From a virus: a stretch of 64,000 bases of DNA. The notes under the pieces are model-generated. The model saw nothing but the letters and a program-made list of their open reading frames with translations, did not search any database and was not told the origin of the DNA. Location: IMG/VR virus record IMGVR_UViG_3300020419_000004; one strand, written 5' to 3'. The position numbers and the translations under genes were made by a program. Shown one piece after another: positions 1 to 64,000 of this stretch (positions within the stretch are counted from its first letter, which is position 1; each line of letters starts with the position of its first letter).

Positions 1-2
1 GT

Positions 3-3000
3 TCTATCACTGTAGATTCAGCGAAACCTGAGTGTGCTAACGTTGTATCTGCGTTGACTACTAACTGGGGTATATTAGATAACGTATTGTCAAGTGGTAC
101 TGCATACAGTGGAACTACAACAGTTCCTGATCCACTCATTCAGGAACAGGATGCTGCTAAGTATAGTTTCCCACTACTTAATATTTTCTTAGATCTTCCA
201 GTTATTGAAGCATCTCCTTACATTCAGAACTCTTCACTTATATCATTCCTTGGTGGTTCTGGTTGTGACATTGACGGTGCTAAGGTTGCTACACCTAACG
301 TACCTAGACCTGGTCTTAAATTAGATGGACTAGGTAATAGTATTGCACAGTTCGACCCACAAGGTAAGTCGATGGTTGCAAACGCATTCACTATCATCTG
401 TTTTGGTGGTACTGCGTACAACGTCAGTAATGATGGATACACCCAGTTAGTTTCTGTATTCGCTATCTTCTGTCAAGATGGTATCTTCTGTCAGTCTGGT
501 GGTTATGCATCTGTTACTAACTCAGCATCTAACTTTGGTACATACTCACTACGTGCTACTGGATTTAGAGCAGAACCATACTCATTTGATATTGGTGTTA
601 TTGATAGTATCACTAATGACGCTGATGGAAATGGAGTAGAAAATGGTAGACAGGTCATTCAGGTTTCTGGTACAACCTTAACTAACATCCCTGTTGAAGA
701 TTACATCATCAGAATTGGTGACACTAATCCTACAGACCCTGCTGTTGAGCATATCATTCTTGAAACTGAAGTTGTTTCTGGTGCTCCTGGTACTCAAGTT
801 GTTGCCAAGATTACAACTAACAGGTCAATGGATTATACATTGACTGCTTCACCTAATACTAGGTACGACTATGCTAGTGGTAACCTATCTGGTCTTGTCG
901 GTAAATCAATTCAGTTCCACAGACCATCTGTATGTAACTCATCATCACATACTTGGGAATTCTCAGGTTCAGGTAATACCTACGCTGCGTTACCACAGAA
1001 CGGTGGTTTCGGTCTAGGTACTGCATACGAAGCATCAGAACAAGCATTCGGTCAGGTTTATACTTCAGGTACTAACGAGTTTGGTGACTTCAAGGTTGGT
1101 AATTTCGTTACTATCTTCAACAGAACTGGTAATATTAGTTTCGTTGGTACTGTTAGTATCTCTGAACTATCATCTATCAAGATTGTTGGTGGTGACATCA
1201 CGGTTACAGGTTTCTCTGACGCTGATACTCTTGGTGGTGTATTCGCATCTGATAGTTTACTACCTACTCAGGCATCAGTTAAAGACTATATTTCAAATAA
1301 TCTAGGACCATACCTCAACCAACCATATTCAACAAACGCAGTTCCATCTGCACTGGTTCAGTTAACATCTTCAGGTAAGATCAACATTGACCAGATACCT
1401 GCTTTACGTCCATTCAATATCACCTCTGTTACATCTGAAGCAGAAAGACTTGCAATTGAGAACGCACAAGCTGGTGACATTGCTATCCAAACAACTGCTA
1501 CATCATTCAGTGTTGCACCTGCATCTATTAACACAGGTGCCGATACAATCACCATTGCTTCTCATGGAGCAAACACTGGTGATGGATTAACATACACACA
1601 AGGTACTACTGCAATCGGTGGTCTATCGACTAACACCAAGTACTTCGCTATTAAGGTTGATGACAATACTATTAAACTTGCAACTACCAAGTCTAATGCA
1701 ACCAACAACCAAATTATAACTTTAAGCGGTCAAGGTACTGGTACTCATACATTCACAACTGATGGTGTTGCGGTTTCATACATCTTGGAGAATGACTTAG
1801 AAAGTCAGTTCTTAGCATTCCAACCAGACAGTAACTTCTCATTTAGTGTTGGAGCAATTGTACAAGGTAGTACAACTACTGCTCGTGGTACTGTTTCAGC
1901 ATTCAACGATGGTCAAATATTTAACTTCGTCATCAGTGATGGTGGTGGAGATTACACTGGAGACTTTGCACTAACAATTGCTGCACCTGATGATGCAGGT
2001 GGTACACAGGCAGCTGCTACTGCTAACGTCACAAGTGGTATCGTAACCAAGGTTACTATCACTAACGCTGGTTCTGGATACTATACACAACCAACTGTTA
2101 CTGCACCTAACTCACCAAGTAACAATAATGCAGTAATCGCTGCACAGATTGAAGGACGTGTAGCAATTAACATTGCAAACAATATTAAGTTTGACGCTTC
2201 TGACTTCTTACTAGATGGTGCAAACGCTAACCTAGGAACAGGTACATACAGTCAGACTGGTTCCACTATTACTGTTAGTGAGAGTGGGCATAACTTAGCA
2301 AACGGTGCACTAGCATACTTAGACTTTACAAGTGGTCAAGGTGCTGATGGTTTCTATGCTATCACTCTAGTTAACGCTAATGAATTTACAGTAACCTCTG
2401 CTACATCAACAAGTACTACTGGTAACGTTTCTAGGAAACGAATTATTGATCTTACTAGAGTAATTAATACATCTGGTAGTAACATTGCTAACTGGACACA
2501 GTTGACATCTACTAACATTGATGCTTCTAACATCGTTGCAGGTACTGTTGACCCAGAGAGACTAGCGAATAAAGGTATATCTAACTCCTTTACATTCTTA
2601 CGTGGTGATAGTTCTTGGGAGTATGCACTACAATCAATTAGACCTAGCACACAAGATGCTGTGGTTATCGGTGGATCTGTAACTGATAGTTCTTACATTG
2701 ATACTATTACAATTACAAATGGTGGTACAGGATATACCAACGGTACATATCAAAACTTACCACTACAAGGTGGTAACGTTAGCATCTCAGACGCAGGTGT
2801 TGCGAGAGCTACTTACATAGTTTCTGGTGGTGTTATTACATCCGCACAGGTTACTGACTCAGGAACAGGATATACTGCTGGATTTAGCGTAACAATTCCA
2901 TCTGAGTTTGGTGGTGGTAATGGAGCAATACTTGCTGCTAACAAAGGAACAATCAACCGTGCCTTTGGTAACATTGAGATTGATATTAAAAAAGGTGATA

Positions 3001-5597
3001 ACTTAACTCCAGCTGCATCTGTTTATGGTAACTACGGTGTATTCAGATTTAGAAAAGACATTGCTAACCAAGCAATTGGTAACCAAGATCAAGGTGGATT
3101 TATTATTGACAATGATGGTCAGGTTTCAATTGACCAAGGTCCAGGATCTGGACTTAACGCTGACTTACTAGATGGTAACGGTGGAGGTTTCTATACTAAT
3201 GCAAGTAACCTAACTCAGGGTACTCTTGCTGCTGCAAGACTAGCAAATACCACATATGCAATATCCATATCTGGTACTGCTGACAAAGCAAACAGAATAT
3301 TCAACGAGTCTGCATCACTAACTTCAAACCCTGCTCCTGCACAGGCATCAGACGGTGTTGGTGCTGCACTAAGAAATAATACTGCTACTGGTCTGAATGA
3401 TGGTGGTACCACACACGGTATCATGACTTACAGAAGACAAGCAACTGGTACTGCTACAACTCAGCTTGGTTTCACTGATAATAATAACCTTTGGGTTAGA
3501 GGTAACAGTGGTGGTAATGCAGTATATGGTAACTGGTATAAGATGTGGTCAGGACTCAACGATGGTGCTGGCAGTGGATTGGATGCTGATAAATTAGATT
3601 CACATCAAGGTTTATGGTATCAGTCTGGTTATAACTTCGGTGCTTCTCAGGGTGGCATCAACAAACCTATGGGTGACATCTTCTTACCTGAGGTTCTTGG
3701 TGAAGACAAGATGGTATTTGAGAACTTCTATCTCAATGATAGTGGACTCAAGTATACATTATACGTTCCAGATTTCCATGTAAGCACAGGTACTGGTGGT
3801 AACGTCAACAATGGTGGTACATACACTATCTACTCTGACGTAGGTGCAACAAACAACATAGGTTCTATCGTAGTTGATGGAGCAGGTGTTCAGGAACTTA
3901 CACACACTTCAGGTGAGATATACTCTCTCATAACTGGTACGATCGCATTTGTTGGTAACAATACCAACGCAAACATATATGTTGTAGGTCCTAACCCAGG
4001 TACTAAGTGGACTGTAACATCATCCAACTTGATCTCTAGTGGTTCTTCCACAGTGATCGGAATGCGTGATGCTGCTGCAGGTGCTAAGTTACAGGTTGGT
4101 AAAGCATCTGTTTCTACAACTCCAACTGTAGACTTCCGTTCTTCAGGACAAGCACCTGAGTACGATGTACAGTTCCTTATTTCTGGTGGTAATACCAACA
4201 ACGGAAATGGTACTATAAGAATTAACACTGGTGATATTACCGTTAATGGTAACACCATGTGGCATGCAGGAAACGATGGTAGTTCCTCACAGCTAGACGC
4301 TCACTACGTAGATGGATTTACTCAATCAACATCTGCTAACGCAAACACACTTGCACGTAGAGATGCATCAGGACACTTAACAGTCAATGACTTAACAGGT
4401 GACCAAGGTATATTCCAGAACACTGGTGCTTCAATATTACAACTTGCTGATGGTAACGGTGTTAACTTAGGTAAGGCAACAACTAACGCTCTATCAATTC
4501 AAGGTAGAAACAGTGCTAGTGTTGGTTACATCCGCTTTGGTAATGACAGTAATAGTTTCGGTTACAATGGAACATATCTAAACTACAATAACGTTACCTT
4601 CCGTAGCGGTAGAGTAGGTATTGGTGATACAAATCCTGGCTCACCTCTTGAGATTGTTGCTGAGGGTAATGCTAGTTCTGCTACTGCATTTGCTGACTTT
4701 AGAGACGGTAGATCAGGATACGGTAGAATAACATTTGGTGCTGACGGATCATCTTCCTTCATGACCTTTACTGATACTGACAACGATATGGGTTGGCAGT
4801 TAGGTGCTGATGATAATGATCAGTCATGGTTTGCTATTAGAAACTTTGCTGATGCTAGTGGTGCATTATCAACATCATTCCAATCAAATGCTAAAGTAAA
4901 TGCAGCGTTAGCAATTTACTCTGCAACTGGTAGAGTATTCATTAACAAAGGATCTGGTGTAAGCACTGGTAGTGGATCACAACTAATGGTTGGTGGTTCA
5001 GTTGAAGCTAGCAGTCAACTTAAATCTACTGTTGCAACTGGTACTGCACCAATCAGTGTTTCATCAACAACTGTATGTACTAACCTTAACGCAGATCTAC
5101 TCGATGGTTATACTGCACTTAACCTTCCATACTTGGGTGCTAGTGTTAACACATGGTTGAATGATGATGGTGGACAACCAAGATTCTACTTTGGTAATAA
5201 CTCTCACACATACTTTAGAACAGGTGACAACTACTACTGGAGATCTGACAATGATACCAGTATGGGTTCATGTGATGGTAACGGTGGTACATGGACATTC
5301 TACTCAGGTAGTGACCAAACACAGACATCTTACAGGGTAGAAGTCAGAGGACAGAACGGATTAAACATCGACAGTGACTCTGTTGGTTTATCAAGTGGTC
5401 AAAGATCTGTTGTACTTCGTGCTAACGGAGACAAGCAGTGGATCGACACATACGGTATTATTAAGAGAAACCGTAATAACATTTCGGAAAACATATCTAT
5501 TAACAATGGGGACAACTGTCAAAGCATTGGTCCTATTACTATAAATAATGGATATACCATTACTATAAATAGCGGTGGATACTGGAGTATCAATTAA
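3..5597 (+). CDS. Large tail fibre / virion structural protein, 5'-truncated by the window edge
   Basis: Frame is open from base 3 (SITVDSAKPECANVVSALTTNW...), so 54 is not the true start. G/S/T/N-rich, with V..I.I..GSGY repeats, four L(N/D)AD.LDG-type fibre motifs and a C-terminal ISENISI...SIGPITI...W.I cap typical of marine phage fibres. Confidence 0.75.
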   Translation, partial: SITVDSAKPECANVVSALTTNWGILDNVLSSGTAYSGTTTVPDPLIQEQDAAKYSFPLLNIFLDLPVIEASPYIQNSSLISFLGGSGCDIDGAKVATPNVPRPGLKLDGLGNSIAQFDPQGKSMVANAFTIICFGGTAYNVSNDGYTQLVSVFAIFCQDGIFCQSGGYASVTNSASNFGTYSLRATGFRAEPYSFDIGVIDSITNDADGNGVENGRQVIQVSGTTLTNIPVEDYIIRIGDTNPTDPAVEHIILETEVVSGAPGTQVVAKITTNRSMDYTLTASPNTRYDYASGNLSGLVGKSIQFHRPSVCNSSSHTWEFSGSGNTYAALPQNGGFGLGTAYEASEQAFGQVYTSGTNEFGDFKVGNFVTIFNRTGNISFVGTVSISELSSIKIVGGDITVTGFSDADTLGGVFASDSLLPTQASVKDYISNNLGPYLNQPYSTNAVPSALVQLTSSGKINIDQIPALRPFNITSVTSEAERLAIENAQAGDIAIQTTATSFSVAPASINTGADTITIASHGANTGDGLTYTQGTTAIGGLSTNTKYFAIKVDDNTIKLATTKSNATNNQIITLSGQGTGTHTFTTDGVAVSYILENDLESQFLAFQPDSNFSFSVGAIVQGSTTTARGTVSAFNDGQIFNFVISDGGGDYTGDFALTIAAPDDAGGTQAAATANVTSGIVTKVTITNAGSGYYTQPTVTAPNSPSNNNAVIAAQIEGRVAINIANNIKFDASDFLLDGANANLGTGTYSQTGSTITVSESGHNLANGALAYLDFTSGQGADGFYAITLVNANEFTVTSATSTSTTGNVSRKRIIDLTRVINTSGSNIANWTQLTSTNIDASNIVAGTVDPERLANKGISNSFTFLRGDSSWEYALQSIRPSTQDAVVIGGSVTDSSYIDTITITNGGTGYTNGTYQNLPLQGGNVSISDAGVARATYIVSGGVITSAQVTDSGTGYTAGFSVTIPSEFGGGNGAILAANKGTINRAFGNIEIDIKKGDNLTPAASVYGNYGVFRFRKDIANQAIGNQDQGGFIIDNDGQVSIDQGPGSGLNADLLDGNGGGFYTNASNLTQGTLAAARLANTTYAISISGTADKANRIFNESASLTSNPAPAQASDGVGAALRNNTATGLNDGGTTHGIMTYRRQATGTATTQLGFTDNNNLWVRGNSGGNAVYGNWYKMWSGLNDGAGSGLDADKLDSHQGLWYQSGYNFGASQGGINKPMGDIFLPEVLGEDKMVFENFYLNDSGLKYTLYVPDFHVSTGTGGNVNNGGTYTIYSDVGATNNIGSIVVDGAGVQELTHTSGEIYSLITGTIAFVGNNTNANIYVVGPNPGTKWTVTSSNLISSGSSTVIGMRDAAAGAKLQVGKASVSTTPTVDFRSSGQAPEYDVQFLISGGNTNNGNGTIRINTGDITVNGNTMWHAGNDGSSSQLDAHYVDGFTQSTSANANTLARRDASGHLTVNDLTGDQGIFQNTGASILQLADGNGVNLGKATTNALSIQGRNSASVGYIRFGNDSNSFGYNGTYLNYNNVTFRSGRVGIGDTNPGSPLEIVAEGNASSATAFADFRDGRSGYGRITFGADGSSSFMTFTDTDNDMGWQLGADDNDQSWFAIRNFADASGALSTSFQSNAKVNAALAIYSATGRVFINKGSGVSTGSGSQLMVGGSVEASSQLKSTVATGTAPISVSSTTVCTNLNADLLDGYTALNLPYLGASVNTWLNDDGGQPRFYFGNNSHTYFRTGDNYYWRSDNDTSMGSCDGNGGTWTFYSGSDQTQTSYRVEVRGQNGLNIDSDSVGLSSGQRSVVLRANGDKQWIDTYGIIKRNRNNISENISINNGDNCQSIGPITINNGYTITINSGGYWSIN

Positions 5598-5609
5598 CAA
5601 AAAGTAATT

Positions 5610-6365
5610 ATGGCTGGCATTTTAAGGGTTGACCAAATCCAAAGTACAGGTGGAAGTAACGTTATAGACGTTTCTTCTGGCTCATTCAAACTCTGGAACG
5701 GAAGTTCATACGAGAGTTTCACTATTGAAGGTGCGTTGATTTCGATGAACGTATACACATCACAGAATGGTACATGGAACAGTAAGTCCACTTCTGGTTC
5801 TTCAGGAACATGGAGTAAACCTTCAGGTTGCAGTAATGTTCTCGTCTACTGCACAGGTGGTGGCGGTGGTGTTCGCTGTAATGACAACTCTTATCGTGGA
5901 GCTGGTGGTGGCGGTGGTGCTACTGCTATCAAATATATTGATGTTTCTAACGTAGGTTCAGTCGGATATACTTATGGTGGTGGCGGTGGATACGCCCGTA
6001 ACGGAGGTAGAGGAGGTACAGGTGGTACTTCATCCTTCGGTTCATACTGCACAGCAGGTGGTGGACAAGGTGGTCAAACCGATAACCCATATCAGGGAGG
6101 TCCTGGTGGATCAGCATCTGGTGGTGATATTAATGTACCTGGCGGTGGTGGTGAGATGTCTCACGGTCACAACAGAGAAGGTGGTGGTGGATCATCATTC
6201 TGGCACAAGGCAGGATCTTCACACCATTATGCCAACAACCAAGAAGAGATTACTCATGGTCAGTGGGGATCTGGTGGAGGATATGGTTATTATTCTCAAA
6301 ACAGTTATGCACACAACAACGGTAACGGTGGTGCAGGCGTAGTTATCGTATTCAATTACACATAA
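5610..6365 (+). CDS. Glycine-rich tail fibre-associated protein
   Basis: N-terminal ILRVDQIQ motif, repeated GGGGG/AGGGQGG tracts and C-terminal GNGGAGVVIVF, as in Gly-rich minor fibre proteins; directly follows the large fibre gene. Confidence 0.65.
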   Translation: MAGILRVDQIQSTGGSNVIDVSSGSFKLWNGSSYESFTIEGALISMNVYTSQNGTWNSKSTSGSSGTWSKPSGCSNVLVYCTGGGGGVRCNDNSYRGAGGGGGATAIKYIDVSNVGSVGYTYGGGGGYARNGGRGGTGGTSSFGSYCTAGGGQGGQTDNPYQGGPGGSASGGDINVPGGGGEMSHGHNREGGGGSSFWHKAGSSHHYANNQEEITHGQWGSGGGYGYYSQNSYAHNNGNGGAGVVIVFNYT

Positions 6366-6370
6366 AGATT

Positions 6371-6736
6371 ATGAGTTTCGCATTAGTAGACAGAGCATCT
6401 AACCAAACTATACAGTTTGTGGTAGAAGAAGAAGAGTGCTTTGAATGTCACGAAGATTTTAAATGGGTAGACATCCCTGACGATTGGGTCATGGAAGAAG
6501 GTACTAACCCTCCTGACTTTAAATGGAATCCTGATACCCAGAAAGTCGAACGTGCTGTGCCGACACCTCTTGGTTGGGAACAGAAAAGAATGTTTGCCTT
6601 TGAAGATATGACGGTTGAGCAGCAGTTAGGAAACCTCTTTGATGATATTGAAGCAGGTGTCTTTGGAGATATACAAGGTAAGAGTAAATTCTATACAGCA
6701 ATAAAAAATATTAAGGAAGCTTATCCTAAGGACTAA
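6371..6736 (+). CDS. Putative tail fibre assembly/chaperone-like protein
   Basis: C-terminal EQQLGNLFDD...FYTAIKNIKEAYPK resembles small proteins that follow fibre genes in marine phages; family recalled, not searched. Confidence 0.45.
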   Translation: MSFALVDRASNQTIQFVVEEEECFECHEDFKWVDIPDDWVMEEGTNPPDFKWNPDTQKVERAVPTPLGWEQKRMFAFEDMTVEQQLGNLFDDIEAGVFGDIQGKSKFYTAIKNIKEAYPKD

Positions 6737-6739
6737 ATC

Positions 6740-8110
6740 ATGTCTCAGTTAAATTCTGGAACCGCACAAGTAAATACTCTAACTACTTCGGGGAGCACAA
6801 TCTCTATCCCGAAGAATATTAGTGTCACTGGTGATATAAACTTCACTGGTACTTTGTTGCAGAACGGAGTTGCTTTTGAAACACTACCCACTCAAAGTCC
6901 TAAGACTGCGGGTGGTATTTTAATGTCTGATGGTGAGAATGCTTTCTGGGGAACCACTCTTGCTGCGGAAGGCGATGTAGGTGGTAACAATAACTTTGGT
7001 TACTACAACTCATCTCCCTCTACAACAACTGGTGCAGGTGGACAGAACCCTACAGTTTCTTCAGGTGATTACCTTCCTTACTCAGGAACAGGTAGTTGGT
7101 ATGACTACAACGGTTCGCAGTATAATATAACAGTCGGTTCAAGTTTTAGATATAGAAGTATATTCACACACTCGTTCTTAGTTGGTGGTTACAGAGGATC
7201 AAACCCATGGAGATCAGTTAACCAATGCTACAACGCAACAGATATTACAATCTCTCGTGGTGACCAGTTAGACCGAGCAGCATCATATGTTGACGGAAAC
7301 TTTGGTGACTTCAACGGATATGTCTATGGTACTGTAAACTCCTACGGTGGTAGTGGTGCTTCAGTATCTAGTGTCAACCTACACACAGGAACTAACAGAA
7401 CATTCGGTCCTAACGGAACACCTGGCCACAGTGATGCATACAACACTACTCCAGATAGTATCGGTGCTTCAATGGATACTTGGGATGGTACTGATGACCC
7501 AGGTTCTGCATCAGGACAAACAACACAGAGAGGATACACCTCAGGTGGTGGTCCTGGATCTATTCAGAGAATGAACTTTATCACTGAGATGTGTACTCGT
7601 CTTGGTAATGGTTTCAGTAACTCAGGTGCTACTGGATCCGAAGGACAGTATAGATGCCATCTATTTGGTGACACAGGTAACTCAAGATATGTAGAATTTA
7701 GTAACGAGTCCGTTAACTCATACTCCTTAAGTGGATGGGGTGGTAACGGATGGAAGAAGAACTTGTCAACTAAGTGGGGTTTCTGCTATCATGGTAACAG
7801 TAACAATGTTACACTACCATGGCTCAAATTTAACGATACCAATAATACATCTATTGGTGGTGCATTTAACCAAGCAGATATTTCATCTGGTGAAGAGAAT
7901 ATGGCAATGGGTCAAGATTGGGGTTATTGTTTAGGTAACTATGCTTCTGGTACAGGTAACTATCAGAACAATAGAACATGGAAACGTTACCATGCAACTG
8001 ATGCTGATGTAGTATTAGGATTTAAAGCAGAACCTAAGGGTCACCAAGGACAGTCCTCTGGATGTTGTTTCACTGGTGCGTTCTCAGTAACAGGATTGAG
8101 GTATCAGTAA
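6740..8110 (+). CDS. Putative virion fibre/adhesin with beta-propeller-like (Kelch-like) repeats
   Basis: N-terminal fibre-like segment (VTGDINFTG...LMSDG..AFW), then repeated aromatic-Gly blades (FLVGGY, GYVYG, GYTSGGG, CHLFG, WGFCYHG, WGYCLGNY). Confidence 0.5.
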   Translation: MSQLNSGTAQVNTLTTSGSTISIPKNISVTGDINFTGTLLQNGVAFETLPTQSPKTAGGILMSDGENAFWGTTLAAEGDVGGNNNFGYYNSSPSTTTGAGGQNPTVSSGDYLPYSGTGSWYDYNGSQYNITVGSSFRYRSIFTHSFLVGGYRGSNPWRSVNQCYNATDITISRGDQLDRAASYVDGNFGDFNGYVYGTVNSYGGSGASVSSVNLHTGTNRTFGPNGTPGHSDAYNTTPDSIGASMDTWDGTDDPGSASGQTTQRGYTSGGGPGSIQRMNFITEMCTRLGNGFSNSGATGSEGQYRCHLFGDTGNSRYVEFSNESVNSYSLSGWGGNGWKKNLSTKWGFCYHGNSNNVTLPWLKFNDTNNTSIGGAFNQADISSGEENMAMGQDWGYCLGNYASGTGNYQNNRTWKRYHATDADVVLGFKAEPKGHQGQSSGCCFTGAFSVTGLRYQ

Positions 8111-8265
8111 TGAGCGAACAAAACACAGGAGATGCAAGAAAGATGTTTTTTAACACAGACCTTGCATCAAAGATAAAGCAAGATCAACAGGATGTAACTA
8201 TTGAAAACCTTAAGGCAGAAATCACTGCCATGAAGAATAGGATTACTGCTCTAGAAAATGCCTGA
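8110..8265 (+). CDS. Small coiled-coil protein (51 aa)
   Basis: ATG at 8110 overlaps the upstream stop (TAATG); heptad C-terminus IENLKAEITAMKNRITALEN. The track start at 8062 is probably too early. Confidence 0.6.
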   Translation: MSEQNTGDARKMFFNTDLASKIKQDQQDVTIENLKAEITAMKNRITALENA

Positions 8266-9193
8266 TAACAAACTCTACATAGAAGAAAAACTTTTTGATG
8301 TTGAATGGAAGAAAAGAATTCCATCCGATCTTATTGAGGATGAGGATTTCCTACGTCCAAAATACGAACCGCAGCATCCACTAGAACTTGAGACTAAGAA
8401 GTTTATAAAAGATAAAGAACGTATCAAGGAAGGTTTCATCTATATGATGATCCACGAAGATGCTCTTAGAACTGCTGGTATCAAACCACACGAGACATCA
8501 TACTTTACGTTGTTCAATTTTTATAACGTCTCAACCATCAAGATGAACAAACTTGTGTTCGAGACTGTAAAGTCTACCTTCAGAAGGTACGTTGAACTTG
8601 ATGAAAAAGAATTCACTACTGGAGTTAAGTTCCAAGGTGAGATACGCTCACACTTCAAAGACTATGAAGCTGTGATGCAAGATGATGGATCCTTAGACTA
8701 TGAGAAGGTAAAGAAAAAGACTGTACCTGAACATATAAATCTTGCTGTACAGTTCATGAAGAAGCAAGCAATCTTAGTTATTGAACATGAGTTTGATCTT
8801 AGGTTCAAGAACTTTAAGAACTGCTGTGACGTAGAGTCTGAGAGTTGGGTATACCAACTTGAAGAAGCAAGAAAATACAAGGAGAGTGAGGAAGCTAAAA
8901 CTCCTTTCCTAGATATATTATGCATGACAAGAGGTATGCAGAAGGCAGAACTTGTAAAAAGGGTTCTCAAAAACCATGATAAATACCTTATAGATTACGC
9001 CTCATTATTAGGCAAATATCATGCGATACGTTCCCAGTTTAGAAACTGTGAAAATATGTGGGATATGAACATCTTGTACGAAGACTACTTGAATGTTGGT
9101 ATGCCAATCAAGCAAGGTCAGAAACTTGGCCGAATTGATGAAAATGAAAAGCGACTTGATGGAGATTTAGCATATGGCACTTTCGGATTCTGA
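8258..9193 (+). CDS. Hypothetical protein with C-terminal tail-fibre-assembly-like domain
   Basis: 311-aa ORF; E.ESW..Q..EA...TPFL..L...RG....LV..V pattern resembles tail fibre assembly proteins of temperate phages. Confidence 0.5.
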   Translation: MPDNKLYIEEKLFDVEWKKRIPSDLIEDEDFLRPKYEPQHPLELETKKFIKDKERIKEGFIYMMIHEDALRTAGIKPHETSYFTLFNFYNVSTIKMNKLVFETVKSTFRRYVELDEKEFTTGVKFQGEIRSHFKDYEAVMQDDGSLDYEKVKKKTVPEHINLAVQFMKKQAILVIEHEFDLRFKNFKNCCDVESESWVYQLEEARKYKESEEAKTPFLDILCMTRGMQKAELVKRVLKNHDKYLIDYASLLGKYHAIRSQFRNCENMWDMNILYEDYLNVGMPIKQGQKLGRIDENEKRLDGDLAYGTFGF

Positions 9194-9974
9194 TGCACTC
9201 TGTAGGCAAAACCTAGAAGGAAATAAAAAGACTTGGGTTGAAGCTGCTTACAAATTAGAAGGCGGTCAGTCGAAATACCAAAACCAGAATTTTGTAGTTG
9301 GTTCACAAATAACACCATATAAGAAAGTGCAGCAAGCACTTCTCGAACTCCAGACGAGGGATAATACTCGTGTGGAAGTGGAGTATAGTCTTAAGAAAAA
9401 CGAGATCAATAGACGGATGTTGTTGAGAGACTTGAATGCAACTGAAGATGACCTTGAACAAGAACTGATACAACTAGAAATAGATAAGTCAGATTATGAC
9501 AGATCTCTATTCGTAGAGAAACTAAAGACAGTCAACAAAGAAATGGATGTCTTTATAGCAGAACTTGAAGAGAATGTAGATAGATCAAAAGGTATAGAGT
9601 ACTATCTTGTTACCAATGAGGAAGAAGATAGGAAGTACTGGCAGAGTAGAATGGCAAAACAGGCTGCATGTGATATAATTGCATTTGGTCGTCTTGGTGC
9701 AGGTAACATGGATTCAATTATGAATCTACCTGAGCAAGATCAAGTCAACATCCTATCTGGTGCAGTACATCATTCTGCACTGATAGGTGCAGGTGTCCAA
9801 CACATGACACAGCAAATGGAGGGTACCTGCAATGGTCTCCTCAATGGTGATAAGTTCTCACCACCACAAATTAATGGTTCGGAATTAACTGACCGCCTCC
9901 CAGAGGTGCCCACATTACCTGAAGTGAAACATGAAATCCCCAAAGAGAAAATCCGTCTTCAGTCTTCCAATTAA
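9174..9974 (+). CDS. Hypothetical coiled-coil protein
   Basis: 266-aa ORF overlapping both neighbours; long E/K/L-rich helical segment after FVVGSQITPYKKVQQALLEL. Confidence 0.6.
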   Translation: MALSDSDALCRQNLEGNKKTWVEAAYKLEGGQSKYQNQNFVVGSQITPYKKVQQALLELQTRDNTRVEVEYSLKKNEINRRMLLRDLNATEDDLEQELIQLEIDKSDYDRSLFVEKLKTVNKEMDVFIAELEENVDRSKGIEYYLVTNEEEDRKYWQSRMAKQAACDIIAFGRLGAGNMDSIMNLPEQDQVNILSGAVHHSALIGAGVQHMTQQMEGTCNGLLNGDKFSPPQINGSELTDRLPEVPTLPEVKHEIPKEKIRLQSSN

Positions 9975-11694
9975 TCCTAAGATTGATTCCAAGTATGCAG
10001 ACACGGTTTTTGTACCTTGGTTGAAGACATATAAAGATTATATTAGCGACTTATATTTTACCTGTCGTATGCCACCATTCACCCAAGACTCAATGGGTGA
10101 TGTATTTCAAGGTGATGTAAGGCAATTGTATTATAATGCGAAAGCAATATCAGAAGATGCTGGTGACATACCACTGTCTGCTACATTCAATAACATATAC
10201 ATTAGACCAGACCTAGAAAATCTAGACCTGTTCGTAAAGAACTTTGGTCAGTTGTATGATCAAGGTATCAAGATTGCAACCATACCACACACCAGTTGGG
10301 TTAGCACTGGTATATTACAGAAAGAATTTCCAGAACTAAAGATCAAGAATACTATACTTAGGAATGTCACAAAGGCAAATGAAGTAGTAGCTCTTGCTAA
10401 GGCAGGTTTTCATTACATCAATCTAGATAGAGATTTGATGAGAGATAAGGAAGCGTTGAAGAAGATAAAGAAAGCAAAGGAATATTGTGCTGAGATAGGT
10501 AAACCTGTAGAGTTATCCATTCTAACTAACGAGGGTTGTTGGGGTGGTTGCTCTATGATGGATGAGCATTACCATTTTAATAATACAAGGACAGAGATGA
10601 CCCCTCAGTATTTTAATGATCCTATCAGTACCCACTCTTGTTCACTATGGGATATAGAAGATAACTCTCATGCTCTAAAGTCAGCTAACCTACCTCCTTG
10701 GAGAGAGGATTGGGAAGAGTTCTTAGACCTAGGTATAGATGTATTCAAGATGCATGGTAGAGAAAATGCCATGAAACTAATGGAATCTATGCAAATGATA
10801 GAAGCATGGGCATCTGAAAATGAATTGGTAACAGGTGAATTTAAGGAGTACATGGAAGATCTTGCAGTACCAGATAGTCCTATTGCTCTATGGAGAGAAA
10901 AGATAAAGACATGTGGTTTTGACTGTTGGGATTGTAACTATTGTGAGAACGTTGTCAATGCACACCTCAAGAAACAAGGTAGACCAACTACAGTTGATGA
11001 TTATACTCAGAGAGTATTGGATGCTATAATCGCTGGCAATACCAACACATCTAATTTTGTACCAGACAAATATAGTATTCAAGGACTGTCCTCCAATAGG
11101 ATAAGACATTTCCTTAATAGTCTTTGTTCTCATGATGATGCAGTCTATCTTGAACTTGGTACCTTCATTGGTAGTACGTTCTTTGCTGCTACCATGGGTA
11201 ATAAAGCAAAGTGTTTTGGTGTAGATGACTTCTCAGAACCCAATGTTAAACCTATAGTTGATCGTGGTCAGTGGACTGAGTGTGGTAATCCATACGATAC
11301 CTTAGTTACTAACTGGAAAAAGTATGAGAATGGTAATGCTACATTTGTTAAAGCAAGTGTGGACGAACTAACTGAAGAAGACTTTGAAGGTAGTAAACCC
11401 AACATCTTGTTTTATGACGCAGATCATGATATGATGCAACAGATGAACAATCTTAATCATCTGCTACCCTTCATGGATGACAAGTTCATACTTGTTGTTG
11501 ACGATGCCAACTTTGATGGTGTTGTAGAGGGAGCAGTAACATGGGCTCAAGAGAACAACTTACAGTGTTACCTTGAAAGAAAGATCCTAAGTAGTGTCAT
11601 AGAAAGTCCAGTCCACTGGTGGAATGGAATTCATGTTATGGTTTTACAAAAGGACGCAAGAGTAAAAGAATACATTAGTGGGAACGGATTATGA
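9931..11694 (+). CDS. Peptidase U32-like (Fe-S hydroxylase-like) domain fused to a class I SAM-dependent methyltransferase
   Basis: U32-like motifs NLDRDL, ILTNEGC203WGGC207, HSC237, FK273MHGRE and a C328-C332-C335-C338 cluster. C-terminal methyltransferase motifs YLE408LGT, GVDDF, FYD496ADH, VVD524D. Confidence 0.65.
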   Translation: MKSPKRKSVFSLPINPKIDSKYADTVFVPWLKTYKDYISDLYFTCRMPPFTQDSMGDVFQGDVRQLYYNAKAISEDAGDIPLSATFNNIYIRPDLENLDLFVKNFGQLYDQGIKIATIPHTSWVSTGILQKEFPELKIKNTILRNVTKANEVVALAKAGFHYINLDRDLMRDKEALKKIKKAKEYCAEIGKPVELSILTNEGCWGGCSMMDEHYHFNNTRTEMTPQYFNDPISTHSCSLWDIEDNSHALKSANLPPWREDWEEFLDLGIDVFKMHGRENAMKLMESMQMIEAWASENELVTGEFKEYMEDLAVPDSPIALWREKIKTCGFDCWDCNYCENVVNAHLKKQGRPTTVDDYTQRVLDAIIAGNTNTSNFVPDKYSIQGLSSNRIRHFLNSLCSHDDAVYLELGTFIGSTFFAATMGNKAKCFGVDDFSEPNVKPIVDRGQWTECGNPYDTLVTNWKKYENGNATFVKASVDELTEEDFEGSKPNILFYDADHDMMQQMNNLNHLLPFMDDKFILVVDDANFDGVVEGAVTWAQENNLQCYLERKILSSVIESPVHWWNGIHVMVLQKDARVKEYISGNGL

Positions 11695-11768
11695 GTGCAT
11701 GGTATGTTATAGGTTGGACTATAGTTACACTATGGTTACTGACTAAGTTAGGTGTATTTAAAAAATGA
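11691..11768 (+). CDS. 25-aa single-pass membrane peptide (not in ORF track)
   Basis: MSAWYVIGWTIVTLWLLTKLGVFKK*; ATGA overlaps at both ends fill the gap exactly. Confidence 0.6.
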   Translation: MSAWYVIGWTIVTLWLLTKLGVFKK

Positions 11769-12475
11769 AGGTAATAAATCCTGAGTTATTGCAAACTCAT
11801 CACCCTAAGGACTGGGAGATAGAGCAATTACATATTGGCAATGCAAAGAATAGGATCATTAAGATCAAAAATTTCTTTCAGAACCCAGAACAGGTAAGAG
11901 CATATGCACTAGCAACTGATTATGTTAATACAGTTGGTGGTCAATTTTCTAATCTACCTGGTTATGTGTGCAAGTTAGGACACATAGCAAATCAGTTCTA
12001 CCCTAACTTCAAGTTCTTATTGGCAACTTACTTTGAAGCTGATAAGAAGATCATGCTTCAACCAGAGTTCTCCCACTTTACATTTCAAATGTATGAGGTA
12101 CAGGAGAAATGTAGGATGTGTAGTCTAGCACCGCATACTGATGACACTCACTATGCTGCTGTTCTATCATTAAATTTCGATGAAGAGTTGATGGAGACTT
12201 CATCGGGCACTGCATTCTGGAGAAGTAAAGAGTTCAAAGAGGAGTATGTCTCCTCTGACAAGAACTATAGAACTTCTAGACTAGCTAACAAAGTCAATGC
12301 CTTTGTTAATTTTGACCCATCACAATACAAAACTAAAGACTGGGAGAGGTATCATGTTGAGAAGCATGAATTCAATTCTCTGCTAGTATATGAAGGAAGA
12401 CTATGGCATTCACCATACTTTCAACAAAGTGGATGGGATACAAACCGTCTAACCTTCAATGCATTTCTGCACTAA
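11765..12475 (+). CDS. 2OG-Fe(II) oxygenase (DUF6445-like)
   Basis: IIKIKNFFQNP.. start, H-x-D motif (PHTD), FNSLLVYEGRLWHS distal His, RLTFNAF end. Confidence 0.75.
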   Translation: MKVINPELLQTHHPKDWEIEQLHIGNAKNRIIKIKNFFQNPEQVRAYALATDYVNTVGGQFSNLPGYVCKLGHIANQFYPNFKFLLATYFEADKKIMLQPEFSHFTFQMYEVQEKCRMCSLAPHTDDTHYAAVLSLNFDEELMETSSGTAFWRSKEFKEEYVSSDKNYRTSRLANKVNAFVNFDPSQYKTKDWERYHVEKHEFNSLLVYEGRLWHSPYFQQSGWDTNRLTFNAFLH

Positions 12476-12478
12476 ATA
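12472..12478 (+). promoter_or_regulatory. T4-type late promoter (CTAAATA)
   Basis: Match to the gp55 late consensus just upstream of 12500. Confidence 0.55.
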
Positions 12479-12499
12479 GTACACTTATCATTCTAAAAC

Positions 12500-12691
12500 A
12501 TGGACGCTGAGACAATGGTGAAGGACTTCACCGATCAATTAAAAGAACAAAAGGGAATTATCTCTGACCTTGAAAAGCAACTTAGTACTCGTAAAGAGCA
12601 AGTGCTAAGATTGGAAGGTGCTGTTGAAGCATTACAGATGACACTGAAACAACCAGAGCCAGAAACAGTAATCAATGCCCCTACAGAATAA
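12500..12691 (+). CDS. Small coiled-coil hypothetical protein
   Basis: 63-aa heptad-rich ORF downstream of a late promoter. Confidence 0.6.
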   Translation: MDAETMVKDFTDQLKEQKGIISDLEKQLSTRKEQVLRLEGAVEALQMTLKQPEPETVINAPTE

Positions 12692-13019
12692 AGCATCGTC
12701 AATAGGAACATCAAGTGAACTCCGTAAACAGGAGCATGCAGATTCCTATCAGTTTCATGTTGACTTTGATGGGACTATGGAAACTTGTCCCTACAAAGTA
12801 GGAGATATCTACAATGAGAGACCTATTATTGCAATAGGACTTAGTAGTAATGTCTATGGAAAGTACTATCATATTATAGTTGAAAGAGATAAGACACACC
12901 TCAGAATGAAGTTTCAATTTGACCAGAAGCACGATCTCAAGTTCGCTAAACCAGTAGAACGGATGGGTAAGCAACCTACCGAAGGAGAGATAAAGAAGTT
13001 GTTGGCTCAGACAGAATAG
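12675..13019 (+). CDS. Hypothetical protein
   Basis: 114-aa ORF overlapping the previous gene and followed by a terminator. Confidence 0.6.
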   Translation: MPLQNKASSIGTSSELRKQEHADSYQFHVDFDGTMETCPYKVGDIYNERPIIAIGLSSNVYGKYYHIIVERDKTHLRMKFQFDQKHDLKFAKPVERMGKQPTEGEIKKLLAQTE

Positions 13020-13043
13020 AAAATTCACTAATAGATTCCATTT

Positions 13044-13073
13044 TACTCGAAAAAATTTTTCGGGTATTTTTTT
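13044..13073 (+). terminator. Rho-independent terminator
   Basis: TACTCGAAAA-AAT-TTTTCGGGTA hairpin (one G-U pair) followed by T7. Confidence 0.6.
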
Positions 13074-13091
13074 GTCTATAGGTTTTCGAGA

Positions 13092-13098
13092 CTAAATA
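13092..13098 (+). promoter_or_regulatory. T4-type late promoter (CTAAATA)
   Basis: Consensus match between the terminator and the GAGGA RBS of the subtilase gene. Confidence 0.65.
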
Positions 13099-13113
13099 GA
13101 TCTGAGGATAATA

Positions 13114-16100
13114 GTGTCAATACTAATGAAGCGAGTCATCGTCAGGGTAGCTGATAGATATAGTTTGGATTCAGCAGTTGCAGGAATCCTAAAAACATAT
13201 GGATATCTAACCTTTGTAACATCCTATAGAAGTTTTTCAATCATAACGTTCGATTGTCCAGAGAAGTATTCTACTGGCATGATCGAGAAGTTACGAGCTC
13301 TTTCGGTTGTCAAGAAAGTCTCATGGGATGAAGCAGATAAGTTTTCTCTTGATCCTGTAGATACAGGTGCGTTAACAGTTGAGACCAGTGGGTCAACCAG
13401 TTTAAATAATACTGGTGAAACAAACGCCCAATCAAATACTAGAAATTTAACAGGTAGTGGTGGTGGTACCATATTTGTAAAGGTGCAGAATATTTCTGGA
13501 TCTAACTACTACACCTTCTCAGCAAGTGCAGGTGGTACATACTCAAGATATAATAACCAAACTGGTTTCCTACAAGGATCCACTTATACATTTGATCAGT
13601 CAGACCCTTCAAACGCGACTCATCCATTAAGATTTTCAGTAGACCCAGACGGACCTCACACCTCTGGTGGTAGTCAAATGACTACAGGTGTTACTGTAAC
13701 TGGTACACCAGGTCAGGCAGGTGCACAAGTAGAAATAGTTATTGGTACATCTACACCATCTATTCTTTATTACTACTGTACTGCTCACAGTGGAATGGGA
13801 CGATATGGTGCTGCTCCAGATAGGTTTGGTACAATCAACGTTCATGACTATTGGCATCTAGATAGAATTTCAAAACAAGACAGGCAATATTTAAACGGAC
13901 AGTTTAGTTTCAGTCATTCAGGAGACGGTGTAGATATCTACGTTCTTGACACAGGTGTGCGTGGAGCAAGTAGACCAACAGGTAACAACGCAGCTCTTCA
14001 CCCTGAGTTATACGATCCAGACTTCGTATCTGACTTGAATGGTACTTCAGAGCAACAGAACTATAGGGTATACGAGGTTACTGGATACACAAGTCCATAT
14101 AGTACTAACGAAGATGACAACGGACACGGTACATATTGTGCAATTATGTCAGCTGGAAGAACGGCTGGTATAAGTAGGAACGCCAAAATCTATGCACTTA
14201 AGTGTTTTAACAGTGGGTTATCAGGTAGCTATACTGATATCCTAGGTGCTTATCAGGCAGTCATAGATCATAATGATAGTGGTAATGCCAATTATAAAGG
14301 TAATAATCGTCCAGCTGTAATCAACTCATCATTCGGACCTACCATTCCTACAGAGTCATATCCATATGTCGAACTAAACGACAGTGGTGATGACAGTGGT
14401 ACTGACGAAGAGATCCTAGATGACATCGAGGGTACTATTGCTGGTACAAAAAATCTGATTATAGTCAGGTCAGCTGGTAACGGTTTTAAGAATTCTAGTG
14501 ATGGATTTGCAGGACCTATACAAGGTAAGATGATTGCAGGTACTAGAACTGCAGGTTATTCTGACAATACTAATGGTGGTGTCAACTATACAGATACCAA
14601 CCAGAATAAGATCGCTGTTGGTGCATCTGAATATAATGACAGGTGGGCAGACTTCTCTAACTATGGTGCAGGTGTAACTACAGTAGCACCAGGTGCCAGA
14701 TTGCTTACACCAGCATATGACTGGACTGCTAATACTCCATATACAAGTGCTGCAAACTATCAGACGATTGCAGGTACATCATTCTCAGGTCCTTTAGTTG
14801 CAGGTATCATTGCTGCATGGTGTGGGAAGAATGGATATACGTTAACTACAAATAATTTACCTGGTCTTGCTAAGACCTTTATGAGAACTGGTGGAGTCAC
14901 TGGAGATATAACAAGAGGTGCAACAGCAAACTATCCTACTAATAGTATTGATGATAAAAGACTTATAGACAACCCATATGAAACTTTAGCTGGATCCTCA
15001 TTCCTTGTAGTTAAGTTTGATCCTGCAGACAACTCACACTTCATAGGTAACGTAGGTAAAAAATGTCAGTTAAGAGCAACTGGATCTACTGCAGGTGCTG
15101 GTGGAACTGCTGCTTCAACATTTAATATAACAACGACTGCACCTAGTTCGTCATACTACACCCTAAGTGGAACTGATAGAAATGGTGCTGTTAGTGGTAA
15201 CAATGCAGGTGTCACTGTCTATGTTGGGGATACTATTAATTTCAATCTATCATCTGTCAGTGGTTCTCATCCATTCTATATCAAGAGTGTACAAGGAACT
15301 GGAACTGGTAATCAAGTATCCACACCAACTGCTACTGGACAAGGATCTACAGGAACCACAACAGTATCATGGGTACCAAATACAGTAGGAACATACTACT
15401 ATCAATGCTCTGCACACAATGGAATGAATGGAACTATCACAGTTTCATCTGCACCTGGTGGTAGTGGTGGAGTTACCGTTGGTGGTATAGATGTATCTGG
15501 ATTAGCACAAAGTGGATGGTTAACTATTCAGGCAGAGAATGCTGTCAATAATACTATCACGGTTCAGAACACAACTAATGCTACAGCTGGTACAACTGGT
15601 GGTGGTACTGGAAACTATCTTGCACTTGTAGATCCTGAAAGTAAAACACATGAAAGTATTGATGGTGTTGTTTCTAGATCAGTAACTTTAAGATCTCAAA
15701 CCGACACACAGGAAGCTGCAGGTACTGGTACATATACTAATGTAGTTTACTATCCATTAGATAGTGGTGTTGACTTTGACTATTCAGGAACAGGTCCTTC
15801 ACTAACCACTAAGCGTGGTGCATTCTTCCCCTTTGTTGATACCAATGTAACTTGGGCAACTGGTGCAGGTAGTATTGGTGGTCCATTTGCTAATGGTGCT
15901 TCTGTAAGTATTGACTTAGGTTTGACTGGTACAACCTTTGCATCAGAACCAACGTTTGAAGCATATACTCTCAGTGGAGATAGTATTGCAGCGTCTGGAC
16001 TAGGATTAGATACTGCAACAGGTATTTTAAGTGGAACAGTTACAGCAGATTATCTTGACACATCATTCAACTTCACTGTAACTGAGAACACTACAGGAAA

Positions 16101-18615
16101 CGCACAATCATATAACTTTACAACAACTGGAACTGGTGTTCTAGTTACAATCACACAGCAACCAACTGCAACGAGTGTTGAAGCGGGTTCTGGAAACACT
16201 GCTACCTTCGGTCCTGTATCAGGTATTAGTTCTGATGGATCTACAATCCTATTCCAATGGGAGTTCTCAAGTAACGGTGGAGCAGGTTGGTCTAACGTTG
16301 CTAACAGTGGTGGATATAGTGGAGCAACTACTAACACTCTAACTGTTGATGATGACTTTTTAAAGAATACTTATCAGTTCCGTTGTAAGATGGAAACTAG
16401 TACTTCTGTTGCACCATCTTATACTAATGCAGTTGTTCTAACAGTATTCAGAGTTATTACTATAAGCAATCAACCAACTAATCAACAACCTATGGCACCA
16501 GCTGCTGCTACCTTTACAGTTGCTGCTAGTACTGCAGATTCTGCAGTTGTCTCATATGCTTGGGAGAAATCTGAGAGTGGAGATGGAGTAACTTACACTC
16601 CTATAACTGGAGCAACCAGTGCATCATATACTACAGATGCTACAACATATGACGCTGACTTTGGCGACTACTATCGTTGTGTACTCTCATGTTCAGGAGC
16701 ATCAAACGTAATTAGTAGTGTTGCTCAAAACTTAGTACAAAGAAGTATTAGTATAACTGCACAACCAACTAACACAACTGGTGCTGTAGGTGGTACAGAA
16801 AGTTTCGGTGTTACTGCTACTACATCTGATAATGATGCAGGTGACATCACATACCAGTGGCAAGTATCAATAACTTCTGGTGCTTCATGGTCTAATGTAT
16901 CCACAGGAACTGGTGGTACAACAGCAACATATACTACTGCTACATTAACTACAACAGAAGACGGGTATCAATATCGTTGTTTACTTTCAGCAGCAGGTGC
17001 AACGCAGGTTCCATCTAATGCTGCTACATTACAAATAGAAACCGTTGCGGTAGTAGTATCATCACAACCATCTGATGCAACAGTTGAGGAAACTCAAACA
17101 GCAACATTCACAACACTTGGTGGTGTTACTATGTCACCTGTTGGTGGTAACGCTGCACAATCTTCATTCGAGGTAGATCAGTTTGATACGCCTAGTGGTG
17201 GAGGTGGAGGTTCTGCAGGTGGACAATCTGCTCATGAACCTAGCGTCACATATCAGTGGGAGAAATCTGATGATGGTGGTGGTGCTTGGGCATCAGTTGG
17301 TGGAGCAACCTCTGCTTCATATACAACTGCAGCGACAACATATGCTGTAGATCATAACGATCAGTATCGTTGTGTGATCAGTGCAGTGGGTGCTTCAACT
17401 CCTGCAACAACCAATGCTGTTACCTTAACAGTTCAAAGAACATTCTCTATTACAGCACAACCATCAAACGCTACTGCTAATGAAGGTGGAACTGCAACCT
17501 TTGCAGTAACCACATCTACAAGTAGTGGAACTACAACCTACCAGTGGGAAAGATCTGATGATGGTGGAGTAAACTATGTGACTGTAGGTGGGGCAACCAG
17601 TGCATCATATACAACTCCAACCTTAGTATATGCTAATGATGGCAGTGATCGTTATCGTTGTGTAACATCTCTTGTTGGTTCTGCTGCAGATATAACTTCT
17701 AACTTTGCAGTATTAACTGTTTTACGTGTCATAACAATTCAAACTCAACCACAGTCACAGGCTGTTATTGAGGGTGGCACTGCAACATTTAATATTGGAG
17801 CACAGATTACTAGTGATGTAATCTCATACCAGTGGCAGAAATCTACTGACAATGCAGTTTCATTTAATGCTGTCAATGGTGCAAATGCAGCAACTTACAC
17901 AACACCTGCAACAACATATCCAACATCACCATCAGAACAATTCCGTTGTGTATTAACTAACGCAGCTGCTACCACTGTTACTTCTAGTGCTGCAACACTA
18001 ACAGTCAATGAATCAGAATTTGTATCAGCACCTGCATCAGTAAGTCCATTCATTGATCCAGATACAACTAAGACTCTTTCAAGACAACCTGTCATCAGCA
18101 CAGCAGCATTTGTTTCTGAGTATGCAGGATCAACTCACTTCTCTAGTTTCTGGAGAATTAGAAGAGTTGTAGATAACGTGACAGTGTATGATACAGTTCA
18201 GACATTTGCTGGTGGTGATACTGGTAATTTAACATCATTAACTGTACCAAGTGGCACACTTGAGTTTGATAAAGCATACTCTGTACAGGTTAAGTTCAGA
18301 GATAACTCTGGTCTAGAAAGTGCTTATACAGCAGCAGTCACTTTCACAACACCATTTGTAGATCAACCAGACATTCAGACTATCACACCAGCATTCAACC
18401 CAACAATCAATGTTGATCCAATCCAATTGAAGAGTGGTTATCAGCATTCATCTAGTGATTGGCAGTTTGCTACTACGTCTGCATTCAGCACAATCGTTCA
18501 CCAATCTCTTGGTAACTCAACAAACTTAACACAATACACACTACCAGGTGCTGTAAACCTCAGTTCTAATACTACATATTATGTAAGAATTAGATTCAAC
18601 GTTAATCCTACCTAA
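13114..18615 (+). CDS. Large virion-associated S8 (subtilisin-like) serine protease with cupredoxin-like, Ig-like and FN3-like domains
   Basis: Catalytic D279 (VLDTG), H338 (GHGT), N456 (SAGN), S556 (GTSFSGP); two H...C-x2-H-x2-M motifs; six QP...YQW...Y.C Ig-like repeats. Start could be GTG 13114 or ATG 13126. Confidence 0.8.
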   Translation: MSILMKRVIVRVADRYSLDSAVAGILKTYGYLTFVTSYRSFSIITFDCPEKYSTGMIEKLRALSVVKKVSWDEADKFSLDPVDTGALTVETSGSTSLNNTGETNAQSNTRNLTGSGGGTIFVKVQNISGSNYYTFSASAGGTYSRYNNQTGFLQGSTYTFDQSDPSNATHPLRFSVDPDGPHTSGGSQMTTGVTVTGTPGQAGAQVEIVIGTSTPSILYYYCTAHSGMGRYGAAPDRFGTINVHDYWHLDRISKQDRQYLNGQFSFSHSGDGVDIYVLDTGVRGASRPTGNNAALHPELYDPDFVSDLNGTSEQQNYRVYEVTGYTSPYSTNEDDNGHGTYCAIMSAGRTAGISRNAKIYALKCFNSGLSGSYTDILGAYQAVIDHNDSGNANYKGNNRPAVINSSFGPTIPTESYPYVELNDSGDDSGTDEEILDDIEGTIAGTKNLIIVRSAGNGFKNSSDGFAGPIQGKMIAGTRTAGYSDNTNGGVNYTDTNQNKIAVGASEYNDRWADFSNYGAGVTTVAPGARLLTPAYDWTANTPYTSAANYQTIAGTSFSGPLVAGIIAAWCGKNGYTLTTNNLPGLAKTFMRTGGVTGDITRGATANYPTNSIDDKRLIDNPYETLAGSSFLVVKFDPADNSHFIGNVGKKCQLRATGSTAGAGGTAASTFNITTTAPSSSYYTLSGTDRNGAVSGNNAGVTVYVGDTINFNLSSVSGSHPFYIKSVQGTGTGNQVSTPTATGQGSTGTTTVSWVPNTVGTYYYQCSAHNGMNGTITVSSAPGGSGGVTVGGIDVSGLAQSGWLTIQAENAVNNTITVQNTTNATAGTTGGGTGNYLALVDPESKTHESIDGVVSRSVTLRSQTDTQEAAGTGTYTNVVYYPLDSGVDFDYSGTGPSLTTKRGAFFPFVDTNVTWATGAGSIGGPFANGASVSIDLGLTGTTFASEPTFEAYTLSGDSIAASGLGLDTATGILSGTVTADYLDTSFNFTVTENTTGNAQSYNFTTTGTGVLVTITQQPTATSVEAGSGNTATFGPVSGISSDGSTILFQWEFSSNGGAGWSNVANSGGYSGATTNTLTVDDDFLKNTYQFRCKMETSTSVAPSYTNAVVLTVFRVITISNQPTNQQPMAPAAATFTVAASTADSAVVSYAWEKSESGDGVTYTPITGATSASYTTDATTYDADFGDYYRCVLSCSGASNVISSVAQNLVQRSISITAQPTNTTGAVGGTESFGVTATTSDNDAGDITYQWQVSITSGASWSNVSTGTGGTTATYTTATLTTTEDGYQYRCLLSAAGATQVPSNAATLQIETVAVVVSSQPSDATVEETQTATFTTLGGVTMSPVGGNAAQSSFEVDQFDTPSGGGGGSAGGQSAHEPSVTYQWEKSDDGGGAWASVGGATSASYTTAATTYAVDHNDQYRCVISAVGASTPATTNAVTLTVQRTFSITAQPSNATANEGGTATFAVTTSTSSGTTTYQWERSDDGGVNYVTVGGATSASYTTPTLVYANDGSDRYRCVTSLVGSAADITSNFAVLTVLRVITIQTQPQSQAVIEGGTATFNIGAQITSDVISYQWQKSTDNAVSFNAVNGANAATYTTPATTYPTSPSEQFRCVLTNAAATTVTSSAATLTVNESEFVSAPASVSPFIDPDTTKTLSRQPVISTAAFVSEYAGSTHFSSFWRIRRVVDNVTVYDTVQTFAGGDTGNLTSLTVPSGTLEFDKAYSVQVKFRDNSGLESAYTAAVTFTTPFVDQPDIQTITPAFNPTINVDPIQLKSGYQHSSSDWQFATTSAFSTIVHQSLGNSTNLTQYTLPGAVNLSSNTTYYVRIRFNVNPT

Positions 18616-18616
18616 C

Positions 18617-19432
18617 ATGGCTAAAGCTTCAACAAGGCAGGGACTTATAGATTACGCACTACGTCAAAATGGTGCTCCAGTCCTAGAAATAAACATAGAA
18701 GATGATCAGATAGATGATCTAGTAGATGATGCTATCCAGTTTTACAATGAAAGAAATAGTGATGGTTACATCAGAACCCACGTAAAAATTAAGTGGACTG
18801 CAGACATGATTACCAACATGACTACTGATACCACTACTAGTATTGCATCTGGTACTTCTAATGCATTACCAGTCTCTTACCTAGAGCAGAATAATTTTGT
18901 TAAGATGCCAGATCATATCACTAGTGTCATTAAGGTATTCCCATTTGTATCTAAGAACGTAACAAACCTATTTGACGTAAGGTATCAGTGGAGATTGAAT
19001 GACCTCTGGGATTTAACGAACACAGAAATTTTGACCTATGAGATGGTCAACCGTAGATTGGAAGACATATATTTCTTACTAGAAGGACAGAAACAAACTA
19101 GGTTCCAGTTGAGAGGAAACAAACTTTACTTGGATCTAGACTGGAAGACTGATGTTAAAGAAGATGATTTCTTAGTTCTAGAATGCTATCGTGCTGTAGA
19201 TCCTACCGCAGATACTGATGTGTATAATGACATATGGATGAAGAGATATGTGTCTGCATTGGTTCAAAGACAGTGGGGTGCTAACCTAATCAAGTTCCAA
19301 GGAGCACAGTTACCAGGTGGAATTACTATGAACGGAGAGTTTATATACAACGAAGGCAAAGAGAAAGTAGCAAAGTTAGAAGAAGAAATGCTCACAGTCT
19401 ATGAGACTATGCCTATGGATATGATTGGCTAA
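18617..19432 (+). CDS. gp13: Neck protein gp13
   Basis: LIDYALRQNGAPVLEINIEDDQ..., QWGANLIKF.G.QLPGGITMNG; first gene of the gp13-14-15-16-17 block. Confidence 0.93.
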   Translation: MAKASTRQGLIDYALRQNGAPVLEINIEDDQIDDLVDDAIQFYNERNSDGYIRTHVKIKWTADMITNMTTDTTTSIASGTSNALPVSYLEQNNFVKMPDHITSVIKVFPFVSKNVTNLFDVRYQWRLNDLWDLTNTEILTYEMVNRRLEDIYFLLEGQKQTRFQLRGNKLYLDLDWKTDVKEDDFLVLECYRAVDPTADTDVYNDIWMKRYVSALVQRQWGANLIKFQGAQLPGGITMNGEFIYNEGKEKVAKLEEEMLTVYETMPMDMIG

Positions 19433-20769
19433 TGGCAAGATCCACTTACTTCACACATGGTACTAGGAACGAACAGTTCTTATTACAGAATTTAGTAGAA
19501 GAGCATCTCAAAATGTTTGGGATGGATATACTCTATTGCCCTAGAGAGATCATGCAGACTGATGGTGTCTTTAATGAGGAAGTTATTGGTGAGTTTAATG
19601 ATGCATATATTATAGAAGCATATCTAGAAAACCCTGATGGGTTCCAAGGTGCAGGTGATTTACTTACTAAGTTTGGTGTAGCACAGGCAGATGAAATAAC
19701 TATGGTTATCTCTGCTCAGAGATTTTCAGATCTTATATCCCAATTCCTTTTACTAGATCCAGATTACAAAGCACCTGAGAGACCACAAGAAGGTGATCTA
19801 ATATATTTCCCACTAACAAGCAATTACTTTGAGATAAAATTTGTAGAGCATGAAGAACCATTCTACCAGTTAGGTAAAGGTTATGTCTATAAACTTAAAG
19901 CAGAACTATTCGAGTACAGTGACGAGCAAGGAGATGTCTTTGACAGCGACGAGGATCTTGTCGATTACGGTTACACTGTCAAGCATTACTACTTGCCTAT
20001 CAATGGTACTACTGCTACTGGAACTCCAACATTACTAAGTGGAGTTATAGATCAAGTCTACATTGATCAAAACGGATCTAAGTATAACGAAGCACCTACA
20101 GTTACTATCGGTGGAGATGGTAGTGGTGCAACAGCAACAGCATATCTTGCTAACATTACTTTGAGTGGTGGATCACCAACAGCATCCGCTATTATCAGAG
20201 CAACAGTTAAAGAGGGTGAGATTAGATCTGTACAGATTGTAGATGGTGGTGCAAACTATGATGAGGATAGAGTAACTCTAGTTGTTAGTTCCCCAGATAG
20301 TCCTGGTAGATTTGCAACTATACTCCCTACTTTTACCAATGGTGTATTGACTTCATTGAATATAGTCAATGGTGGTTCAGGGTATAAGAGTGTTAGATTA
20401 GTTGATATTGATAACGGTGGTACTGGATATACATCTGCTACTGCAACGTTCTCTGCTGCACCAGTTGGAATATCAGGAGCATTCACTGTACCTGAAACAG
20501 TCACTGGTAGCACTACAGGAACTACTGCAAACCTAGTAGAGTGGGATGCAAATGAAGGTTGGGTCAAACTGAAGTCCCCAACTGGTACGTTTACAATAGG
20601 TGAATCTATAGTTGGTTCAGAGTCTGGGGCTACAATTGTGCTAGATAGTAGGGACGAGATGGCAACTGCAGATCCTAAATACTCTGAAGCTGTTACTTTT
20701 GAGACAGCTGGCGATGATATCATGGACTTCAGTGAAGGAAACCCATTTGGAATAGCAGGTAACTTATAA
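19432..20769 (+). CDS. gp14: Neck protein gp14 (with internal repeat insertion)
   Basis: LVEEHLKMFG.D..Y.PR, PQEGDLIYFP, FEIKFVEHEEPFYQLGK, C-terminal DFSEGNPFG. Confidence 0.92.
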   Translation: MARSTYFTHGTRNEQFLLQNLVEEHLKMFGMDILYCPREIMQTDGVFNEEVIGEFNDAYIIEAYLENPDGFQGAGDLLTKFGVAQADEITMVISAQRFSDLISQFLLLDPDYKAPERPQEGDLIYFPLTSNYFEIKFVEHEEPFYQLGKGYVYKLKAELFEYSDEQGDVFDSDEDLVDYGYTVKHYYLPINGTTATGTPTLLSGVIDQVYIDQNGSKYNEAPTVTIGGDGSGATATAYLANITLSGGSPTASAIIRATVKEGEIRSVQIVDGGANYDEDRVTLVVSSPDSPGRFATILPTFTNGVLTSLNIVNGGSGYKSVRLVDIDNGGTGYTSATATFSAAPVGISGAFTVPETVTGSTTGTTANLVEWDANEGWVKLKSPTGTFTIGESIVGSESGATIVLDSRDEMATADPKYSEAVTFETAGDDIMDFSEGNPFGIAGNL

Positions 20770-21773
20770 TGTTAGGTGCATACACATACAACAAGATTAT
20801 TAGAAAGTGCGTCATAGGATTTGGAACACTCTTCAATAACATAGAATGCCGAAAGGAAAAAACAGACGGAACCATATACAGTAGGTTGAAAGTACCTCTA
20901 GCGTACGGTCCTCGACAGAAATTTTTAGCAAGACTAGAACAACAGGCAGATCTAAACCAAAAGGTTGCGATCACAGTTCCCCGTTTATCATTTGAGATGA
21001 CAGGGATATCATATGATAGTGCTAGGAAACTTGCTCCCATCACAATGAATTTGCAAACGGGCGATAAGGATACTGTGAGGAGACAGTACACTCCTGTACC
21101 ATATAATATAGACTTTGAATTAAATGTCATATCTAAGACTAATGATGAAAGTCTAGAGATCCTAGAACAGATAGTTCCCATCTTCCAACCGTCATATCAG
21201 ATGACTATTAAGTTGGTTGATGAGATGAAAGACTATAGGGACATTCCTATTATATTGAATAGCATCAATTACAGTGATGACTATGAAGGATCTTTTGATG
21301 ACAGAAAGATTACTCTAGTTACCATGAGTTTTACTTGTAAGACTTACATCTTCGGACCTGTTGGAACTCAAGGACCTATCAAGAAAGCAAAAGCAGATAT
21401 CTATACTACTATGCCTTCTGCTACAGCAACCAGACAGGTTGAGTATCAGGTCACACCAAAAGCACTTACCGACAAAAACAAGGACGGTACTACAGAACTT
21501 GCAGGTGCTATCACCGCAAGGAACCTCTCAGTTGAGGTAGTAGACTATAGCGACATTCCTACTCAATCATATATTGAGATAGGTAATGAAGTAATGTATG
21601 TCAAGAGTAAGACATCACCGAACAAGTTATCTGTTCGTAGAGCACAAAATGGAACTACTGCTGCAGCTGCAGTATCAGGTACACCTGTTGATCTAATTGA
21701 TGCTACAGATGATGCACTACTAACTAGTGGTGATGACTTTGGATTCTCGGAGAGCACTTCTTATTATGAGTAA
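20769..21773 (+). CDS. gp15: Tail sheath stabiliser / completion protein gp15
   Basis: FGTLFNNI, KVPLAYGPRQKFL, PRLSFEMT, PVPYNIDFEL, EQIVPIFQP. Confidence 0.92.
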   Translation: MLGAYTYNKIIRKCVIGFGTLFNNIECRKEKTDGTIYSRLKVPLAYGPRQKFLARLEQQADLNQKVAITVPRLSFEMTGISYDSARKLAPITMNLQTGDKDTVRRQYTPVPYNIDFELNVISKTNDESLEILEQIVPIFQPSYQMTIKLVDEMKDYRDIPIILNSINYSDDYEGSFDDRKITLVTMSFTCKTYIFGPVGTQGPIKKAKADIYTTMPSATATRQVEYQVTPKALTDKNKDGTTELAGAITARNLSVEVVDYSDIPTQSYIEIGNEVMYVKSKTSPNKLSVRRAQNGTTAAAAVSGTPVDLIDATDDALLTSGDDFGFSESTSYYE

Positions 21774-22179
21774 CGAACTAGACAAAGCATTTGATATTGT
21801 AGAAACAGTATCAGAGGTGACACCCAAACCTGAGGTCAAAGCACCTCCTAAAAAGGTGAATGCTAAAGATGAGGTACAGGACGACTATGAATATGCACGA
21901 GGAAACCTTTACGCCTTGGTGGATAAAGGACAAGAAGCTGTCAACGGTGCTCTTGATTTGGCTATGTCTTCTGATCACCCTAGAGCATACGAAGTTGCTG
22001 GACAACTCATCAAACACGTAGGTGATGTGGCAGACAAACTTATGGCACTACAGAAGGACAAAAAAAATGTCAAAGAAGAGAGTGCTAAAAAGGTAGTGAC
22101 TAACAACTCTTTGTTTGTTGGTAGTACTGCTGACCTTCAAAAGATGCTCAAAGACGCATCTAAGAAAAAAGATAAATAA
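21766..22179 (+). CDS. gp16: Terminase small subunit gp16
   Basis: DDYEYARGNL, HPRAYEVAGQLIK, NNSLFVGSTADLQK; real start is ATG 21766. Confidence 0.92.
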   Translation: MSNELDKAFDIVETVSEVTPKPEVKAPPKKVNAKDEVQDDYEYARGNLYALVDKGQEAVNGALDLAMSSDHPRAYEVAGQLIKHVGDVADKLMALQKDKKNVKEESAKKVVTNNSLFVGSTADLQKMLKDASKKKDK

Positions 22180-22183
22180 TCTT

Positions 22184-22441
22184 ATGGCATATCAAAGAAA
22201 CGACAAAGACTGTGACCCAGTAGATCCTCAACCAGGAAAGACTACGGTCAACCAATTCGCAGGTAATGAGGGTTGGAGTACAGTCACTTACGAAAACTTT
22301 AACGCTGACTATCAAGCTCGTAATACTAACAATACTGCGAGAACACCTGGCACATACCAAGCAAGGAATACTAACAATACTGCTAGAACTCCTGCAGCGT
22401 ATCAGCGTCATGACAAAGACAACAATGCGGTGACAGGATGA
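22184..22441 (+). CDS. Small repeat-containing late protein (85 aa)
   Basis: ATG 22184 follows late promoter ATAAATA (22172-22178); two 15-aa YQARNTNNTARTP repeats and terminal AYQR.DKD motifs. Confidence 0.65.
   Translation: MAYQRNDKDCDPVDPQPGKTTVNQFAGNEGWSTVTYENFNADYQARNTNNTARTPGTYQARNTNNTARTPAAYQRHDKDNNAVTG
22310..22399 (+). repeat. Two 45-bp degenerate tandem repeats (coding)
   Basis: 22310-22354 and 22355-22399 both encode YQARNTNNTARTP(GT/AA) with synonymous divergence. Confidence 0.8.
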
Positions 22442-23142
22442 CTACAAGAATACCTACAATGTATGGAAGGTACTACGTTCTCACTATTGTATGGAGAGGT
22501 AGAGAATATGATATCACTGTCTTTAGATCTAAGTTACAAAAACTTCAGAGACCACAAGCACAGCGTATCGCTCAGAGTATCTACCCAAATAGTAAGGTAA
22601 TCAAGTATCATGAATCCGATCCAAGTGACGGACCTGTTGTATTAGCAACAGAATCTTTGAGACAAGCAAAGAAGAACATTGGTAGAGATCCCGACAAACC
22701 TTCCTGTTGGAAAGGTTATAAAGCAAAGGGAACTAAGATGAAGGGCGGTAAGTCAGTACCGAACTGTGTGAAAGAATTTGCTACGTTCATGGATGAAGCA
22801 AAGAAAGGTTCTAAAAAGAAAAAGAACCAAGTGAATGATGAAGACAAACACGATGCAGGTAACTTACCACCTGCTATGGGAGGACCTTTGGGAGAAGGTG
22901 CTGCATGGACAAAGAAGGCTGGCAAGAACAAAGAAGGTGGTTTAAATGAGAAAGGGAGGAAGTCTTATGAAAAAGAAAATCCTGGTTCTGATTTAAAAGC
23001 ACCATCTAAAAAGAAAGGAAACAAGCGAAGAGCAAGTTTCTGTGCTAGAATGAAAGGTATGAAGAAGAAACTTACTTCTAAAAAGACTGCATCTGATCCA
23101 GATAGTAGGATAAACAAATCTCTAAGAGCGTGGAACTGTTAA
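22438..23142 (+). CDS. Basic multi-motif hypothetical protein (C-terminal DUF6321-like domain)
   Basis: WRGREY N-terminal domain, CWKGY...VPNCV motif, and AWTKKAGKN..GGLN..GR...RRASFCARM...SLRAWNC. Confidence 0.6.
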   Translation: MTTRIPTMYGRYYVLTIVWRGREYDITVFRSKLQKLQRPQAQRIAQSIYPNSKVIKYHESDPSDGPVVLATESLRQAKKNIGRDPDKPSCWKGYKAKGTKMKGGKSVPNCVKEFATFMDEAKKGSKKKKNQVNDEDKHDAGNLPPAMGGPLGEGAAWTKKAGKNKEGGLNEKGRKSYEKENPGSDLKAPSKKKGNKRRASFCARMKGMKKKLTSKKTASDPDSRINKSLRAWNC

Positions 23143-23144
23143 TT

Positions 23145-23303
23145 ATGAAGACTAGAATAGAAGAATTAAAATCTGAACTCCGTGTTGTAGAGGCATTTCG
23201 AGACGTTGGCCGTGCCAAAGTTTTGAAATCCATGCTACAATATGAACTAAAGCAGGAGGAGTTCAGTCATGAGCGAAGTACCAGAGGATCGGTTAGACAC
23301 TGA
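23145..23303 (+). CDS. Hypothetical protein (52 aa, not in ORF track)
   Basis: MKTRIEELKSELRVVEAF...SVRH*; fills the gap before terL. Confidence 0.5.
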   Translation: MKTRIEELKSELRVVEAFRDVGRAKVLKSMLQYELKQEEFSHERSTRGSVRH

Positions 23304-23436
23304 TTGGATTGATTACGAAGGTGTAATAGGAGAAGATCCTGTGACACATCAATTCACTCTACAATTACATAGGCACCTATATTGGTTCCCAACCAAAGAG
23401 GAAGCTGAAGAGTTTCAAGTAACGCATGCCGACTAA
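23269..23436 (+). CDS. Hypothetical protein (55 aa, not in ORF track)
   Basis: MSEVPEDRLDTDWIDYEG...THAD*; strong AGGAGGAG RBS upstream; overlaps the terL start. Confidence 0.6.
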   Translation: MSEVPEDRLDTDWIDYEGVIGEDPVTHQFTLQLHRHLYWFPTKEEAEEFQVTHAD

Positions 23437-25108
23437 TACTACAGATTTTTACTTAGGCAATCCCAATCTTAAGAAGGTTGGTGCTGAAATACAATTTACC
23501 AAGGAGCAGATATCCGAATACCTTAAGTGTAAAGAGGATCCTGTTTACTTTGCGATGAATTACATCAAGATTATATCTCTTGATGAAGGTATCGTGCCAT
23601 TTAAAATGTGGGACTTTCAACAGGAGTTGATCGAAAAGTTCCATAAGCACAGATTTAACATTGCAAAACTTCCTCGACAGACTGGTAAGTCCACTACGTG
23701 TGTGTCTTATCTACTTCACTATGTCTTGTTTAATGACAACGTGAACGTTGGTATTCTTGCCAACAAGTTATCTACTGCTAGAGACTTGCTCGGAAGATTA
23801 CAACTTGCTTATGAACAGCTGCCCATGTGGATGCAGCAAGGTATCATAACATATAACAAAGGATCAATGGAGTTAGAAAATGGATCTAAAATCTTGGCTG
23901 CGTCTACCTCTGCTAGTGCAGTCCGAGGTATGTCTTTCAACATTATTTTTTTGGATGAGTTTGCCTTTATACCTAATCATATTGCCGAACAGTTCTTTAG
24001 TTCTGTATATCCTACTATCACTTCAGGTACCAAGACGAAAGTCATAATCATTAGCACACCTAATGGTATGAACCACTTCTATAAGTTGTGGGTAGATGCA
24101 CAGAAGGGTAAAAATGGGTACGCATGGTCTGAAGTTCACTGGTCAAAAGTACCAGGCAGAGATGCTCAATGGAAGGAAACGACTATCGCAAACACTTCCG
24201 TAAGACAGTTCACTCAAGAGTTTGACTGCGAGTTCTTAGGATCTGTTGATACATTGATAGCAGCATCTAAGTTGAGAGTATTAGTCTACGATGACATAAT
24301 GACTAGCAATGCTGGTTTAGATGTATATGAAAATCCTGTAGACAACAACGATTATATTATATGTGTGGATGTATCTCGTGGTCTATCACAGGATTACTCT
24401 GCCTTTGTGGTTATCAATATATCTAAAGCACCGTGGAGACTGGTGGCAAAGTATAGGAACAATGAGATCAGACCTATGCTATTACCAAACGTTATCTACA
24501 ATGTAGCAAACAATTATAATAAAGCACACGTATTGATAGAAGTAAATGATATAGGAGAAGCAGTTGCTTCTAGTTTATTCTATGATGTCGAGTATGAAAA
24601 TGTACTGATGTGTGCTATGAGAGGTCGTGCAGGTCAGATAGTTGGACAAGGTTTCTCAGGTAATAAGACACAGATGGGTGTCAAGATGAGCAAGACAGTT
24701 AAGGCACAAGGATGCTCTAACTTAAAGACTTTGATAGAAGATGATAAATTAATTGTTAAGGATTACAACATAGTATCTGAACTAACTACCTTCATTCAAA
24801 ACAAACAATCATTTGAAGCAGACGAAGGATATCATGATGACCTTGTTATGTGTTTAGTCATCTTCTCATGGTTAGTGCAGCAAGAATACTTTAAAGAAAT
24901 GACGGATCAGGACATCCGTCGTAGAATATACGAAGAACAGAAGAACCAGATAGAACAAGACATGGCACCATTTGGTTTTATAGACGATGGATTGGAAGAT
25001 GAGATGATCAAAGACAGCGAGGGAAATATCTGGACTATTGATATGAATGAGAAAGAATACACCTTAGACGAGTATGGTGATAGGGCATTCATGTGGGACT
25101 ATCGCTGA
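23426..25108 (+). CDS. gp17: Terminase large subunit gp17
   Basis: YLGNPNLK, PRQTGKST Walker A, IFLDEFAF Walker B, DVSRG and HDDLVM nuclease motifs. Confidence 0.96.
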   Translation: MPTNTTDFYLGNPNLKKVGAEIQFTKEQISEYLKCKEDPVYFAMNYIKIISLDEGIVPFKMWDFQQELIEKFHKHRFNIAKLPRQTGKSTTCVSYLLHYVLFNDNVNVGILANKLSTARDLLGRLQLAYEQLPMWMQQGIITYNKGSMELENGSKILAASTSASAVRGMSFNIIFLDEFAFIPNHIAEQFFSSVYPTITSGTKTKVIIISTPNGMNHFYKLWVDAQKGKNGYAWSEVHWSKVPGRDAQWKETTIANTSVRQFTQEFDCEFLGSVDTLIAASKLRVLVYDDIMTSNAGLDVYENPVDNNDYIICVDVSRGLSQDYSAFVVINISKAPWRLVAKYRNNEIRPMLLPNVIYNVANNYNKAHVLIEVNDIGEAVASSLFYDVEYENVLMCAMRGRAGQIVGQGFSGNKTQMGVKMSKTVKAQGCSNLKTLIEDDKLIVKDYNIVSELTTFIQNKQSFEADEGYHDDLVMCLVIFSWLVQQEYFKEMTDQDIRRRIYEEQKNQIEQDMAPFGFIDDGLEDEMIKDSEGNIWTIDMNEKEYTLDEYGDRAFMWDYR

Positions 25109-25122
25109 AAGAGCTCCAATTT

Positions 25123-25129
25123 CTAAATA
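25123..25129 (+). promoter_or_regulatory. Late promoter (CTAAATA) for tail sheath
   Basis: Consensus match upstream of the AGGAG RBS and ATG 25169. Confidence 0.65.
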
Positions 25130-25168
25130 ACTATAGACAAAAATTGATTTATCATCAGGAGTACACGC

Positions 25169-27154
25169 ATGGCTAGCACGCTTCTATCGCCAGGAGTTGA
25201 GATCCAGGAAAGGGATCTGACTGTTGGGTCGATTGAGACGGTTGAAGTAAACGTTGGGGCAATAGCAGGATCATTTGCAAAAGGACCTGTTCTTACACCC
25301 GTTCGTATATCAAACGAATCTCAACTCATTGAAATCTTTGGAGAACCATCTGACTCTAACGCAGAAACATGGTGGACTGCAGCAAGTTTCCTATCTTACG
25401 GTGGAGTACTTGACGTAGTTCGTTGTGCAACATCTGGACAGTTAAGTGCATCAGACGACAGTGCAACATCTCCATATCTTCTTTCTATTACTACTAAAGA
25501 AGTATACGAAGCAACATATTTCACAGCAGCAGCAAACCCATTCCACTACGCAGCAAGAGATGTTGGTGCAGACGGAAATGCAATAAGGGTTGGGGTAATT
25601 GATAAGGGAGCAGACGTTTCCTTAAAACTAGATGGTGCTTTAGGCACTGCTACAGTTGGTACACAAGTACAGAATACAGCTGGAACTAAATCGGGTTACA
25701 TCTATGCGTGGGATGGTGGCACGAATACAGTTTCACTAATTTCTTCTGACACATGGACAACAGCAGACATCGTTGAGAATGGTGTAAGTGACTTAAACAT
25801 CACAACAGTTTCTGACTGGTATGATGGACAGGATGTATTTACAGGACTTAAGTGGTCTTCTATTGCTCCTAGACCTGGCACTTCACCTTACGTCGCAGCA
25901 CGTGGCGGTTCAAGTGATGAAATGCATGTTGCAGTTTGGGATGCTACTGGTGCTATCACTGGTTCACCAAACACTTTACTTGAGAAGTTTACATATGTTT
26001 CTAAAGCAAACAATGCTAAAACAACTCAAGGTGCAGGTAACTATTACCCACAGGTTGTACTTGACAAGAGTGCATTTGTTTACTGGGGTGCTCACGAAAC
26101 ATCAGTATATGATGTAAGTGGTAACCAAGCAGCTACTGGTGGTAACATCGCAGGTACTGGTAATGCAGGTAGTCCAAGTACAACAACATTTGACTTGTTC
26201 TCTGGTCCTACTAGCTACACTATGGCGAAAGGTGCTGAAACTGGAAGTGCATCTTCTGGAGAAATTATCACTGGACTTCAAGAGTTCGCTGATACTGAAA
26301 CAGTTTCAATAGATTATCTAATTGCTGGTCCTGGTGACGCAGCAAGCAAAACCAATACTCAGGCAATCGGTGCTGCAGTATTAACAATCACTTCAAACAG
26401 AAAGGATTGTGTTGGTTTCTTATCTCCTTTCAGAGGAGACGTTGTTGGAGTTACAAGCTCCATGACACAAACACAAAACGTAGTTGACTACTACTCAGGT
26501 ATGCAAGCAACATCATTCGGTGTGTTTGATAATACATGGAAGTATGTCTACGACAGATTTGCTGACAAGTATAGATACATTCCATGTAACGGAGACGTTG
26601 CAGGATTATGTGCTGCTACTACAGCAAACGGATTACCTTGGTTCTCACCAGCAGGTTTAAACCGTGGTGCAATTAAGAATGCTGTTAAACTAGCATACTC
26701 ACCAACCAAATCCGAAAGAGATTCATTGTATCAGAAGAGAATTAATCCTATAACCAGTCTACCTGGTCAAGGCATAGTTCTATTCGGTGACAAAACAGCT
26801 CTCGCTTCACCATCTGCATTTGATCGCATCAACGTTCGTCGTCTTTTCAACGTGATAGAGAAGACAATCGGCAACGCTGCGAAGGGAGTACTCTTTGAAC
26901 TTAATGACGAATTCACTAGAAACAACTTTAAGAATGTTGTTGAACCATACCTTAGAGGTGTACAAGCCGAAAGAGGTATCACAGATTTCTTAGTTGTATG
27001 TGATGACACCAATAATCCTGGTTCAGTCATTGACGCGAACGAATTTAAGGCAGATTTCTATATCAAGCCTGCACGTTCAATCAACTTTATCACATTGACA
27101 TTCATTGCTACACGCACTGGCGTTAGTTTTGAAGAAGTCATCCCCCGCAGATAA
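25169..27154 (+). CDS. gp18: Tail sheath protein gp18
   Basis: LSPGVEIQERD, PWFSPAG.NRG, GDKT...SAFDRINVRRLF, IKPARSINFI.L.F.ATRTG. Confidence 0.96.
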   Translation: MASTLLSPGVEIQERDLTVGSIETVEVNVGAIAGSFAKGPVLTPVRISNESQLIEIFGEPSDSNAETWWTAASFLSYGGVLDVVRCATSGQLSASDDSATSPYLLSITTKEVYEATYFTAAANPFHYAARDVGADGNAIRVGVIDKGADVSLKLDGALGTATVGTQVQNTAGTKSGYIYAWDGGTNTVSLISSDTWTTADIVENGVSDLNITTVSDWYDGQDVFTGLKWSSIAPRPGTSPYVAARGGSSDEMHVAVWDATGAITGSPNTLLEKFTYVSKANNAKTTQGAGNYYPQVVLDKSAFVYWGAHETSVYDVSGNQAATGGNIAGTGNAGSPSTTTFDLFSGPTSYTMAKGAETGSASSGEIITGLQEFADTETVSIDYLIAGPGDAASKTNTQAIGAAVLTITSNRKDCVGFLSPFRGDVVGVTSSMTQTQNVVDYYSGMQATSFGVFDNTWKYVYDRFADKYRYIPCNGDVAGLCAATTANGLPWFSPAGLNRGAIKNAVKLAYSPTKSERDSLYQKRINPITSLPGQGIVLFGDKTALASPSAFDRINVRRLFNVIEKTIGNAAKGVLFELNDEFTRNNFKNVVEPYLRGVQAERGITDFLVVCDDTNNPGSVIDANEFKADFYIKPARSINFITLTFIATRTGVSFEEVIPRR

Positions 27155-27173
27155 TTAACGGAGCACATTAACA

Positions 27174-27779
27174 ATGGCAACCCCACTAGGTATTTTAGAA
27201 TTCCAAAGAGCGATTAGAGGTGGTGTACGACCTAACCTCTTCTCAGTAGCCCACGCTTGGCCACAAGGCACAGCTTTATCAGAACCCGTCATCGACGGAG
27301 TAGCAGCATCCAAAGGATCTGCTGTTACATACATGTGTAAGTCTGCTGCTTTACCAGCAACCAACGTTGGAACAGTTGAACTTCCCTTCCGTGGACGTGT
27401 TATTAAAGTTCCTGGCGACAGAACTTATGAAACATGGACAGGTACATTCTATATGGATGATGCATTCGCACTAAGAAGTGCTTATGAGAAGTGGATCCAA
27501 CTTACTAATGACGTTGAAGCTAACACTGCAAACTCTGATATTGTGGACACATGGGTAGACATCCAAGTCACACAACTAGACAAGTTTGGTGGTGACGGTG
27601 CTGCAGATGGAAAACTAACAGAATTAAGACAGTACAATTTAGTCAGTGCTTGGCCTGTAAGTGTATCACAAGTATCACTTGCATACGACAACAACGATTC
27701 ATACGAAGAGTTTGATGTTGAGTTTGCTTATCAGTACCATACAAGTTCTGGTGGCAAAAACAAGAATAACGTCGTTTAG
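27174..27779 (+). CDS. gp19: Tail tube protein gp19
   Basis: GGVRPNLF, ELPFRGR.IKVPGDRTYETW, AWP..VS..L.YD...EEF.VEFAYQY. Confidence 0.94.
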   Translation: MATPLGILEFQRAIRGGVRPNLFSVAHAWPQGTALSEPVIDGVAASKGSAVTYMCKSAALPATNVGTVELPFRGRVIKVPGDRTYETWTGTFYMDDAFALRSAYEKWIQLTNDVEANTANSDIVDTWVDIQVTQLDKFGGDGAADGKLTELRQYNLVSAWPVSVSQVSLAYDNNDSYEEFDVEFAYQYHTSSGGKNKNNVV

Positions 27780-27787
27780 AAAGTCAA

Positions 27788-27794
27788 CTAAATA
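27788..27794 (+). promoter_or_regulatory. Late promoter (CTAAATA) for portal
   Basis: Consensus match in the 39-bp gap before gp20. Confidence 0.65.
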
Positions 27795-27818
27795 GTCAGG
27801 TAAAGAAACCCAAATATT

Positions 27819-29453
27819 ATGGCAGAGTTATTCGGTTTCTCGTTTAAGAAGCAAAAGATTAAGGAGCGTGCCCCGTCTCCTATCCAACCTTCTAGCGAGG
27901 ACGGAGCTACTAGTTATATTGCAGGAGGTTACTATGGTCAATATCTTGACCTAGACGGTAACTTCAAAACTGAATATGACATGGTGAAGAAGTATCGGGA
28001 AATGGCGATGCATCCAGAAGTGGATTCCGCCATCGAAGATATTATACATGAAGCAATAGTTGCTGATCAAAATGATAGTCCTGTAGAAGTTAACCTTGAT
28101 AACCTTGAGGTTAGTGATTCTGTAAAAGGAATGATACGTGACGAGTTCGATTATATTAAAAACTTATTTGGATTTGATGGCAAAGCCCATGAGATGTTCC
28201 GCAGATGGTACATTGATGGGCGTTTGTACTATCATAAGGTCATTGATTTAGATGCACCACAAGACGGTATTAAAGAAGTCAGATATATTGATCCATCAAA
28301 GATTAAGAAAGTAAGACAGATAACAAAACCCAAGACAGCAGATGAATTTATGAAGTATGACTTCGGATCATCTGAGGAATATTTCATATACAATCCAAAA
28401 GGATTGAACAATACTTCCGCGAATAGTGGTATCAAGATTGCCAAAGATGCTATCACTTACGTGACAAGTGGTATCATGGACACCAATAGAAATATTGTAT
28501 TGTCCTATTTGCACAAAGGAATTAAAGTACTCAATCAACTTAGAATGATCGAGGACAGTCTAGTTATATACAGAATATCAAGAGCACCAGAGCGTAGAAT
28601 ATTTTATATTGACGTAGGTAACCTACCTAAAGTTAAGGCAGAACAATACTTACGTGAAGTTATGGGAAGGTATCGTAACAAATTAGTATACGATGCTGCC
28701 ACTGGAGAGATCAGAGACGACAGAAAATACATGTCAATGATGGAAGATTTCTGGTTACCACGTAGAGAAGGGGGTAGAGGTACTGAAATTACTACACTTC
28801 CTGGTGGTCAGAACCTTGGAGAGCTTACAGACGTGCAATATTTCCAAACAAAACTTTACAAAGCGTTAAATGTTCCAGCTGGTCGTTTGGAATCAGGGCA
28901 AGCATTTAACATTGGAAGGTCATCTGAGATCACTAGAGATGAATTGAAGTTCACTAAGTTTGTGGGTAAACTCCGCAAGAAGTTTAGTGATATCTTTAAT
29001 GATACTCTAAAGACCCAGTTAATCCTGAAGAGTGTCATCACTCCTGAAGACTGGGATGAGATGAAGGAGCATATCCAGTATGACTATCTCTATGATAATC
29101 ATTTCACGGAGCTAAAGAACCTAGAGATGATGACAGAGCAACTCAATGTCATTGGTCTTATGGATCCTTATGTTGGTAAGTACTTCTCTATAGATTATAT
29201 TCGTCAGAATGTTCTTGGTCAAACCGAGAGACAAATTGAAGACATGGATCTTCAGATCGCAGATGATATAGAATCAGGTAGAGCAATCAATCCAACAGAT
29301 CTAGTATCTGCAGATCAACAGCAGTTAGATGCAGAGACTGATAATATAGAGCTCGATCAGGAAGTTAAGAAAGCTCAAATTGCTAGTCAAAAATCAAAAG
29401 CCGCGGCCGATCAACAGAAATCTGTTGCTCCAAAACCTAAAGCTGATAAATAA
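27819..29453 (+). CDS. gp20: Portal protein gp20
   Basis: WYIDGR, IYRISRAPERRIFYIDVGNLPK, EDFWLPRREGGRGTEITTLPGG. Confidence 0.97.
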   Translation: MAELFGFSFKKQKIKERAPSPIQPSSEDGATSYIAGGYYGQYLDLDGNFKTEYDMVKKYREMAMHPEVDSAIEDIIHEAIVADQNDSPVEVNLDNLEVSDSVKGMIRDEFDYIKNLFGFDGKAHEMFRRWYIDGRLYYHKVIDLDAPQDGIKEVRYIDPSKIKKVRQITKPKTADEFMKYDFGSSEEYFIYNPKGLNNTSANSGIKIAKDAITYVTSGIMDTNRNIVLSYLHKGIKVLNQLRMIEDSLVIYRISRAPERRIFYIDVGNLPKVKAEQYLREVMGRYRNKLVYDAATGEIRDDRKYMSMMEDFWLPRREGGRGTEITTLPGGQNLGELTDVQYFQTKLYKALNVPAGRLESGQAFNIGRSSEITRDELKFTKFVGKLRKKFSDIFNDTLKTQLILKSVITPEDWDEMKEHIQYDYLYDNHFTELKNLEMMTEQLNVIGLMDPYVGKYFSIDYIRQNVLGQTERQIEDMDLQIADDIESGRAINPTDLVSADQQQLDAETDNIELDQEVKKAQIASQKSKAAADQQKSVAPKPKADK

Positions 29454-29473
29454 ATTACAGACAACGTTACATT

Positions 29474-29764
29474 ATGGCAACACAAGAACGAGAAATCGTT
29501 GATTTACTTTGGGACAATGATAGGGCAGATGCCTTAGACAAACTCAAAGATATGCTACAAGTGAAAGCTGCTGCTGCAGTGGACACAAGTAAATTGGACA
29601 TTGCGAACAAAATGTTTCCGCACGTCCCTGATGATGGCAAACCAACTGGATTACCTCCAGAGGGAGAAGCATCAGAAGATGAAACTGCGGAAGTAATCAA
29701 CCGCAATGCTGAAAACGAATCAGAGGAAAACGATGATGAGACTGATAACGGAACAGAACAATGA
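29474..29764 (+). CDS. Small acidic prohead core protein (gp67/68 position)
   Basis: Acidic 96-aa ORF between gp20 and gp21, preceded by ATAAATA (29446-29452). Confidence 0.6.
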   Translation: MATQEREIVDLLWDNDRADALDKLKDMLQVKAAAAVDTSKLDIANKMFPHVPDDGKPTGLPPEGEASEDETAEVINRNAENESEENDDETDNGTEQ

Positions 29765-30383
29765 TATAGAAGTTCTTACCGAAGACAAAGACGGTAAGAA
29801 GTCAACTTATATCAAAGGTATCTTCCTACAGACTGAGATCACCAACCGTAATGGTAGAATGTACAAGTTCGATACCATGAACCGTGAGGTGGGAAAGTAC
29901 AACGAAGAGTTCATCCAACGCGGGAGAGCACTTGGTGAGTTAGGTCATCCAGAAGGTCCTACCGTTAACTTAGATCGTGTTTCACACAAGATCGTTGAAC
30001 TTTACCCTGAAGGTAGAAACTTCATAGGTAAGGCAAAGTTGTTAGAAACCCCTATGGGTAAGATCGCAAAGAACTTGCTTGAGGAAGGGGTACAACTCGG
30101 TGTTTCTTCACGCGGGTTAGGTTCTCTTAAAAAAGAGGGCACAACCAGTATAGTCGCCGATGACTTCATTCTTTCTACTGCTGCTGATATAGTAGCAGAC
30201 CCCTCCGCACCTGATGCTTTTGTTGAAGGTATTATGGAAGGTAAAGAATGGGCTTTAGTCGATGGTAAGATTAAAGAAGCACAAATCGAGGCTATCAAGG
30301 CATCCCTTGATAATGCACCCTCACCCCAAGAACTTGCTGAGAGGAAGGTCGCCGCGTTCGACGCATTTCTCAGAAGTTTGTGA
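29733..30383 (+). CDS. gp21: Prohead protease gp21
   Basis: MMRLITE start at 29733, NRNGRMY, ALGELGHP, GVSSRGLGS, DIVADPSAPDAFV.GIME. Confidence 0.95.
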   Translation: MMRLITEQNNDIEVLTEDKDGKKSTYIKGIFLQTEITNRNGRMYKFDTMNREVGKYNEEFIQRGRALGELGHPEGPTVNLDRVSHKIVELYPEGRNFIGKAKLLETPMGKIAKNLLEEGVQLGVSSRGLGSLKKEGTTSIVADDFILSTAADIVADPSAPDAFVEGIMEGKEWALVDGKIKEAQIEAIKASLDNAPSPQELAERKVAAFDAFLRSL

Positions 30384-30385
30384 TT

Positions 30386-30393
30386 TATAAATA
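30386..30393 (+). promoter_or_regulatory. Late promoter (TATAAATA) for gp22/gp23
   Basis: Exact T4 late consensus. Confidence 0.8.
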
Positions 30394-30440
30394 AATTATA
30401 GATTTATACACTAGTTTAAAATCCCGTAGGAGTACAAGTA

Positions 30441-31499
30441 ATGTCTACTATTGATGAAAAATTCCAAAAGGTGATCGCTGACAAGAAAGCATCTCCTGAA
30501 GGAACTATTAAGGAAGACGCAGCAGTTGGCGACGCAGCCATCAAAAAAGGTGCGGTTCCAGCACAACAATCTGACCTTAAGAACGATGCTATTGAAGTAG
30601 GCGGTTCTACAAAGGAGAAACCAGAAGGACCTGACAACGTAGGTGCGAAAGCAGCTGCTCCTGTGGGTGCTACAAAAGATTCTACACTCAAGACGAAGCC
30701 AAGTGGAGCTTCATCAGCAATGCCTGGTGGACTTTCTGCTAAGATCTTTGATGATGTAGAGAAAGAAGGAGAGACAATCTCCGAAGAAGGAGTCAACGAA
30801 GACATCAAGGCAATACTGTCTGGTGCGGATCTTGACGAAGAATTCACTAAGAAAGCAACAACTGTATTTGAAGCTGCTGTATCTGCAAAGGTATCAGACA
30901 AAGTTGAAGCACTTAAGGAAACTGCAGAACGCAGGATTGGCGAAGAACTCGAAGGAATTAAAGAGGAATTTGCTGGTCGTATAGAGAATTTCCTCTCATA
31001 TGCTTGTGAAGAGTGGATGACTGAGAACGAACTTGCTATCGAAGCAGGTCTACGTGCTGAAGTCACCGAAGCATTTATGGGTGGATTAAAGAATTTGTTC
31101 ATTGAAAGCAACATCAATCTTCCAGACGAGAGTCTAGATGCGGTTGCAGACATGAGCAATAAATTAGATGAAATGGAGACCCGACTCAACGATCAAGTTG
31201 AGAAAAACATTGGACTGCATGAGAAGGTAGCAACCTACAGAAAGAATGAGATTTTGACAGAACTATCCAGAGGACTTGCAGAAGTTCAGAAGGATAAGTT
31301 TACCTCTCTAGCTGAAGCAGTCGAATTCAAAAACGAAGAGTCGTATCGTGAAAAGCTTGGACAAATCAAAGAGAGTTACTTCGGAGCGAAAGCACCTGAG
31401 GTAGCAGAAGAAATCTCTTCTGAAGAACCCAAAGCTAAAGTTGAAGCCATTAGCGAAAGCATGTCTTCGTATGTCGAACAGCTAGCTAAAAGGCTATAA
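30441..31499 (+). CDS. gp22: Prohead core scaffold protein gp22
   Basis: Acidic coiled coil, TVFEAAV, EEWMTENELAIE.GLR, FM.GLK.LF; lies between gp21 and gp23. Confidence 0.92.
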   Translation: MSTIDEKFQKVIADKKASPEGTIKEDAAVGDAAIKKGAVPAQQSDLKNDAIEVGGSTKEKPEGPDNVGAKAAAPVGATKDSTLKTKPSGASSAMPGGLSAKIFDDVEKEGETISEEGVNEDIKAILSGADLDEEFTKKATTVFEAAVSAKVSDKVEALKETAERRIGEELEGIKEEFAGRIENFLSYACEEWMTENELAIEAGLRAEVTEAFMGGLKNLFIESNINLPDESLDAVADMSNKLDEMETRLNDQVEKNIGLHEKVATYRKNEILTELSRGLAEVQKDKFTSLAEAVEFKNEESYREKLGQIKESYFGAKAPEVAEEISSEEPKAKVEAISESMSSYVEQLAKRL

Positions 31500-31538
31500 C
31501 GACTGTAAACACTAACTCAAGAACGGAGTAAATCTAGC

Positions 31539-32909
31539 ATGTTTAATGCAGAAAATCTCCAAGAGAAGTGGGCACCAGTACTTAACCATGATGGTCTTCC
31601 TGAAATCAAGGACAACTATCGTAAGTCTGTTACCGCAATTCTCTTGGAAAACCAAGAGCGTGCTCTACAAGAAGAGCGTAACGTTCTAACAGAGGCACCA
31701 ACAAACGTTGGTCCTATCAACACACAGACAACTGGAGCAGGTGCTGTATATGGTTTCGACCCTATACTTATCAGCTTAATCCGTCGTGCTATGCCTAAGC
31801 TTATTGCTTATGACATCGCAGGCGTACAACCTATGTCTGGTCCTACTGGTCTTATCTTCGCGATGAGAAGTAGATATACAAATCAAACTGGTAACGAAGC
31901 ATTCTTCGATGAGCCAGATGCACAGTTCTCTGGTACTAAAGGTGGAACTCCTCCTACAGCTACTACTGAGAAGAACCCAGGTCTTATCAACGACGCTTCT
32001 GGTGGTGGTACAACTGCTACTAACTATGACCTTGCTTCAAGCAAGTTCGGTACAAGCGATCTAGAAGGACTAGGAGATGGTCAAGCATCTAACGCATTCA
32101 TGGAAATGGCGTTTAGCATCGACAGAATTGCTGTTGAAGCTAAAGGTAGAGCGTTAAGAGCAGACTACTCAGTTGAACTAGCACAAGACTTGAAAGCAAT
32201 CCACGGATTAGATGCCGAGTCTGAACTAGCAAACATTCTTTCAACAGAGATACTTGCTGAAATCAACCGTGAGGTTGTTCGTACTGTATACAGGGGTGCA
32301 AAACCTGGTGCTCAAGCAAACGTAGCTAACGCTGGTGTGTTTGACTTAGACGTAGACAGTAATGGTAGATGGTCAGTTGAGAAATTCAAGGGACTATTAT
32401 TCCAGATCGAAAGAGATGCCAACGCAATCGCACAGGAAACTCGTAGAGGGAAGGGTAACATCATCATCACTAGTGCTGATGTAGCTTCTGCTCTTGCTAT
32501 GAGTGGTGTTCTTGATTACGATTCAGGTATCAATGGTGCTGTTGGTGGTATCGGCGAAGTCGATGACACAGGTAACACTTTCGTTGGTACATTGAACGGA
32601 CGTTTCAAAGTATACATCGACCCTTATTCAGCTAACGTTAGTTCTGATCAGTACTACGTTGTTGGATACAAAGGTTCTAATGCATACGATGCAGGACTAT
32701 TCTACTGTCCTTACGTTCCTCTCCAAATGTACAGAGCGATCGGTCAGGATTCATTCCAACCACGTATCGGGTTTAAGACTCGTTACGGAATGGTTCTTAA
32801 CCCATTTGCTAAGGGACTCGCTGCTTTATCTGATTCAGATCCACAAGCTGCTGGTAACTTAAACGCTAACGCTTACTACAGAAGAGTAAAGGTTGCAAAC
32901 CTAATGTAA
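31539..32909 (+). CDS. gp23: Major capsid protein gp23
   Basis: LIRRAMP, GVQPMSGPTGLIFAMR, ELAQDLKAIHGLDAE.EL, GLFYCPYVPL, FQPRIGFKTRYG. Confidence 0.98.
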   Translation: MFNAENLQEKWAPVLNHDGLPEIKDNYRKSVTAILLENQERALQEERNVLTEAPTNVGPINTQTTGAGAVYGFDPILISLIRRAMPKLIAYDIAGVQPMSGPTGLIFAMRSRYTNQTGNEAFFDEPDAQFSGTKGGTPPTATTEKNPGLINDASGGGTTATNYDLASSKFGTSDLEGLGDGQASNAFMEMAFSIDRIAVEAKGRALRADYSVELAQDLKAIHGLDAESELANILSTEILAEINREVVRTVYRGAKPGAQANVANAGVFDLDVDSNGRWSVEKFKGLLFQIERDANAIAQETRRGKGNIIITSADVASALAMSGVLDYDSGINGAVGGIGEVDDTGNTFVGTLNGRFKVYIDPYSANVSSDQYYVVGYKGSNAYDAGLFYCPYVPLQMYRAIGQDSFQPRIGFKTRYGMVLNPFAKGLAALSDSDPQAAGNLNANAYYRRVKVANLM

Positions 32910-32932
32910 ACTTCGTGTTACATACACCTCAG

Positions 32933-32958
32933 AGAGACCCTAAGGGGTCTCTTTTTTT
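32933..32958 (+). terminator. Rho-independent terminator after gp23
   Basis: AGAGACCC-TAAG-GGGTCTCT followed by a T run. Confidence 0.85.
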
Positions 32959-32997
32959 GTCTAGGTATAAACTCGTAGGCATTTCTTTTTGTTAAAT

Positions 32998-33013
32998 TGT
33001 AACCGTAAATACA
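32998..33013 (+). promoter_or_regulatory. NtcA-type binding site
   Basis: TGTA-ACCGTAAA-TACA matches the cyanobacterial consensus (T)GTA-N8-TAC(A), about 45 bp upstream of ATG 33058. Confidence 0.6.
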
Positions 33014-33057
33014 GTGTGGATTTGCATACATAATAGTAGACTTAGCGAGGAACATTA

Positions 33058-33222
33058 ATGCACAATCTAGTAAGTAAAAATCAATTGAGTGGTTGGAGTG
33101 TAAGTGTCGATAACAACAGTAATAAAGAATTAAACCAGATCGACGATTACTTTGACTGCCTAATAGAGTGTACAGACTTACCGAATTCGTGTCGAAGAAT
33201 ATGCAAAGTCATGTTGGAGTAA
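33058..33222 (+). CDS. 54-aa four-cysteine small protein (not in ORF track)
   Basis: MHNLVSKNQLSGW...DDYFDCLIECTDLPNSCRRICKVMLE*; GAGG RBS at 33047-33050; own terminator downstream. Confidence 0.7.
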   Translation: MHNLVSKNQLSGWSVSVDNNSNKELNQIDDYFDCLIECTDLPNSCRRICKVMLE

Positions 33223-33248
33223 CCCCATGCACTAAAAACTTAATTGAA

Positions 33249-33278
33249 AGGGGTCTAAATAATTAGACCTCTTTTTTT
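33249..33278 (+). terminator. Terminator hairpin with a late promoter (CTAAATA, 33255-33261) inside it
   Basis: AGGGGTCTA-AATAAT-TAGACCTCT followed by a T run. Confidence 0.65.
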
Positions 33279-33282
33279 ATGC

Positions 33283-33888
33283 ATGGATGCCATCACAGGT
33301 TTCGTTGATGAGTATTTGAATACGTTCGATCCTCGCGAGATAGCTAAACCAGAAGGTTGGAATAGAAATTTCTTTGGTGTACCTAACTTTCATAGGAAGG
33401 TTATGTACAAGGAAGGACAGTACCAAGTTGAATGCTTAAACTGGCCACCACATGCTATCATACCTGAGCATAGACACCCAGATATAGATTCGTATGAAGT
33501 GTACATACGTGGTAAGATAAGTTTTAGTCATGGTGGGTATTGGATAGACAGTCACCCAGAGCAAGAGAAGATATGTAAGATGCGATCTGATTTCTTTACC
33601 CTCAAGGTATACCATGATGATATACATGGTGCATTCATGGGTGATGGTAGATCTATATTCATGTCAGTACAGCACTGGCAGAACGGTGTCACACCTAGTA
33701 CAGTGGGTGAGAACTATGTCGGTGAGTATAACATTGATGATGTAGAAGGGCAGAGTAGCAGAGGTAAGAACGCTGAGTTGTCATGGATAGATGCTGCACA
33801 TAACGAAACTAACAAACCAGACTTTAAAGATTTTCGATTTCAAATCCACGATAAGATCAGAGATCCAGACGTTTTCTGGCTTGGATAA
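33283..33888 (+). CDS. Cupin-fold protein
   Basis: IPEH63RH65P...YE72...G motif 1 and later H111/H115, as in metal-binding cupins. Confidence 0.55.
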   Translation: MDAITGFVDEYLNTFDPREIAKPEGWNRNFFGVPNFHRKVMYKEGQYQVECLNWPPHAIIPEHRHPDIDSYEVYIRGKISFSHGGYWIDSHPEQEKICKMRSDFFTLKVYHDDIHGAFMGDGRSIFMSVQHWQNGVTPSTVGENYVGEYNIDDVEGQSSRGKNAELSWIDAAHNETNKPDFKDFRFQIHDKIRDPDVFWLG

Positions 33889-33914
33889 ATACTACTGGAG
33901 ACCTGCGTGAACTA

Positions 33915-34466
33915 ATGGAACCAAATCTTTTTTCTCCCTCTAATCAAAATTTTCTATCACCAATAGGTTTTAAATTTATTATTGGTAGGACACCTAACGT
34001 AGACTATTTTTGTCAGTCTGCTGCTGTACCTCAAGTAGAGATAGGTGTAAGGGAGATATCAACACCAGTCAAAGACTACTCACTACCTGGCGATAAGATG
34101 ACCTTTGGTGATCTAAACCTCAGGTTCTTAGTCAATGAAGACTTGGACAATTACTATGAAATCTACAAGTGGCTTAAGGGTCTTACTAACCCTTTACATC
34201 AAAAGAATTTTCAGAAGTACCTTGCTAGTGTAGACGAGAAGGGTAGACCTGAGGAGTTCGATAAGATGATGAGTGATGCTCGTTTACTTATTTTAAACAG
34301 CAACTACCAAAGCATCTCTACCGTAAACTTCTTTAACATCTTCCCAACATCGTTGACAACACTAGAGTTTGACTCATCAGCAACTGATGTCAACTACCTC
34401 ACGGCCGACGTTAATTTCAAGTATACTCTGTATGAGATAACGGATAAGAATAATAATAAAGTATGA
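33915..34466 (+). CDS. gp3: Tail completion / sheath stabiliser gp3
   Basis: NFLSPIGFKF, FCQSA..P, PGDK.TFGDL.LRFLVNEDL.NY.EIY.WL; late promoter ATAAATA at 33885-33891. Confidence 0.88.
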   Translation: MEPNLFSPSNQNFLSPIGFKFIIGRTPNVDYFCQSAAVPQVEIGVREISTPVKDYSLPGDKMTFGDLNLRFLVNEDLDNYYEIYKWLKGLTNPLHQKNFQKYLASVDEKGRPEEFDKMMSDARLLILNSNYQSISTVNFFNIFPTSLTTLEFDSSATDVNYLTADVNFKYTLYEITDKNNNKV

Positions 34467-34876
34467 ACCTAGACACTTTGAATGACATGTGGGAGAAGGA
34501 CTCACAACTAAATGATGAAAAATTAGATCATGACAGTTTAGCAATCCCCAAGTTACATGCTAAATATTTAAGACTTTACAACTCCTTTAATACCTTAAAG
34601 GATCAACAGGAGATGGAAGTCAAACGCACCTATAAGAATAGGTGGGAGTACTATACTGGCAAAGCGGAGAAACCATTTCCTTTAAAACTCATCAAGACAG
34701 ATGTCCCAATATATCTGGAAGCTGATGAAGTATACAATAAGTCCGTTCTTAAACTGAAGTACTATAACCAGATGGTTGAGGCATTGAAAGCTATTATGCA
34801 GGCGATCAATAACCGATCCTTCTATATTAAGAATGCGATAGAGTTCGCTAAGTTCCTGAAAGGTTATGAAATCTAA
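34463..34876 (+). CDS. uvsY: Recombination mediator UvsY
   Basis: DS...IPKLHAKY, WEYYTGKA, INNRSF.IKNAIEF; lies between gp3 and uvsW. Confidence 0.9.
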   Translation: MNLDTLNDMWEKDSQLNDEKLDHDSLAIPKLHAKYLRLYNSFNTLKDQQEMEVKRTYKNRWEYYTGKAEKPFPLKLIKTDVPIYLEADEVYNKSVLKLKYYNQMVEALKAIMQAINNRSFYIKNAIEFAKFLKGYEI

Positions 34877-36335
34877 TGTCTACATTCAGAAGAAGAACGA
34901 AGTATATCTTACTGTAGAGTGTGAACCTCATGTAGGTTACGAGCTAGCAGATCAGTTTACTTTCGAGGTGCCTCAAGCCAAGTTCATGTCAGCGTACAAG
35001 AAAAGGTATTGGGATGGAAAAATCAAACTATTCTCCCCAGGTACAGGCGAGATTTATGTTGGCCTTCTCCCTTACATTACTTCGTTTTGCGAAGAGAAGG
35101 GGTATGAAGTTATCCATAGGGACAACGAATTTTATGGACTTCCATCAGAAGTGGATGAATTCGTTACTCCCCAAGGAATAGGTGATTGGGTAAAGACCCT
35201 TAACCTACCACATAAGGTCAGAGACTACCAGTACAAGGGTATATACGAAGCACTACGTAACAAACGTAAGCTACTACTATCACCTACAGGCAGTGGTAAG
35301 TCTCTAATGATCTATGCTCTGTCTAGGTTCTGGGCAGCAAAGAATTTACAAACACTCATAGTAGTTCCTACGACATCTCTGGTAGAGCAGATGTACAAAG
35401 ACTTTGAGGACTATGGGTGGAATGCAAAGGAGCACTGCCATAAAGTATATGCAGGTAATGATCCTAGGTCTGACAAAGACGTGATAATTACCACATGGCA
35501 GTCAGTATACAAGCTACCAAAAGTTTACTTTGAGAATTTTGGTGCTATAATAGGAGATGAAGCACACCTGTTTAAGGCAAAATCCTTAACCAGTATCATG
35601 AATAAGCTCTATGATTGTAAGTATCGTGTAGGGTTTACTGGTACTTTAGATGGTACTGAGACAAATCGCTTGGTACTCGAAGGTGTATTTGGTAGTGTAG
35701 ATAAGATAACTAAGACAGAAACCCTTATTAAAAAGGGTCATCTCTCTGAGTTTGAAATCAAAGTACTCATCCTTAAGCATGATAAGAGGACTTTTGACAC
35801 ATACCAAGAGGAGATGGACTACCTCGTTGACCACCAAGGTCGCAGTAAGTTCATTCGCAACCTAGTTTGTGACCTGTCTGGTAACACTCTCGTCCTGTTC
35901 AACTACGTTGAACGGCATGGTATGCCCCTTTTTGATCTCATAAATAATAAGGTAGGAGAAGATCGCTTAGTCTTTTTAGTCCACGGTGGGGTCGATACAG
36001 AGGATAGAGAGAAGGCAAGAGGGATTGCTGAGACTACACATGATAGTATTATAGTGGCATCGTATGGGACTTTTAGCACTGGGATTAATATTCGGAACTT
36101 ACATAACGTTGTCTTTGCTTCGCCATCAAAATCGAAGATCAGGAACCTCCAGTCGATCGGTAGGGTCTTGAGAAAAGGAGACCACAAGACGAAAGCAGTT
36201 CTATACGACATAGCAGATGACATCTCAACTGCCACCCAAAGAAACTACACTTTAAATCATTTAACAGAACGTGTTAAAATATATAATGAAGAAAATTTTA
36301 ACTATGAATTCATTGATGTCCGAATCAGAGACTAA
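34866..36335 (+). CDS. uvsW: SF2 helicase UvsW
   Basis: WDGKIKLF, RDYQ, SPTGSGKS, GDEAH, STGINI, QSIGRVLR. Confidence 0.96.
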   Translation: MKSNVYIQKKNEVYLTVECEPHVGYELADQFTFEVPQAKFMSAYKKRYWDGKIKLFSPGTGEIYVGLLPYITSFCEEKGYEVIHRDNEFYGLPSEVDEFVTPQGIGDWVKTLNLPHKVRDYQYKGIYEALRNKRKLLLSPTGSGKSLMIYALSRFWAAKNLQTLIVVPTTSLVEQMYKDFEDYGWNAKEHCHKVYAGNDPRSDKDVIITTWQSVYKLPKVYFENFGAIIGDEAHLFKAKSLTSIMNKLYDCKYRVGFTGTLDGTETNRLVLEGVFGSVDKITKTETLIKKGHLSEFEIKVLILKHDKRTFDTYQEEMDYLVDHQGRSKFIRNLVCDLSGNTLVLFNYVERHGMPLFDLINNKVGEDRLVFLVHGGVDTEDREKARGIAETTHDSIIVASYGTFSTGINIRNLHNVVFASPSKSKIRNLQSIGRVLRKGDHKTKAVLYDIADDISTATQRNYTLNHLTERVKIYNEENFNYEFIDVRIRD

Positions 36336-36336
36336 C

Positions 36337-36717
36337 ATGGAAGAACAAAAGAAGGTCGAATTCCTCGCAGCAATCAAATTGGTATCAGGAGAAGAAATTC
36401 TTGCAGTGACTGAGCATGTACATGATGAGAATGGGGATTACATGATAGTACAAAACCCTATCGAGATCGAAGAAGTCGTCTTGACAGGGAATAAAGCAGG
36501 TGCAAAGGTGTCGCCTTGGATGAAATTTTCACGCGAGGAGGAATTTCTCATCCCTAAGGATAAGGTAATTACCGTGGTAGAAGTTGATACAGAGGTTCAG
36601 ATATTCTATGCCATGTCTCTAAGGAGACTCAATGGTGATACTATATCAGATGCTTCTGGTAGACTGTCTACTGTAGAGGAAGCTCGTATTAAACTGGATA
36701 ATATATTCAATAGCTAA
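36337..36717 (+). CDS. Conserved hypothetical protein (Sm-like fold predicted)
   Basis: IKLVSGEEILA...NPI...PWM...F.I..DKVITV pattern; real start is ATG 36337. Confidence 0.6.
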   Translation: MEEQKKVEFLAAIKLVSGEEILAVTEHVHDENGDYMIVQNPIEIEEVVLTGNKAGAKVSPWMKFSREEEFLIPKDKVITVVEVDTEVQIFYAMSLRRLNGDTISDASGRLSTVEEARIKLDNIFNS

Positions 36718-36779
36718 AGCATCCCTTGAACTCGCACACTCGTAGTGTACACAAAAATGAAACACTTGTCAAGCCCCCC

Positions 36780-36808
36780 TTGCTATTTGGGTCAAAATGG
36801 TATACAAT
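36780..36808 (+). promoter_or_regulatory. Sigma70-type promoter for gp55
   Basis: TTGCTA-N17-TACAAT upstream of the AAGGAG RBS and ATG 36830. Confidence 0.6.
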
Positions 36809-36829
36809 GTATACATAAGGAGATATAAT

Positions 36830-37303
36830 ATGGCCGTCAGAAGGAAGGTACAGAGTGAGCATTACGTAAACAATAAAGAGTTCCTTGAAGCACTCATTGT
36901 TTTTAAGGACAAGTGTGCTGTTGCAAAGGAGAAGGGCGAACAGCGTCCTCAAATCAGCAACTACATTGGAGGATGTTTTTTAAAGATCGCTACACACCTA
37001 TCATACAAACCAAACTTTGTCAACTACATGTTCCGTGAGGACATGATCTGTGATGGCATTGAAAACTGTGTACAATACATAGAGAACTTTAATCCAGAGA
37101 AATCTAAGAACCCCTTTGCTTACTTCACTCAGATCATTTACTATGCCTTCCTAAGACGCATACAGAAAGAGAAGAGACAGTTGGAGATAAAGAACAAGAT
37201 ACTAACTAAGTCAGGATACGATCAGGTCTTCCATACGGATGACAAGACAGCACATTCAGACTATAATACCATTAAGGAGAACGTAGAAATAAGAATTAAG
37301 TGA
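36830..37303 (+). CDS. gp55: Late transcription sigma factor gp55
   Basis: HYVNNKEF, KIATHLSYKPNFVNY, DGIENC, NPFAYFTQI..AFLRRIQKEK. Confidence 0.96.
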   Translation: MAVRRKVQSEHYVNNKEFLEALIVFKDKCAVAKEKGEQRPQISNYIGGCFLKIATHLSYKPNFVNYMFREDMICDGIENCVQYIENFNPEKSKNPFAYFTQIIYYAFLRRIQKEKRQLEIKNKILTKSGYDQVFHTDDKTAHSDYNTIKENVEIRIK

Positions 37304-37953
37304 CATATCCAATTGTAATTGTTGATGATTTCTTTGAGGATCCTGATGCCATTGTAGCAATGGCTAATGAACTAAAGTACTATCCACCTGACCGTGGTAA
37401 CTGGCCAGGTGAAAGAACTAAGCTCCTTCACCTAGTGAACGAGAGGTTTTTTAATTACTTCGGTGAGAAGTTACATCTCCTTTTCTACGAGAACGTACCT
37501 GAGTACTGGAATATGCAACTGCATTTTCAGAAGATACAACCATTTTCAGAAGACCAGTACAGTCCACTTAATAGAGGATGGGTTCATCAAGACATTGATA
37601 CACACTACGGTGGTATAGTATACTTGACAAAAGATCCTGATCCAGACACAGGAACGTCACTTTATAAAGCAAAGAATGGGTATGGATGGCAATACCCTAA
37701 AGAAATTAAGATGAAGGAAGCTCACTATAGAGGTGAGGATATAGATGTGGAAGAATATAAAGCAGCATGGGAGAATGCACATCAACAGTACGAGGAGTCT
37801 GTGATGGTAACGAATGTTTATAATAGATTTGTCCTGTTCAATAACAAGACCCACCATGGTGTTAAGACATTTGGCACTAAGGAACGTCTAACTTTAAACT
37901 TTTTTGGTATGGGGATGACAGGTAAGATCCCACCACTACAGAGGTCGAGATGA
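37300..37953 (+). CDS. 2OG-Fe(II) oxygenase (DUF6445-like)
   Basis: IVIVDDFFEDP, WPGERT, VHQD (H-x-D), NVYNRFVLF...HHG, RLT. Confidence 0.78.
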   Translation: MTYPIVIVDDFFEDPDAIVAMANELKYYPPDRGNWPGERTKLLHLVNERFFNYFGEKLHLLFYENVPEYWNMQLHFQKIQPFSEDQYSPLNRGWVHQDIDTHYGGIVYLTKDPDPDTGTSLYKAKNGYGWQYPKEIKMKEAHYRGEDIDVEEYKAAWENAHQQYEESVMVTNVYNRFVLFNNKTHHGVKTFGTKERLTLNFFGMGMTGKIPPLQRSR

Positions 37954-39038
37954 GATATCCAGGATTAATAACAGGTCCCCAAAAAAACGTGGGCGAGCAA
38001 GAGTATGGTTGGGACTATGGAAGAATGTCCATAGATGGTAAGAAGTCCATAGACCCTATGTTAAATCTTGGTTGCTATACATTAGGGTATGGTCGTATGG
38101 AGATCATGAACTATGTGCATAATAATATGTGCATTAAACCAGAGGTAGCTGAGAACTTCTTTGATGCTCAACCTATTAAGTTGAACAATGCTACATGGAA
38201 ACTAGCAAAGATGCTCAAGGGTATTACAGGATATAGAAGTATATTCTCCTTGAGTGGTAGTGACGCAATGGAAGGAGCAGTCAAACTTGCTAGTGCATAT
38301 CAGAAGCAAATAGGTCAACCTCAACGTAATGGTATAGTTACATTTAAAGATAGTTACCATGGATCAACTCTGCTCACTCAGAGTATGGGTGATAGTATGT
38401 TAAATGATCCATATACCATGAAACCATATCAGCATATACTAAGACTACCAGTTGACTTCTATGTGGATCATTACAACTGGGATAATGTTATGTGTGTAGT
38501 GGTAGAGAGTTGTCCCTATGCCAATGGCATCAAACCTCATAGTGAAAGGTTCTGGAATAATATCTTACAGATACAGAAGAAGGGTGTTGTACTAATAGTA
38601 GATGACATCATGACAGGAGGAGGGAAGACAGGTAACTTTGTGGGATGGAAGAAACTCCCAATTGAACCTGACATCTTCACAATGGGTAAAGCAATCACAG
38701 GAGGATACTTCCCATTAAGTATTGCATTATATAATGACACGATACATGACGCACTACCTAGAAGGTTTGAGTGGGAGCATGGATTTACTTACAGTTTCAG
38801 TTTACCAGGTATCTTAAGTTGTCTTGCATACATTAAAATCTTAGAAGATGAACTCCTTATGAAGAAGCATAGAGACATAGTAGTAAGGGCGGTTGACCTA
38901 TTCCAAAACTTAGGGTATACTGTGAAAGGACAGTTTGGAACCATAATTGAGATTGAACGTGAACACAGAGGAATGTATACCATTCCCATTGATGCAACTG
39001 AAGAGTACTACGATGTACTGGAGCAACAACTAAAGTGA
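37950..39038 (+). CDS. PLP-dependent class III aminotransferase
   Basis: SGSDAMEGAVKLA, SYHGST, VD218DIMTGGGKTG, PDIFTMGK247AITGGYFPLS (Schiff-base Lys), HGFTYS. Confidence 0.85.
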   Translation: MRYPGLITGPQKNVGEQEYGWDYGRMSIDGKKSIDPMLNLGCYTLGYGRMEIMNYVHNNMCIKPEVAENFFDAQPIKLNNATWKLAKMLKGITGYRSIFSLSGSDAMEGAVKLASAYQKQIGQPQRNGIVTFKDSYHGSTLLTQSMGDSMLNDPYTMKPYQHILRLPVDFYVDHYNWDNVMCVVVESCPYANGIKPHSERFWNNILQIQKKGVVLIVDDIMTGGGKTGNFVGWKKLPIEPDIFTMGKAITGGYFPLSIALYNDTIHDALPRRFEWEHGFTYSFSLPGILSCLAYIKILEDELLMKKHRDIVVRAVDLFQNLGYTVKGQFGTIIEIEREHRGMYTIPIDATEEYYDVLEQQLK

Positions 39039-40081
39039 AGATTGCTATAATAACAGATCAGCACTTCGGTGCAAGGAAGTCTAGTCGAATATTTCATGAC
39101 TTCTTTAAAAAATTCTATAGAAATGTATTCTTTCCTACCCTAAAAAAACGTGGCATCGACACGGTTCTAGACCTAGGAGATACATTTGATAACCGTAGGA
39201 ACTTAGATATATGGGCAGCACAGTGGGCAACCCATAATTATTTTGATGTACTAAAGGACATGGGAGTACAAGTTCATGCCTTAGTAGGAAACCACACAGC
39301 ATATTTTAAGAATACTAATCTAGTAAACACTCTCGTAACTACAGTTGGAGAGTATGATAACGTAACAATATACAGTAAAGCAACTGAGGTAGAGATAGGT
39401 GGACTACCTATTCTATTCATACCTTGGATCAATGAAGAGAATCATGATGAGACATATGATCTAATAGCAAAGAGTAAGTGTCCAGTAGCAATGGGACACC
39501 TAGAACTCAATGGATTTGAAGCACACAGAGGTTACATCATGGATCATGGTGCTGCTACTTCTCCCTATAGAAAATTTGAAAAGGTATTCTCAGGTCACTA
39601 TCACCAAAGAAGCACCAGAGAAAACATAACATACCTAGGTAATCCATACCAGATCTATTGGAATGACTACAATTGTAAACGTGGTTTCCATATATTTGAT
39701 ACTGAAACTAAAGAATTGGAGTTTATACCGAACCCTTATAGCGTCTATCAGAAAATATACTACAATGAAGATCAGTTAAATAGTAGCAAGTTTAAGTATA
39801 CAGATTACACAGAAAATTTTGTCAAGATCATTGTAGAAAAGAAAAAGGACACAGATAAATTTGAGTTCTTCATCAGTCAACTATATGCTGCTGGTGTACA
39901 TGAGATCAAAGTCATCGAGGATCCATCCTTTGAGCAAGATCTAAGTGAAGAGATTGATATTGAAAAGGAAGATACCCTTACTATCCTTGACAAATATGTT
40001 GATGAGATAGAGTATAAAGACAAACCTGCACTTAAATCCATTCTTAAAACCTTATATGTGGAAGCACTGGAGATCGTTTGA
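39035..40081 (+). CDS. gp47: Recombination endonuclease subunit gp47 (Mre11/SbcD-like)
   Basis: ITDQHFG, LGDTFD, VGNH, GHLEL.GF, FSGHYH. Confidence 0.95.
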   Translation: MKIAIITDQHFGARKSSRIFHDFFKKFYRNVFFPTLKKRGIDTVLDLGDTFDNRRNLDIWAAQWATHNYFDVLKDMGVQVHALVGNHTAYFKNTNLVNTLVTTVGEYDNVTIYSKATEVEIGGLPILFIPWINEENHDETYDLIAKSKCPVAMGHLELNGFEAHRGYIMDHGAATSPYRKFEKVFSGHYHQRSTRENITYLGNPYQIYWNDYNCKRGFHIFDTETKELEFIPNPYSVYQKIYYNEDQLNSSKFKYTDYTENFVKIIVEKKKDTDKFEFFISQLYAAGVHEIKVIEDPSFEQDLSEEIDIEKEDTLTILDKYVDEIEYKDKPALKSILKTLYVEALEIV

Positions 40082-40335
40082 TGTATATTCTAGCAGTGAC
40101 AGGCAAAGAAAAGGAAGGTGCCTACTCTGTTAAAGGTGAAAGTAACCAATTAGTTTACATGTTCCTTGACAAAGACGACGCAGTACGCTATGCTGGACTT
40201 CTGGAAGCTGATAACTTTCCAGATATGTCAGTGGTAGAGGTGGATGATCGTGAGATTATTCAAGCTTGTGTCACTAGCGGTCATGAATATTATGTTGTCA
40301 CTCCTGATGATATAGTAGTACCCCCTAGGGAATAA
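40078..40335 (+). CDS. Conserved hypothetical protein (DUF3110-like)
   Basis: EGAYSV...F.DKDDA.RYAGLLEA..F pattern; between gp47 and gp46. Confidence 0.6.
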   Translation: MMYILAVTGKEKEGAYSVKGESNQLVYMFLDKDDAVRYAGLLEADNFPDMSVVEVDDREIIQACVTSGHEYYVVTPDDIVVPPRE

Positions 40336-40344
40336 TTTGTCTAA

Positions 40345-42060
40345 ATGATTTTGTTTAAGTCTGTACGTTGGAAGAACTTTCTTTCAACTGGTAATGTTTA
40401 TAGTGAAATAAGACTTGATGCAAGTCCTGCTACTCTGATAGTTGGATCAAACGGTGCAGGTAAATCCACATTCTTGGATGCTATCTGTTTTGGTTTATTC
40501 AACAAACCTTTTCGTAAGATAACCAAAACGCAACTGGTTAACGCAGTCAACGAAAAGGATCTGCTCGTCGAGATAGAATTTAGTATTGGTTCTCGTGACT
40601 ATATGATACGTCGTGGATTTAAACCTACGGTGTTTGAAATCTATCTCAATGGTAAAATGCTTTCACAAGAAGCAGCGATGAACGAGCAGCAAAAGCATCT
40701 GGAGCAGAGTATACTGAGGTTGAATTATAAATCATTTACTCAGGTGGTGATCTTAGGATCATCTTGCTTTGTTCCTTTCATGCAACTTACACCCCCCAAC
40801 CGTAGAGAGGTTATTGAAGATCTCCTAGATATTCGTATCTTCTCTACTATGAATTCTTTACTGAGGGAGAAGGCAAAAGTTGTAAGAGAATCACTTAGAG
40901 AATGTGAGTACAAAGTTGACCTTGCTAAGAACAAGGTTGAGATGCAACAAAACCTTATTGCTAATTTACAGGAGCAATCAAATGCAAATACCTCCAGACG
41001 AAAAGGAGAGATCAAAGATCTTGAAGGAGAAATCTCTAGCACAAATGATGCAGTTACAAAGGGATTGGGAGAACTCTCGTCTAAAGAAAAAAGCTTAGAA
41101 GCATATGGTGATCTAGATAAGGAGCAAACAGAACTCCTTGTATTCCAAGACAGATTTAAAACTAAGAAGAAAGCTTTTGATAAAGAGTATAAGTTCTTTG
41201 ATAAGAATGATACCTGTCCTACATGTCGCCAAGCAATTACAGAAGAATTAAAACACGACAAGAAGAAAGTTATAAACGTTTCTCTAAAAGAATTAGATGA
41301 TGCATCCGTAGCACTTCAACAGAAACTGGACATCATACTAGAGAAGGTCAGTGAAAGAAATATTGTAATGAATGAACTCAGAGAAATCAATGAGAGAATT
41401 AGTAGTTGCAATAAAGAAATACAATGGAAGAAGAAACAGATAAAACAAATAGAAGATAAAATTGACACAGGTGCATCTGGTAGTCTTAAGAAAGAGAAAG
41501 AAAGATTAAAAGAAATTGCTGCTGATGGTATGAAGGTAGGGGAATCCCTACTTGACACTAAGAAACAAAGAGATGACTACGATGTCGTTTCTAATATGCT
41601 CAGGGATAGTGGTATCAAATCAGTCATCATCAAGAAGTATCTCCCAGTCATGAACCAGTTGGTCAACAGGTATCTTAAAGAATTAGATTTCTACGTATCA
41701 TTTGATCTCAATGAAAACTTTGAGGAGACTATCAAGTCAAGGTTTAGAGATGAGTTTACTTACTCTTCTTTTTCTGAAGGGGAGAAGATGAGGATTGACC
41801 TTGCTCTACTATTCACTTGGAGAACTATTGCCAAGATGAAGAACAGTGCTAATACTAATCTGCTGATCTTAGATGAGATCTTTGACAGTAGTTTAGATAC
41901 ATCAGGTACAGATGATTTTCTCAAGATACTACATACTGTATCCGACAGTACTAATGTCTTTGTGATCTCTCATAAAACAGAATCATTACAAGACAGATTT
42001 GCAGCAACTCTAAAGGTTGAGAAGAAACAAAACTTCTCAGTAATTTCAAAGGAAGAATAA
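40345..42060 (+). CDS. gp46: Recombination ATPase gp46 (Rad50/SbcC-like)
   Basis: NFLSTGN, GSNGAGKS, zinc hook CPTC, FSEGEKMRIDL, LILDEIFD, VISH. Confidence 0.96.
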   Translation: MILFKSVRWKNFLSTGNVYSEIRLDASPATLIVGSNGAGKSTFLDAICFGLFNKPFRKITKTQLVNAVNEKDLLVEIEFSIGSRDYMIRRGFKPTVFEIYLNGKMLSQEAAMNEQQKHLEQSILRLNYKSFTQVVILGSSCFVPFMQLTPPNRREVIEDLLDIRIFSTMNSLLREKAKVVRESLRECEYKVDLAKNKVEMQQNLIANLQEQSNANTSRRKGEIKDLEGEISSTNDAVTKGLGELSSKEKSLEAYGDLDKEQTELLVFQDRFKTKKKAFDKEYKFFDKNDTCPTCRQAITEELKHDKKKVINVSLKELDDASVALQQKLDIILEKVSERNIVMNELREINERISSCNKEIQWKKKQIKQIEDKIDTGASGSLKKEKERLKEIAADGMKVGESLLDTKKQRDDYDVVSNMLRDSGIKSVIIKKYLPVMNQLVNRYLKELDFYVSFDLNENFEETIKSRFRDEFTYSSFSEGEKMRIDLALLFTWRTIAKMKNSANTNLLILDEIFDSSLDTSGTDDFLKILHTVSDSTNVFVISHKTESLQDRFAATLKVEKKQNFSVISKEE

Positions 42061-42061
42061 C

Positions 42062-42490
42062 ATGACAGTTTACAACGACGTTCCTCATGGAGGAAAACAC
42101 GTAATGACATCATCAGGTGCGGTGCCTGGTAAAGATATCACATCCGAATCTGAAACAGCACAGACAACAGGTACAGATGTACCCGAAGATCAACAGCATT
42201 TATTTGAGTCAGGTCTAGGGGATAATCCATCCAAACCTCCAATGAACTATCAAGGAGCTCCACTTCAAAATGGGATGACTGGTCACGTTAGTTTAAATGG
42301 TGGACTTCATCCTGATACTTATGCAGAGCATGACTGGGCAAGACAGGATAGACTTGATATGATTGGTAAGATAGATGCAATCAACCATAAGTTAGATCAC
42401 ATCTTAGAACACTTCCATCACAATACAACATGGACTGCTAATCTAGGTGGTGGCAACCAGATTACATTTAAGAAAGATAGTGCTTGCTGA
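42062..42490 (+). CDS. Hypothetical protein
   Basis: 142-aa ORF with a low-complexity N-half and short C-terminal coiled segment. Confidence 0.55.
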   Translation: MTVYNDVPHGGKHVMTSSGAVPGKDITSESETAQTTGTDVPEDQQHLFESGLGDNPSKPPMNYQGAPLQNGMTGHVSLNGGLHPDTYAEHDWARQDRLDMIGKIDAINHKLDHILEHFHHNTTWTANLGGGNQITFKKDSAC

Positions 42491-43058
42491 AGTATACGAT
42501 AATAAATTCGATCCAAAATATCTCCATGATATCTTTGCTACCCTTCAAGGTAAGTTAAGATATAGAGCATGTAACGTTGCTAATGCAACCACATGGCCAT
42601 ACCATCAGGAAGGTAGTCATAGATTATTTGGATCTACAATCTTTGCAAGACATCATCCCAATATCATATCATATTTGGATAACGAGAATGCTCCTACCTT
42701 CTTTAAGATGTTTGAGTTTCTCTGTAGAATAAAAAATCTTGACAGCACACGTGTATATCTGAACAGGATAGATGTAAACCTCCAACACAGTGGATGTGAC
42801 GGAACGTTACATATTGACAGCAATGGTCCCACAGATCGCTCTCAGCATACTATAATGGTAATGCCGAACCCGATATGGGAAAAAGAATGGGGTGGTAAAT
42901 TCCAAATCTTTTCTGAGGACAGATCAGAAATGCTAGAGGAGTATGAATATGTTCCTGGTAGGATCATAGTCTTTCCATCACACTATCCACATAGAGGACT
43001 AGGTCCCACAAAAGAGTATATGTATAGATACTCTATAGTATTTGGATTGATCCTATGA
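42480..43058 (+). CDS. 2OG-Fe(II) oxygenase (prolyl-hydroxylase-like)
   Basis: LHID (H-x-D), W..EWGG, PGRIIVFP...PHRG, R.SIVF; probable GTG start at 42480. Confidence 0.8.
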   Translation: MLAEVYDNKFDPKYLHDIFATLQGKLRYRACNVANATTWPYHQEGSHRLFGSTIFARHHPNIISYLDNENAPTFFKMFEFLCRIKNLDSTRVYLNRIDVNLQHSGCDGTLHIDSNGPTDRSQHTIMVMPNPIWEKEWGGKFQIFSEDRSEMLEEYEYVPGRIIVFPSHYPHRGLGPTKEYMYRYSIVFGLIL

Positions 43059-43228
43059 AGGTACCTAATTGGCAGCATCATTCCAAGAAGGAAAAGAAAC
43101 GCCATCTAAAACCACAAGCATTGCGACAAGCACGTGCCAGAAGAAACCAGTTGACAAAGTGTCTACTCAACCGTCCCAAGGGGCGGTTTTTTAGTATAAT
43201 TAATAGTATAGACACACAACTGACATGA
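43055..43228 (+). CDS. 57-aa highly basic protein (not in ORF track)
   Basis: MKVPNWQHHSKKEKKRHLKPQALRQARARR...; ATGA overlaps at both ends. Confidence 0.6.
   Translation: MKVPNWQHHSKKEKKRHLKPQALRQARARRNQLTKCLLNRPKGRFFSIINSIDTQLT
43169..43192 (+). terminator. Terminator-like hairpin between TTGACA (43151) and TATAAT (43195)
   Basis: AACCGTCC-CAAG-GGGCGGTT followed by a T run. Confidence 0.55.
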
Positions 43229-45426
43229 ACCTCGTTAAAGAATCACTCGCTAAACTACTCGCTACAGAAGACCTTATCGTTGAGACTAGAAGTGTTGACA
43301 CTGCACAGTTTGACGTAGAGAATAGAATACTAACCTTACCTAACTGGGAGCATGACAAAACTCAGGTCATAGATGCATTGATTGCACATGAGGTAGGTCA
43401 TGCACTATACACTCCTAATGACTGGTCTTTCCTTGAGGAGGTTCCAATGCCTTATGTTAATTTGTGTGAGGACATTCGTATTGAGAAGTTGATGAAGCGT
43501 AGATACGAGGGTATTGCTAAGACATTCTTTCAAGGTTACAAGCAACTTGCAGCAGATGACTTCTTCCAGATCAATGAGCGTGGTGTTGATAGTCTAAGTC
43601 TTGTAGACAGATTAAACATACAGTACAAGGTAGGTAACTTCACTGATGTTTCTTTCTCAGATGAGGAGAGTGTATTCCTTCCTAAGTGTGATGCACTAGA
43701 AACATTTGACGATGCAGTTGCACTTGCTAAAGAGATACATGCTTACATGAAAGATCAGTTTGATAAGCAACAGCAGCAACAGACTGAGGGTGAGGGTGAT
43801 CCAGTAGCAGTTCCATCTGGAGAAGGTAATGGTCTTGAGGAAGGCAATCCTTTAGAAGATCTATCTACAGGTAAAGGTCAACCTAAGTCAGAAGAAGAAG
43901 GAGAGGGAGAAGGTACTGCAGCAAATCCATCTGCATCTGATACTCCTGAGAATACAGGTGGTGCTGTAGATGCAGGTAGAAACTCAGGTGAACCAACAGA
44001 GTTCGATCCAACTGTAGAAACTATGGATGCTTTGAATGATGCACTTAAAAATCTTGCTAATACTGAAGCACAGGAATATGACTACGTAGAGTTACCTAAG
44101 ACTATCAGCAGTAAGTACTTCATATCTAACAAAGAAGTTAGTGACATTGCAAATAATTTCTACGTAGAGAAAGAAAACCTTGCAAATCAAAAAGACTTTG
44201 CAGATCAGTATGACATGCACATGGCAAGAGAGTACACTAAAAACTTAAGCGAAGCAGATGCTGACTTCAGAAAATTCAAAATGTCACAAAACAAAGAAGT
44301 CAACTACATGGTTAAAGAGTTTGAGATGAAGAAGTCAGCAGACAGTTATGCTCGTGCTACTGTTTCTAGAACTGGTGTTCTTAATACAGCAAAACTTCAT
44401 ACCTACAAGTACAACGATGATCTTTTCAGAAAAGTAACTACTGTACCTGATGGTAAGAACCACGGATTAATCTTTAATGTTGATTGGTCTGGTTCTATGT
44501 CCAACTGTATCCTTGATACAATCAAGCAAGTACTTACACTAGTATCATTCTGTCGTAAGGTTGGTATTGCTTATGATGTATACCTCTTCTCCGATAACTT
44601 TGAGAAGGATCAGCATAAGTATCATGAAGATCCAAGCACTGAGGGTAAGGTTATCCTACGTGACTTCCGTATGCTTAATGTACTTACAAGTAGCAGCAAC
44701 AATAGATCTCATGACAAACAGGCACACAACTTATTCCGTCTTGCAAGTAGTTTCAGAGGGTACTACAGTTGTGGTATTCCTCACGGACTAAACTTAGGTG
44801 GTACTCCATTGAATGAAGCAACTGTTGCTCTAAACCATATCATTCCTGAGTTCCAAAAGAGAACTGGTTCACAAAAAGTTCACGTTATCAATCTAACTGA
44901 TGGCGAAGGTTTCACACTAAAGTTTGGTAAGAAGGTTGTTTCACAATATGATGGTTCAGTATCATTCATCGGTAGAAACTGCAACGCATCAACCAGACTA
45001 CGTGACCGTCAAACTGGTAAACAGTATTCATTTACTAATGACCAGTACAACCAGACAGACACATTCATCTACCAACTACGTGACAGATTTCCTCAGTGTG
45101 AGTTCATGAACATCCGTCTTGTTGCAGGTAATGACTGGTACAGATTTAAGCGTGGTTGCTTAGGTTATGAGTATGGTGAAGGTAACGATCAAGCATGGGC
45201 AGAAGCAGACAGAGAGTGGAAGAAGACTAGATCTTTCATATGCTTATCTTCTGCATACACCGTACAGTATGCTATGGCAGTCTCTGCACTCAACAATGAT
45301 GCTGAGTTTGAGATCGAGAAAGAGGATTACACCAAGGCAGACATCAAGAGAGCATTCACTAAGTCTCTTAAAGGTAAGAAGATGAACAAGAAGATCCTAT
45401 CATCCTTCATCTCACGTATCGCATAA
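43225..45426 (+). CDS. HExxH metallopeptidase-like plus vWA domain protein (CobT-like partner of the MoxR ATPase)
   Basis: AHEVGH and N..ED.RIE; acidic linker; MIDAS DWSGSM, GGTPL, LTDGE. Confidence 0.8.
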   Translation: MNLVKESLAKLLATEDLIVETRSVDTAQFDVENRILTLPNWEHDKTQVIDALIAHEVGHALYTPNDWSFLEEVPMPYVNLCEDIRIEKLMKRRYEGIAKTFFQGYKQLAADDFFQINERGVDSLSLVDRLNIQYKVGNFTDVSFSDEESVFLPKCDALETFDDAVALAKEIHAYMKDQFDKQQQQQTEGEGDPVAVPSGEGNGLEEGNPLEDLSTGKGQPKSEEEGEGEGTAANPSASDTPENTGGAVDAGRNSGEPTEFDPTVETMDALNDALKNLANTEAQEYDYVELPKTISSKYFISNKEVSDIANNFYVEKENLANQKDFADQYDMHMAREYTKNLSEADADFRKFKMSQNKEVNYMVKEFEMKKSADSYARATVSRTGVLNTAKLHTYKYNDDLFRKVTTVPDGKNHGLIFNVDWSGSMSNCILDTIKQVLTLVSFCRKVGIAYDVYLFSDNFEKDQHKYHEDPSTEGKVILRDFRMLNVLTSSSNNRSHDKQAHNLFRLASSFRGYYSCGIPHGLNLGGTPLNEATVALNHIIPEFQKRTGSQKVHVINLTDGEGFTLKFGKKVVSQYDGSVSFIGRNCNASTRLRDRQTGKQYSFTNDQYNQTDTFIYQLRDRFPQCEFMNIRLVAGNDWYRFKRGCLGYEYGEGNDQAWAEADREWKKTRSFICLSSAYTVQYAMAVSALNNDAEFEIEKEDYTKADIKRAFTKSLKGKKMNKKILSSFISRIA

Positions 45427-45450
45427 AAACCACTTGACAAAGTGGCACAC

Positions 45451-45474
45451 GACCCCTACACAGGGGTCTTTTTT
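45451..45474 (+). terminator. Rho-independent terminator
   Basis: GACCCCT-ACAC-AGGGGTC followed by T6; preceded by TTGACAAAGTGGCAC. Confidence 0.7.
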
Positions 45475-45519
45475 ATTGGTATTATTAATATATACAAACG
45501 CAATTCCAATTTTTACATC

Positions 45520-46596
45520 ATGACCTTCGAGAGAAAACTATCCGTCAACTTCGTTGAAGAACTACGTGAACAGTATGGTAGTGAGATAGACGCATCTCAT
45601 GTTAAGAAGTATGCAGCATCACAGAACTGCACATATGCTACAGTAGGTGGCAAGTTAACTAAACTAGGTTACAAAGTTAAGAAGGGTGCATGGAAACTAA
45701 CTATCGCTGAAGGTAGAGAGATCCTAGAGAAATCACTCTCAGCACCCTCTGTATTGCCCTCAGCAGAGAGAAACCTAGTTCCTTCTATAGATAGCACCTT
45801 CGTTAAGTTTGGTAATTTTACTGACGTTAAGAAAATTATTTCTTCTAAGTTATTCTATCCTGCATTCATTACAGGTTTATCTGGCAACGGTAAGACATTC
45901 TCTGTAGAGCAAGCATGTGCTCAGGCAAAGAGAGAACTCATCAGAGTTAACATCTCTATCGAGACAGACGAAGATGATCTCATCGGTGGTTTCAGACTTG
46001 TTGATGGCAACACAGTATGGCACAACGGTCCTGTCATCGAAGCACTTGAAAGAGGTGCAGTTCTATTACTTGACGAGATCGACCTAGCATCTAACAAGAT
46101 CCTATGTCTACAGTCTATCCTTGAAGGTAAGGGTGTCTTCCTTAAGAAGATAGGTAAGTTCGTACAACCTTCACCAGGTTTTACAGTTGTTGCTACTGCT
46201 AACACTAAGGGTAAGGGTTCAGAAGATGGTAGGTTCGTAGGTACTAACGTACTCAACGAAGCATTCCTAGAAAGGTTCCCTGTTACTTTTGAGCAGTCAT
46301 ACCCATCAACTGTAAGTGAGCAGAAGATGCTTGACATCATCAATCCTCAGGATGACTTCAATAAGAAGTTAGTTGACTGGGCAGACATCATCCGTAAGAC
46401 ATTCTACGATGGTGGTATTGATGAGGTTATCAGCACACGTAGACTTGTGCACATCGTTAAAGCATACCAGATCTTTGGTAACCGTGCTAAGGCAATCACC
46501 ACTTGTATCAGTAGGTTTGACGATGAGACAAAGCAAGCATTCCAAGAGTTATATGACAAGGTGGATGCAGATGTTGACTTTGAGGAAAAAGTTTGA
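45520..46596 (+). CDS. cobS: MoxR/CobS-like AAA+ ATPase
   Basis: GLSGNGKT Walker A, RVNISIETDEDDLIGGF, LLLDEID Walker B, ATANTKG.G, NEAFLERF; start ATG 45520. Confidence 0.88.
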   Translation: MTFERKLSVNFVEELREQYGSEIDASHVKKYAASQNCTYATVGGKLTKLGYKVKKGAWKLTIAEGREILEKSLSAPSVLPSAERNLVPSIDSTFVKFGNFTDVKKIISSKLFYPAFITGLSGNGKTFSVEQACAQAKRELIRVNISIETDEDDLIGGFRLVDGNTVWHNGPVIEALERGAVLLLDEIDLASNKILCLQSILEGKGVFLKKIGKFVQPSPGFTVVATANTKGKGSEDGRFVGTNVLNEAFLERFPVTFEQSYPSTVSEQKMLDIINPQDDFNKKLVDWADIIRKTFYDGGIDEVISTRRLVHIVKAYQIFGNRAKAITTCISRFDDETKQAFQELYDKVDADVDFEEKV

Positions 46597-46597
46597 T

Positions 46598-47026
46598 ATG
46601 ATAAATGCATGGAGTTTAGCGGGTTCTATTTTAAGTGGAACCCTCGACGAAGAATATCCCATCAAACAGAGGTCTATGGAAGAACTTGATCCTTACGAAT
46701 ACTACGACACTTCCTTTAAGGAAAGTGACGTACACCCTATAACAGGGGATCGTAACATCGTTATAGATGAAGATAGGGTCTGTAAGTATGATGAAGATCT
46801 AACATTGGAGATAGCGAATGAGTACATCAAAGAGACTTACTCTCAGCATTATGCCAGTGGTAAAATTCAGACCCTTGATCTAATAGAAAGTATTGGAGAC
46901 GCAGAAGCATTCTGTAGATCTAATGCAATCAAGTACCTTAGTCGGTACGACAAAAAAGGTCGTCCCCAAGACGACATTCTTAAAGCAATACACTATTGTG
47001 TATTATTATATTATTTTAGTAAATGA
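46598..47026 (+). CDS. DUF3310-family protein (T7 gp1.7-like nucleotide kinase fold)
   Basis: YSQHY...IQTLDLIES..AEAFCRSNAIKYLSRYDKKG...DILKAIHY; start ATG 46598. Confidence 0.7.
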   Translation: MINAWSLAGSILSGTLDEEYPIKQRSMEELDPYEYYDTSFKESDVHPITGDRNIVIDEDRVCKYDEDLTLEIANEYIKETYSQHYASGKIQTLDLIESIGDAEAFCRSNAIKYLSRYDKKGRPQDDILKAIHYCVLLYYFSK

Positions 47027-47691
47027 AACTTTCAAAAGGTACTCTTGATATCCTCAAGAACTTCTCTAACATCAACCAATCAATCTGCTTCAAAGAAGGT
47101 ACAGAGTTATCAACTCTATCCATACAGAAGAATATATTATCACGTGCGGTGATTGAAGAGAAGTTCCCAAGGACATTTGCAATCTATGATCTAAGTGAGT
47201 TCCTATCTGGACTATCACTTTTTGAAAATCCTGACTTTACTTTTGACAATGACAACTTTGTTATGATCAAAGATAGTAAATGTCAGTCAAGATATTTCTT
47301 TGCAGATCCATCTACAATTGTACAACCACCTGAGAACAAGGTGGAACTTCCTAGTAAGGATGTGTGCTTTACTGTAGCATGGAGTGATATCTCTAACATC
47401 ATCAAGGCAGCAGCAATCTATCAGATTGAAGATCTAGCAGTTGTTGGTGATGGTGCTAGTGTTAAACTTGTCGTACGTGACAAGAAGAACGATACCTCTA
47501 ACAGTTACGCTGTCAAGGTAGGGATTACCGACAAAGAATTTTGTTTCAACTTTAAAGTTGAAAACCTCAAGTTGCTACCTGGTGATTATGAGGTTACTAT
47601 TAGTAAACAGAACGCATCTCTATTCAGAGATAGTAAAAGAGATCTTGAGTATCTCATCGCACTAGAACCTGATAGTAAGTATGAAGGATGA
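47023..47691 (+). CDS. gp45: Sliding clamp gp45
   Basis: MKLS..T..ILKNFSNINQS, FAIYDLSEFL, F.FNFKVENLK.LPGDY.V, YLIALEPDS. Confidence 0.95.
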   Translation: MKLSKGTLDILKNFSNINQSICFKEGTELSTLSIQKNILSRAVIEEKFPRTFAIYDLSEFLSGLSLFENPDFTFDNDNFVMIKDSKCQSRYFFADPSTIVQPPENKVELPSKDVCFTVAWSDISNIIKAAAIYQIEDLAVVGDGASVKLVVRDKKNDTSNSYAVKVGITDKEFCFNFKVENLKLLPGDYEVTISKQNASLFRDSKRDLEYLIALEPDSKYEG

Positions 47692-48625
47692 TTTTCTTTG
47701 GGTCGAAAAGTATCGTCCCAAAACTATTGAGCAATGTATTCTCCCATCCGACATTAAGAATACATTTCAAGCTTTTGTTTCCAATGGAGAAGTTCCTAAC
47801 TTACTCCTGTGTGGTACTGCTGGTATCGGTAAGACCACTATTGCAAAAGCATTATGCCATGAACTAGGAGTTGATTCTTATTTGATCAATGGATCAGACG
47901 AGGGTCGTTTCTTAGACACTGTACGTAACAGTGCTAAACAGTTTGCTTCAACAGTATCGTTGACCTCATCATCTAAGCATAAGGTCATCATTATAGATGA
48001 AGCAGATAACACTACACATGACGTGCAGTTATTGTTACGTGCTTCGATAGAAGAGTTCCAAAGAAATTGTAGGTTTATCTTTACCTGTAATTTCAAGAAC
48101 AAAATTATTGAACCACTACATTCTAGAACCACTGTTATTGAATGCAATGTCAGAGGAAAGGACAAACAACAAATCGCTGCTCAATTTTTTGAACGGTGTC
48201 GTGGAATACTTACCGCAGAAAATGTACAGTTTGATAATGCGGTGGTCGCTGAGGTCGTCCAGAAGTACTTCCCAGACTTCCGAAGGACACTCAACGAACT
48301 CCAAAGGTATTCCTCCACAGGGAATATCGACACTGGCATTCTGGCGGTATTAAATAATGTCAAACTTGGCGAATTATTATCGTCACTGAAGAACAAAGAG
48401 TTCTCCGTCGCACGCAAGTGGGTCAATAGTAATTTGGACAATGATCCAAATGCTATACTGCGGACAGTATATGATAACTTGTATGATGCATTGAAACCAC
48501 AGAGTATACCTCAAGCGGTTTTGATTATCTCCAAGTATCAATACCAATCTGCATTTGTCGCTGACCAAGAGATTAATCTCTTAGCAGCACTAACTGAAAT
48601 TATGGTAGAATGTGAATTCAAATGA
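47681..48625 (+). CDS. gp44: Clamp loader large subunit gp44
   Basis: LWVEKYRPK, GTAGIGKTT, IIIDEAD, FIFTCN, PLHSR, FPDFRR. Confidence 0.96.
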   Translation: MKDDFLWVEKYRPKTIEQCILPSDIKNTFQAFVSNGEVPNLLLCGTAGIGKTTIAKALCHELGVDSYLINGSDEGRFLDTVRNSAKQFASTVSLTSSSKHKVIIIDEADNTTHDVQLLLRASIEEFQRNCRFIFTCNFKNKIIEPLHSRTTVIECNVRGKDKQQIAAQFFERCRGILTAENVQFDNAVVAEVVQKYFPDFRRTLNELQRYSSTGNIDTGILAVLNNVKLGELLSSLKNKEFSVARKWVNSNLDNDPNAILRTVYDNLYDALKPQSIPQAVLIISKYQYQSAFVADQEINLLAALTEIMVECEFK

Positions 48626-48870
48626 CTAATCTAGAAAACTTCTTAGAAGAACGCGAAGCATTTAGAGCAGAACAATCTGTACGAATGGCTTCTGCATATG
48701 CCAAGAATAGAAAACTAATCAAGGCAAGAAAACAATCATCTCAAAAACTAACTGAGATTGCCTATAAGAAATGGGCAAAAGCAAAAGACCTAGAAGTAGT
48801 AGAAGAGATTAAATCTCCTTCCTTCGTAGAAAGACTTGGGTCTGCTATTGATTATTACAGGAATGTCTAA
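48622..48870 (+). CDS. Hypothetical protein
   Basis: 82-aa basic ORF coupled to gp44. Confidence 0.55.
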   Translation: MTNLENFLEEREAFRAEQSVRMASAYAKNRKLIKARKQSSQKLTEIAYKKWAKAKDLEVVEEIKSPSFVERLGSAIDYYRNV

Positions 48871-49166
48871 TGACTTTTAAAAAACGTGAGAAGATCAGAG
48901 CACAAATGAAATCTAGATTTTATTATATGTTCTGGGGTGCAGCAACTGTTGCTGTTGTAAGTGGACAACTATATGTTGGCACATCATATCGTGTTATGGC
49001 AAAGTCCATGAACAGATGGTTTGAAGAGACTGTTCAAATGCTACAAGAACCTCTTCGTCCTCCTACTGGAAGATACCTTCCTTTAGTTCCACCTCCAATG
49101 GGTGACTTTCGTGACGATCTAGACCTAACTGATTTAAACATTATTTGGTTAGATGAAGCAACTTAA
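48870..49166 (+). CDS. Hypothetical membrane protein
   Basis: Hydrophobic segment FYYMFWGAATVAVVSGQLYVG. Confidence 0.55.
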   Translation: MTFKKREKIRAQMKSRFYYMFWGAATVAVVSGQLYVGTSYRVMAKSMNRWFEETVQMLQEPLRPPTGRYLPLVPPPMGDFRDDLDLTDLNIIWLDEAT

Positions 49167-50007
49167 GACACCACTCAGATATCCTGGTGGTAAGTCTAGA
49201 GCAGTTACTAAATTGTGTCAGTGGTTGCCTAGTCGAGAGATCACAGAATATCGTGAACCCTTTCTAGGTGGTGGTAGTATGGCATTGGAAATGACCAAGA
49301 GACTACCAGAAGATGTACCCATCTGGGTCAATGATCTTTATGAACCTTTATATAATTTCTGGGTTCAGTTAAGAGATAACAGTGACTATCTTCACAGTGA
49401 ACTTACAAAGGCAAAGAACTCTCATCCAGATGAAGAGAGTTCAAGAGAATTATTTTTAGACGCAAAGGAGAAACTTAATGACAGTGAAAGATGTCAAGAA
49501 GATAGAGCAGTTGATTTTTATATCATTAATAAGTGTTCTTTCTCTGGTCTCACTGAGAGCAGTTCATTCTCAAAGGCAGCATCCCAATCTAACTTCTCCA
49601 TTAGGGGGATCGACAGGTTGCCAGAGTACAGTAAACTCATCAAGCGATGGAGAATTACTAACCTCTCCTACGAGGAACTCAACTCCGATGAGACCTTAAC
49701 GTTCATCTACTCTGATCCTCCTTATGATATTAAGGATGCTTTGTATGGACACAAAGGAGATAAGCATAGAGGATTTAATCATGCAGCATTTGCTGATAGC
49801 ATGGACAAGTGTCTATGTAATGTTATGATATCCTATAACAACCACCCTGATATTATTATGAGATTTCTTGAGTGGTGCCAGTATGACTATGATCATACTT
49901 ATACAATGAGATCTACAGGCACTTACATGTCAGATCAACAAGACCGTCGTGAATTAGTATTAACAAATTATGGGAAGTTTGGGGGTTCGTGTACTGCCAA
50001 GTGGTAA
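49153..50007 (+). CDS. dam: DNA adenine methyltransferase (Dam/D12 class)
   Basis: PLRYPGGKS, YREPFLGGGS, W.NDLY, IYSDPPY. Confidence 0.9.
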   Translation: MKQLKTPLRYPGGKSRAVTKLCQWLPSREITEYREPFLGGGSMALEMTKRLPEDVPIWVNDLYEPLYNFWVQLRDNSDYLHSELTKAKNSHPDEESSRELFLDAKEKLNDSERCQEDRAVDFYIINKCSFSGLTESSSFSKAASQSNFSIRGIDRLPEYSKLIKRWRITNLSYEELNSDETLTFIYSDPPYDIKDALYGHKGDKHRGFNHAAFADSMDKCLCNVMISYNNHPDIIMRFLEWCQYDYDHTYTMRSTGTYMSDQQDRRELVLTNYGKFGGSCTAKW

Positions 50008-50179
50008 GGCACAACTATATCATACACGTAGAGGTGCATACTCTACATTCGGTAATGATATAATGACAGCAATTATACAAGGTGGTGAGATCCACTGCAA
50101 TACAAAACAAGGTAGGACAATGATCTACAGAATCAATAATTCTGAGACAGGTGTTGTAGGACCTATCAGGGTATGGTAA
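49970..50179 (+). CDS. Hypothetical protein
   Basis: 69-aa ORF overlapping dam and gp62. Confidence 0.55.
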   Translation: MGSLGVRVLPSGKAQLYHTRRGAYSTFGNDIMTAIIQGGEIHCNTKQGRTMIYRINNSETGVVGPIRVW

Positions 50180-50565
50180 TGAAACATGAACTTAAGGACT
50201 GGTTAAACTCTGTTAACTTCAATAAAAAGGATCTCCTTGCTGATGATCCTACAGCGATATCTTCTTATCCTCCTTACATAGTTAATAGATGTTTGTCTGG
50301 TACTATGGATACCATTCTGTTTGCAAACGAGATGAATTTGAATGCACATCTTGATAAGGATATGCAATACTCTTTCTTCCTATATACTTTGAGGAAACGG
50401 AAAAGGTTTTCCCCTTGGTTGAAGAAAGAACAAGTCGATGACTTGGATCTGGTCAAAAAACACTATGGTTATAGTAACGAGAAAGCAAAGGTCGCATTAA
50501 CTCTTCTCACCAAAACCCAAATTGAAAAAATTCGTAACACACATGACATGGGAGGAAGAAGATGA
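50173..50565 (+). CDS. gp62: Clamp loader small subunit gp62
   Basis: YPPYIVNRCLS, ANEMN, QY.F...LRKRKRFSPW, YGYSNEKA. Confidence 0.93.
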   Translation: MVMKHELKDWLNSVNFNKKDLLADDPTAISSYPPYIVNRCLSGTMDTILFANEMNLNAHLDKDMQYSFFLYTLRKRKRFSPWLKKEQVDDLDLVKKHYGYSNEKAKVALTLLTKTQIEKIRNTHDMGGRR

Positions 50566-50984
50566 GTGCAATTACCGAAGAAGTCCAGTGGACTGCTGAG
50601 AGTATGGTAGAAGTCGGGTTGAAGGAACCTGATGACTTCCTTAAAGTTAGAGAAACATTAACACGTATTGGAGTAGCTTCACGCAAAGAAAAGAAGTTAT
50701 ATCAATCGTGTCACATCCTTCACAAACAGGGTAGATACTATATTGTACATTTTAAAGAACTGTTTGCTCTTGATGGAAAGAAAGCAAACTTGAGTATTAA
50801 TGATGTGCAACGTAGAAACCGTATAGTACAGTTACTCAGCGATTGGGGATTAGTATCTATCAACGCTAAAGAAGTTATAGCAGACGTAGCACCTCTAAGT
50901 CAGATCAAAGTTCTTGCATATAAAGAGAAGGGAGAATGGACATTAGAGAGTAAGTATAACATTGGCAAGAAGAAGGAGGATTAA
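50562..50984 (+). CDS. regA: Translational repressor RegA
   Basis: DDFLKVRETLTRIGVAS, LYQSCHILHKQGRYYIVHFKELFALDG. Confidence 0.97.
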   Translation: MSAITEEVQWTAESMVEVGLKEPDDFLKVRETLTRIGVASRKEKKLYQSCHILHKQGRYYIVHFKELFALDGKKANLSINDVQRRNRIVQLLSDWGLVSINAKEVIADVAPLSQIKVLAYKEKGEWTLESKYNIGKKKED

Positions 50985-51034
50985 CCGAACTTATATTTTC
51001 GGTTAATACCATTACCTTTTTTTATGGTTCGTGT

Positions 51035-51097
51035 TTAAATAATAGTGTACGCTTCGGGTACGAACACACACTCGCTTATTTAAGGAGAACTATTATG
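51035..51097 (+). promoter_or_regulatory. hsp20 leader: late-type promoter TTAAATA, cUUCGg hairpin and an SD-sequestering ROSE-like hairpin
   Basis: TTAAATA 51035-41; GTAC(G)C-TTCG-GGTAC 51047-61; CTC(G)CTT-ATTT-AAGGAG 51071-87; ATG 51095. Confidence 0.55.
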
Positions 51098-51529
51098 CGA
51101 AATTTAGCAAGATACCATGCTGCAAATCTTCCAGAACTAATGGAGAAGATTACACGCAACAGCATCGGCATGGATGAATACCTCAATCGATTCTGGGATG
51201 GAGTAGATACTACATCAAACTATCCACCATATAACATTATTGAAATTAGCAATGAAGAATCAAGATTGGAAATCGCAGCCGCTGGCTTCAAAAAAGATGA
51301 CATCAAAGTCTATACGGAGTTTGGAGAATTACATGTCCAAGGCAGCAAAGAAAAACAAGAAGATGCTGGAGAGTTTGTCCATAAAGGATTGGCCAGACGT
51401 AGCTTTAAACGGAACTGGACGATCTCCAACGATACAGAGGTTAGATCCGTCAGCTTTGACGACGGACTCCTTACCATTGTATTGGGAAAGGTAGTTCCAG
51501 ACCATCATAAAAGAGTAGATTACATCTAA
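51095..51529 (+). CDS. hsp20: Small heat shock protein Hsp20
   Basis: NYPPYNI, LEIAAAGF, HKGLARRSF.R.W, DGLLTI.L. Confidence 0.95.
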   Translation: MRNLARYHAANLPELMEKITRNSIGMDEYLNRFWDGVDTTSNYPPYNIIEISNEESRLEIAAAGFKKDDIKVYTEFGELHVQGSKEKQEDAGEFVHKGLARRSFKRNWTISNDTEVRSVSFDDGLLTIVLGKVVPDHHKRVDYI

Positions 51530-51543
51530 CTACATAGGAGGGG

Positions 51544-51572
51544 TTGACAAATGTCTATCCCTCCTTTATAAT
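51544..51572 (+). promoter_or_regulatory. Consensus sigma70 promoter
   Basis: TTGACA-N17-TATAAT, lying within an imperfect hairpin (51536-51565). Confidence 0.8.
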
Positions 51573-51593
51573 ATTTACATAAGTGTATTTGAA

Positions 51594-51986
51594 ATGGCAA
51601 AGAAGAAAGACCCCATTAACGTAACTCCACAAGGAGAGAACAATACTTTGATTAATCCTGATAGGATTAAGATTGTTGTTTTGTTTAATGGTGACAATGT
51701 GATTACAGACTTACAAGAAGCAGTCGATAAAACTAGTAACGTACGTCAAGCATATATTTTTAATTTCCCTTACAAGGTTGAATATGAGAGACCTAGTACT
51801 AAGGGAACTACTGGTCTGATAGAAGACCCAGAGGTAAAAGTGCATTACTCTCCATGGTGTCCTCTATCAACAGAGACTAAAATTGCAATCAATCATAATA
51901 TGGTTGTAACTATTTTAGAACCAGTACCAAGTCTTAGAGAAACCTATATGACGAATGTACGTCAGATGGGTGGTTCAATAGCATGA
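51594..51986 (+). CDS. Conserved hypothetical protein (Sm-like fold predicted)
   Basis: IKIVVLFNGDNVI...P..V...PWCPLS....I....VVTILEP pattern. Confidence 0.6.
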   Translation: MAKKKDPINVTPQGENNTLINPDRIKIVVLFNGDNVITDLQEAVDKTSNVRQAYIFNFPYKVEYERPSTKGTTGLIEDPEVKVHYSPWCPLSTETKIAINHNMVVTILEPVPSLRETYMTNVRQMGGSIA

Positions 51987-52465
51987 GCGTAAAGCTTTTA
52001 TTATTAAAGTCAGGTGAAGAGGTCATAACTGAAGTACAAGAGGTCTTTGATCCTGAGACTAAAGAACCTGTTGGGTTTAAATTGCACAAACCTTTTAGAT
52101 TAGATATTGTATCTGATGCTGAGGGTGGTATTGTACTTGACAGAACTAAAGGTTATCAGGTATCATGGTTTCCATGGGCACCCTTAAGTAAGGATAGAGA
52201 TTTTTTTCTACCTGGTTACCATGTATTGACAGCATATGATCCATTGGATAGTATTGCTGAACAGTATGTCAATGCTATTAAAGAAGAAATCTACAATGAA
52301 AACTTCAAGAAACATGAAGATGCCATTGCAGGTGGATTTGATGATGACTTAGACATGGAAGACATCTTTAAAGAAGCAGAAAAATTATTGGAGGATGATG
52401 ATGGAAGTGATGGTAGTGATCCTGAGATCGGGAATACACCTGATATCCAAAGTGGAACAACTTGA
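51983..52465 (+). CDS. Conserved hypothetical protein (Sm-like fold predicted)
   Basis: KLLLLKSGEEVI, KPF, PWAPLS, YDP pattern. Confidence 0.6.
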   Translation: MSVKLLLLKSGEEVITEVQEVFDPETKEPVGFKLHKPFRLDIVSDAEGGIVLDRTKGYQVSWFPWAPLSKDRDFFLPGYHVLTAYDPLDSIAEQYVNAIKEEIYNENFKKHEDAIAGGFDDDLDMEDIFKEAEKLLEDDDGSDGSDPEIGNTPDIQSGTT

Positions 52466-52640
52466 CGAGGAACCTAATTGTCATCTAGAAGATCCTTATC
52501 TTATTAAGGATGATGGCACTTTGGAACCTTGGCCACGTTACACAACAGATACAGACGTGTTGCTTTATTCTGAAACTCTTGCTACAATAGTAGAACCTAC
52601 AAACGAAATCAAAAAGAAATACGAGATCGTTACTAAATGA
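52395..52640 (+). CDS. Conserved hypothetical protein (Sm-like fold predicted)
   Basis: VILRSGIHLIS...L.DPY...L.PWP...LLYS...TIVEP; coupled to gp43 (ATGA). Confidence 0.6.
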   Translation: MMMEVMVVILRSGIHLISKVEQLDEEPNCHLEDPYLIKDDGTLEPWPRYTTDTDVLLYSETLATIVEPTNEIKKKYEIVTK

Positions 52641-55126
52641 GTTTCTATACAAACGTTCAAATGGTTGGCGACAACTTACTATACTTGGGGTACGAGAATG
52701 GACAACGTATCCAAAGGAAGTTTAAGTTTTCTCCAACACTTTTTATTGTCACAGAAAAAAAGACAAAGCATAAAACTTTGGATGGTAGGTATGCCAAACC
52801 TATACAGTTTGGGTCTATCAGGGAAGCTCGTGCTTTCCGAGAGAAGTATGCTGATGTAGAAAATTTCGAGGTTCATGGTTATGACAGGTATCTCTATCAA
52901 TTCATCTCGAAAGAGTTTCCGAAAGAAATTGATTACGACCTTAAAAGTCTTAAGATTACATCTCTTGATATCGAGGTGGCATGTGAAAATGGCTTTCCTA
53001 ACGTGCAGGAATGCTCGCAACCTCTTCTTAGCATTACAGTACAAGACCATATCAGTCGTAAGATCAAAGTATGGGGTACCAAACCGTATACAAATAATAG
53101 AGATGACGTTGAGTACATATTGTGTGACGGTGAAGAACATCTTCTCCGTGGTTTTCTTCACTATTGGACTACTAATTTCCCAGATATTCTTACGGGGTGG
53201 AACGTAGAACTTTATGACGTACCTTACATATGTGGTAGACTAGAACGTCTCTTCGGTGAGAAAGAAATGAAGCAGATATCTCCATGGGGTATCGTGCACA
53301 GAGAAGAGATGGAAATAAAAGGTCGTCAACAAATACTGTACAACATGTATGGAATTAATGTCGTAGATTATCTTGATCTCTATAAGAAATTTACTTATAC
53401 AAATCAAGAATCATATCGTCTAGACCACATTGCCTTTGTTGAATTGGGTCAAAGAAAATTAGACCACAATGAGTTTGAAAACTTCAAGGACTTCTACACG
53501 AAGGACTGGCAAAAGTTTATTGACTACAACATCCTTGACGTGGAACTTGTGACACGTTTAGAAGATAAGATGAAGTTGATAGAACTTGCCATTGCTCTCG
53601 CATATGATGCTAAGGTAAATATAAGAGATGTATATTATCAGGTGAGGATGTGGGACACCATCATCTATAATTTTCTCAAAGAGAAAGGTGTAGTTGTACC
53701 ACCTGCAAAGCGATCAAACAAGAATGAAAAGTACGAAGGTGCATATGTTAAAGAACCGAAACCAGGACGCTATAATTGGGTGGTCAATTTTGACCTCAAC
53801 AGTCTGTATCCTCATCTTATTATGCAGTATAATATCTCACCCGAAACTCTCTGTGAGAGCAGACATCCATCGGCAAGCGTTGAGGGGTTACTGGGGAAGC
53901 GTTGCGAAATAGATGGGAAATATTCTGTAGCACCTAATGGTGCACAGTATCGTAAAGATATACATGGTTTTCTACCAGAAATTATGGAGAAGATCTATAC
54001 TGAACGTGTCGTTTATAAGAAGAAAATGATACAGGCAAAGGATGAGTATGAAAGAAACCCATCTGCCAAATTAGAAAAGGATATTAGTAAATTTAATAAC
54101 ATACAAATGGCACGTAAGATCCAATTGAATAGTGCCTATGGTGCCATTGGAAATCAATACTTCAGATATTATAATCTACGTAATGCTGAAGCGATTACTT
54201 ATGGTGGTCAGTTCAGCATTCGTTGGATTGAAAACAAAATGAACATATACCTTAACAAGGTATTGAAAACTGAAGGAGAAGATTATGTTATTGCTAGTGA
54301 CACTGATAGTATCTACCTCAATATGGGTCCTCTGGTCGAGACTGTATACAAGGGAAGAGAAAAAACTGATGAGAGCGTTGTCACGTTCCTTAATAAGGTC
54401 AGTGAAATGGAACTTGAACCTTATATTGAGGGTGCTTACAAAGAATTGGCAGAGTACGTAAGTGCGTATGAGCAGAAGATGATCATGAAACGAGAGAACA
54501 TTGCATCATCAGGTATCTGGACAGCAAAGAAAAGATATATGCTCAACGTATGGGACAGTGAAGGTGTACGATACAACAAACCTAAGCTTAAGATGATGGG
54601 TATCGAAGCTGTTAAATCTTCTACACCTGCACCATGCCGAACTGCTATTAAAGATGCCATTAATATCATGATGAGTGGTACAGAAAAGGATTTAATATCG
54701 TTTATAGATACTTTCAAGACTGAATTCAATTTATTACCACCTGAAGATATAGCATTTCCTAGGTCGGTCAATGGACTACGCAAATTCAAAGCGTCAGGAA
54801 CCGTGTATACAAAGGGCACCCCTTTACATGTTCGTGGAACTTTGCTTTATAATTTTTATATCGCAAAGAACAAGCTCGAATACAAGTACCCCCTCGTACA
54901 AGAGGGTGAGAAAATAAAATACCTTTACCTACGCAGACCAAACAAAATCAGTAATGAGAACGTAATCTCTTTCCTTAATACATTCCCTCGTGAACTGGGA
55001 GTGGAAGGGCAGATAGATCGTGATGCCCAATTTAAAAAAGCTTTCCTAGACCCTTTACGTATCATCACAAATGTGATAGGATGGGAAACAGAGAAAGTAT
55101 CTAACCTTGAATTTTTATTTGCATGA
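52637..55126 (+). CDS. gp43: Family B DNA polymerase gp43
   Basis: Exo motifs LDIEV, GWN..YD, YNILD; polymerase motifs [26 protein letters not shown]. Confidence 0.98.
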
Positions 55127-56148
55127 CTTCATCATTTTTAAAAAGCATTGTCAAAGAGATTGACAATGAATACGCAGGATTATTATCAGAAGGTGGTGTC
55201 GGTGACATTGAATCTTTTGTAGACACAGGATCATATATTTTTAATGCTCTTTGTAGTGGTAGCATCTATGGTGGTGTGCCAAGTAATAAAATTACTGCAC
55301 TAGCAGGTGAGAGTGGTACAGGTAAAACATTCTTTTGTCTTGGTGTAGTCCAGAGTTATCTAAAAGATAATCCAGATGCAGGTGTAGTTTACTTTGAGAG
55401 TGAGGCTGCAGTCACTAAACAGATGATTGATGAACGTGGTATAGATGGACAACGTATGATACTAGTTCCTGTCACCACAGTTCAAGAGTTTAGAACACAA
55501 GCAATCCAGATCTTAGATAAATATCTTGCATTAGACATAAAGGATCGCAAACCTATGATGTTTGTGTTAGATTCTTTAGGAATGCTTTCAACATCTAAAG
55601 AACTAGCAGACAGTGCCGAGGGTAAAGACACTCGTGACATGACTAGAGCACAAGTTGTTAAGGCAATATTCAGAATTCTCACTTTAAAATTAGGAAAAGC
55701 AAATGTCCCCTTACTGGTTACAAATCACACATACGATGTCGTTGGTGCCTATGTTCCAACTAAAGAAATGGGTGGAGGTAGTGGACTTAAATACGCTGCG
55801 AGTACAATCATATACTTATCAAAGAAAAAGGAGAAAGATGGAAAGGAAGTTATTGGAAACATTGTCAAAGCAAAGGCTGCTAAGTCGCGTCTAACTGTAG
55901 AGAATTCAATAGTAGAGACGAGGTTATATTTTGATGCACGTGGACTTGACAAATATTACGGGTTACTGGAACTGGGTGAGAAGTATGGAGTTTTTGAACG
56001 TAAGGGAAACCGTGTTGTTGTTGGGGAGTCTAGCGTCTATCCTTCTGCTATTCTCAAGGATCCTGACAAGTACTTCACAGGAGAAATAATGGAGAAACTT
56101 GACTGGGCAGCAGGTCAAGAGTTTTTATATGGCAAGGAGAAAGTATAA
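55123..56148 (+). CDS. uvsX: RecA-like recombinase UvsX
   Basis: [44 protein letters not shown]. Confidence 0.96.
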
Positions 56149-56798
56149 TGTTTCCAGGATTAGAACCACCCTCTCTTGACATCAATGATTATAAGAAGAC
56201 TGTAAAAAAGAGTTCAGATATTAAAGTACTATTTCCTTCTCTCGTATTCCAAGCAAAGGTAGAGGGATTTGAACCTATCCAAGATGAACTAATTGGGTAT
56301 TCTTATGGGGAAAGAGGTAGAGATCCAGAAGGTGCATCAGCAACTAATATAAATGGTTGGCAATCTAAAAATAATTACCACGAAAAGCAATCAACTCTCC
56401 TAGATGTACTAGCAAGAGGTCTATCTAGCATTGGTGGATTTAGAGATGGATTTGGTTTGAAGATGACAGGTATGTGGATCAATATTAATCCACCAGGTTC
56501 ACTTAATAATGGACATACTCATCCCAATTGTGATCTTTCGGGTGTTATGTGGATTAAATCTCAACCTGAGTGTGGCAAGATAGAATTTGAAAATCCAAAT
56601 TACTATAGTCATCCTAACATAGCAGGTTATTCTAATGAATTGATAGAAAATACAGATATATTTCCTGCATATGATTTTGCACCTCAAGATGGTGAGATAT
56701 TATTGTTCCCATCTTACCTCAGACATGGTGTACACGTGAATAATTCTAAGGAAGATAGGATATCTGTCGCATTTAACTGTAATTTGGTGCAAGCATGA
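56148..56798 (+). CDS. Putative 2OG-Fe(II) oxygenase (TIGR02466-like)
   Basis: MWININ, GHTHPNCDLSGV.W, G.ILLFPSYL.HGV, RISVAFN. Confidence 0.8.
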   Translation: MFPGLEPPSLDINDYKKTVKKSSDIKVLFPSLVFQAKVEGFEPIQDELIGYSYGERGRDPEGASATNINGWQSKNNYHEKQSTLLDVLARGLSSIGGFRDGFGLKMTGMWININPPGSLNNGHTHPNCDLSGVMWIKSQPECGKIEFENPNYYSHPNIAGYSNELIENTDIFPAYDFAPQDGEILLFPSYLRHGVHVNNSKEDRISVAFNCNLVQA

Positions 56799-57373
56799 GA
56801 GACGATTTATTTGCCATCCCTGTTAGAAAATATAACGTTGACAATAATCAACAGTTTATTGATTATGTCTCTAATATATGGAAGGAAGAGAGGTTAAGAG
56901 TACCTTCTCCTTTCTTGTTTAGTGTCAGAGAATTTGGGTACAACCTAACTCAGATATACACTGACCTATTAGAGCAATTTCTTACTGATATTGAGTGTTT
57001 TGACACGCATTCAATTACTATGGATGCAATTATACTTAAGGTGTTAGAGAAGGGGGAGAGTACTGATAGATTTGATACCCTACCCAGTCACTATACTCTA
57101 ATACATTACGTTGATGTGGTTGACGGTGGAGCATCAGACACACTACATCATCCTGCAAGACAACCAATGAATGCATTCAAGCCAGCACACATTGATGAAT
57201 GGCAAGATGCAGCAGGGTTGTATATTAATAAAGGTGATGCTATAATATATCCATCCTTCATGGAGCATAGTTCTCCTGTCCAGAAGGAAACTAGAATGAC
57301 AATCACAGTCCCACTAATACTAAAACTGAATGAACAAGGTAGAGAATCTAATATTAAAGAACCTACTGCTTGA
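56795..57373 (+). CDS. TIGR02466-like oxygenase homolog with degenerate proximal metal ligands
   Basis: LFAIPV start, GDAIIYPSFMEHS, RMTI; FDTLPSH occupies the usual H-x-H position. Confidence 0.55.
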   Translation: MRDDLFAIPVRKYNVDNNQQFIDYVSNIWKEERLRVPSPFLFSVREFGYNLTQIYTDLLEQFLTDIECFDTHSITMDAIILKVLEKGESTDRFDTLPSHYTLIHYVDVVDGGASDTLHHPARQPMNAFKPAHIDEWQDAAGLYINKGDAIIYPSFMEHSSPVQKETRMTITVPLILKLNEQGRESNIKEPTA

Positions 57374-58703
57374 TGAGGTCTATGTCCGTAAGGCATTACC
57401 TTTTATTAAGGGAGAGTATTTTGCTGACTTATTAGAGAAGAACTTATTTGATATTATATCTAAATACTTCTCACAGTACAACGCTTTACCTACTAAGGAA
57501 GCACTAGAAATTGAAGTTGGTCAGTTAGATAGTATATCTGATGAGCAGCATCAAAATATTGTAAAATTAATTAGGGATATAGATGATGAAAAATCTGATC
57601 CTGACTGGATTGTAGACACCACAGAGAAATGGTGCAAAGAACGTGCAATTTATCTTGCACTAATGGAGAGTATTAAGATAGCAGAAGGCAATGATGACAA
57701 ACAAAGTCCCACTGCTATACCTAGTATACTTTCTGAAGCCTTAGGGGTTAGTTTCGACAACCACATAGGACATGATTACCTACAAGATTACGAAGAACGA
57801 TACGAGTTCTACCATAAAACTGAAGATAAGATACCTTTCGATCTGGAATTCTTCAACAAGATTACGAAAGGTGGTCTACCTAATAAAACTCTCAACATTG
57901 CTCTTGCAGGCACTGGTGTGGGGAAGTCTTTGTTCATGTGCCATGTTGCTAGTGCTGCTCTTCTCCAAGGTAAAGATGTCCTGTACATCACTCTTGAGAT
58001 GGCAGAGGAAAAAATAGCAGAAAGAATAGATAGTAACCTTCTAAACTGTGATATACAGAACTTGAACCAACTACCCAAGTTGATGTTCGACAATAAGATT
58101 ACAGCATTGAGTAAGAAAACTGAAGGTAAGTTGATCGTTAAGGAATATCCTACAGCATCAGCACATTGTGGTCATTTCAAGTCATTACTCAATGAGTTAG
58201 CCTTGAAAAAATCATTCAAACCTGATATAATATTCATAGACTACCTCAATATATGCTCATCATCAAGGTATCGAGCAGCAAGTAATGTCAACTCGTATTC
58301 CTACATCAAGGCAATCGCAGAAGAACTTAGAGGACTTGCAGTCGAAGCAAACTTACCTATCGTATCTGCTACTCAGACCACTCGTTCTGGTTTTGCTAGT
58401 AGTGATATTGATCTCACCGATACAAGTGAGTCATTTGGTTTACCTGCTACTGCTGACCTTATGTTTGCTCTTATCTCTTCCGAAGAGTTGGAAGGATTAG
58501 GACAGATAATGGTTAAGCAATTGAAAAATAGATACAATGATCCTACTGTGAACAAACGTTTCGTGGTGGGTATTGACAGAGCTAAGATGAGGTTGTATGA
58601 TGTAGAGCAAAGTGCTCAACAAAACTTGTCCGACTCTGGACAAGAGGACATGGAGAAAGTTCAAGAGAATTTATCTAAGAAATTTGCCAGTCTGAAAGTA
58701 TAA
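57330..58703 (+). CDS. gp41: Replicative helicase gp41
   Basis: LAGTGVGKS, YITLEMAE, IKEYPT, IDYLNI, ATQTTR, SESFGLPATAD, QLKNRY. Confidence 0.97.
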   Translation: MNKVENLILKNLLLDEVYVRKALPFIKGEYFADLLEKNLFDIISKYFSQYNALPTKEALEIEVGQLDSISDEQHQNIVKLIRDIDDEKSDPDWIVDTTEKWCKERAIYLALMESIKIAEGNDDKQSPTAIPSILSEALGVSFDNHIGHDYLQDYEERYEFYHKTEDKIPFDLEFFNKITKGGLPNKTLNIALAGTGVGKSLFMCHVASAALLQGKDVLYITLEMAEEKIAERIDSNLLNCDIQNLNQLPKLMFDNKITALSKKTEGKLIVKEYPTASAHCGHFKSLLNELALKKSFKPDIIFIDYLNICSSSRYRAASNVNSYSYIKAIAEELRGLAVEANLPIVSATQTTRSGFASSDIDLTDTSESFGLPATADLMFALISSEELEGLGQIMVKQLKNRYNDPTVNKRFVVGIDRAKMRLYDVEQSAQQNLSDSGQEDMEKVQENLSKKFASLKV

Positions 58704-58729
58704 TACATACATTTGATAAAGAATTTACT

Positions 58730-59134
58730 ATGACAATAGATTTTGATAAGTACAGTCATTTCGTGGATACTGTCACAAGCGATAGTTCTAAAGATTTTGT
58801 CTATCTTGCTGATCGTTTGGTTGAACTTGACCAAAAGGGTGCCAATATTGAACGCCTTACCACTGCTGGCGTTGGGCTTGCTGCTGAGTCTGGAGAGTTC
58901 TTGGAGATCGTTAAGAAGATGGTCTTCCAAGGAAAGCCATGGAACGATGATAATAGAAAGCATCTTATTATTGAGTTGGGTGACGTTATGTGGTACGTGG
59001 CACAAGCTTGCATGGCTCTGGACATCAGTTTTGATGAGGTAATTGAAGGTAATATTAAGAAATTAGAGAAGAGATATCCTGGCGGTAAGTTTGATATCAA
59101 TTACTCCGAAGTTCGTGCAGAAGACGACCTCTAA
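58730..59134 (+). CDS. mazG: MazG-like nucleotide pyrophosphohydrolase
   Basis: GLAAESGEFLEIVKK, ELGDVMWY, N..KLEKRYP. Confidence 0.92.
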   Translation: MTIDFDKYSHFVDTVTSDSSKDFVYLADRLVELDQKGANIERLTTAGVGLAAESGEFLEIVKKMVFQGKPWNDDNRKHLIIELGDVMWYVAQACMALDISFDEVIEGNIKKLEKRYPGGKFDINYSEVRAEDDL

Positions 59135-59759
59135 ATTTCACCAAGCATTCCCTTTATTAATATATGAGAAGGAACTTACTGGTTTCTTGAACGTATTGTA
59201 CCAAGGATTTGACGATGCTAAATTTGACAACAGCACAGGTAAAATAACAGGGGAATTAAATGGTAAGGTTCTAGTCCATCAGGACTTAAGACTAGAACCA
59301 TTTTTTAGAGCTGTGAAAAAGTGTGCTGTAGAGTACATGGATCAGTTTGCCATAGACAAATCTACCTACGAGGTAAATTTTGTTAAGTCTTGGTTTACTA
59401 TCTGTGATCCTGGTCAGCACTTCCCATGTCACTATCACTCATGTGCACACATATCATGGGTATACTATATACAGACACCTGGTGACCCCTTAATTTTACA
59501 TAAAAAGAACCCTAACGAATGGTTTGGAGATGCATTTAAACTCATTAAAGAAAATAGATTTAACAATGGTGATGGATATGCTATCACCCCACAGGCTCAG
59601 CACCTTATTATGTTTCCTGGTCATCTTGAACACTATACTACTTCTCAACCCAGAGAACATAGACGAATTAGTCTTGCTGGTGACATCCTTCTAACTCTAA
59701 AACATAGAACGGATACAGAATCGGGGTTGCTTCCTCCTAAATATTGGAAAAGCTTCTGA
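59115..59759 (+). CDS. Putative 2OG-Fe(II) oxygenase (TIGR02466-like)
   Basis: KSWF, CHYHSCAHISWVYY, LIMFPGHLEHYT, RISLAGD; probable GTG start at 59115. Confidence 0.75.
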   Translation: MQKTTSKFHQAFPLLIYEKELTGFLNVLYQGFDDAKFDNSTGKITGELNGKVLVHQDLRLEPFFRAVKKCAVEYMDQFAIDKSTYEVNFVKSWFTICDPGQHFPCHYHSCAHISWVYYIQTPGDPLILHKKNPNEWFGDAFKLIKENRFNNGDGYAITPQAQHLIMFPGHLEHYTTSQPREHRRISLAGDILLTLKHRTDTESGLLPPKYWKSF

Positions 59760-59764
59760 TAATA

Positions 59765-61300
59765 ATGGCATACCAGAACATTGATAGAAGAGATTTACTA
59801 AGAGCAATCAAGGGTCGTCCTGTAAAGGAAGAGATGGAAAATATAATGGATGTTGCAGGTCAGGACTCTGTTTGGAGACATGATCCCAACATAAACTATG
59901 GTAAATGGGATGGTAAATCAACATTTGGCACTGAACCTACAGATAGTTGGATCTCTATAAAAACTAGTGAGAGTGCTGTCAGAAGATTGATCGCACGGTA
60001 TAAAAATAGTTACATAACTGCACTGAAAGGTAGTTCTAAAGACTATGATACTGGAGTTAAACCATACATCTCACTGTACGTTGGTACTCAGAAAATAAAA
60101 TTCCAAGCAACAGGTAAACTTACTGACTCTACTGGTAAAGCGGTCAGTGAAGCGACCATGACAAGGATGCAAGAACTAGGTTCTGCCTTTGTATTCAAAA
60201 GAGCTATAGCAGAGAACGCAACGTGGAAGGATGCAGAAGCATTAAAGAGCGATGACGATACTATGAAAGGTATCAAGGATATATGGAAGAGGATTGGTAA
60301 GGTAGATGAAGTTGATGACACTTGGATAGACAATTTCTATAAGCAACAGAAGACATTGCTTGCTAAGATAGGCAAACCTGCGTTCACAGAGTTCAATCGT
60401 GACGGTGGGTTCATGGAATTTATTACTAAGATAGTCAAAGACAATTTTGATATCAGTGCTAAGGACAACTGGAACCCTGCAGACATATGGTTGATACAGG
60501 ATGAGACTAAGTGGACAAATATGATAGGTGCTGCGGTAAATTCTGGTAGAAGAGGACGTTCAAAAGCAAAGTCAATTACCGAATTAAATGCTATAATGAG
60601 AATGTTATTCAAAGCTAGACAAGTGTTTGGTATTTCTCTCAAAAAGGTAGCTGCAGGACAGGATGCACGAATACAATTTGTGAATGATAAGAGTGAGTTC
60701 TTTACCAAGTTGGATCAGTTGCATTTTGAGTATGAGAAAGCTGATTGTAAGATGGGACAGAAGAAAGACAAGGAAGGTTCTATAACTTTATCCACTCAGG
60801 ACACTAGATTGTACATAAAAGATGGTGGTAATACATATAATTTTCAAATCAAAGGCAACAACAGCACTGGGTATTCTAATTTAAAATATGAACCCACCTC
60901 ATCAGGTGCTACTGCTGCTAGATTAGGTAAAGCAACTGTGGAACTGGTAGAACAACTGTTAAAAGACTACAGTTTGAGTTTCCAAAAAAGTAATGAAGCA
61001 TATCCAATGGATGCTGCCCAGTTTCTTGCCAATAAAAATGGCAAGTGGAAAGAACTGATAGAGGTTTTGGATAAAGCAGGTGTAGATATTGATGTTCCTG
61101 ATGTGGATACAGCATATAATAATTTACTATTTGTATTTGGTACAAAACCTCATGTTGCTAACTCCAAATGCCAACAGATCAAATGGTTATCTGAGTACCT
61201 ATCACTCAGTGATGAAGATAGAGATCAGTTTGGAACTGACATGGTATTTCTTGCCAAAAAAGAAGGACGAAAGTACGGTGCATTTGCTAAAATATACTAA
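59765..61300 (+). CDS. Putative PD-(D/E)xK restriction-like endonuclease
   Basis: TRMQE137, WNPAD240IW and GIS291LK293K fit motifs I-III of the S-x-K variant; start ATG 59765. Confidence 0.5.
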   Translation: MAYQNIDRRDLLRAIKGRPVKEEMENIMDVAGQDSVWRHDPNINYGKWDGKSTFGTEPTDSWISIKTSESAVRRLIARYKNSYITALKGSSKDYDTGVKPYISLYVGTQKIKFQATGKLTDSTGKAVSEATMTRMQELGSAFVFKRAIAENATWKDAEALKSDDDTMKGIKDIWKRIGKVDEVDDTWIDNFYKQQKTLLAKIGKPAFTEFNRDGGFMEFITKIVKDNFDISAKDNWNPADIWLIQDETKWTNMIGAAVNSGRRGRSKAKSITELNAIMRMLFKARQVFGISLKKVAAGQDARIQFVNDKSEFFTKLDQLHFEYEKADCKMGQKKDKEGSITLSTQDTRLYIKDGGNTYNFQIKGNNSTGYSNLKYEPTSSGATAARLGKATVELVEQLLKDYSLSFQKSNEAYPMDAAQFLANKNGKWKELIEVLDKAGVDIDVPDVDTAYNNLLFVFGTKPHVANSKCQQIKWLSEYLSLSDEDRDQFGTDMVFLAKKEGRKYGAFAKIY

Positions 61301-62511
61301 TGAGTAAGAACACACACCTCGAACACTTAGAAGATAGCATCCTCCTTGATGGTAAAGAGGGTGCTACAGATGCTTTTGTGTTCTTGGATGAACTTGCTAA
61401 GACTTTTAGTGCTGGTGGTAATAATAACTTAAAAATTACTACTAAATGGGACGGTGCACCTGCTGTATTCTGTGGCACATATCCTGGCACCAATAGATTT
61501 TTTGTTGGTAGTAAATCTATCTTCAATAAGGATGCCAAGATCAATTTTACACACTCAGATGTAGATGCATACCATGGTGGGTCACCTGGTCTTGCTACTA
61601 AGTTGAAAGATTGTCTGACTTACCTCCCTGATCTAGGCATTAAGGGTATAGCACAGGGTGACTTACTCTTTACTGATGATAAAGAAAAGAAAAAAATTGA
61701 TGGACAGGACTGTCTTATATTTCAACCCAATACTATCACCTATTGTATCCCTTCAGAGGATGAACTATATGAAAAGGCACTCAAAGCAAAACTTGGTATA
61801 GTATTTCATACCAGTTATAGTGGTAGTACTATCCAAGGGTTGAAAGCATCGTTTGGATACAACGTTAACCAACTAAACAACAGTAAAGATGTGTTAGTTC
61901 TTAGTGCTGAGACAGAACAACTAGGTAATGACATCTTACTTGATAGTTCTGAGAAGAATGAACTGGTATCAATAAGGACTAAGAGTGCTAGTCTGGTAGC
62001 AGGTACGTTCCTAGACACCATGGCAGAGCATAATGCAGGTAAAGATCAGTTAGCTGTTGGAACTAGACTAAAGATCTTCTTTAACAAGTATGTTAGAGAG
62101 GGTAAAAAGATGGGATCATCCGTTACAGTTGTAAAAGAATTTAAAAAGTACTTTGAGGATGAGTGTAGGAAGGCAGCAGACAAATTGAAGTCACCAAAAG
62201 GTAAGGCAGGTAAACTTGCTAAGTTATATGATGGTCAAGATCTTATCAAGAAGCATGAGAGTGACTTAACCAAGACGATTGATCTATATAAGAACCTCCA
62301 GTTGGCAAAGGAGATGTTCATTCGTAAACTAGAGAAGGGTGAAAGGTTTGGTACATATCTCAGGACAGAGAATGGGTACAAGATCACTGCACCAGAGGGA
62401 TATGTTGCTATCCAAGAGGGATCTAAGGCAGTTAAACTGGTTGATCGTCTCACCTTTAGTGTTGCCAACTTCAATGTAGAAAAGAACTGGGTCGCAGGAG
62501 ATAGTAAATGA
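61300..62511 (+). CDS. DUF6267-like protein with covalent nucleotidyltransferase (RNA ligase-like) motifs
   Basis: KNTHLEHLED; K49WDG (motif I), QGD121 (III), E366GYV (IV), VK379LV (V). Confidence 0.6.
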   Translation: MSKNTHLEHLEDSILLDGKEGATDAFVFLDELAKTFSAGGNNNLKITTKWDGAPAVFCGTYPGTNRFFVGSKSIFNKDAKINFTHSDVDAYHGGSPGLATKLKDCLTYLPDLGIKGIAQGDLLFTDDKEKKKIDGQDCLIFQPNTITYCIPSEDELYEKALKAKLGIVFHTSYSGSTIQGLKASFGYNVNQLNNSKDVLVLSAETEQLGNDILLDSSEKNELVSIRTKSASLVAGTFLDTMAEHNAGKDQLAVGTRLKIFFNKYVREGKKMGSSVTVVKEFKKYFEDECRKAADKLKSPKGKAGKLAKLYDGQDLIKKHESDLTKTIDLYKNLQLAKEMFIRKLEKGERFGTYLRTENGYKITAPEGYVAIQEGSKAVKLVDRLTFSVANFNVEKNWVAGDSK

Positions 62512-63059
62512 GCACATGTTATTTCACATTTGGTAGGTTCAATCCACCCACCATAGGACACGAAAAACTTATCAAGGCAGTGGAGAAAGAAGCGGGTTCT
62601 AGTGACTGGTTGATCTTTCCATCACAGACACACAAAAAACCAGATAATCCATTGCCATATGAGTATAAGGTTTCCGTAATGCAGAAGATGTTTCCGTTTG
62701 CTGCAGATCATATTGATGAAAAGGCATGTTGCAATACTATTATTAAAGTTGCACAGCATTTAATGATGAAAGACTATAGTGACCTCATAATGGTGGTGGG
62801 TTCTGATAGGGTAACTGACTTTGATAAGATACTACAGAAATATAATAGGGTAGACTTCTCATTTAGTACTATTCAAGTTGTATCTGCTGGTGAGAGAGAT
62901 CCAGACGCGGAAGGTGCCAGTGGAATGTCTGCAAGTAAGATGAGAGCAGCAGCAAAAGATGTAAAAACAGTAGATTTTATGAGTGGAATACCAGATACTA
63001 TGAGTGCTGAAGATAAACTAGAGCTCATGGCAAAGGTTAGAGAGGGTATGGGCTTATAA
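62508..63059 (+). CDS. HIGH-superfamily nucleotidyltransferase (cytidyltransferase/NMNAT-like)
   Basis: FGRFNPPTIGH18, DNPL, VVGSDR, MSASKMR. Confidence 0.8.
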   Translation: MSTCYFTFGRFNPPTIGHEKLIKAVEKEAGSSDWLIFPSQTHKKPDNPLPYEYKVSVMQKMFPFAADHIDEKACCNTIIKVAQHLMMKDYSDLIMVVGSDRVTDFDKILQKYNRVDFSFSTIQVVSAGERDPDAEGASGMSASKMRAAAKDVKTVDFMSGIPDTMSAEDKLELMAKVREGMGL

Positions 63060-63062
63060 ATA
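63055..63062 (+). promoter_or_regulatory. Late promoter (TATAAATA)
   Basis: Exact consensus upstream of ATG 63087. Confidence 0.7.
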
Positions 63063-63086
63063 AGTTTGATATGTACATCTATATTA

Positions 63087-64000
63087 ATGAAATCTTTCTC
63101 TGACTTTGCAAAGAAAACGCAAGCCGCGGAAAAAAACATCACTCGTGACAAGTTCTATAAGAACGAAGTCTATAAAAAAGGAGAGTGGGTTTTAACTGAA
63201 GCTGGTCAGGTAGGTAAGATTTTACGTCGAGGTCCTAACTATGTGCTGTGTCTTACTGCTGAAGAAACAACCTTCCGCACTTGGATTACAGACATCAAAG
63301 AAGTATTCGAGATTGGAACTGATGCGTATCGTGAGTATGTTATGTCATTAACGCCTGGTCAGAAGGTACAGAAACCTTCAGGTACAGTTGCAGTTAAACA
63401 AGTTATTCCAACAGACCCTAAAAAAGATAAGATGAGCCATCACGAGGAAAAGAAGTCACTAGCACAATTAGCTGCTGAGACAAGTTTAAACACTAAGTTC
63501 AAGAGTGTTAAAGAGACATGGAGATATGATTACTCCGCAACCATAGGTAACACAGACATTAAAGGCAAGGGTGCTGATGGTGTAGGTGGTGGTGATGCAC
63601 CAGGTATGAAACTTGCAGAACCAAAGGGTGAAGAAGGTAAACCAGAAATAAAAAAGGTAAAGCATTCATGTGCTACTAAGGTAGAGCATGCAGAGTGGGG
63701 CACAGGTAACTGTCTATCAGGAGAGCATACTCTTCTAGAAGATGGAACTGTAACACACTATGATGTTATGTTTGAGCATGGACTAGAGAAAAATGTCGCT
63801 GTTGAAGACATTACTATTACTAAAGAAGCAGTTCATGAGCATGTTACTAGACCAGAAGGTAACATAGATCAAGAAGAAGTAAACACTGATCTACCTGCAG
63901 GACCACACGGACAGACTTTCGTAGAACCTGCAATCAAGTCAGAAGGATACGGTAAAGGTAGTAAGAAGAAGAAGGCACAGGAAGAAAGATCCGAAGTCGT
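63087..64000 (+). CDS. Hypothetical protein, 3'-truncated (not in ORF track)
   Basis: MKSFSDFAKK... open to the window end; SH3-like G.I.RRGPNY segment and His-rich KHSCATKVEH.EWG...HYDVMFEHG segment. Confidence 0.7.
   Translation, partial: MKSFSDFAKKTQAAEKNITRDKFYKNEVYKKGEWVLTEAGQVGKILRRGPNYVLCLTAEETTFRTWITDIKEVFEIGTDAYREYVMSLTPGQKVQKPSGTVAVKQVIPTDPKKDKMSHHEEKKSLAQLAAETSLNTKFKSVKETWRYDYSATIGNTDIKGKGADGVGGGDAPGMKLAEPKGEEGKPEIKKVKHSCATKVEHAEWGTGNCLSGEHTLLEDGTVTHYDVMFEHGLEKNVAVEDITITKEAVHEHVTRPEGNIDQEEVNTDLPAGPHGQTFVEPAIKSEGYGKGSKKKKAQEERSEV

Follow-up and report, generated by a model that had tools for sequence, protein, structure and literature searches.

The gene described here belongs to a T4-like cyanomyovirus (a marine cyanophage) and lies in a window, that is, the whole stretch of DNA that was analysed, of 64,000 nucleotides. 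It is part of a co-directional block with the following features:

5540..5571, + strand: two T4-late-promoter-like TATAAATA boxes, 5' of the co-directional block 5610-12475
6740..8110, + strand: T4-GC 351, 456 aa, rich in Gly, Ser, Asn, Tyr and Trp and fibre-like ("sericin-like") from its translation; candidate substrate
8258..9193, + strand: T4-GC 352 (phrog_1604), 311 aa, function unassigned
9174..9974, + strand: T4-GC 353 (phrog_1409), 266 aa, helical, overlapping the start of the U32-like gene by 44 nt
9931..11694, + strand: U32-like/O-methyltransferase fusion gene, 587 aa, T4-GC 354 (PHROG 1458), from the ORF list and its translation
11765..12475, + strand: DUF6445 protein, 236 aa (PF20043, E = 2.4e-16), with an H124-x-D126 ... 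H215 pattern

That 9931-11694 is a real plus-strand ORF, as an earlier note on this DNA had claimed, was borne out: it is present in the ORF list with 587 codons for amino acids, its product matches phrog_1458 (E = 1.9e-229), and a chance ORF is ruled out by the more than 1,800 homologs detected in metagenomes together with the 126 phage records in which the U32-like gene is present. The start codon at 9931 is correct, since residues 1-54 are conserved and supply the barrel with its first beta-alpha unit; several GenBank records begin at the equivalent of M55, and this unit is missing from them. The GenBank label of T4-GC 354 has so far been "hypothetical"; T4-GC 351-354 are absent from the main-text discussion of Sullivan et al. 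2010, the supplement of which lists all four as hypothetical (PMC3037559), and a literature search on U32 in phages or cyanophages found nothing relevant. An NCBIfam search with the fusion protein gave no match, searches of PDB sequences with the protein or with a 71-sequence profile gave nothing useful, and no second U32-like copy was found in the phage record.

The fusion gene sits within a fibre/neck structural block and not among nucleotide-metabolism genes, and its neighbours in cyanophages include Gly_rich_2 and sericin-like proteins. The gene order 351-352-353-354 is conserved in P-SSM4, P-HM2 and S-CAM4, with T4-GC 351 found in 123 phage records and T4-GC 352 in 103. The position of the two boxes, which is the whole of the argument, is suggestive of a late promoter ahead of block 5610-12475, the TATAAATA total in the window (four) being equal to the chance expectation. 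No halogenase gene was found in the phage record. Downstream, the H-x-D...H pattern of the DUF6445 protein makes it a possible 2OG/Fe(II) oxygenase; this protein had no match among PDB sequences, and we found nothing relevant on DUF6445 in the literature. Its gene also lies 3' of the fusion gene in S-CAM4, with denV in this place in P-SSM4. The neighbouring DUF6445 gene had been read as an echo of the TrhO/TrhP pairing, but TrhO is a rhodanese-family enzyme and not a 2OG oxygenase (PMC6599085), which leaves a loose analogy only.

Within the fusion protein, the AF2 model of which has a pLDDT of 90.6, we distinguish five features:

9943..10779, + strand: U32-type TIM barrel, residues 5-283 (VIA-align to 5d88, hhalign to RlhA, weak collinear PF01136 matches)
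10531..10641, + strand: E201-G-C203-x3-C207 ... E212-H213 ... C237, a triad after barrel strand 6 and candidate Fe-S site (conservation and hhalign)
10747..10761, + strand: K273-x-x-G276-R277, where the last barrel strand ends, aligned with the U32 "KIEGR" in all three hhalign runs
10912..10944, + strand: C328-x3-C332-x2-C335-x2-C338, a Cys4 knot in a helical extension past the barrel, invariant in 71/71 homologs
11047..11667, + strand: COMT-like cation-dependent class I O-methyltransferase, residues 373-579 (PF13578, E = 4e-6, and structural matches)

U32 is a large family, the proposed O2-independent, prephenate-dependent hydroxylase chemistry of which has only recently been recognised; to our knowledge, its substrates are just tRNA U34, 23S rRNA C2501 and ubiquinone precursors, and we know of no U32 enzyme acting on a protein. 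The peptidase activity of the family is doubted in recent literature (PMC6747719), and hydroxylation in vitro by any U32 enzyme has not yet been demonstrated (PMC10990095, PMC6599085).

The assignment of the N-domain to a U32 TIM barrel, already proposed in the earlier note, held up well on structural grounds. In an exhaustive VIA-align search with the AlphaFold model of this domain (pLDDT 93.7), the U32 protein Mk0906 (5d88) ranked first of 48,161 PDB representatives with Z 16.6 (rmsd 3.2 A, 227/247 residues aligned), more than 4 Z units above the next-best matches, which were generic TIM barrels with Z at most 12.5; 5d88 was also the top match of the whole-protein model. Foldseek gave it the best TM-score (0.71 by target) and rmsd for the N-domain; when sorted by E-value for the N-domain alone, generic TIM barrels stood above it, a ranking that VIA-align resolved. 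The pyruvate kinase and PRMT5-type matches that Foldseek returned for the two-domain model were rejected as "barrel plus Rossmann" artefacts. In BFVD, the first match from outside the family, at rank 4, was a protein of Escherichia phage OLB35 named "Peptidase", and the ESM Atlas neighbours were named "Peptidase U32" or had PF01136 on 20% of their members.

At the sequence level, the best PF01136 match (residues 128-184) scores 13.3 bits (E = 0.05), below the gathering threshold of 22.4, with a second weak piece collinear with it at residues 260-284, and none of the 71 relatives matches PF01136 at E below 0.01. Aligned by hhalign against a U32 profile built from only four E. coli sequences, the 71-sequence profile reached a probability of 88.7% (E = 2.6e-6) with RlhA placed first, 70% (E = 4e-5) with TrhP first, 41% with UbiU first and 8% with UbiV first; D40, N87, P134, R167 and K273-x-x-G-R277 were paired with U32 motifs in collinear order, these motifs being the N of strand 2, S/D-R-E/D-L and K-I-E-G-R. 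Of the expected kinship with PF01136, the homology of fold and profile thus stands, whereas membership by score does not, and the N-domain is structurally a U32-type TIM barrel that belongs to the U32 superfamily as a divergent member.

The residue positions previously given for this domain (C45, E201-G-C203-x3-C207, C237, K273-M-H-G-R277-E and C328/C332/C335/C338) proved right, and conservation was counted over 71 homologs with a mutual identity of 50% or less. The cysteines had been expected to be conserved, which is true of C203, C207 and C237 (70/71 each) and of the four in the C328-C338 knot (71/71 each) but not of C45, which is kept in just 14/71 homologs and was rejected as a family-wide cluster ligand. 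E201 (67/71) and H213 (69/71) are kept along with the triad, as are K273 (70/71), G276 (69/71) and R277 (70/71) in the strand-end motif, with H275 and E278 of "KMHGRE" variable. Canonical U32 proteins bind a [4Fe-4S] cluster through four cysteines arranged as CX6CX15CX3/4C or as UbiU/UbiV variants of it (PMC6747719); here we find CX3CX29C plus CX3CX2CX2C instead. Depending on the run, hhalign matches the triad to the loop that holds the Fe-S ligands in UbiU (C176/C193/C232) or in TrhP (C193/C197), residues that are Fe-S ligands in both proteins (PMC6747719, PMC6599085), but the cysteine pairing differs among the three runs, so that the assignment of the triad to individual U32 ligands is ambiguous. 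The Cys4 knot, which falls outside the region aligned to 5d88, is a candidate second metal or Fe-S site, or donor of a fourth ligand. Its CX3CX2C-type motif (328-335) comes after the barrel and not, as in radical SAM enzymes, after strand 1, and the protein has no match to the radical SAM family PF04055.

Compared with the characterised members of PF01136 (TrhP/YegQ, RlhA/YdcP, UbiU/UbiV and Mk0906), the phage domain has the same TIM-barrel fold and shares collinear motifs, with K-x-x-G-R against KIEGR and the R of an S-R-E-L-type motif; its cysteines likewise fall on the loop that follows strand 6, which is the [4Fe-4S] loop of U32 proteins (PMC6747719). It differs in having three cysteines on that loop and not four, an additional invariant CX3CX2CX2C knot after the barrel, no Peptidase_U32_C domain, a fused methyltransferase and, instead of a second U32 subunit, a helical phrog_1409 partner. 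The N-domain of T4-GC 354 is a distant U32 branch that Pfam misses, with a seven-cysteine signature of its own.

The C-domain had been described as a class I methyltransferase, and we can be more specific. PF13578 (Methyltransf_24) is matched with 28.1 bits by the whole protein and 30.1 by the domain alone, above the cut-off of 26.3, and the nearest structures are all cation-dependent O-methyltransferases: MeT1 (6g80, Z 16.4), 8c9v (16.4), TrmR (5zw3, 16.0), TomG (5n5d, 16.0) and, somewhat further, COMT (about 14.5). The mo5U enzyme TrmR is level with MeT1, TomG and others, and there is no sequence-level match to any PDB methyltransferase. The motifs E408-L-G-T, D496-A-D-H499 and D523-D524 are where they had been reported, and in the 14 aligned fused homologs with the methyltransferase C-terminal part, E408-x-G410...G414, D432, D496-x-[DN]-H499, D523-D524-x-N526 and WWNG are kept. 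By their position, D496, D523/D524 and N526 are putative metal ligands, and His499 presumably occupies the place of the catalytic Lys of CCoAOMT-type enzymes. The domain has in common with COMT, CCoAOMT, MeT1, TomG and SafC (Pfam Methyltransf_24/Methyltransf_3) the Rossmann fold, the E-x-G-x-x-x-G SAM loop and acidic residues where strands 4 and 5 end; the WWNG motif near the C-terminus is peculiar to the phage domain. A search for short forms of the methyltransferase returned mostly partial-domain proteins or very short contigs, without informative names; essentially, this domain is found as a fusion with the U32-like domain and hardly otherwise.

In phages, the gene directly upstream goes together with the U32-like gene. 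T4-GC 353/phrog_1409 and the U32-like gene occur in an identical set of 126 phage records, Ralstonia jumbo phages included; in Ralstonia phage RP31, the phrog_1409 gene immediately precedes the U32-like gene, and one bacterial chromosome has a phrog_1409 homolog two genes 5' of its U32-like gene. An HMM search found no phrog_1409 homolog in the metagenomic contexts L005-L007 and L015-L019. This conserved pairing is a new finding of the present analysis; the phrog_1409 protein is helical and carries no enzyme signature.

The neighbours of U32-like relatives, another new observation, are often fibre- or adhesin-like: a collagen-like fibre protein and a virion protein in RP31, a Gly_rich_2 protein (with a Trp-halogenase-like gene) in L005/L006, a He_PIG protein in L015, a giant Big_5 protein in L019 and a 1,511-aa Laminin_G_3 protein in L021. 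In L020, a GLUG-repeat protein is adjoined by a tandem pair of U32-like paralogs, a sulfotransferase and genes for PAPS supply, an independent parallel that fits a "make a hydroxyl, then derivatise it" logic. In RP31 and a bacterial chromosome, an overlapping gene for a DUF401/CitMHS-type membrane protein comes next after the U32-like gene, and some relatives neighbour radical SAM enzymes. RP31 ORF137-136-135, L020 and L021 have in common with our locus the seven-Cys U32-like domain, the phrog_1409 partner and a nearby fibre/adhesin-type gene; they differ from it in that the U32-like domain stands alone, without a fused methyltransferase, and is accompanied by a DUF401 membrane protein or by a tandem duplication and a sulfotransferase. 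One has to keep in mind that neighbourhood evidence is correlative and that large surface proteins are common neighbours; radical SAM or DUF401 membrane-protein neighbours of some relatives could also indicate a small-molecule substrate.

We tentatively propose, with a confidence just short of even, that the fusion gene encodes a bifunctional hydroxylate-then-methylate tailoring enzyme, acting with its phrog_1409 partner and most likely on a fibre/adhesin protein. By analogy with UbiU/UbiV, TrhP and RlhA, the U32-like domain would most likely depend on an Fe-S cluster, and not on O2, to hydroxylate an aromatic or heteroaromatic carbon, and the C-domain would methylate the new hydroxyl with SAM to give a methoxy group. 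The enzyme would cooperate with the helical protein encoded directly upstream, and the likeliest target would be a fibre/adhesin-type virion protein of the same late block, such as T4-GC 351, or a group on it. Since the two domains are fused, the two activities should act on a common substrate. The fused O-methyltransferase and the sulfotransferase of L020 both need a hydroxyl acceptor, which argues for the hydroxylase reading, and hydroxylation followed by methylation is by analogy a reasonable interpretation. The analysis establishes the fold and family of each domain, the conserved residues, the fusion and the recurrent gene partnership and settings, whereas Fe-S cluster binding, hydroxylation, which step comes first and the substrate are points that we infer; in sum, the enzyme probably adds methoxy groups to a phage fibre protein or other aromatic target. 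Against it, the hosts are oxygenic phototrophs, and what they would gain from doing without O2 is not obvious.

A precedent for joining the two activities exists in B. subtilis, where trmR forms one operon with trhP2-trhP1 (yrrMNO) and mo5U34 is made in tRNA (PMC6599085), an analogy that had been correctly drawn before. In both cases, a U32-type enzyme and a COMT-like SAM O-methyltransferase are encoded together; in the phage, however, the activities reside in one polypeptide, without sign of RNA binding and in the setting of a fibre module, and by Z its C-domain is no closer to TrmR than to other O-methyltransferases. The operon is nonetheless the exact two-gene precedent for a nucleic-acid modifier, which would hydroxylate a pyrimidine at C5 in tRNA, rRNA or phage DNA and then methylate it to mo5U or mo5C. 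Where a macromolecular target of a U32 protein is known, it is always an RNA pyrimidine, tRNA U34 for TrhP and 23S rRNA C2501 for RlhA (PMC6599085); in the structural search, TrmR belongs to the group tied for best (Z 16.0), and RP31 has a dCTP deaminase about 4 kb from its U32-like gene. We find this reading quite improbable, as RNA-binding and Peptidase_U32_C domains are both missing from the fusion protein, the window contains no tRNA gene, the fusion gene stands in a structural block away from nucleotide metabolism, O-methyltransferases of sugars, catechols and natural products match as well as TrmR does, and bacterial and metagenomic relatives adjoin surface proteins, a sulfotransferase, a halogenase and radical SAM enzymes, not RNA genes. 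From gene context, a fibre or surface-protein substrate is favoured over tRNA.

Gene context weighs in the same way on a small-molecule role, in which a soluble or lipid aromatic (a quinone, phenolic or indole) would be hydroxylated and O-methylated by the product of an auxiliary metabolic gene, with no part in virion maturation: the cyanophage gene is inside a fibre block without adjacent transporter or pathway genes, its conserved helical partner has no enzyme signature, and fibre/adhesin genes recur across unrelated contexts. What speaks for it is that small catechols are the usual substrates of COMT-like enzymes, that the overlapping DUF401/CitMHS-type gene recurs in RP31 and the bacterial chromosome, that one relative has a Trp-halogenase-like neighbour, and that UbiU/UbiV, the best characterised U32 hydroxylases, act with UbiG in ubiquinone synthesis and their products are O-methylated (PMC6747719, PMC10990095); on balance, we consider this role distinctly improbable. 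It is also unlikely that the N-domain is no hydroxylase at all, the methyltransferase being independent of it. Its function could then lie in radical or redox reactions at the C-terminal CX3CX2C(X2C) motif, with a cluster site behind the barrel, in peptidase or processing activity on Gly-rich, collagen-like fibres in keeping with the old "U32 collagenase" label, or in a role as a structural protein or chaperone. The radical-SAM consensus is CX3CX2C, and the spacing within the Cys4 knot fits it; relatives often adjoin radical SAM genes, Gly-rich and collagen-like proteins are among the neighbours, the cysteine pattern is unlike that of canonical U32 proteins, and direct U32 hydroxylase activity is still unproven (PMC10990095). 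On the other hand, the fold search clearly favours U32 and not a radical SAM or ThiC-type barrel, the residues in common with U32 proteins (K-x-x-G-R, the D/R motifs and the Cys loop) argue for shared chemistry, the fused O-methyltransferase and the sulfotransferase parallel require a hydroxyl acceptor, and U32 peptidase activity is itself in doubt (PMC6747719).

The gene is common in ocean viromes, with over 1,800 homologs detected, and its conserved helical partner and fibre-gene setting provide concrete candidates for partner and target. If the target is a tail-fibre protein, as we prefer, virions would carry a novel type of modification, with possible effects on the adsorption and host range of the main viruses of Prochlorococcus and Synechococcus; were it a nucleic acid, the outcome would be a novel base modification by phages. 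More speculatively, and on the unlikely side, cyanomyoviruses, Ralstonia jumbo phages and some bacteria might possess a common protein-tailoring module, in which a phrog_1409-guided seven-Cys U32-type Fe-S enzyme hydroxylates aromatic residues of fibres or adhesins without O2 before a cap is added (O-methyl in cyanophages, O-sulfate in L020). Such a module would bring the first U32 protein substrate and a new post-translational modification of receptor-binding fibres. Whichever the target, a soluble single-chain enzyme could suit the in vitro reconstitution of U32 chemistry.

The gene studied here encodes a barrel of the U32 superfamily, in which a cysteine-rich site is conserved, fused to a COMT-like O-methyltransferase; it has a conserved helical partner and lies in a block of fibre genes. 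We are highly confident in both domain identities. The source record of the window, 129 kb long in IMG/VR, is a T4-like cyanomyovirus whose nearest isolates, judged by the fusion gene, are Synechococcus phages S-CAM4 and ACG-2014j (66% amino-acid identity). The features discussed are the following:

6740-8110: T4-GC 351, 456 aa, Gly/Ser/Asn/Thr-rich and abundant in Tyr and Trp; its N-terminus is fibre-like
9174-9974, + strand: T4-GC 353 (phrog_1409), a helical protein of 266 aa, directly upstream of the fusion gene
9931-11694, + strand: fusion gene, T4-GC 354 (PHROG 1458), 587 residues from the ORF list and translation
11691-11768, + strand: 25-codon ORF MSAWYVIGWTIVTLWLLTKLGVFKK, one hydrophobic helix, filling the interval from the fusion gene to the DUF6445 gene

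The translation was checked and carries every residue quoted in the earlier note, with the same numbering. T4-GC 354 is a "Hypothetical-Protein" found in 5 of 16 cyanomyovirus genomes (Sullivan et al. 2010 supplement, PMC3037559); PHROG 1458 is labelled "unknown function", and GenBank gives "hypothetical protein" in every record inspected. By tblastn, homologs occur in 126 phage records, 123 from cyanophages and 3 from Ralstonia jumbo phages, the latter having the N-domain only; a word-based protein search returned more than 1,800 homologs, for most of them from marine metagenomes. The fusion enzyme is real, abundant and well defined; it is its chemistry and its substrate that we infer.

The fusion gene overlaps the upstream gene by 44 nt at its start. 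The start codon at 9931 is correct, since residues 2-54 are conserved in the tblastn alignments, form the first strand-helix-strand of the barrel in the model (pLDDT >90) and fall within the alignment to the U32 structure, which begins at residue 5. The counterpart of M55 is taken as the start in the S-CAM4 and P-SSM4 records and in the PHROG 1458 profile, P-HM2 being annotated as the long form; these shorter forms are truncated, as they leave out 54 conserved codons that encode the barrel's first beta-alpha-beta unit. The codons missing from them are located as follows:

9931-10092 in the window
6001-6156 in the S-CAM4 locus (L001)
6001-6135 in the P-SSM4 locus (L013)

For the N-terminal domain, the Pfam match to Peptidase_U32 (PF01136) is sub-threshold (13.3 bits over residues 128-184, for a cut-off of 22.4), with a second weak piece, collinear with the first, at residues 260-284. 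Searching 1.84 billion representatives exhaustively with HMMER gave 277 relatives, among which the 71 near full-length ones (50% or less mutual identity) make up our alignment A1; none of these 71 matches PF01136 at E <0.01, and by sequence score the domain would rank as a separate family. Three independent lines, namely structure, profile-profile comparison and language-model neighbours, nevertheless put it in the U32 superfamily. When the AlphaFold model of residues 1-360 (pLDDT 93.7, pTM 0.92) was compared with all 48,161 PDB cluster representatives, the top match was the U32 protein Mk0906 (5d88; Z 16.6, rmsd 3.2 A, 227/247 residues aligned), the next-ranked chains being generic TIM barrels with Z <=12.5; the full-length model has the same best match. 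With Foldseek, 5d88 came fifteenth by E-value for the N-domain, yet no other entry listed had a higher TM-score (0.71 by target) or a lower rmsd. Alignment of A1 by hhalign with E. coli TrhP, RlhA, UbiU and UbiV gave probabilities of 70-89% with TrhP or RlhA as leading template (E 4e-5 and 2.6e-6), 41% with UbiU leading and 8% with UbiV leading, values that are conservative and somewhat unstable since the U32 profile consists of four sequences only. The near-invariant D40, N87, P134, R167 and K273-x-x-G276-R277 were aligned in order to matching U32 motifs, K-x-x-G-R falling on the U32 "KIEGR" in the TrhP-, UbiU- and RlhA-led runs.

Among the nearest clusters in the ESM Atlas (scores 0.92-0.94), one, 86% viral, is auto-named "Peptidase U32 (Fragment) family protein", and two others carry PF01136 on 20% of their members; in BFVD, the first non-family match (rank 4) comes from Escherichia phage OLB35 and bears the name "Peptidase". 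Our literature search found no paper linking U32 proteins to phages or describing T4-GC 354, but the auto-name carried by some viral relatives means that the U32 link is not wholly unseen. The U32-like N-domain proposed in the earlier note is thus borne out by fold (5d88 first) and remote homology, whereas the PF01136 score stays below the cut-off and the canonical cysteine motif, CX6CX15CX3/4C (PMC6747719), is absent; the most fitting description is that of a new and remote U32-superfamily branch, marked by its seven cysteines and joined in cyanophages to an O-methyltransferase.

In A1, C203, C207 and C237 are each present in 70 of the 71 relatives and C328, C332, C335 and C338 in all of them; E201, E212, H213, D270, K273, G276 and R277 are also near-invariant. 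Cysteine conservation had been named beforehand as one of the points on which the proposal could fall: it holds for these seven and not for C45, a suggested cluster ligand that we dropped, as it is present in only 14/71. One has to compare these positions with the [4Fe-4S] ligands of UbiU (C169, C176, C193, C232) and UbiV (C39, C180, C193, C197), for which cluster binding was shown (PMC6747719), and with C170 and C177, essential in TrhP (PMC6599085). The C203/C207/C237 triad lies in the same loop, after barrel strand 6, as the U32 cluster site. Its pairing with the U32 ligands is ambiguous because hhalign runs differ, one placing C203/C207/C237 onto UbiU C176/C193/C232 and another C203/C207 onto TrhP C193/C197; even so, its predicted location is that of the U32 cluster site. 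We infer that the barrel binds an Fe-S cluster, the fourth ligand of which may come from the Cys4 knot (C328-C338); alternatively, the knot could hold a second cluster or zinc.

The C-terminal part matches Methyltransf_24 above the Pfam threshold (residues 407-525). In the full-length AlphaFold model (pLDDT 90.6), the best structural matches of residues 373-579 are cation-dependent O-methyltransferases: MeT1 (Z 16.4), the Desulfuromonas O-methyltransferase 8c9v (16.4), B. subtilis TrmR (16.0), TomG (16.0), SafC (15.4) and mammalian COMT (~14.5). The predicted fold is of the COMT/CCoAOMT type and singles out no substrate class, since the Z values are tied. We aligned 16 fused homologs, each >520 aa; 14 have the methyltransferase C-terminus and keep the SAM loop E408-x-G410...G414, D432, D496-x-[D/N]-H499, D523-D524-x-N526 and a WWNG motif. 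With the Pfam threshold passed, an O-methyltransferase fold and the motifs kept, the intact class I methyltransferase read from the sequence is confirmed. In the other two homologs, P0006 and P0009, the C-terminal part is of another kind (DUF7483 in P0006); the barrel thus stays constant, whereas the tailoring domain fused to it varies.

In P-SSM4, P-HM2, S-CAM4 and the window phage, the fusion gene closes a conserved block, T4-GC 351-352-353-354, set among tail-fibre and neck genes. The block is preceded by a small gene and by one for a Gly_rich_2 "tail fibre" protein; two TATAAATA boxes also stand ahead of it, at 5540 and 5564, the total of such boxes in the window being that expected by chance. 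The 25-codon ORF has ATGA overlaps at both ends; S-CAM4 has no gap at this position, the fusion and DUF6445 genes overlapping there. The DUF6445 gene, downstream of the 25-codon ORF, encodes an H-x-D...H pattern; it also follows the fusion gene in S-CAM4, denV taking its place in P-SSM4. Its product is a candidate 2OG oxygenase, and the echo of the TrhO/TrhP pairing seen in this neighbour is a loose analogy, as TrhO is a rhodanese-family enzyme (PMC6599085). After the block comes a GTG-started ORF of 1,833 aa (13114-18615, + strand).

The helical protein has the same phage distribution as the U32-like gene (126 records: 77 Synechococcus, 38 "Cyanophage", 8 Prochlorococcus and 3 Ralstonia), and T4-GC 353 is in the same 5/16 genomes as T4-GC 354 (Sullivan et al. 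2010 supplement, PMC3037559). Ralstonia phage RP31 encodes a homolog of the helical protein, ORF137 (BLASTP E 3e-17; phrog_1409 E 9.5e-67), directly upstream of a stand-alone U32-like ORF136, which is followed by a DUF401/CitMHS-type membrane protein (ORF135). On L021, a 6.4-Mb bacterial contig, the order is a 1,511-aa DUF2341/Laminin_G_3 protein, a phrog_1409 homolog (HMM E 5e-32), a 229-aa protein, a U32-like protein and a DUF401 protein that shares 36% identity with RP31 ORF135 (E 6e-58). This three-part module (phrog_1409, U32-like seven-cysteine barrel, DUF401/CitMHS-type protein) is found at:

4371-7056 in the RP31 locus (L002), ORF137-135
6473-10180 in L021

Given the shared phage distribution and the module common to RP31 and L021, the pairing of the helical protein with the U32-like enzyme is conserved between phages and bacteria that are very distant from one another; the former might act as subunit, targeting factor or chaperone.

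The most telling context of the family is a metagenomic cassette, locus L020:

3-9287: GLUG-repeat protein, Sulfotransfer_3, two tandem U32-like paralogs, 258-aa protein, GNAT, TauE, PAPS-reductase-family protein, CysN/CysC fusion

Both paralogs keep all seven cysteines, and the cassette looks, from its gene content, like a tailoring cluster for hydroxylation and sulfation that supplies its own PAPS. As a sulfotransferase, like an O-methyltransferase, needs a hydroxyl acceptor, two independent arrangements pair the barrel with a hydroxyl-capping enzyme. By inspection, most contexts include large repetitive proteins of the surface or fibre kind: in locus L015 a He_PIG protein of 1,128 aa is immediately 5' of the U32-like gene, and L019 has a radical SAM gene and a >2,100-aa protein with Big_5, PPC and CopC domains.

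In the mechanism that we propose, the barrel would hold an Fe-S cluster and hydroxylate an aromatic or heteroaromatic carbon without O2, the oxygen donor probably being prephenate, along the lines suggested for UbiU/V, TrhP and RlhA (PMC10990095); methylation by the fused domain would then follow on the new hydroxyl, the substrate being a fibre or adhesin-type protein or a group attached to one. The fusion protein may be likened, in its mode of working, to the trhP/trmR and UbiU-UbiV/UbiG pairs. We lean slightly towards hydroxylate-then-cap chemistry; that the barrel does other chemistry seems improbable to us. The whole chain, from Fe-S hydroxylation through O-methylation to a fibre or adhesin-type target, is put forward tentatively. 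A protein substrate specifically is less likely than not; a nucleic-acid target and a small-molecule target are each quite unlikely.

Other tailoring genes accompany the family. Two loci share the order Gly_rich_2 protein, 170-aa protein, 428-aa U32-like protein and, directly downstream, a Trp-halogenase-family protein (PF04820, E 6e-105):

2692-4488 in L005
3320-4363 in L006

The window's phage record has no halogenase gene; prnA is listed among genes in 6 cyanomyovirus genomes (Sullivan et al. 2010, PMC3037559). A radical SAM gene overlaps the gene of homolog P0008 upstream, and one operon is richer still:

79-5341 in L016: three radical SAM genes and a single U32-like gene, plus a pair of paralogs (313-337 aa) that have a "D-V-D" motif

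These paralogs have no Pfam match and, judged by eye, look like GT8-type glycosyltransferases. A 579-aa relative (L007, 1558-3297) has a 230-residue N-terminal extension before the U32-like domain, with a C-x2-C-x5-C-type motif (CKKCSIYRICKGY), and its gene has an acetyltransferase and a Maf/MptE-like gene of the flagellin-glycosylation type in its neighbourhood.
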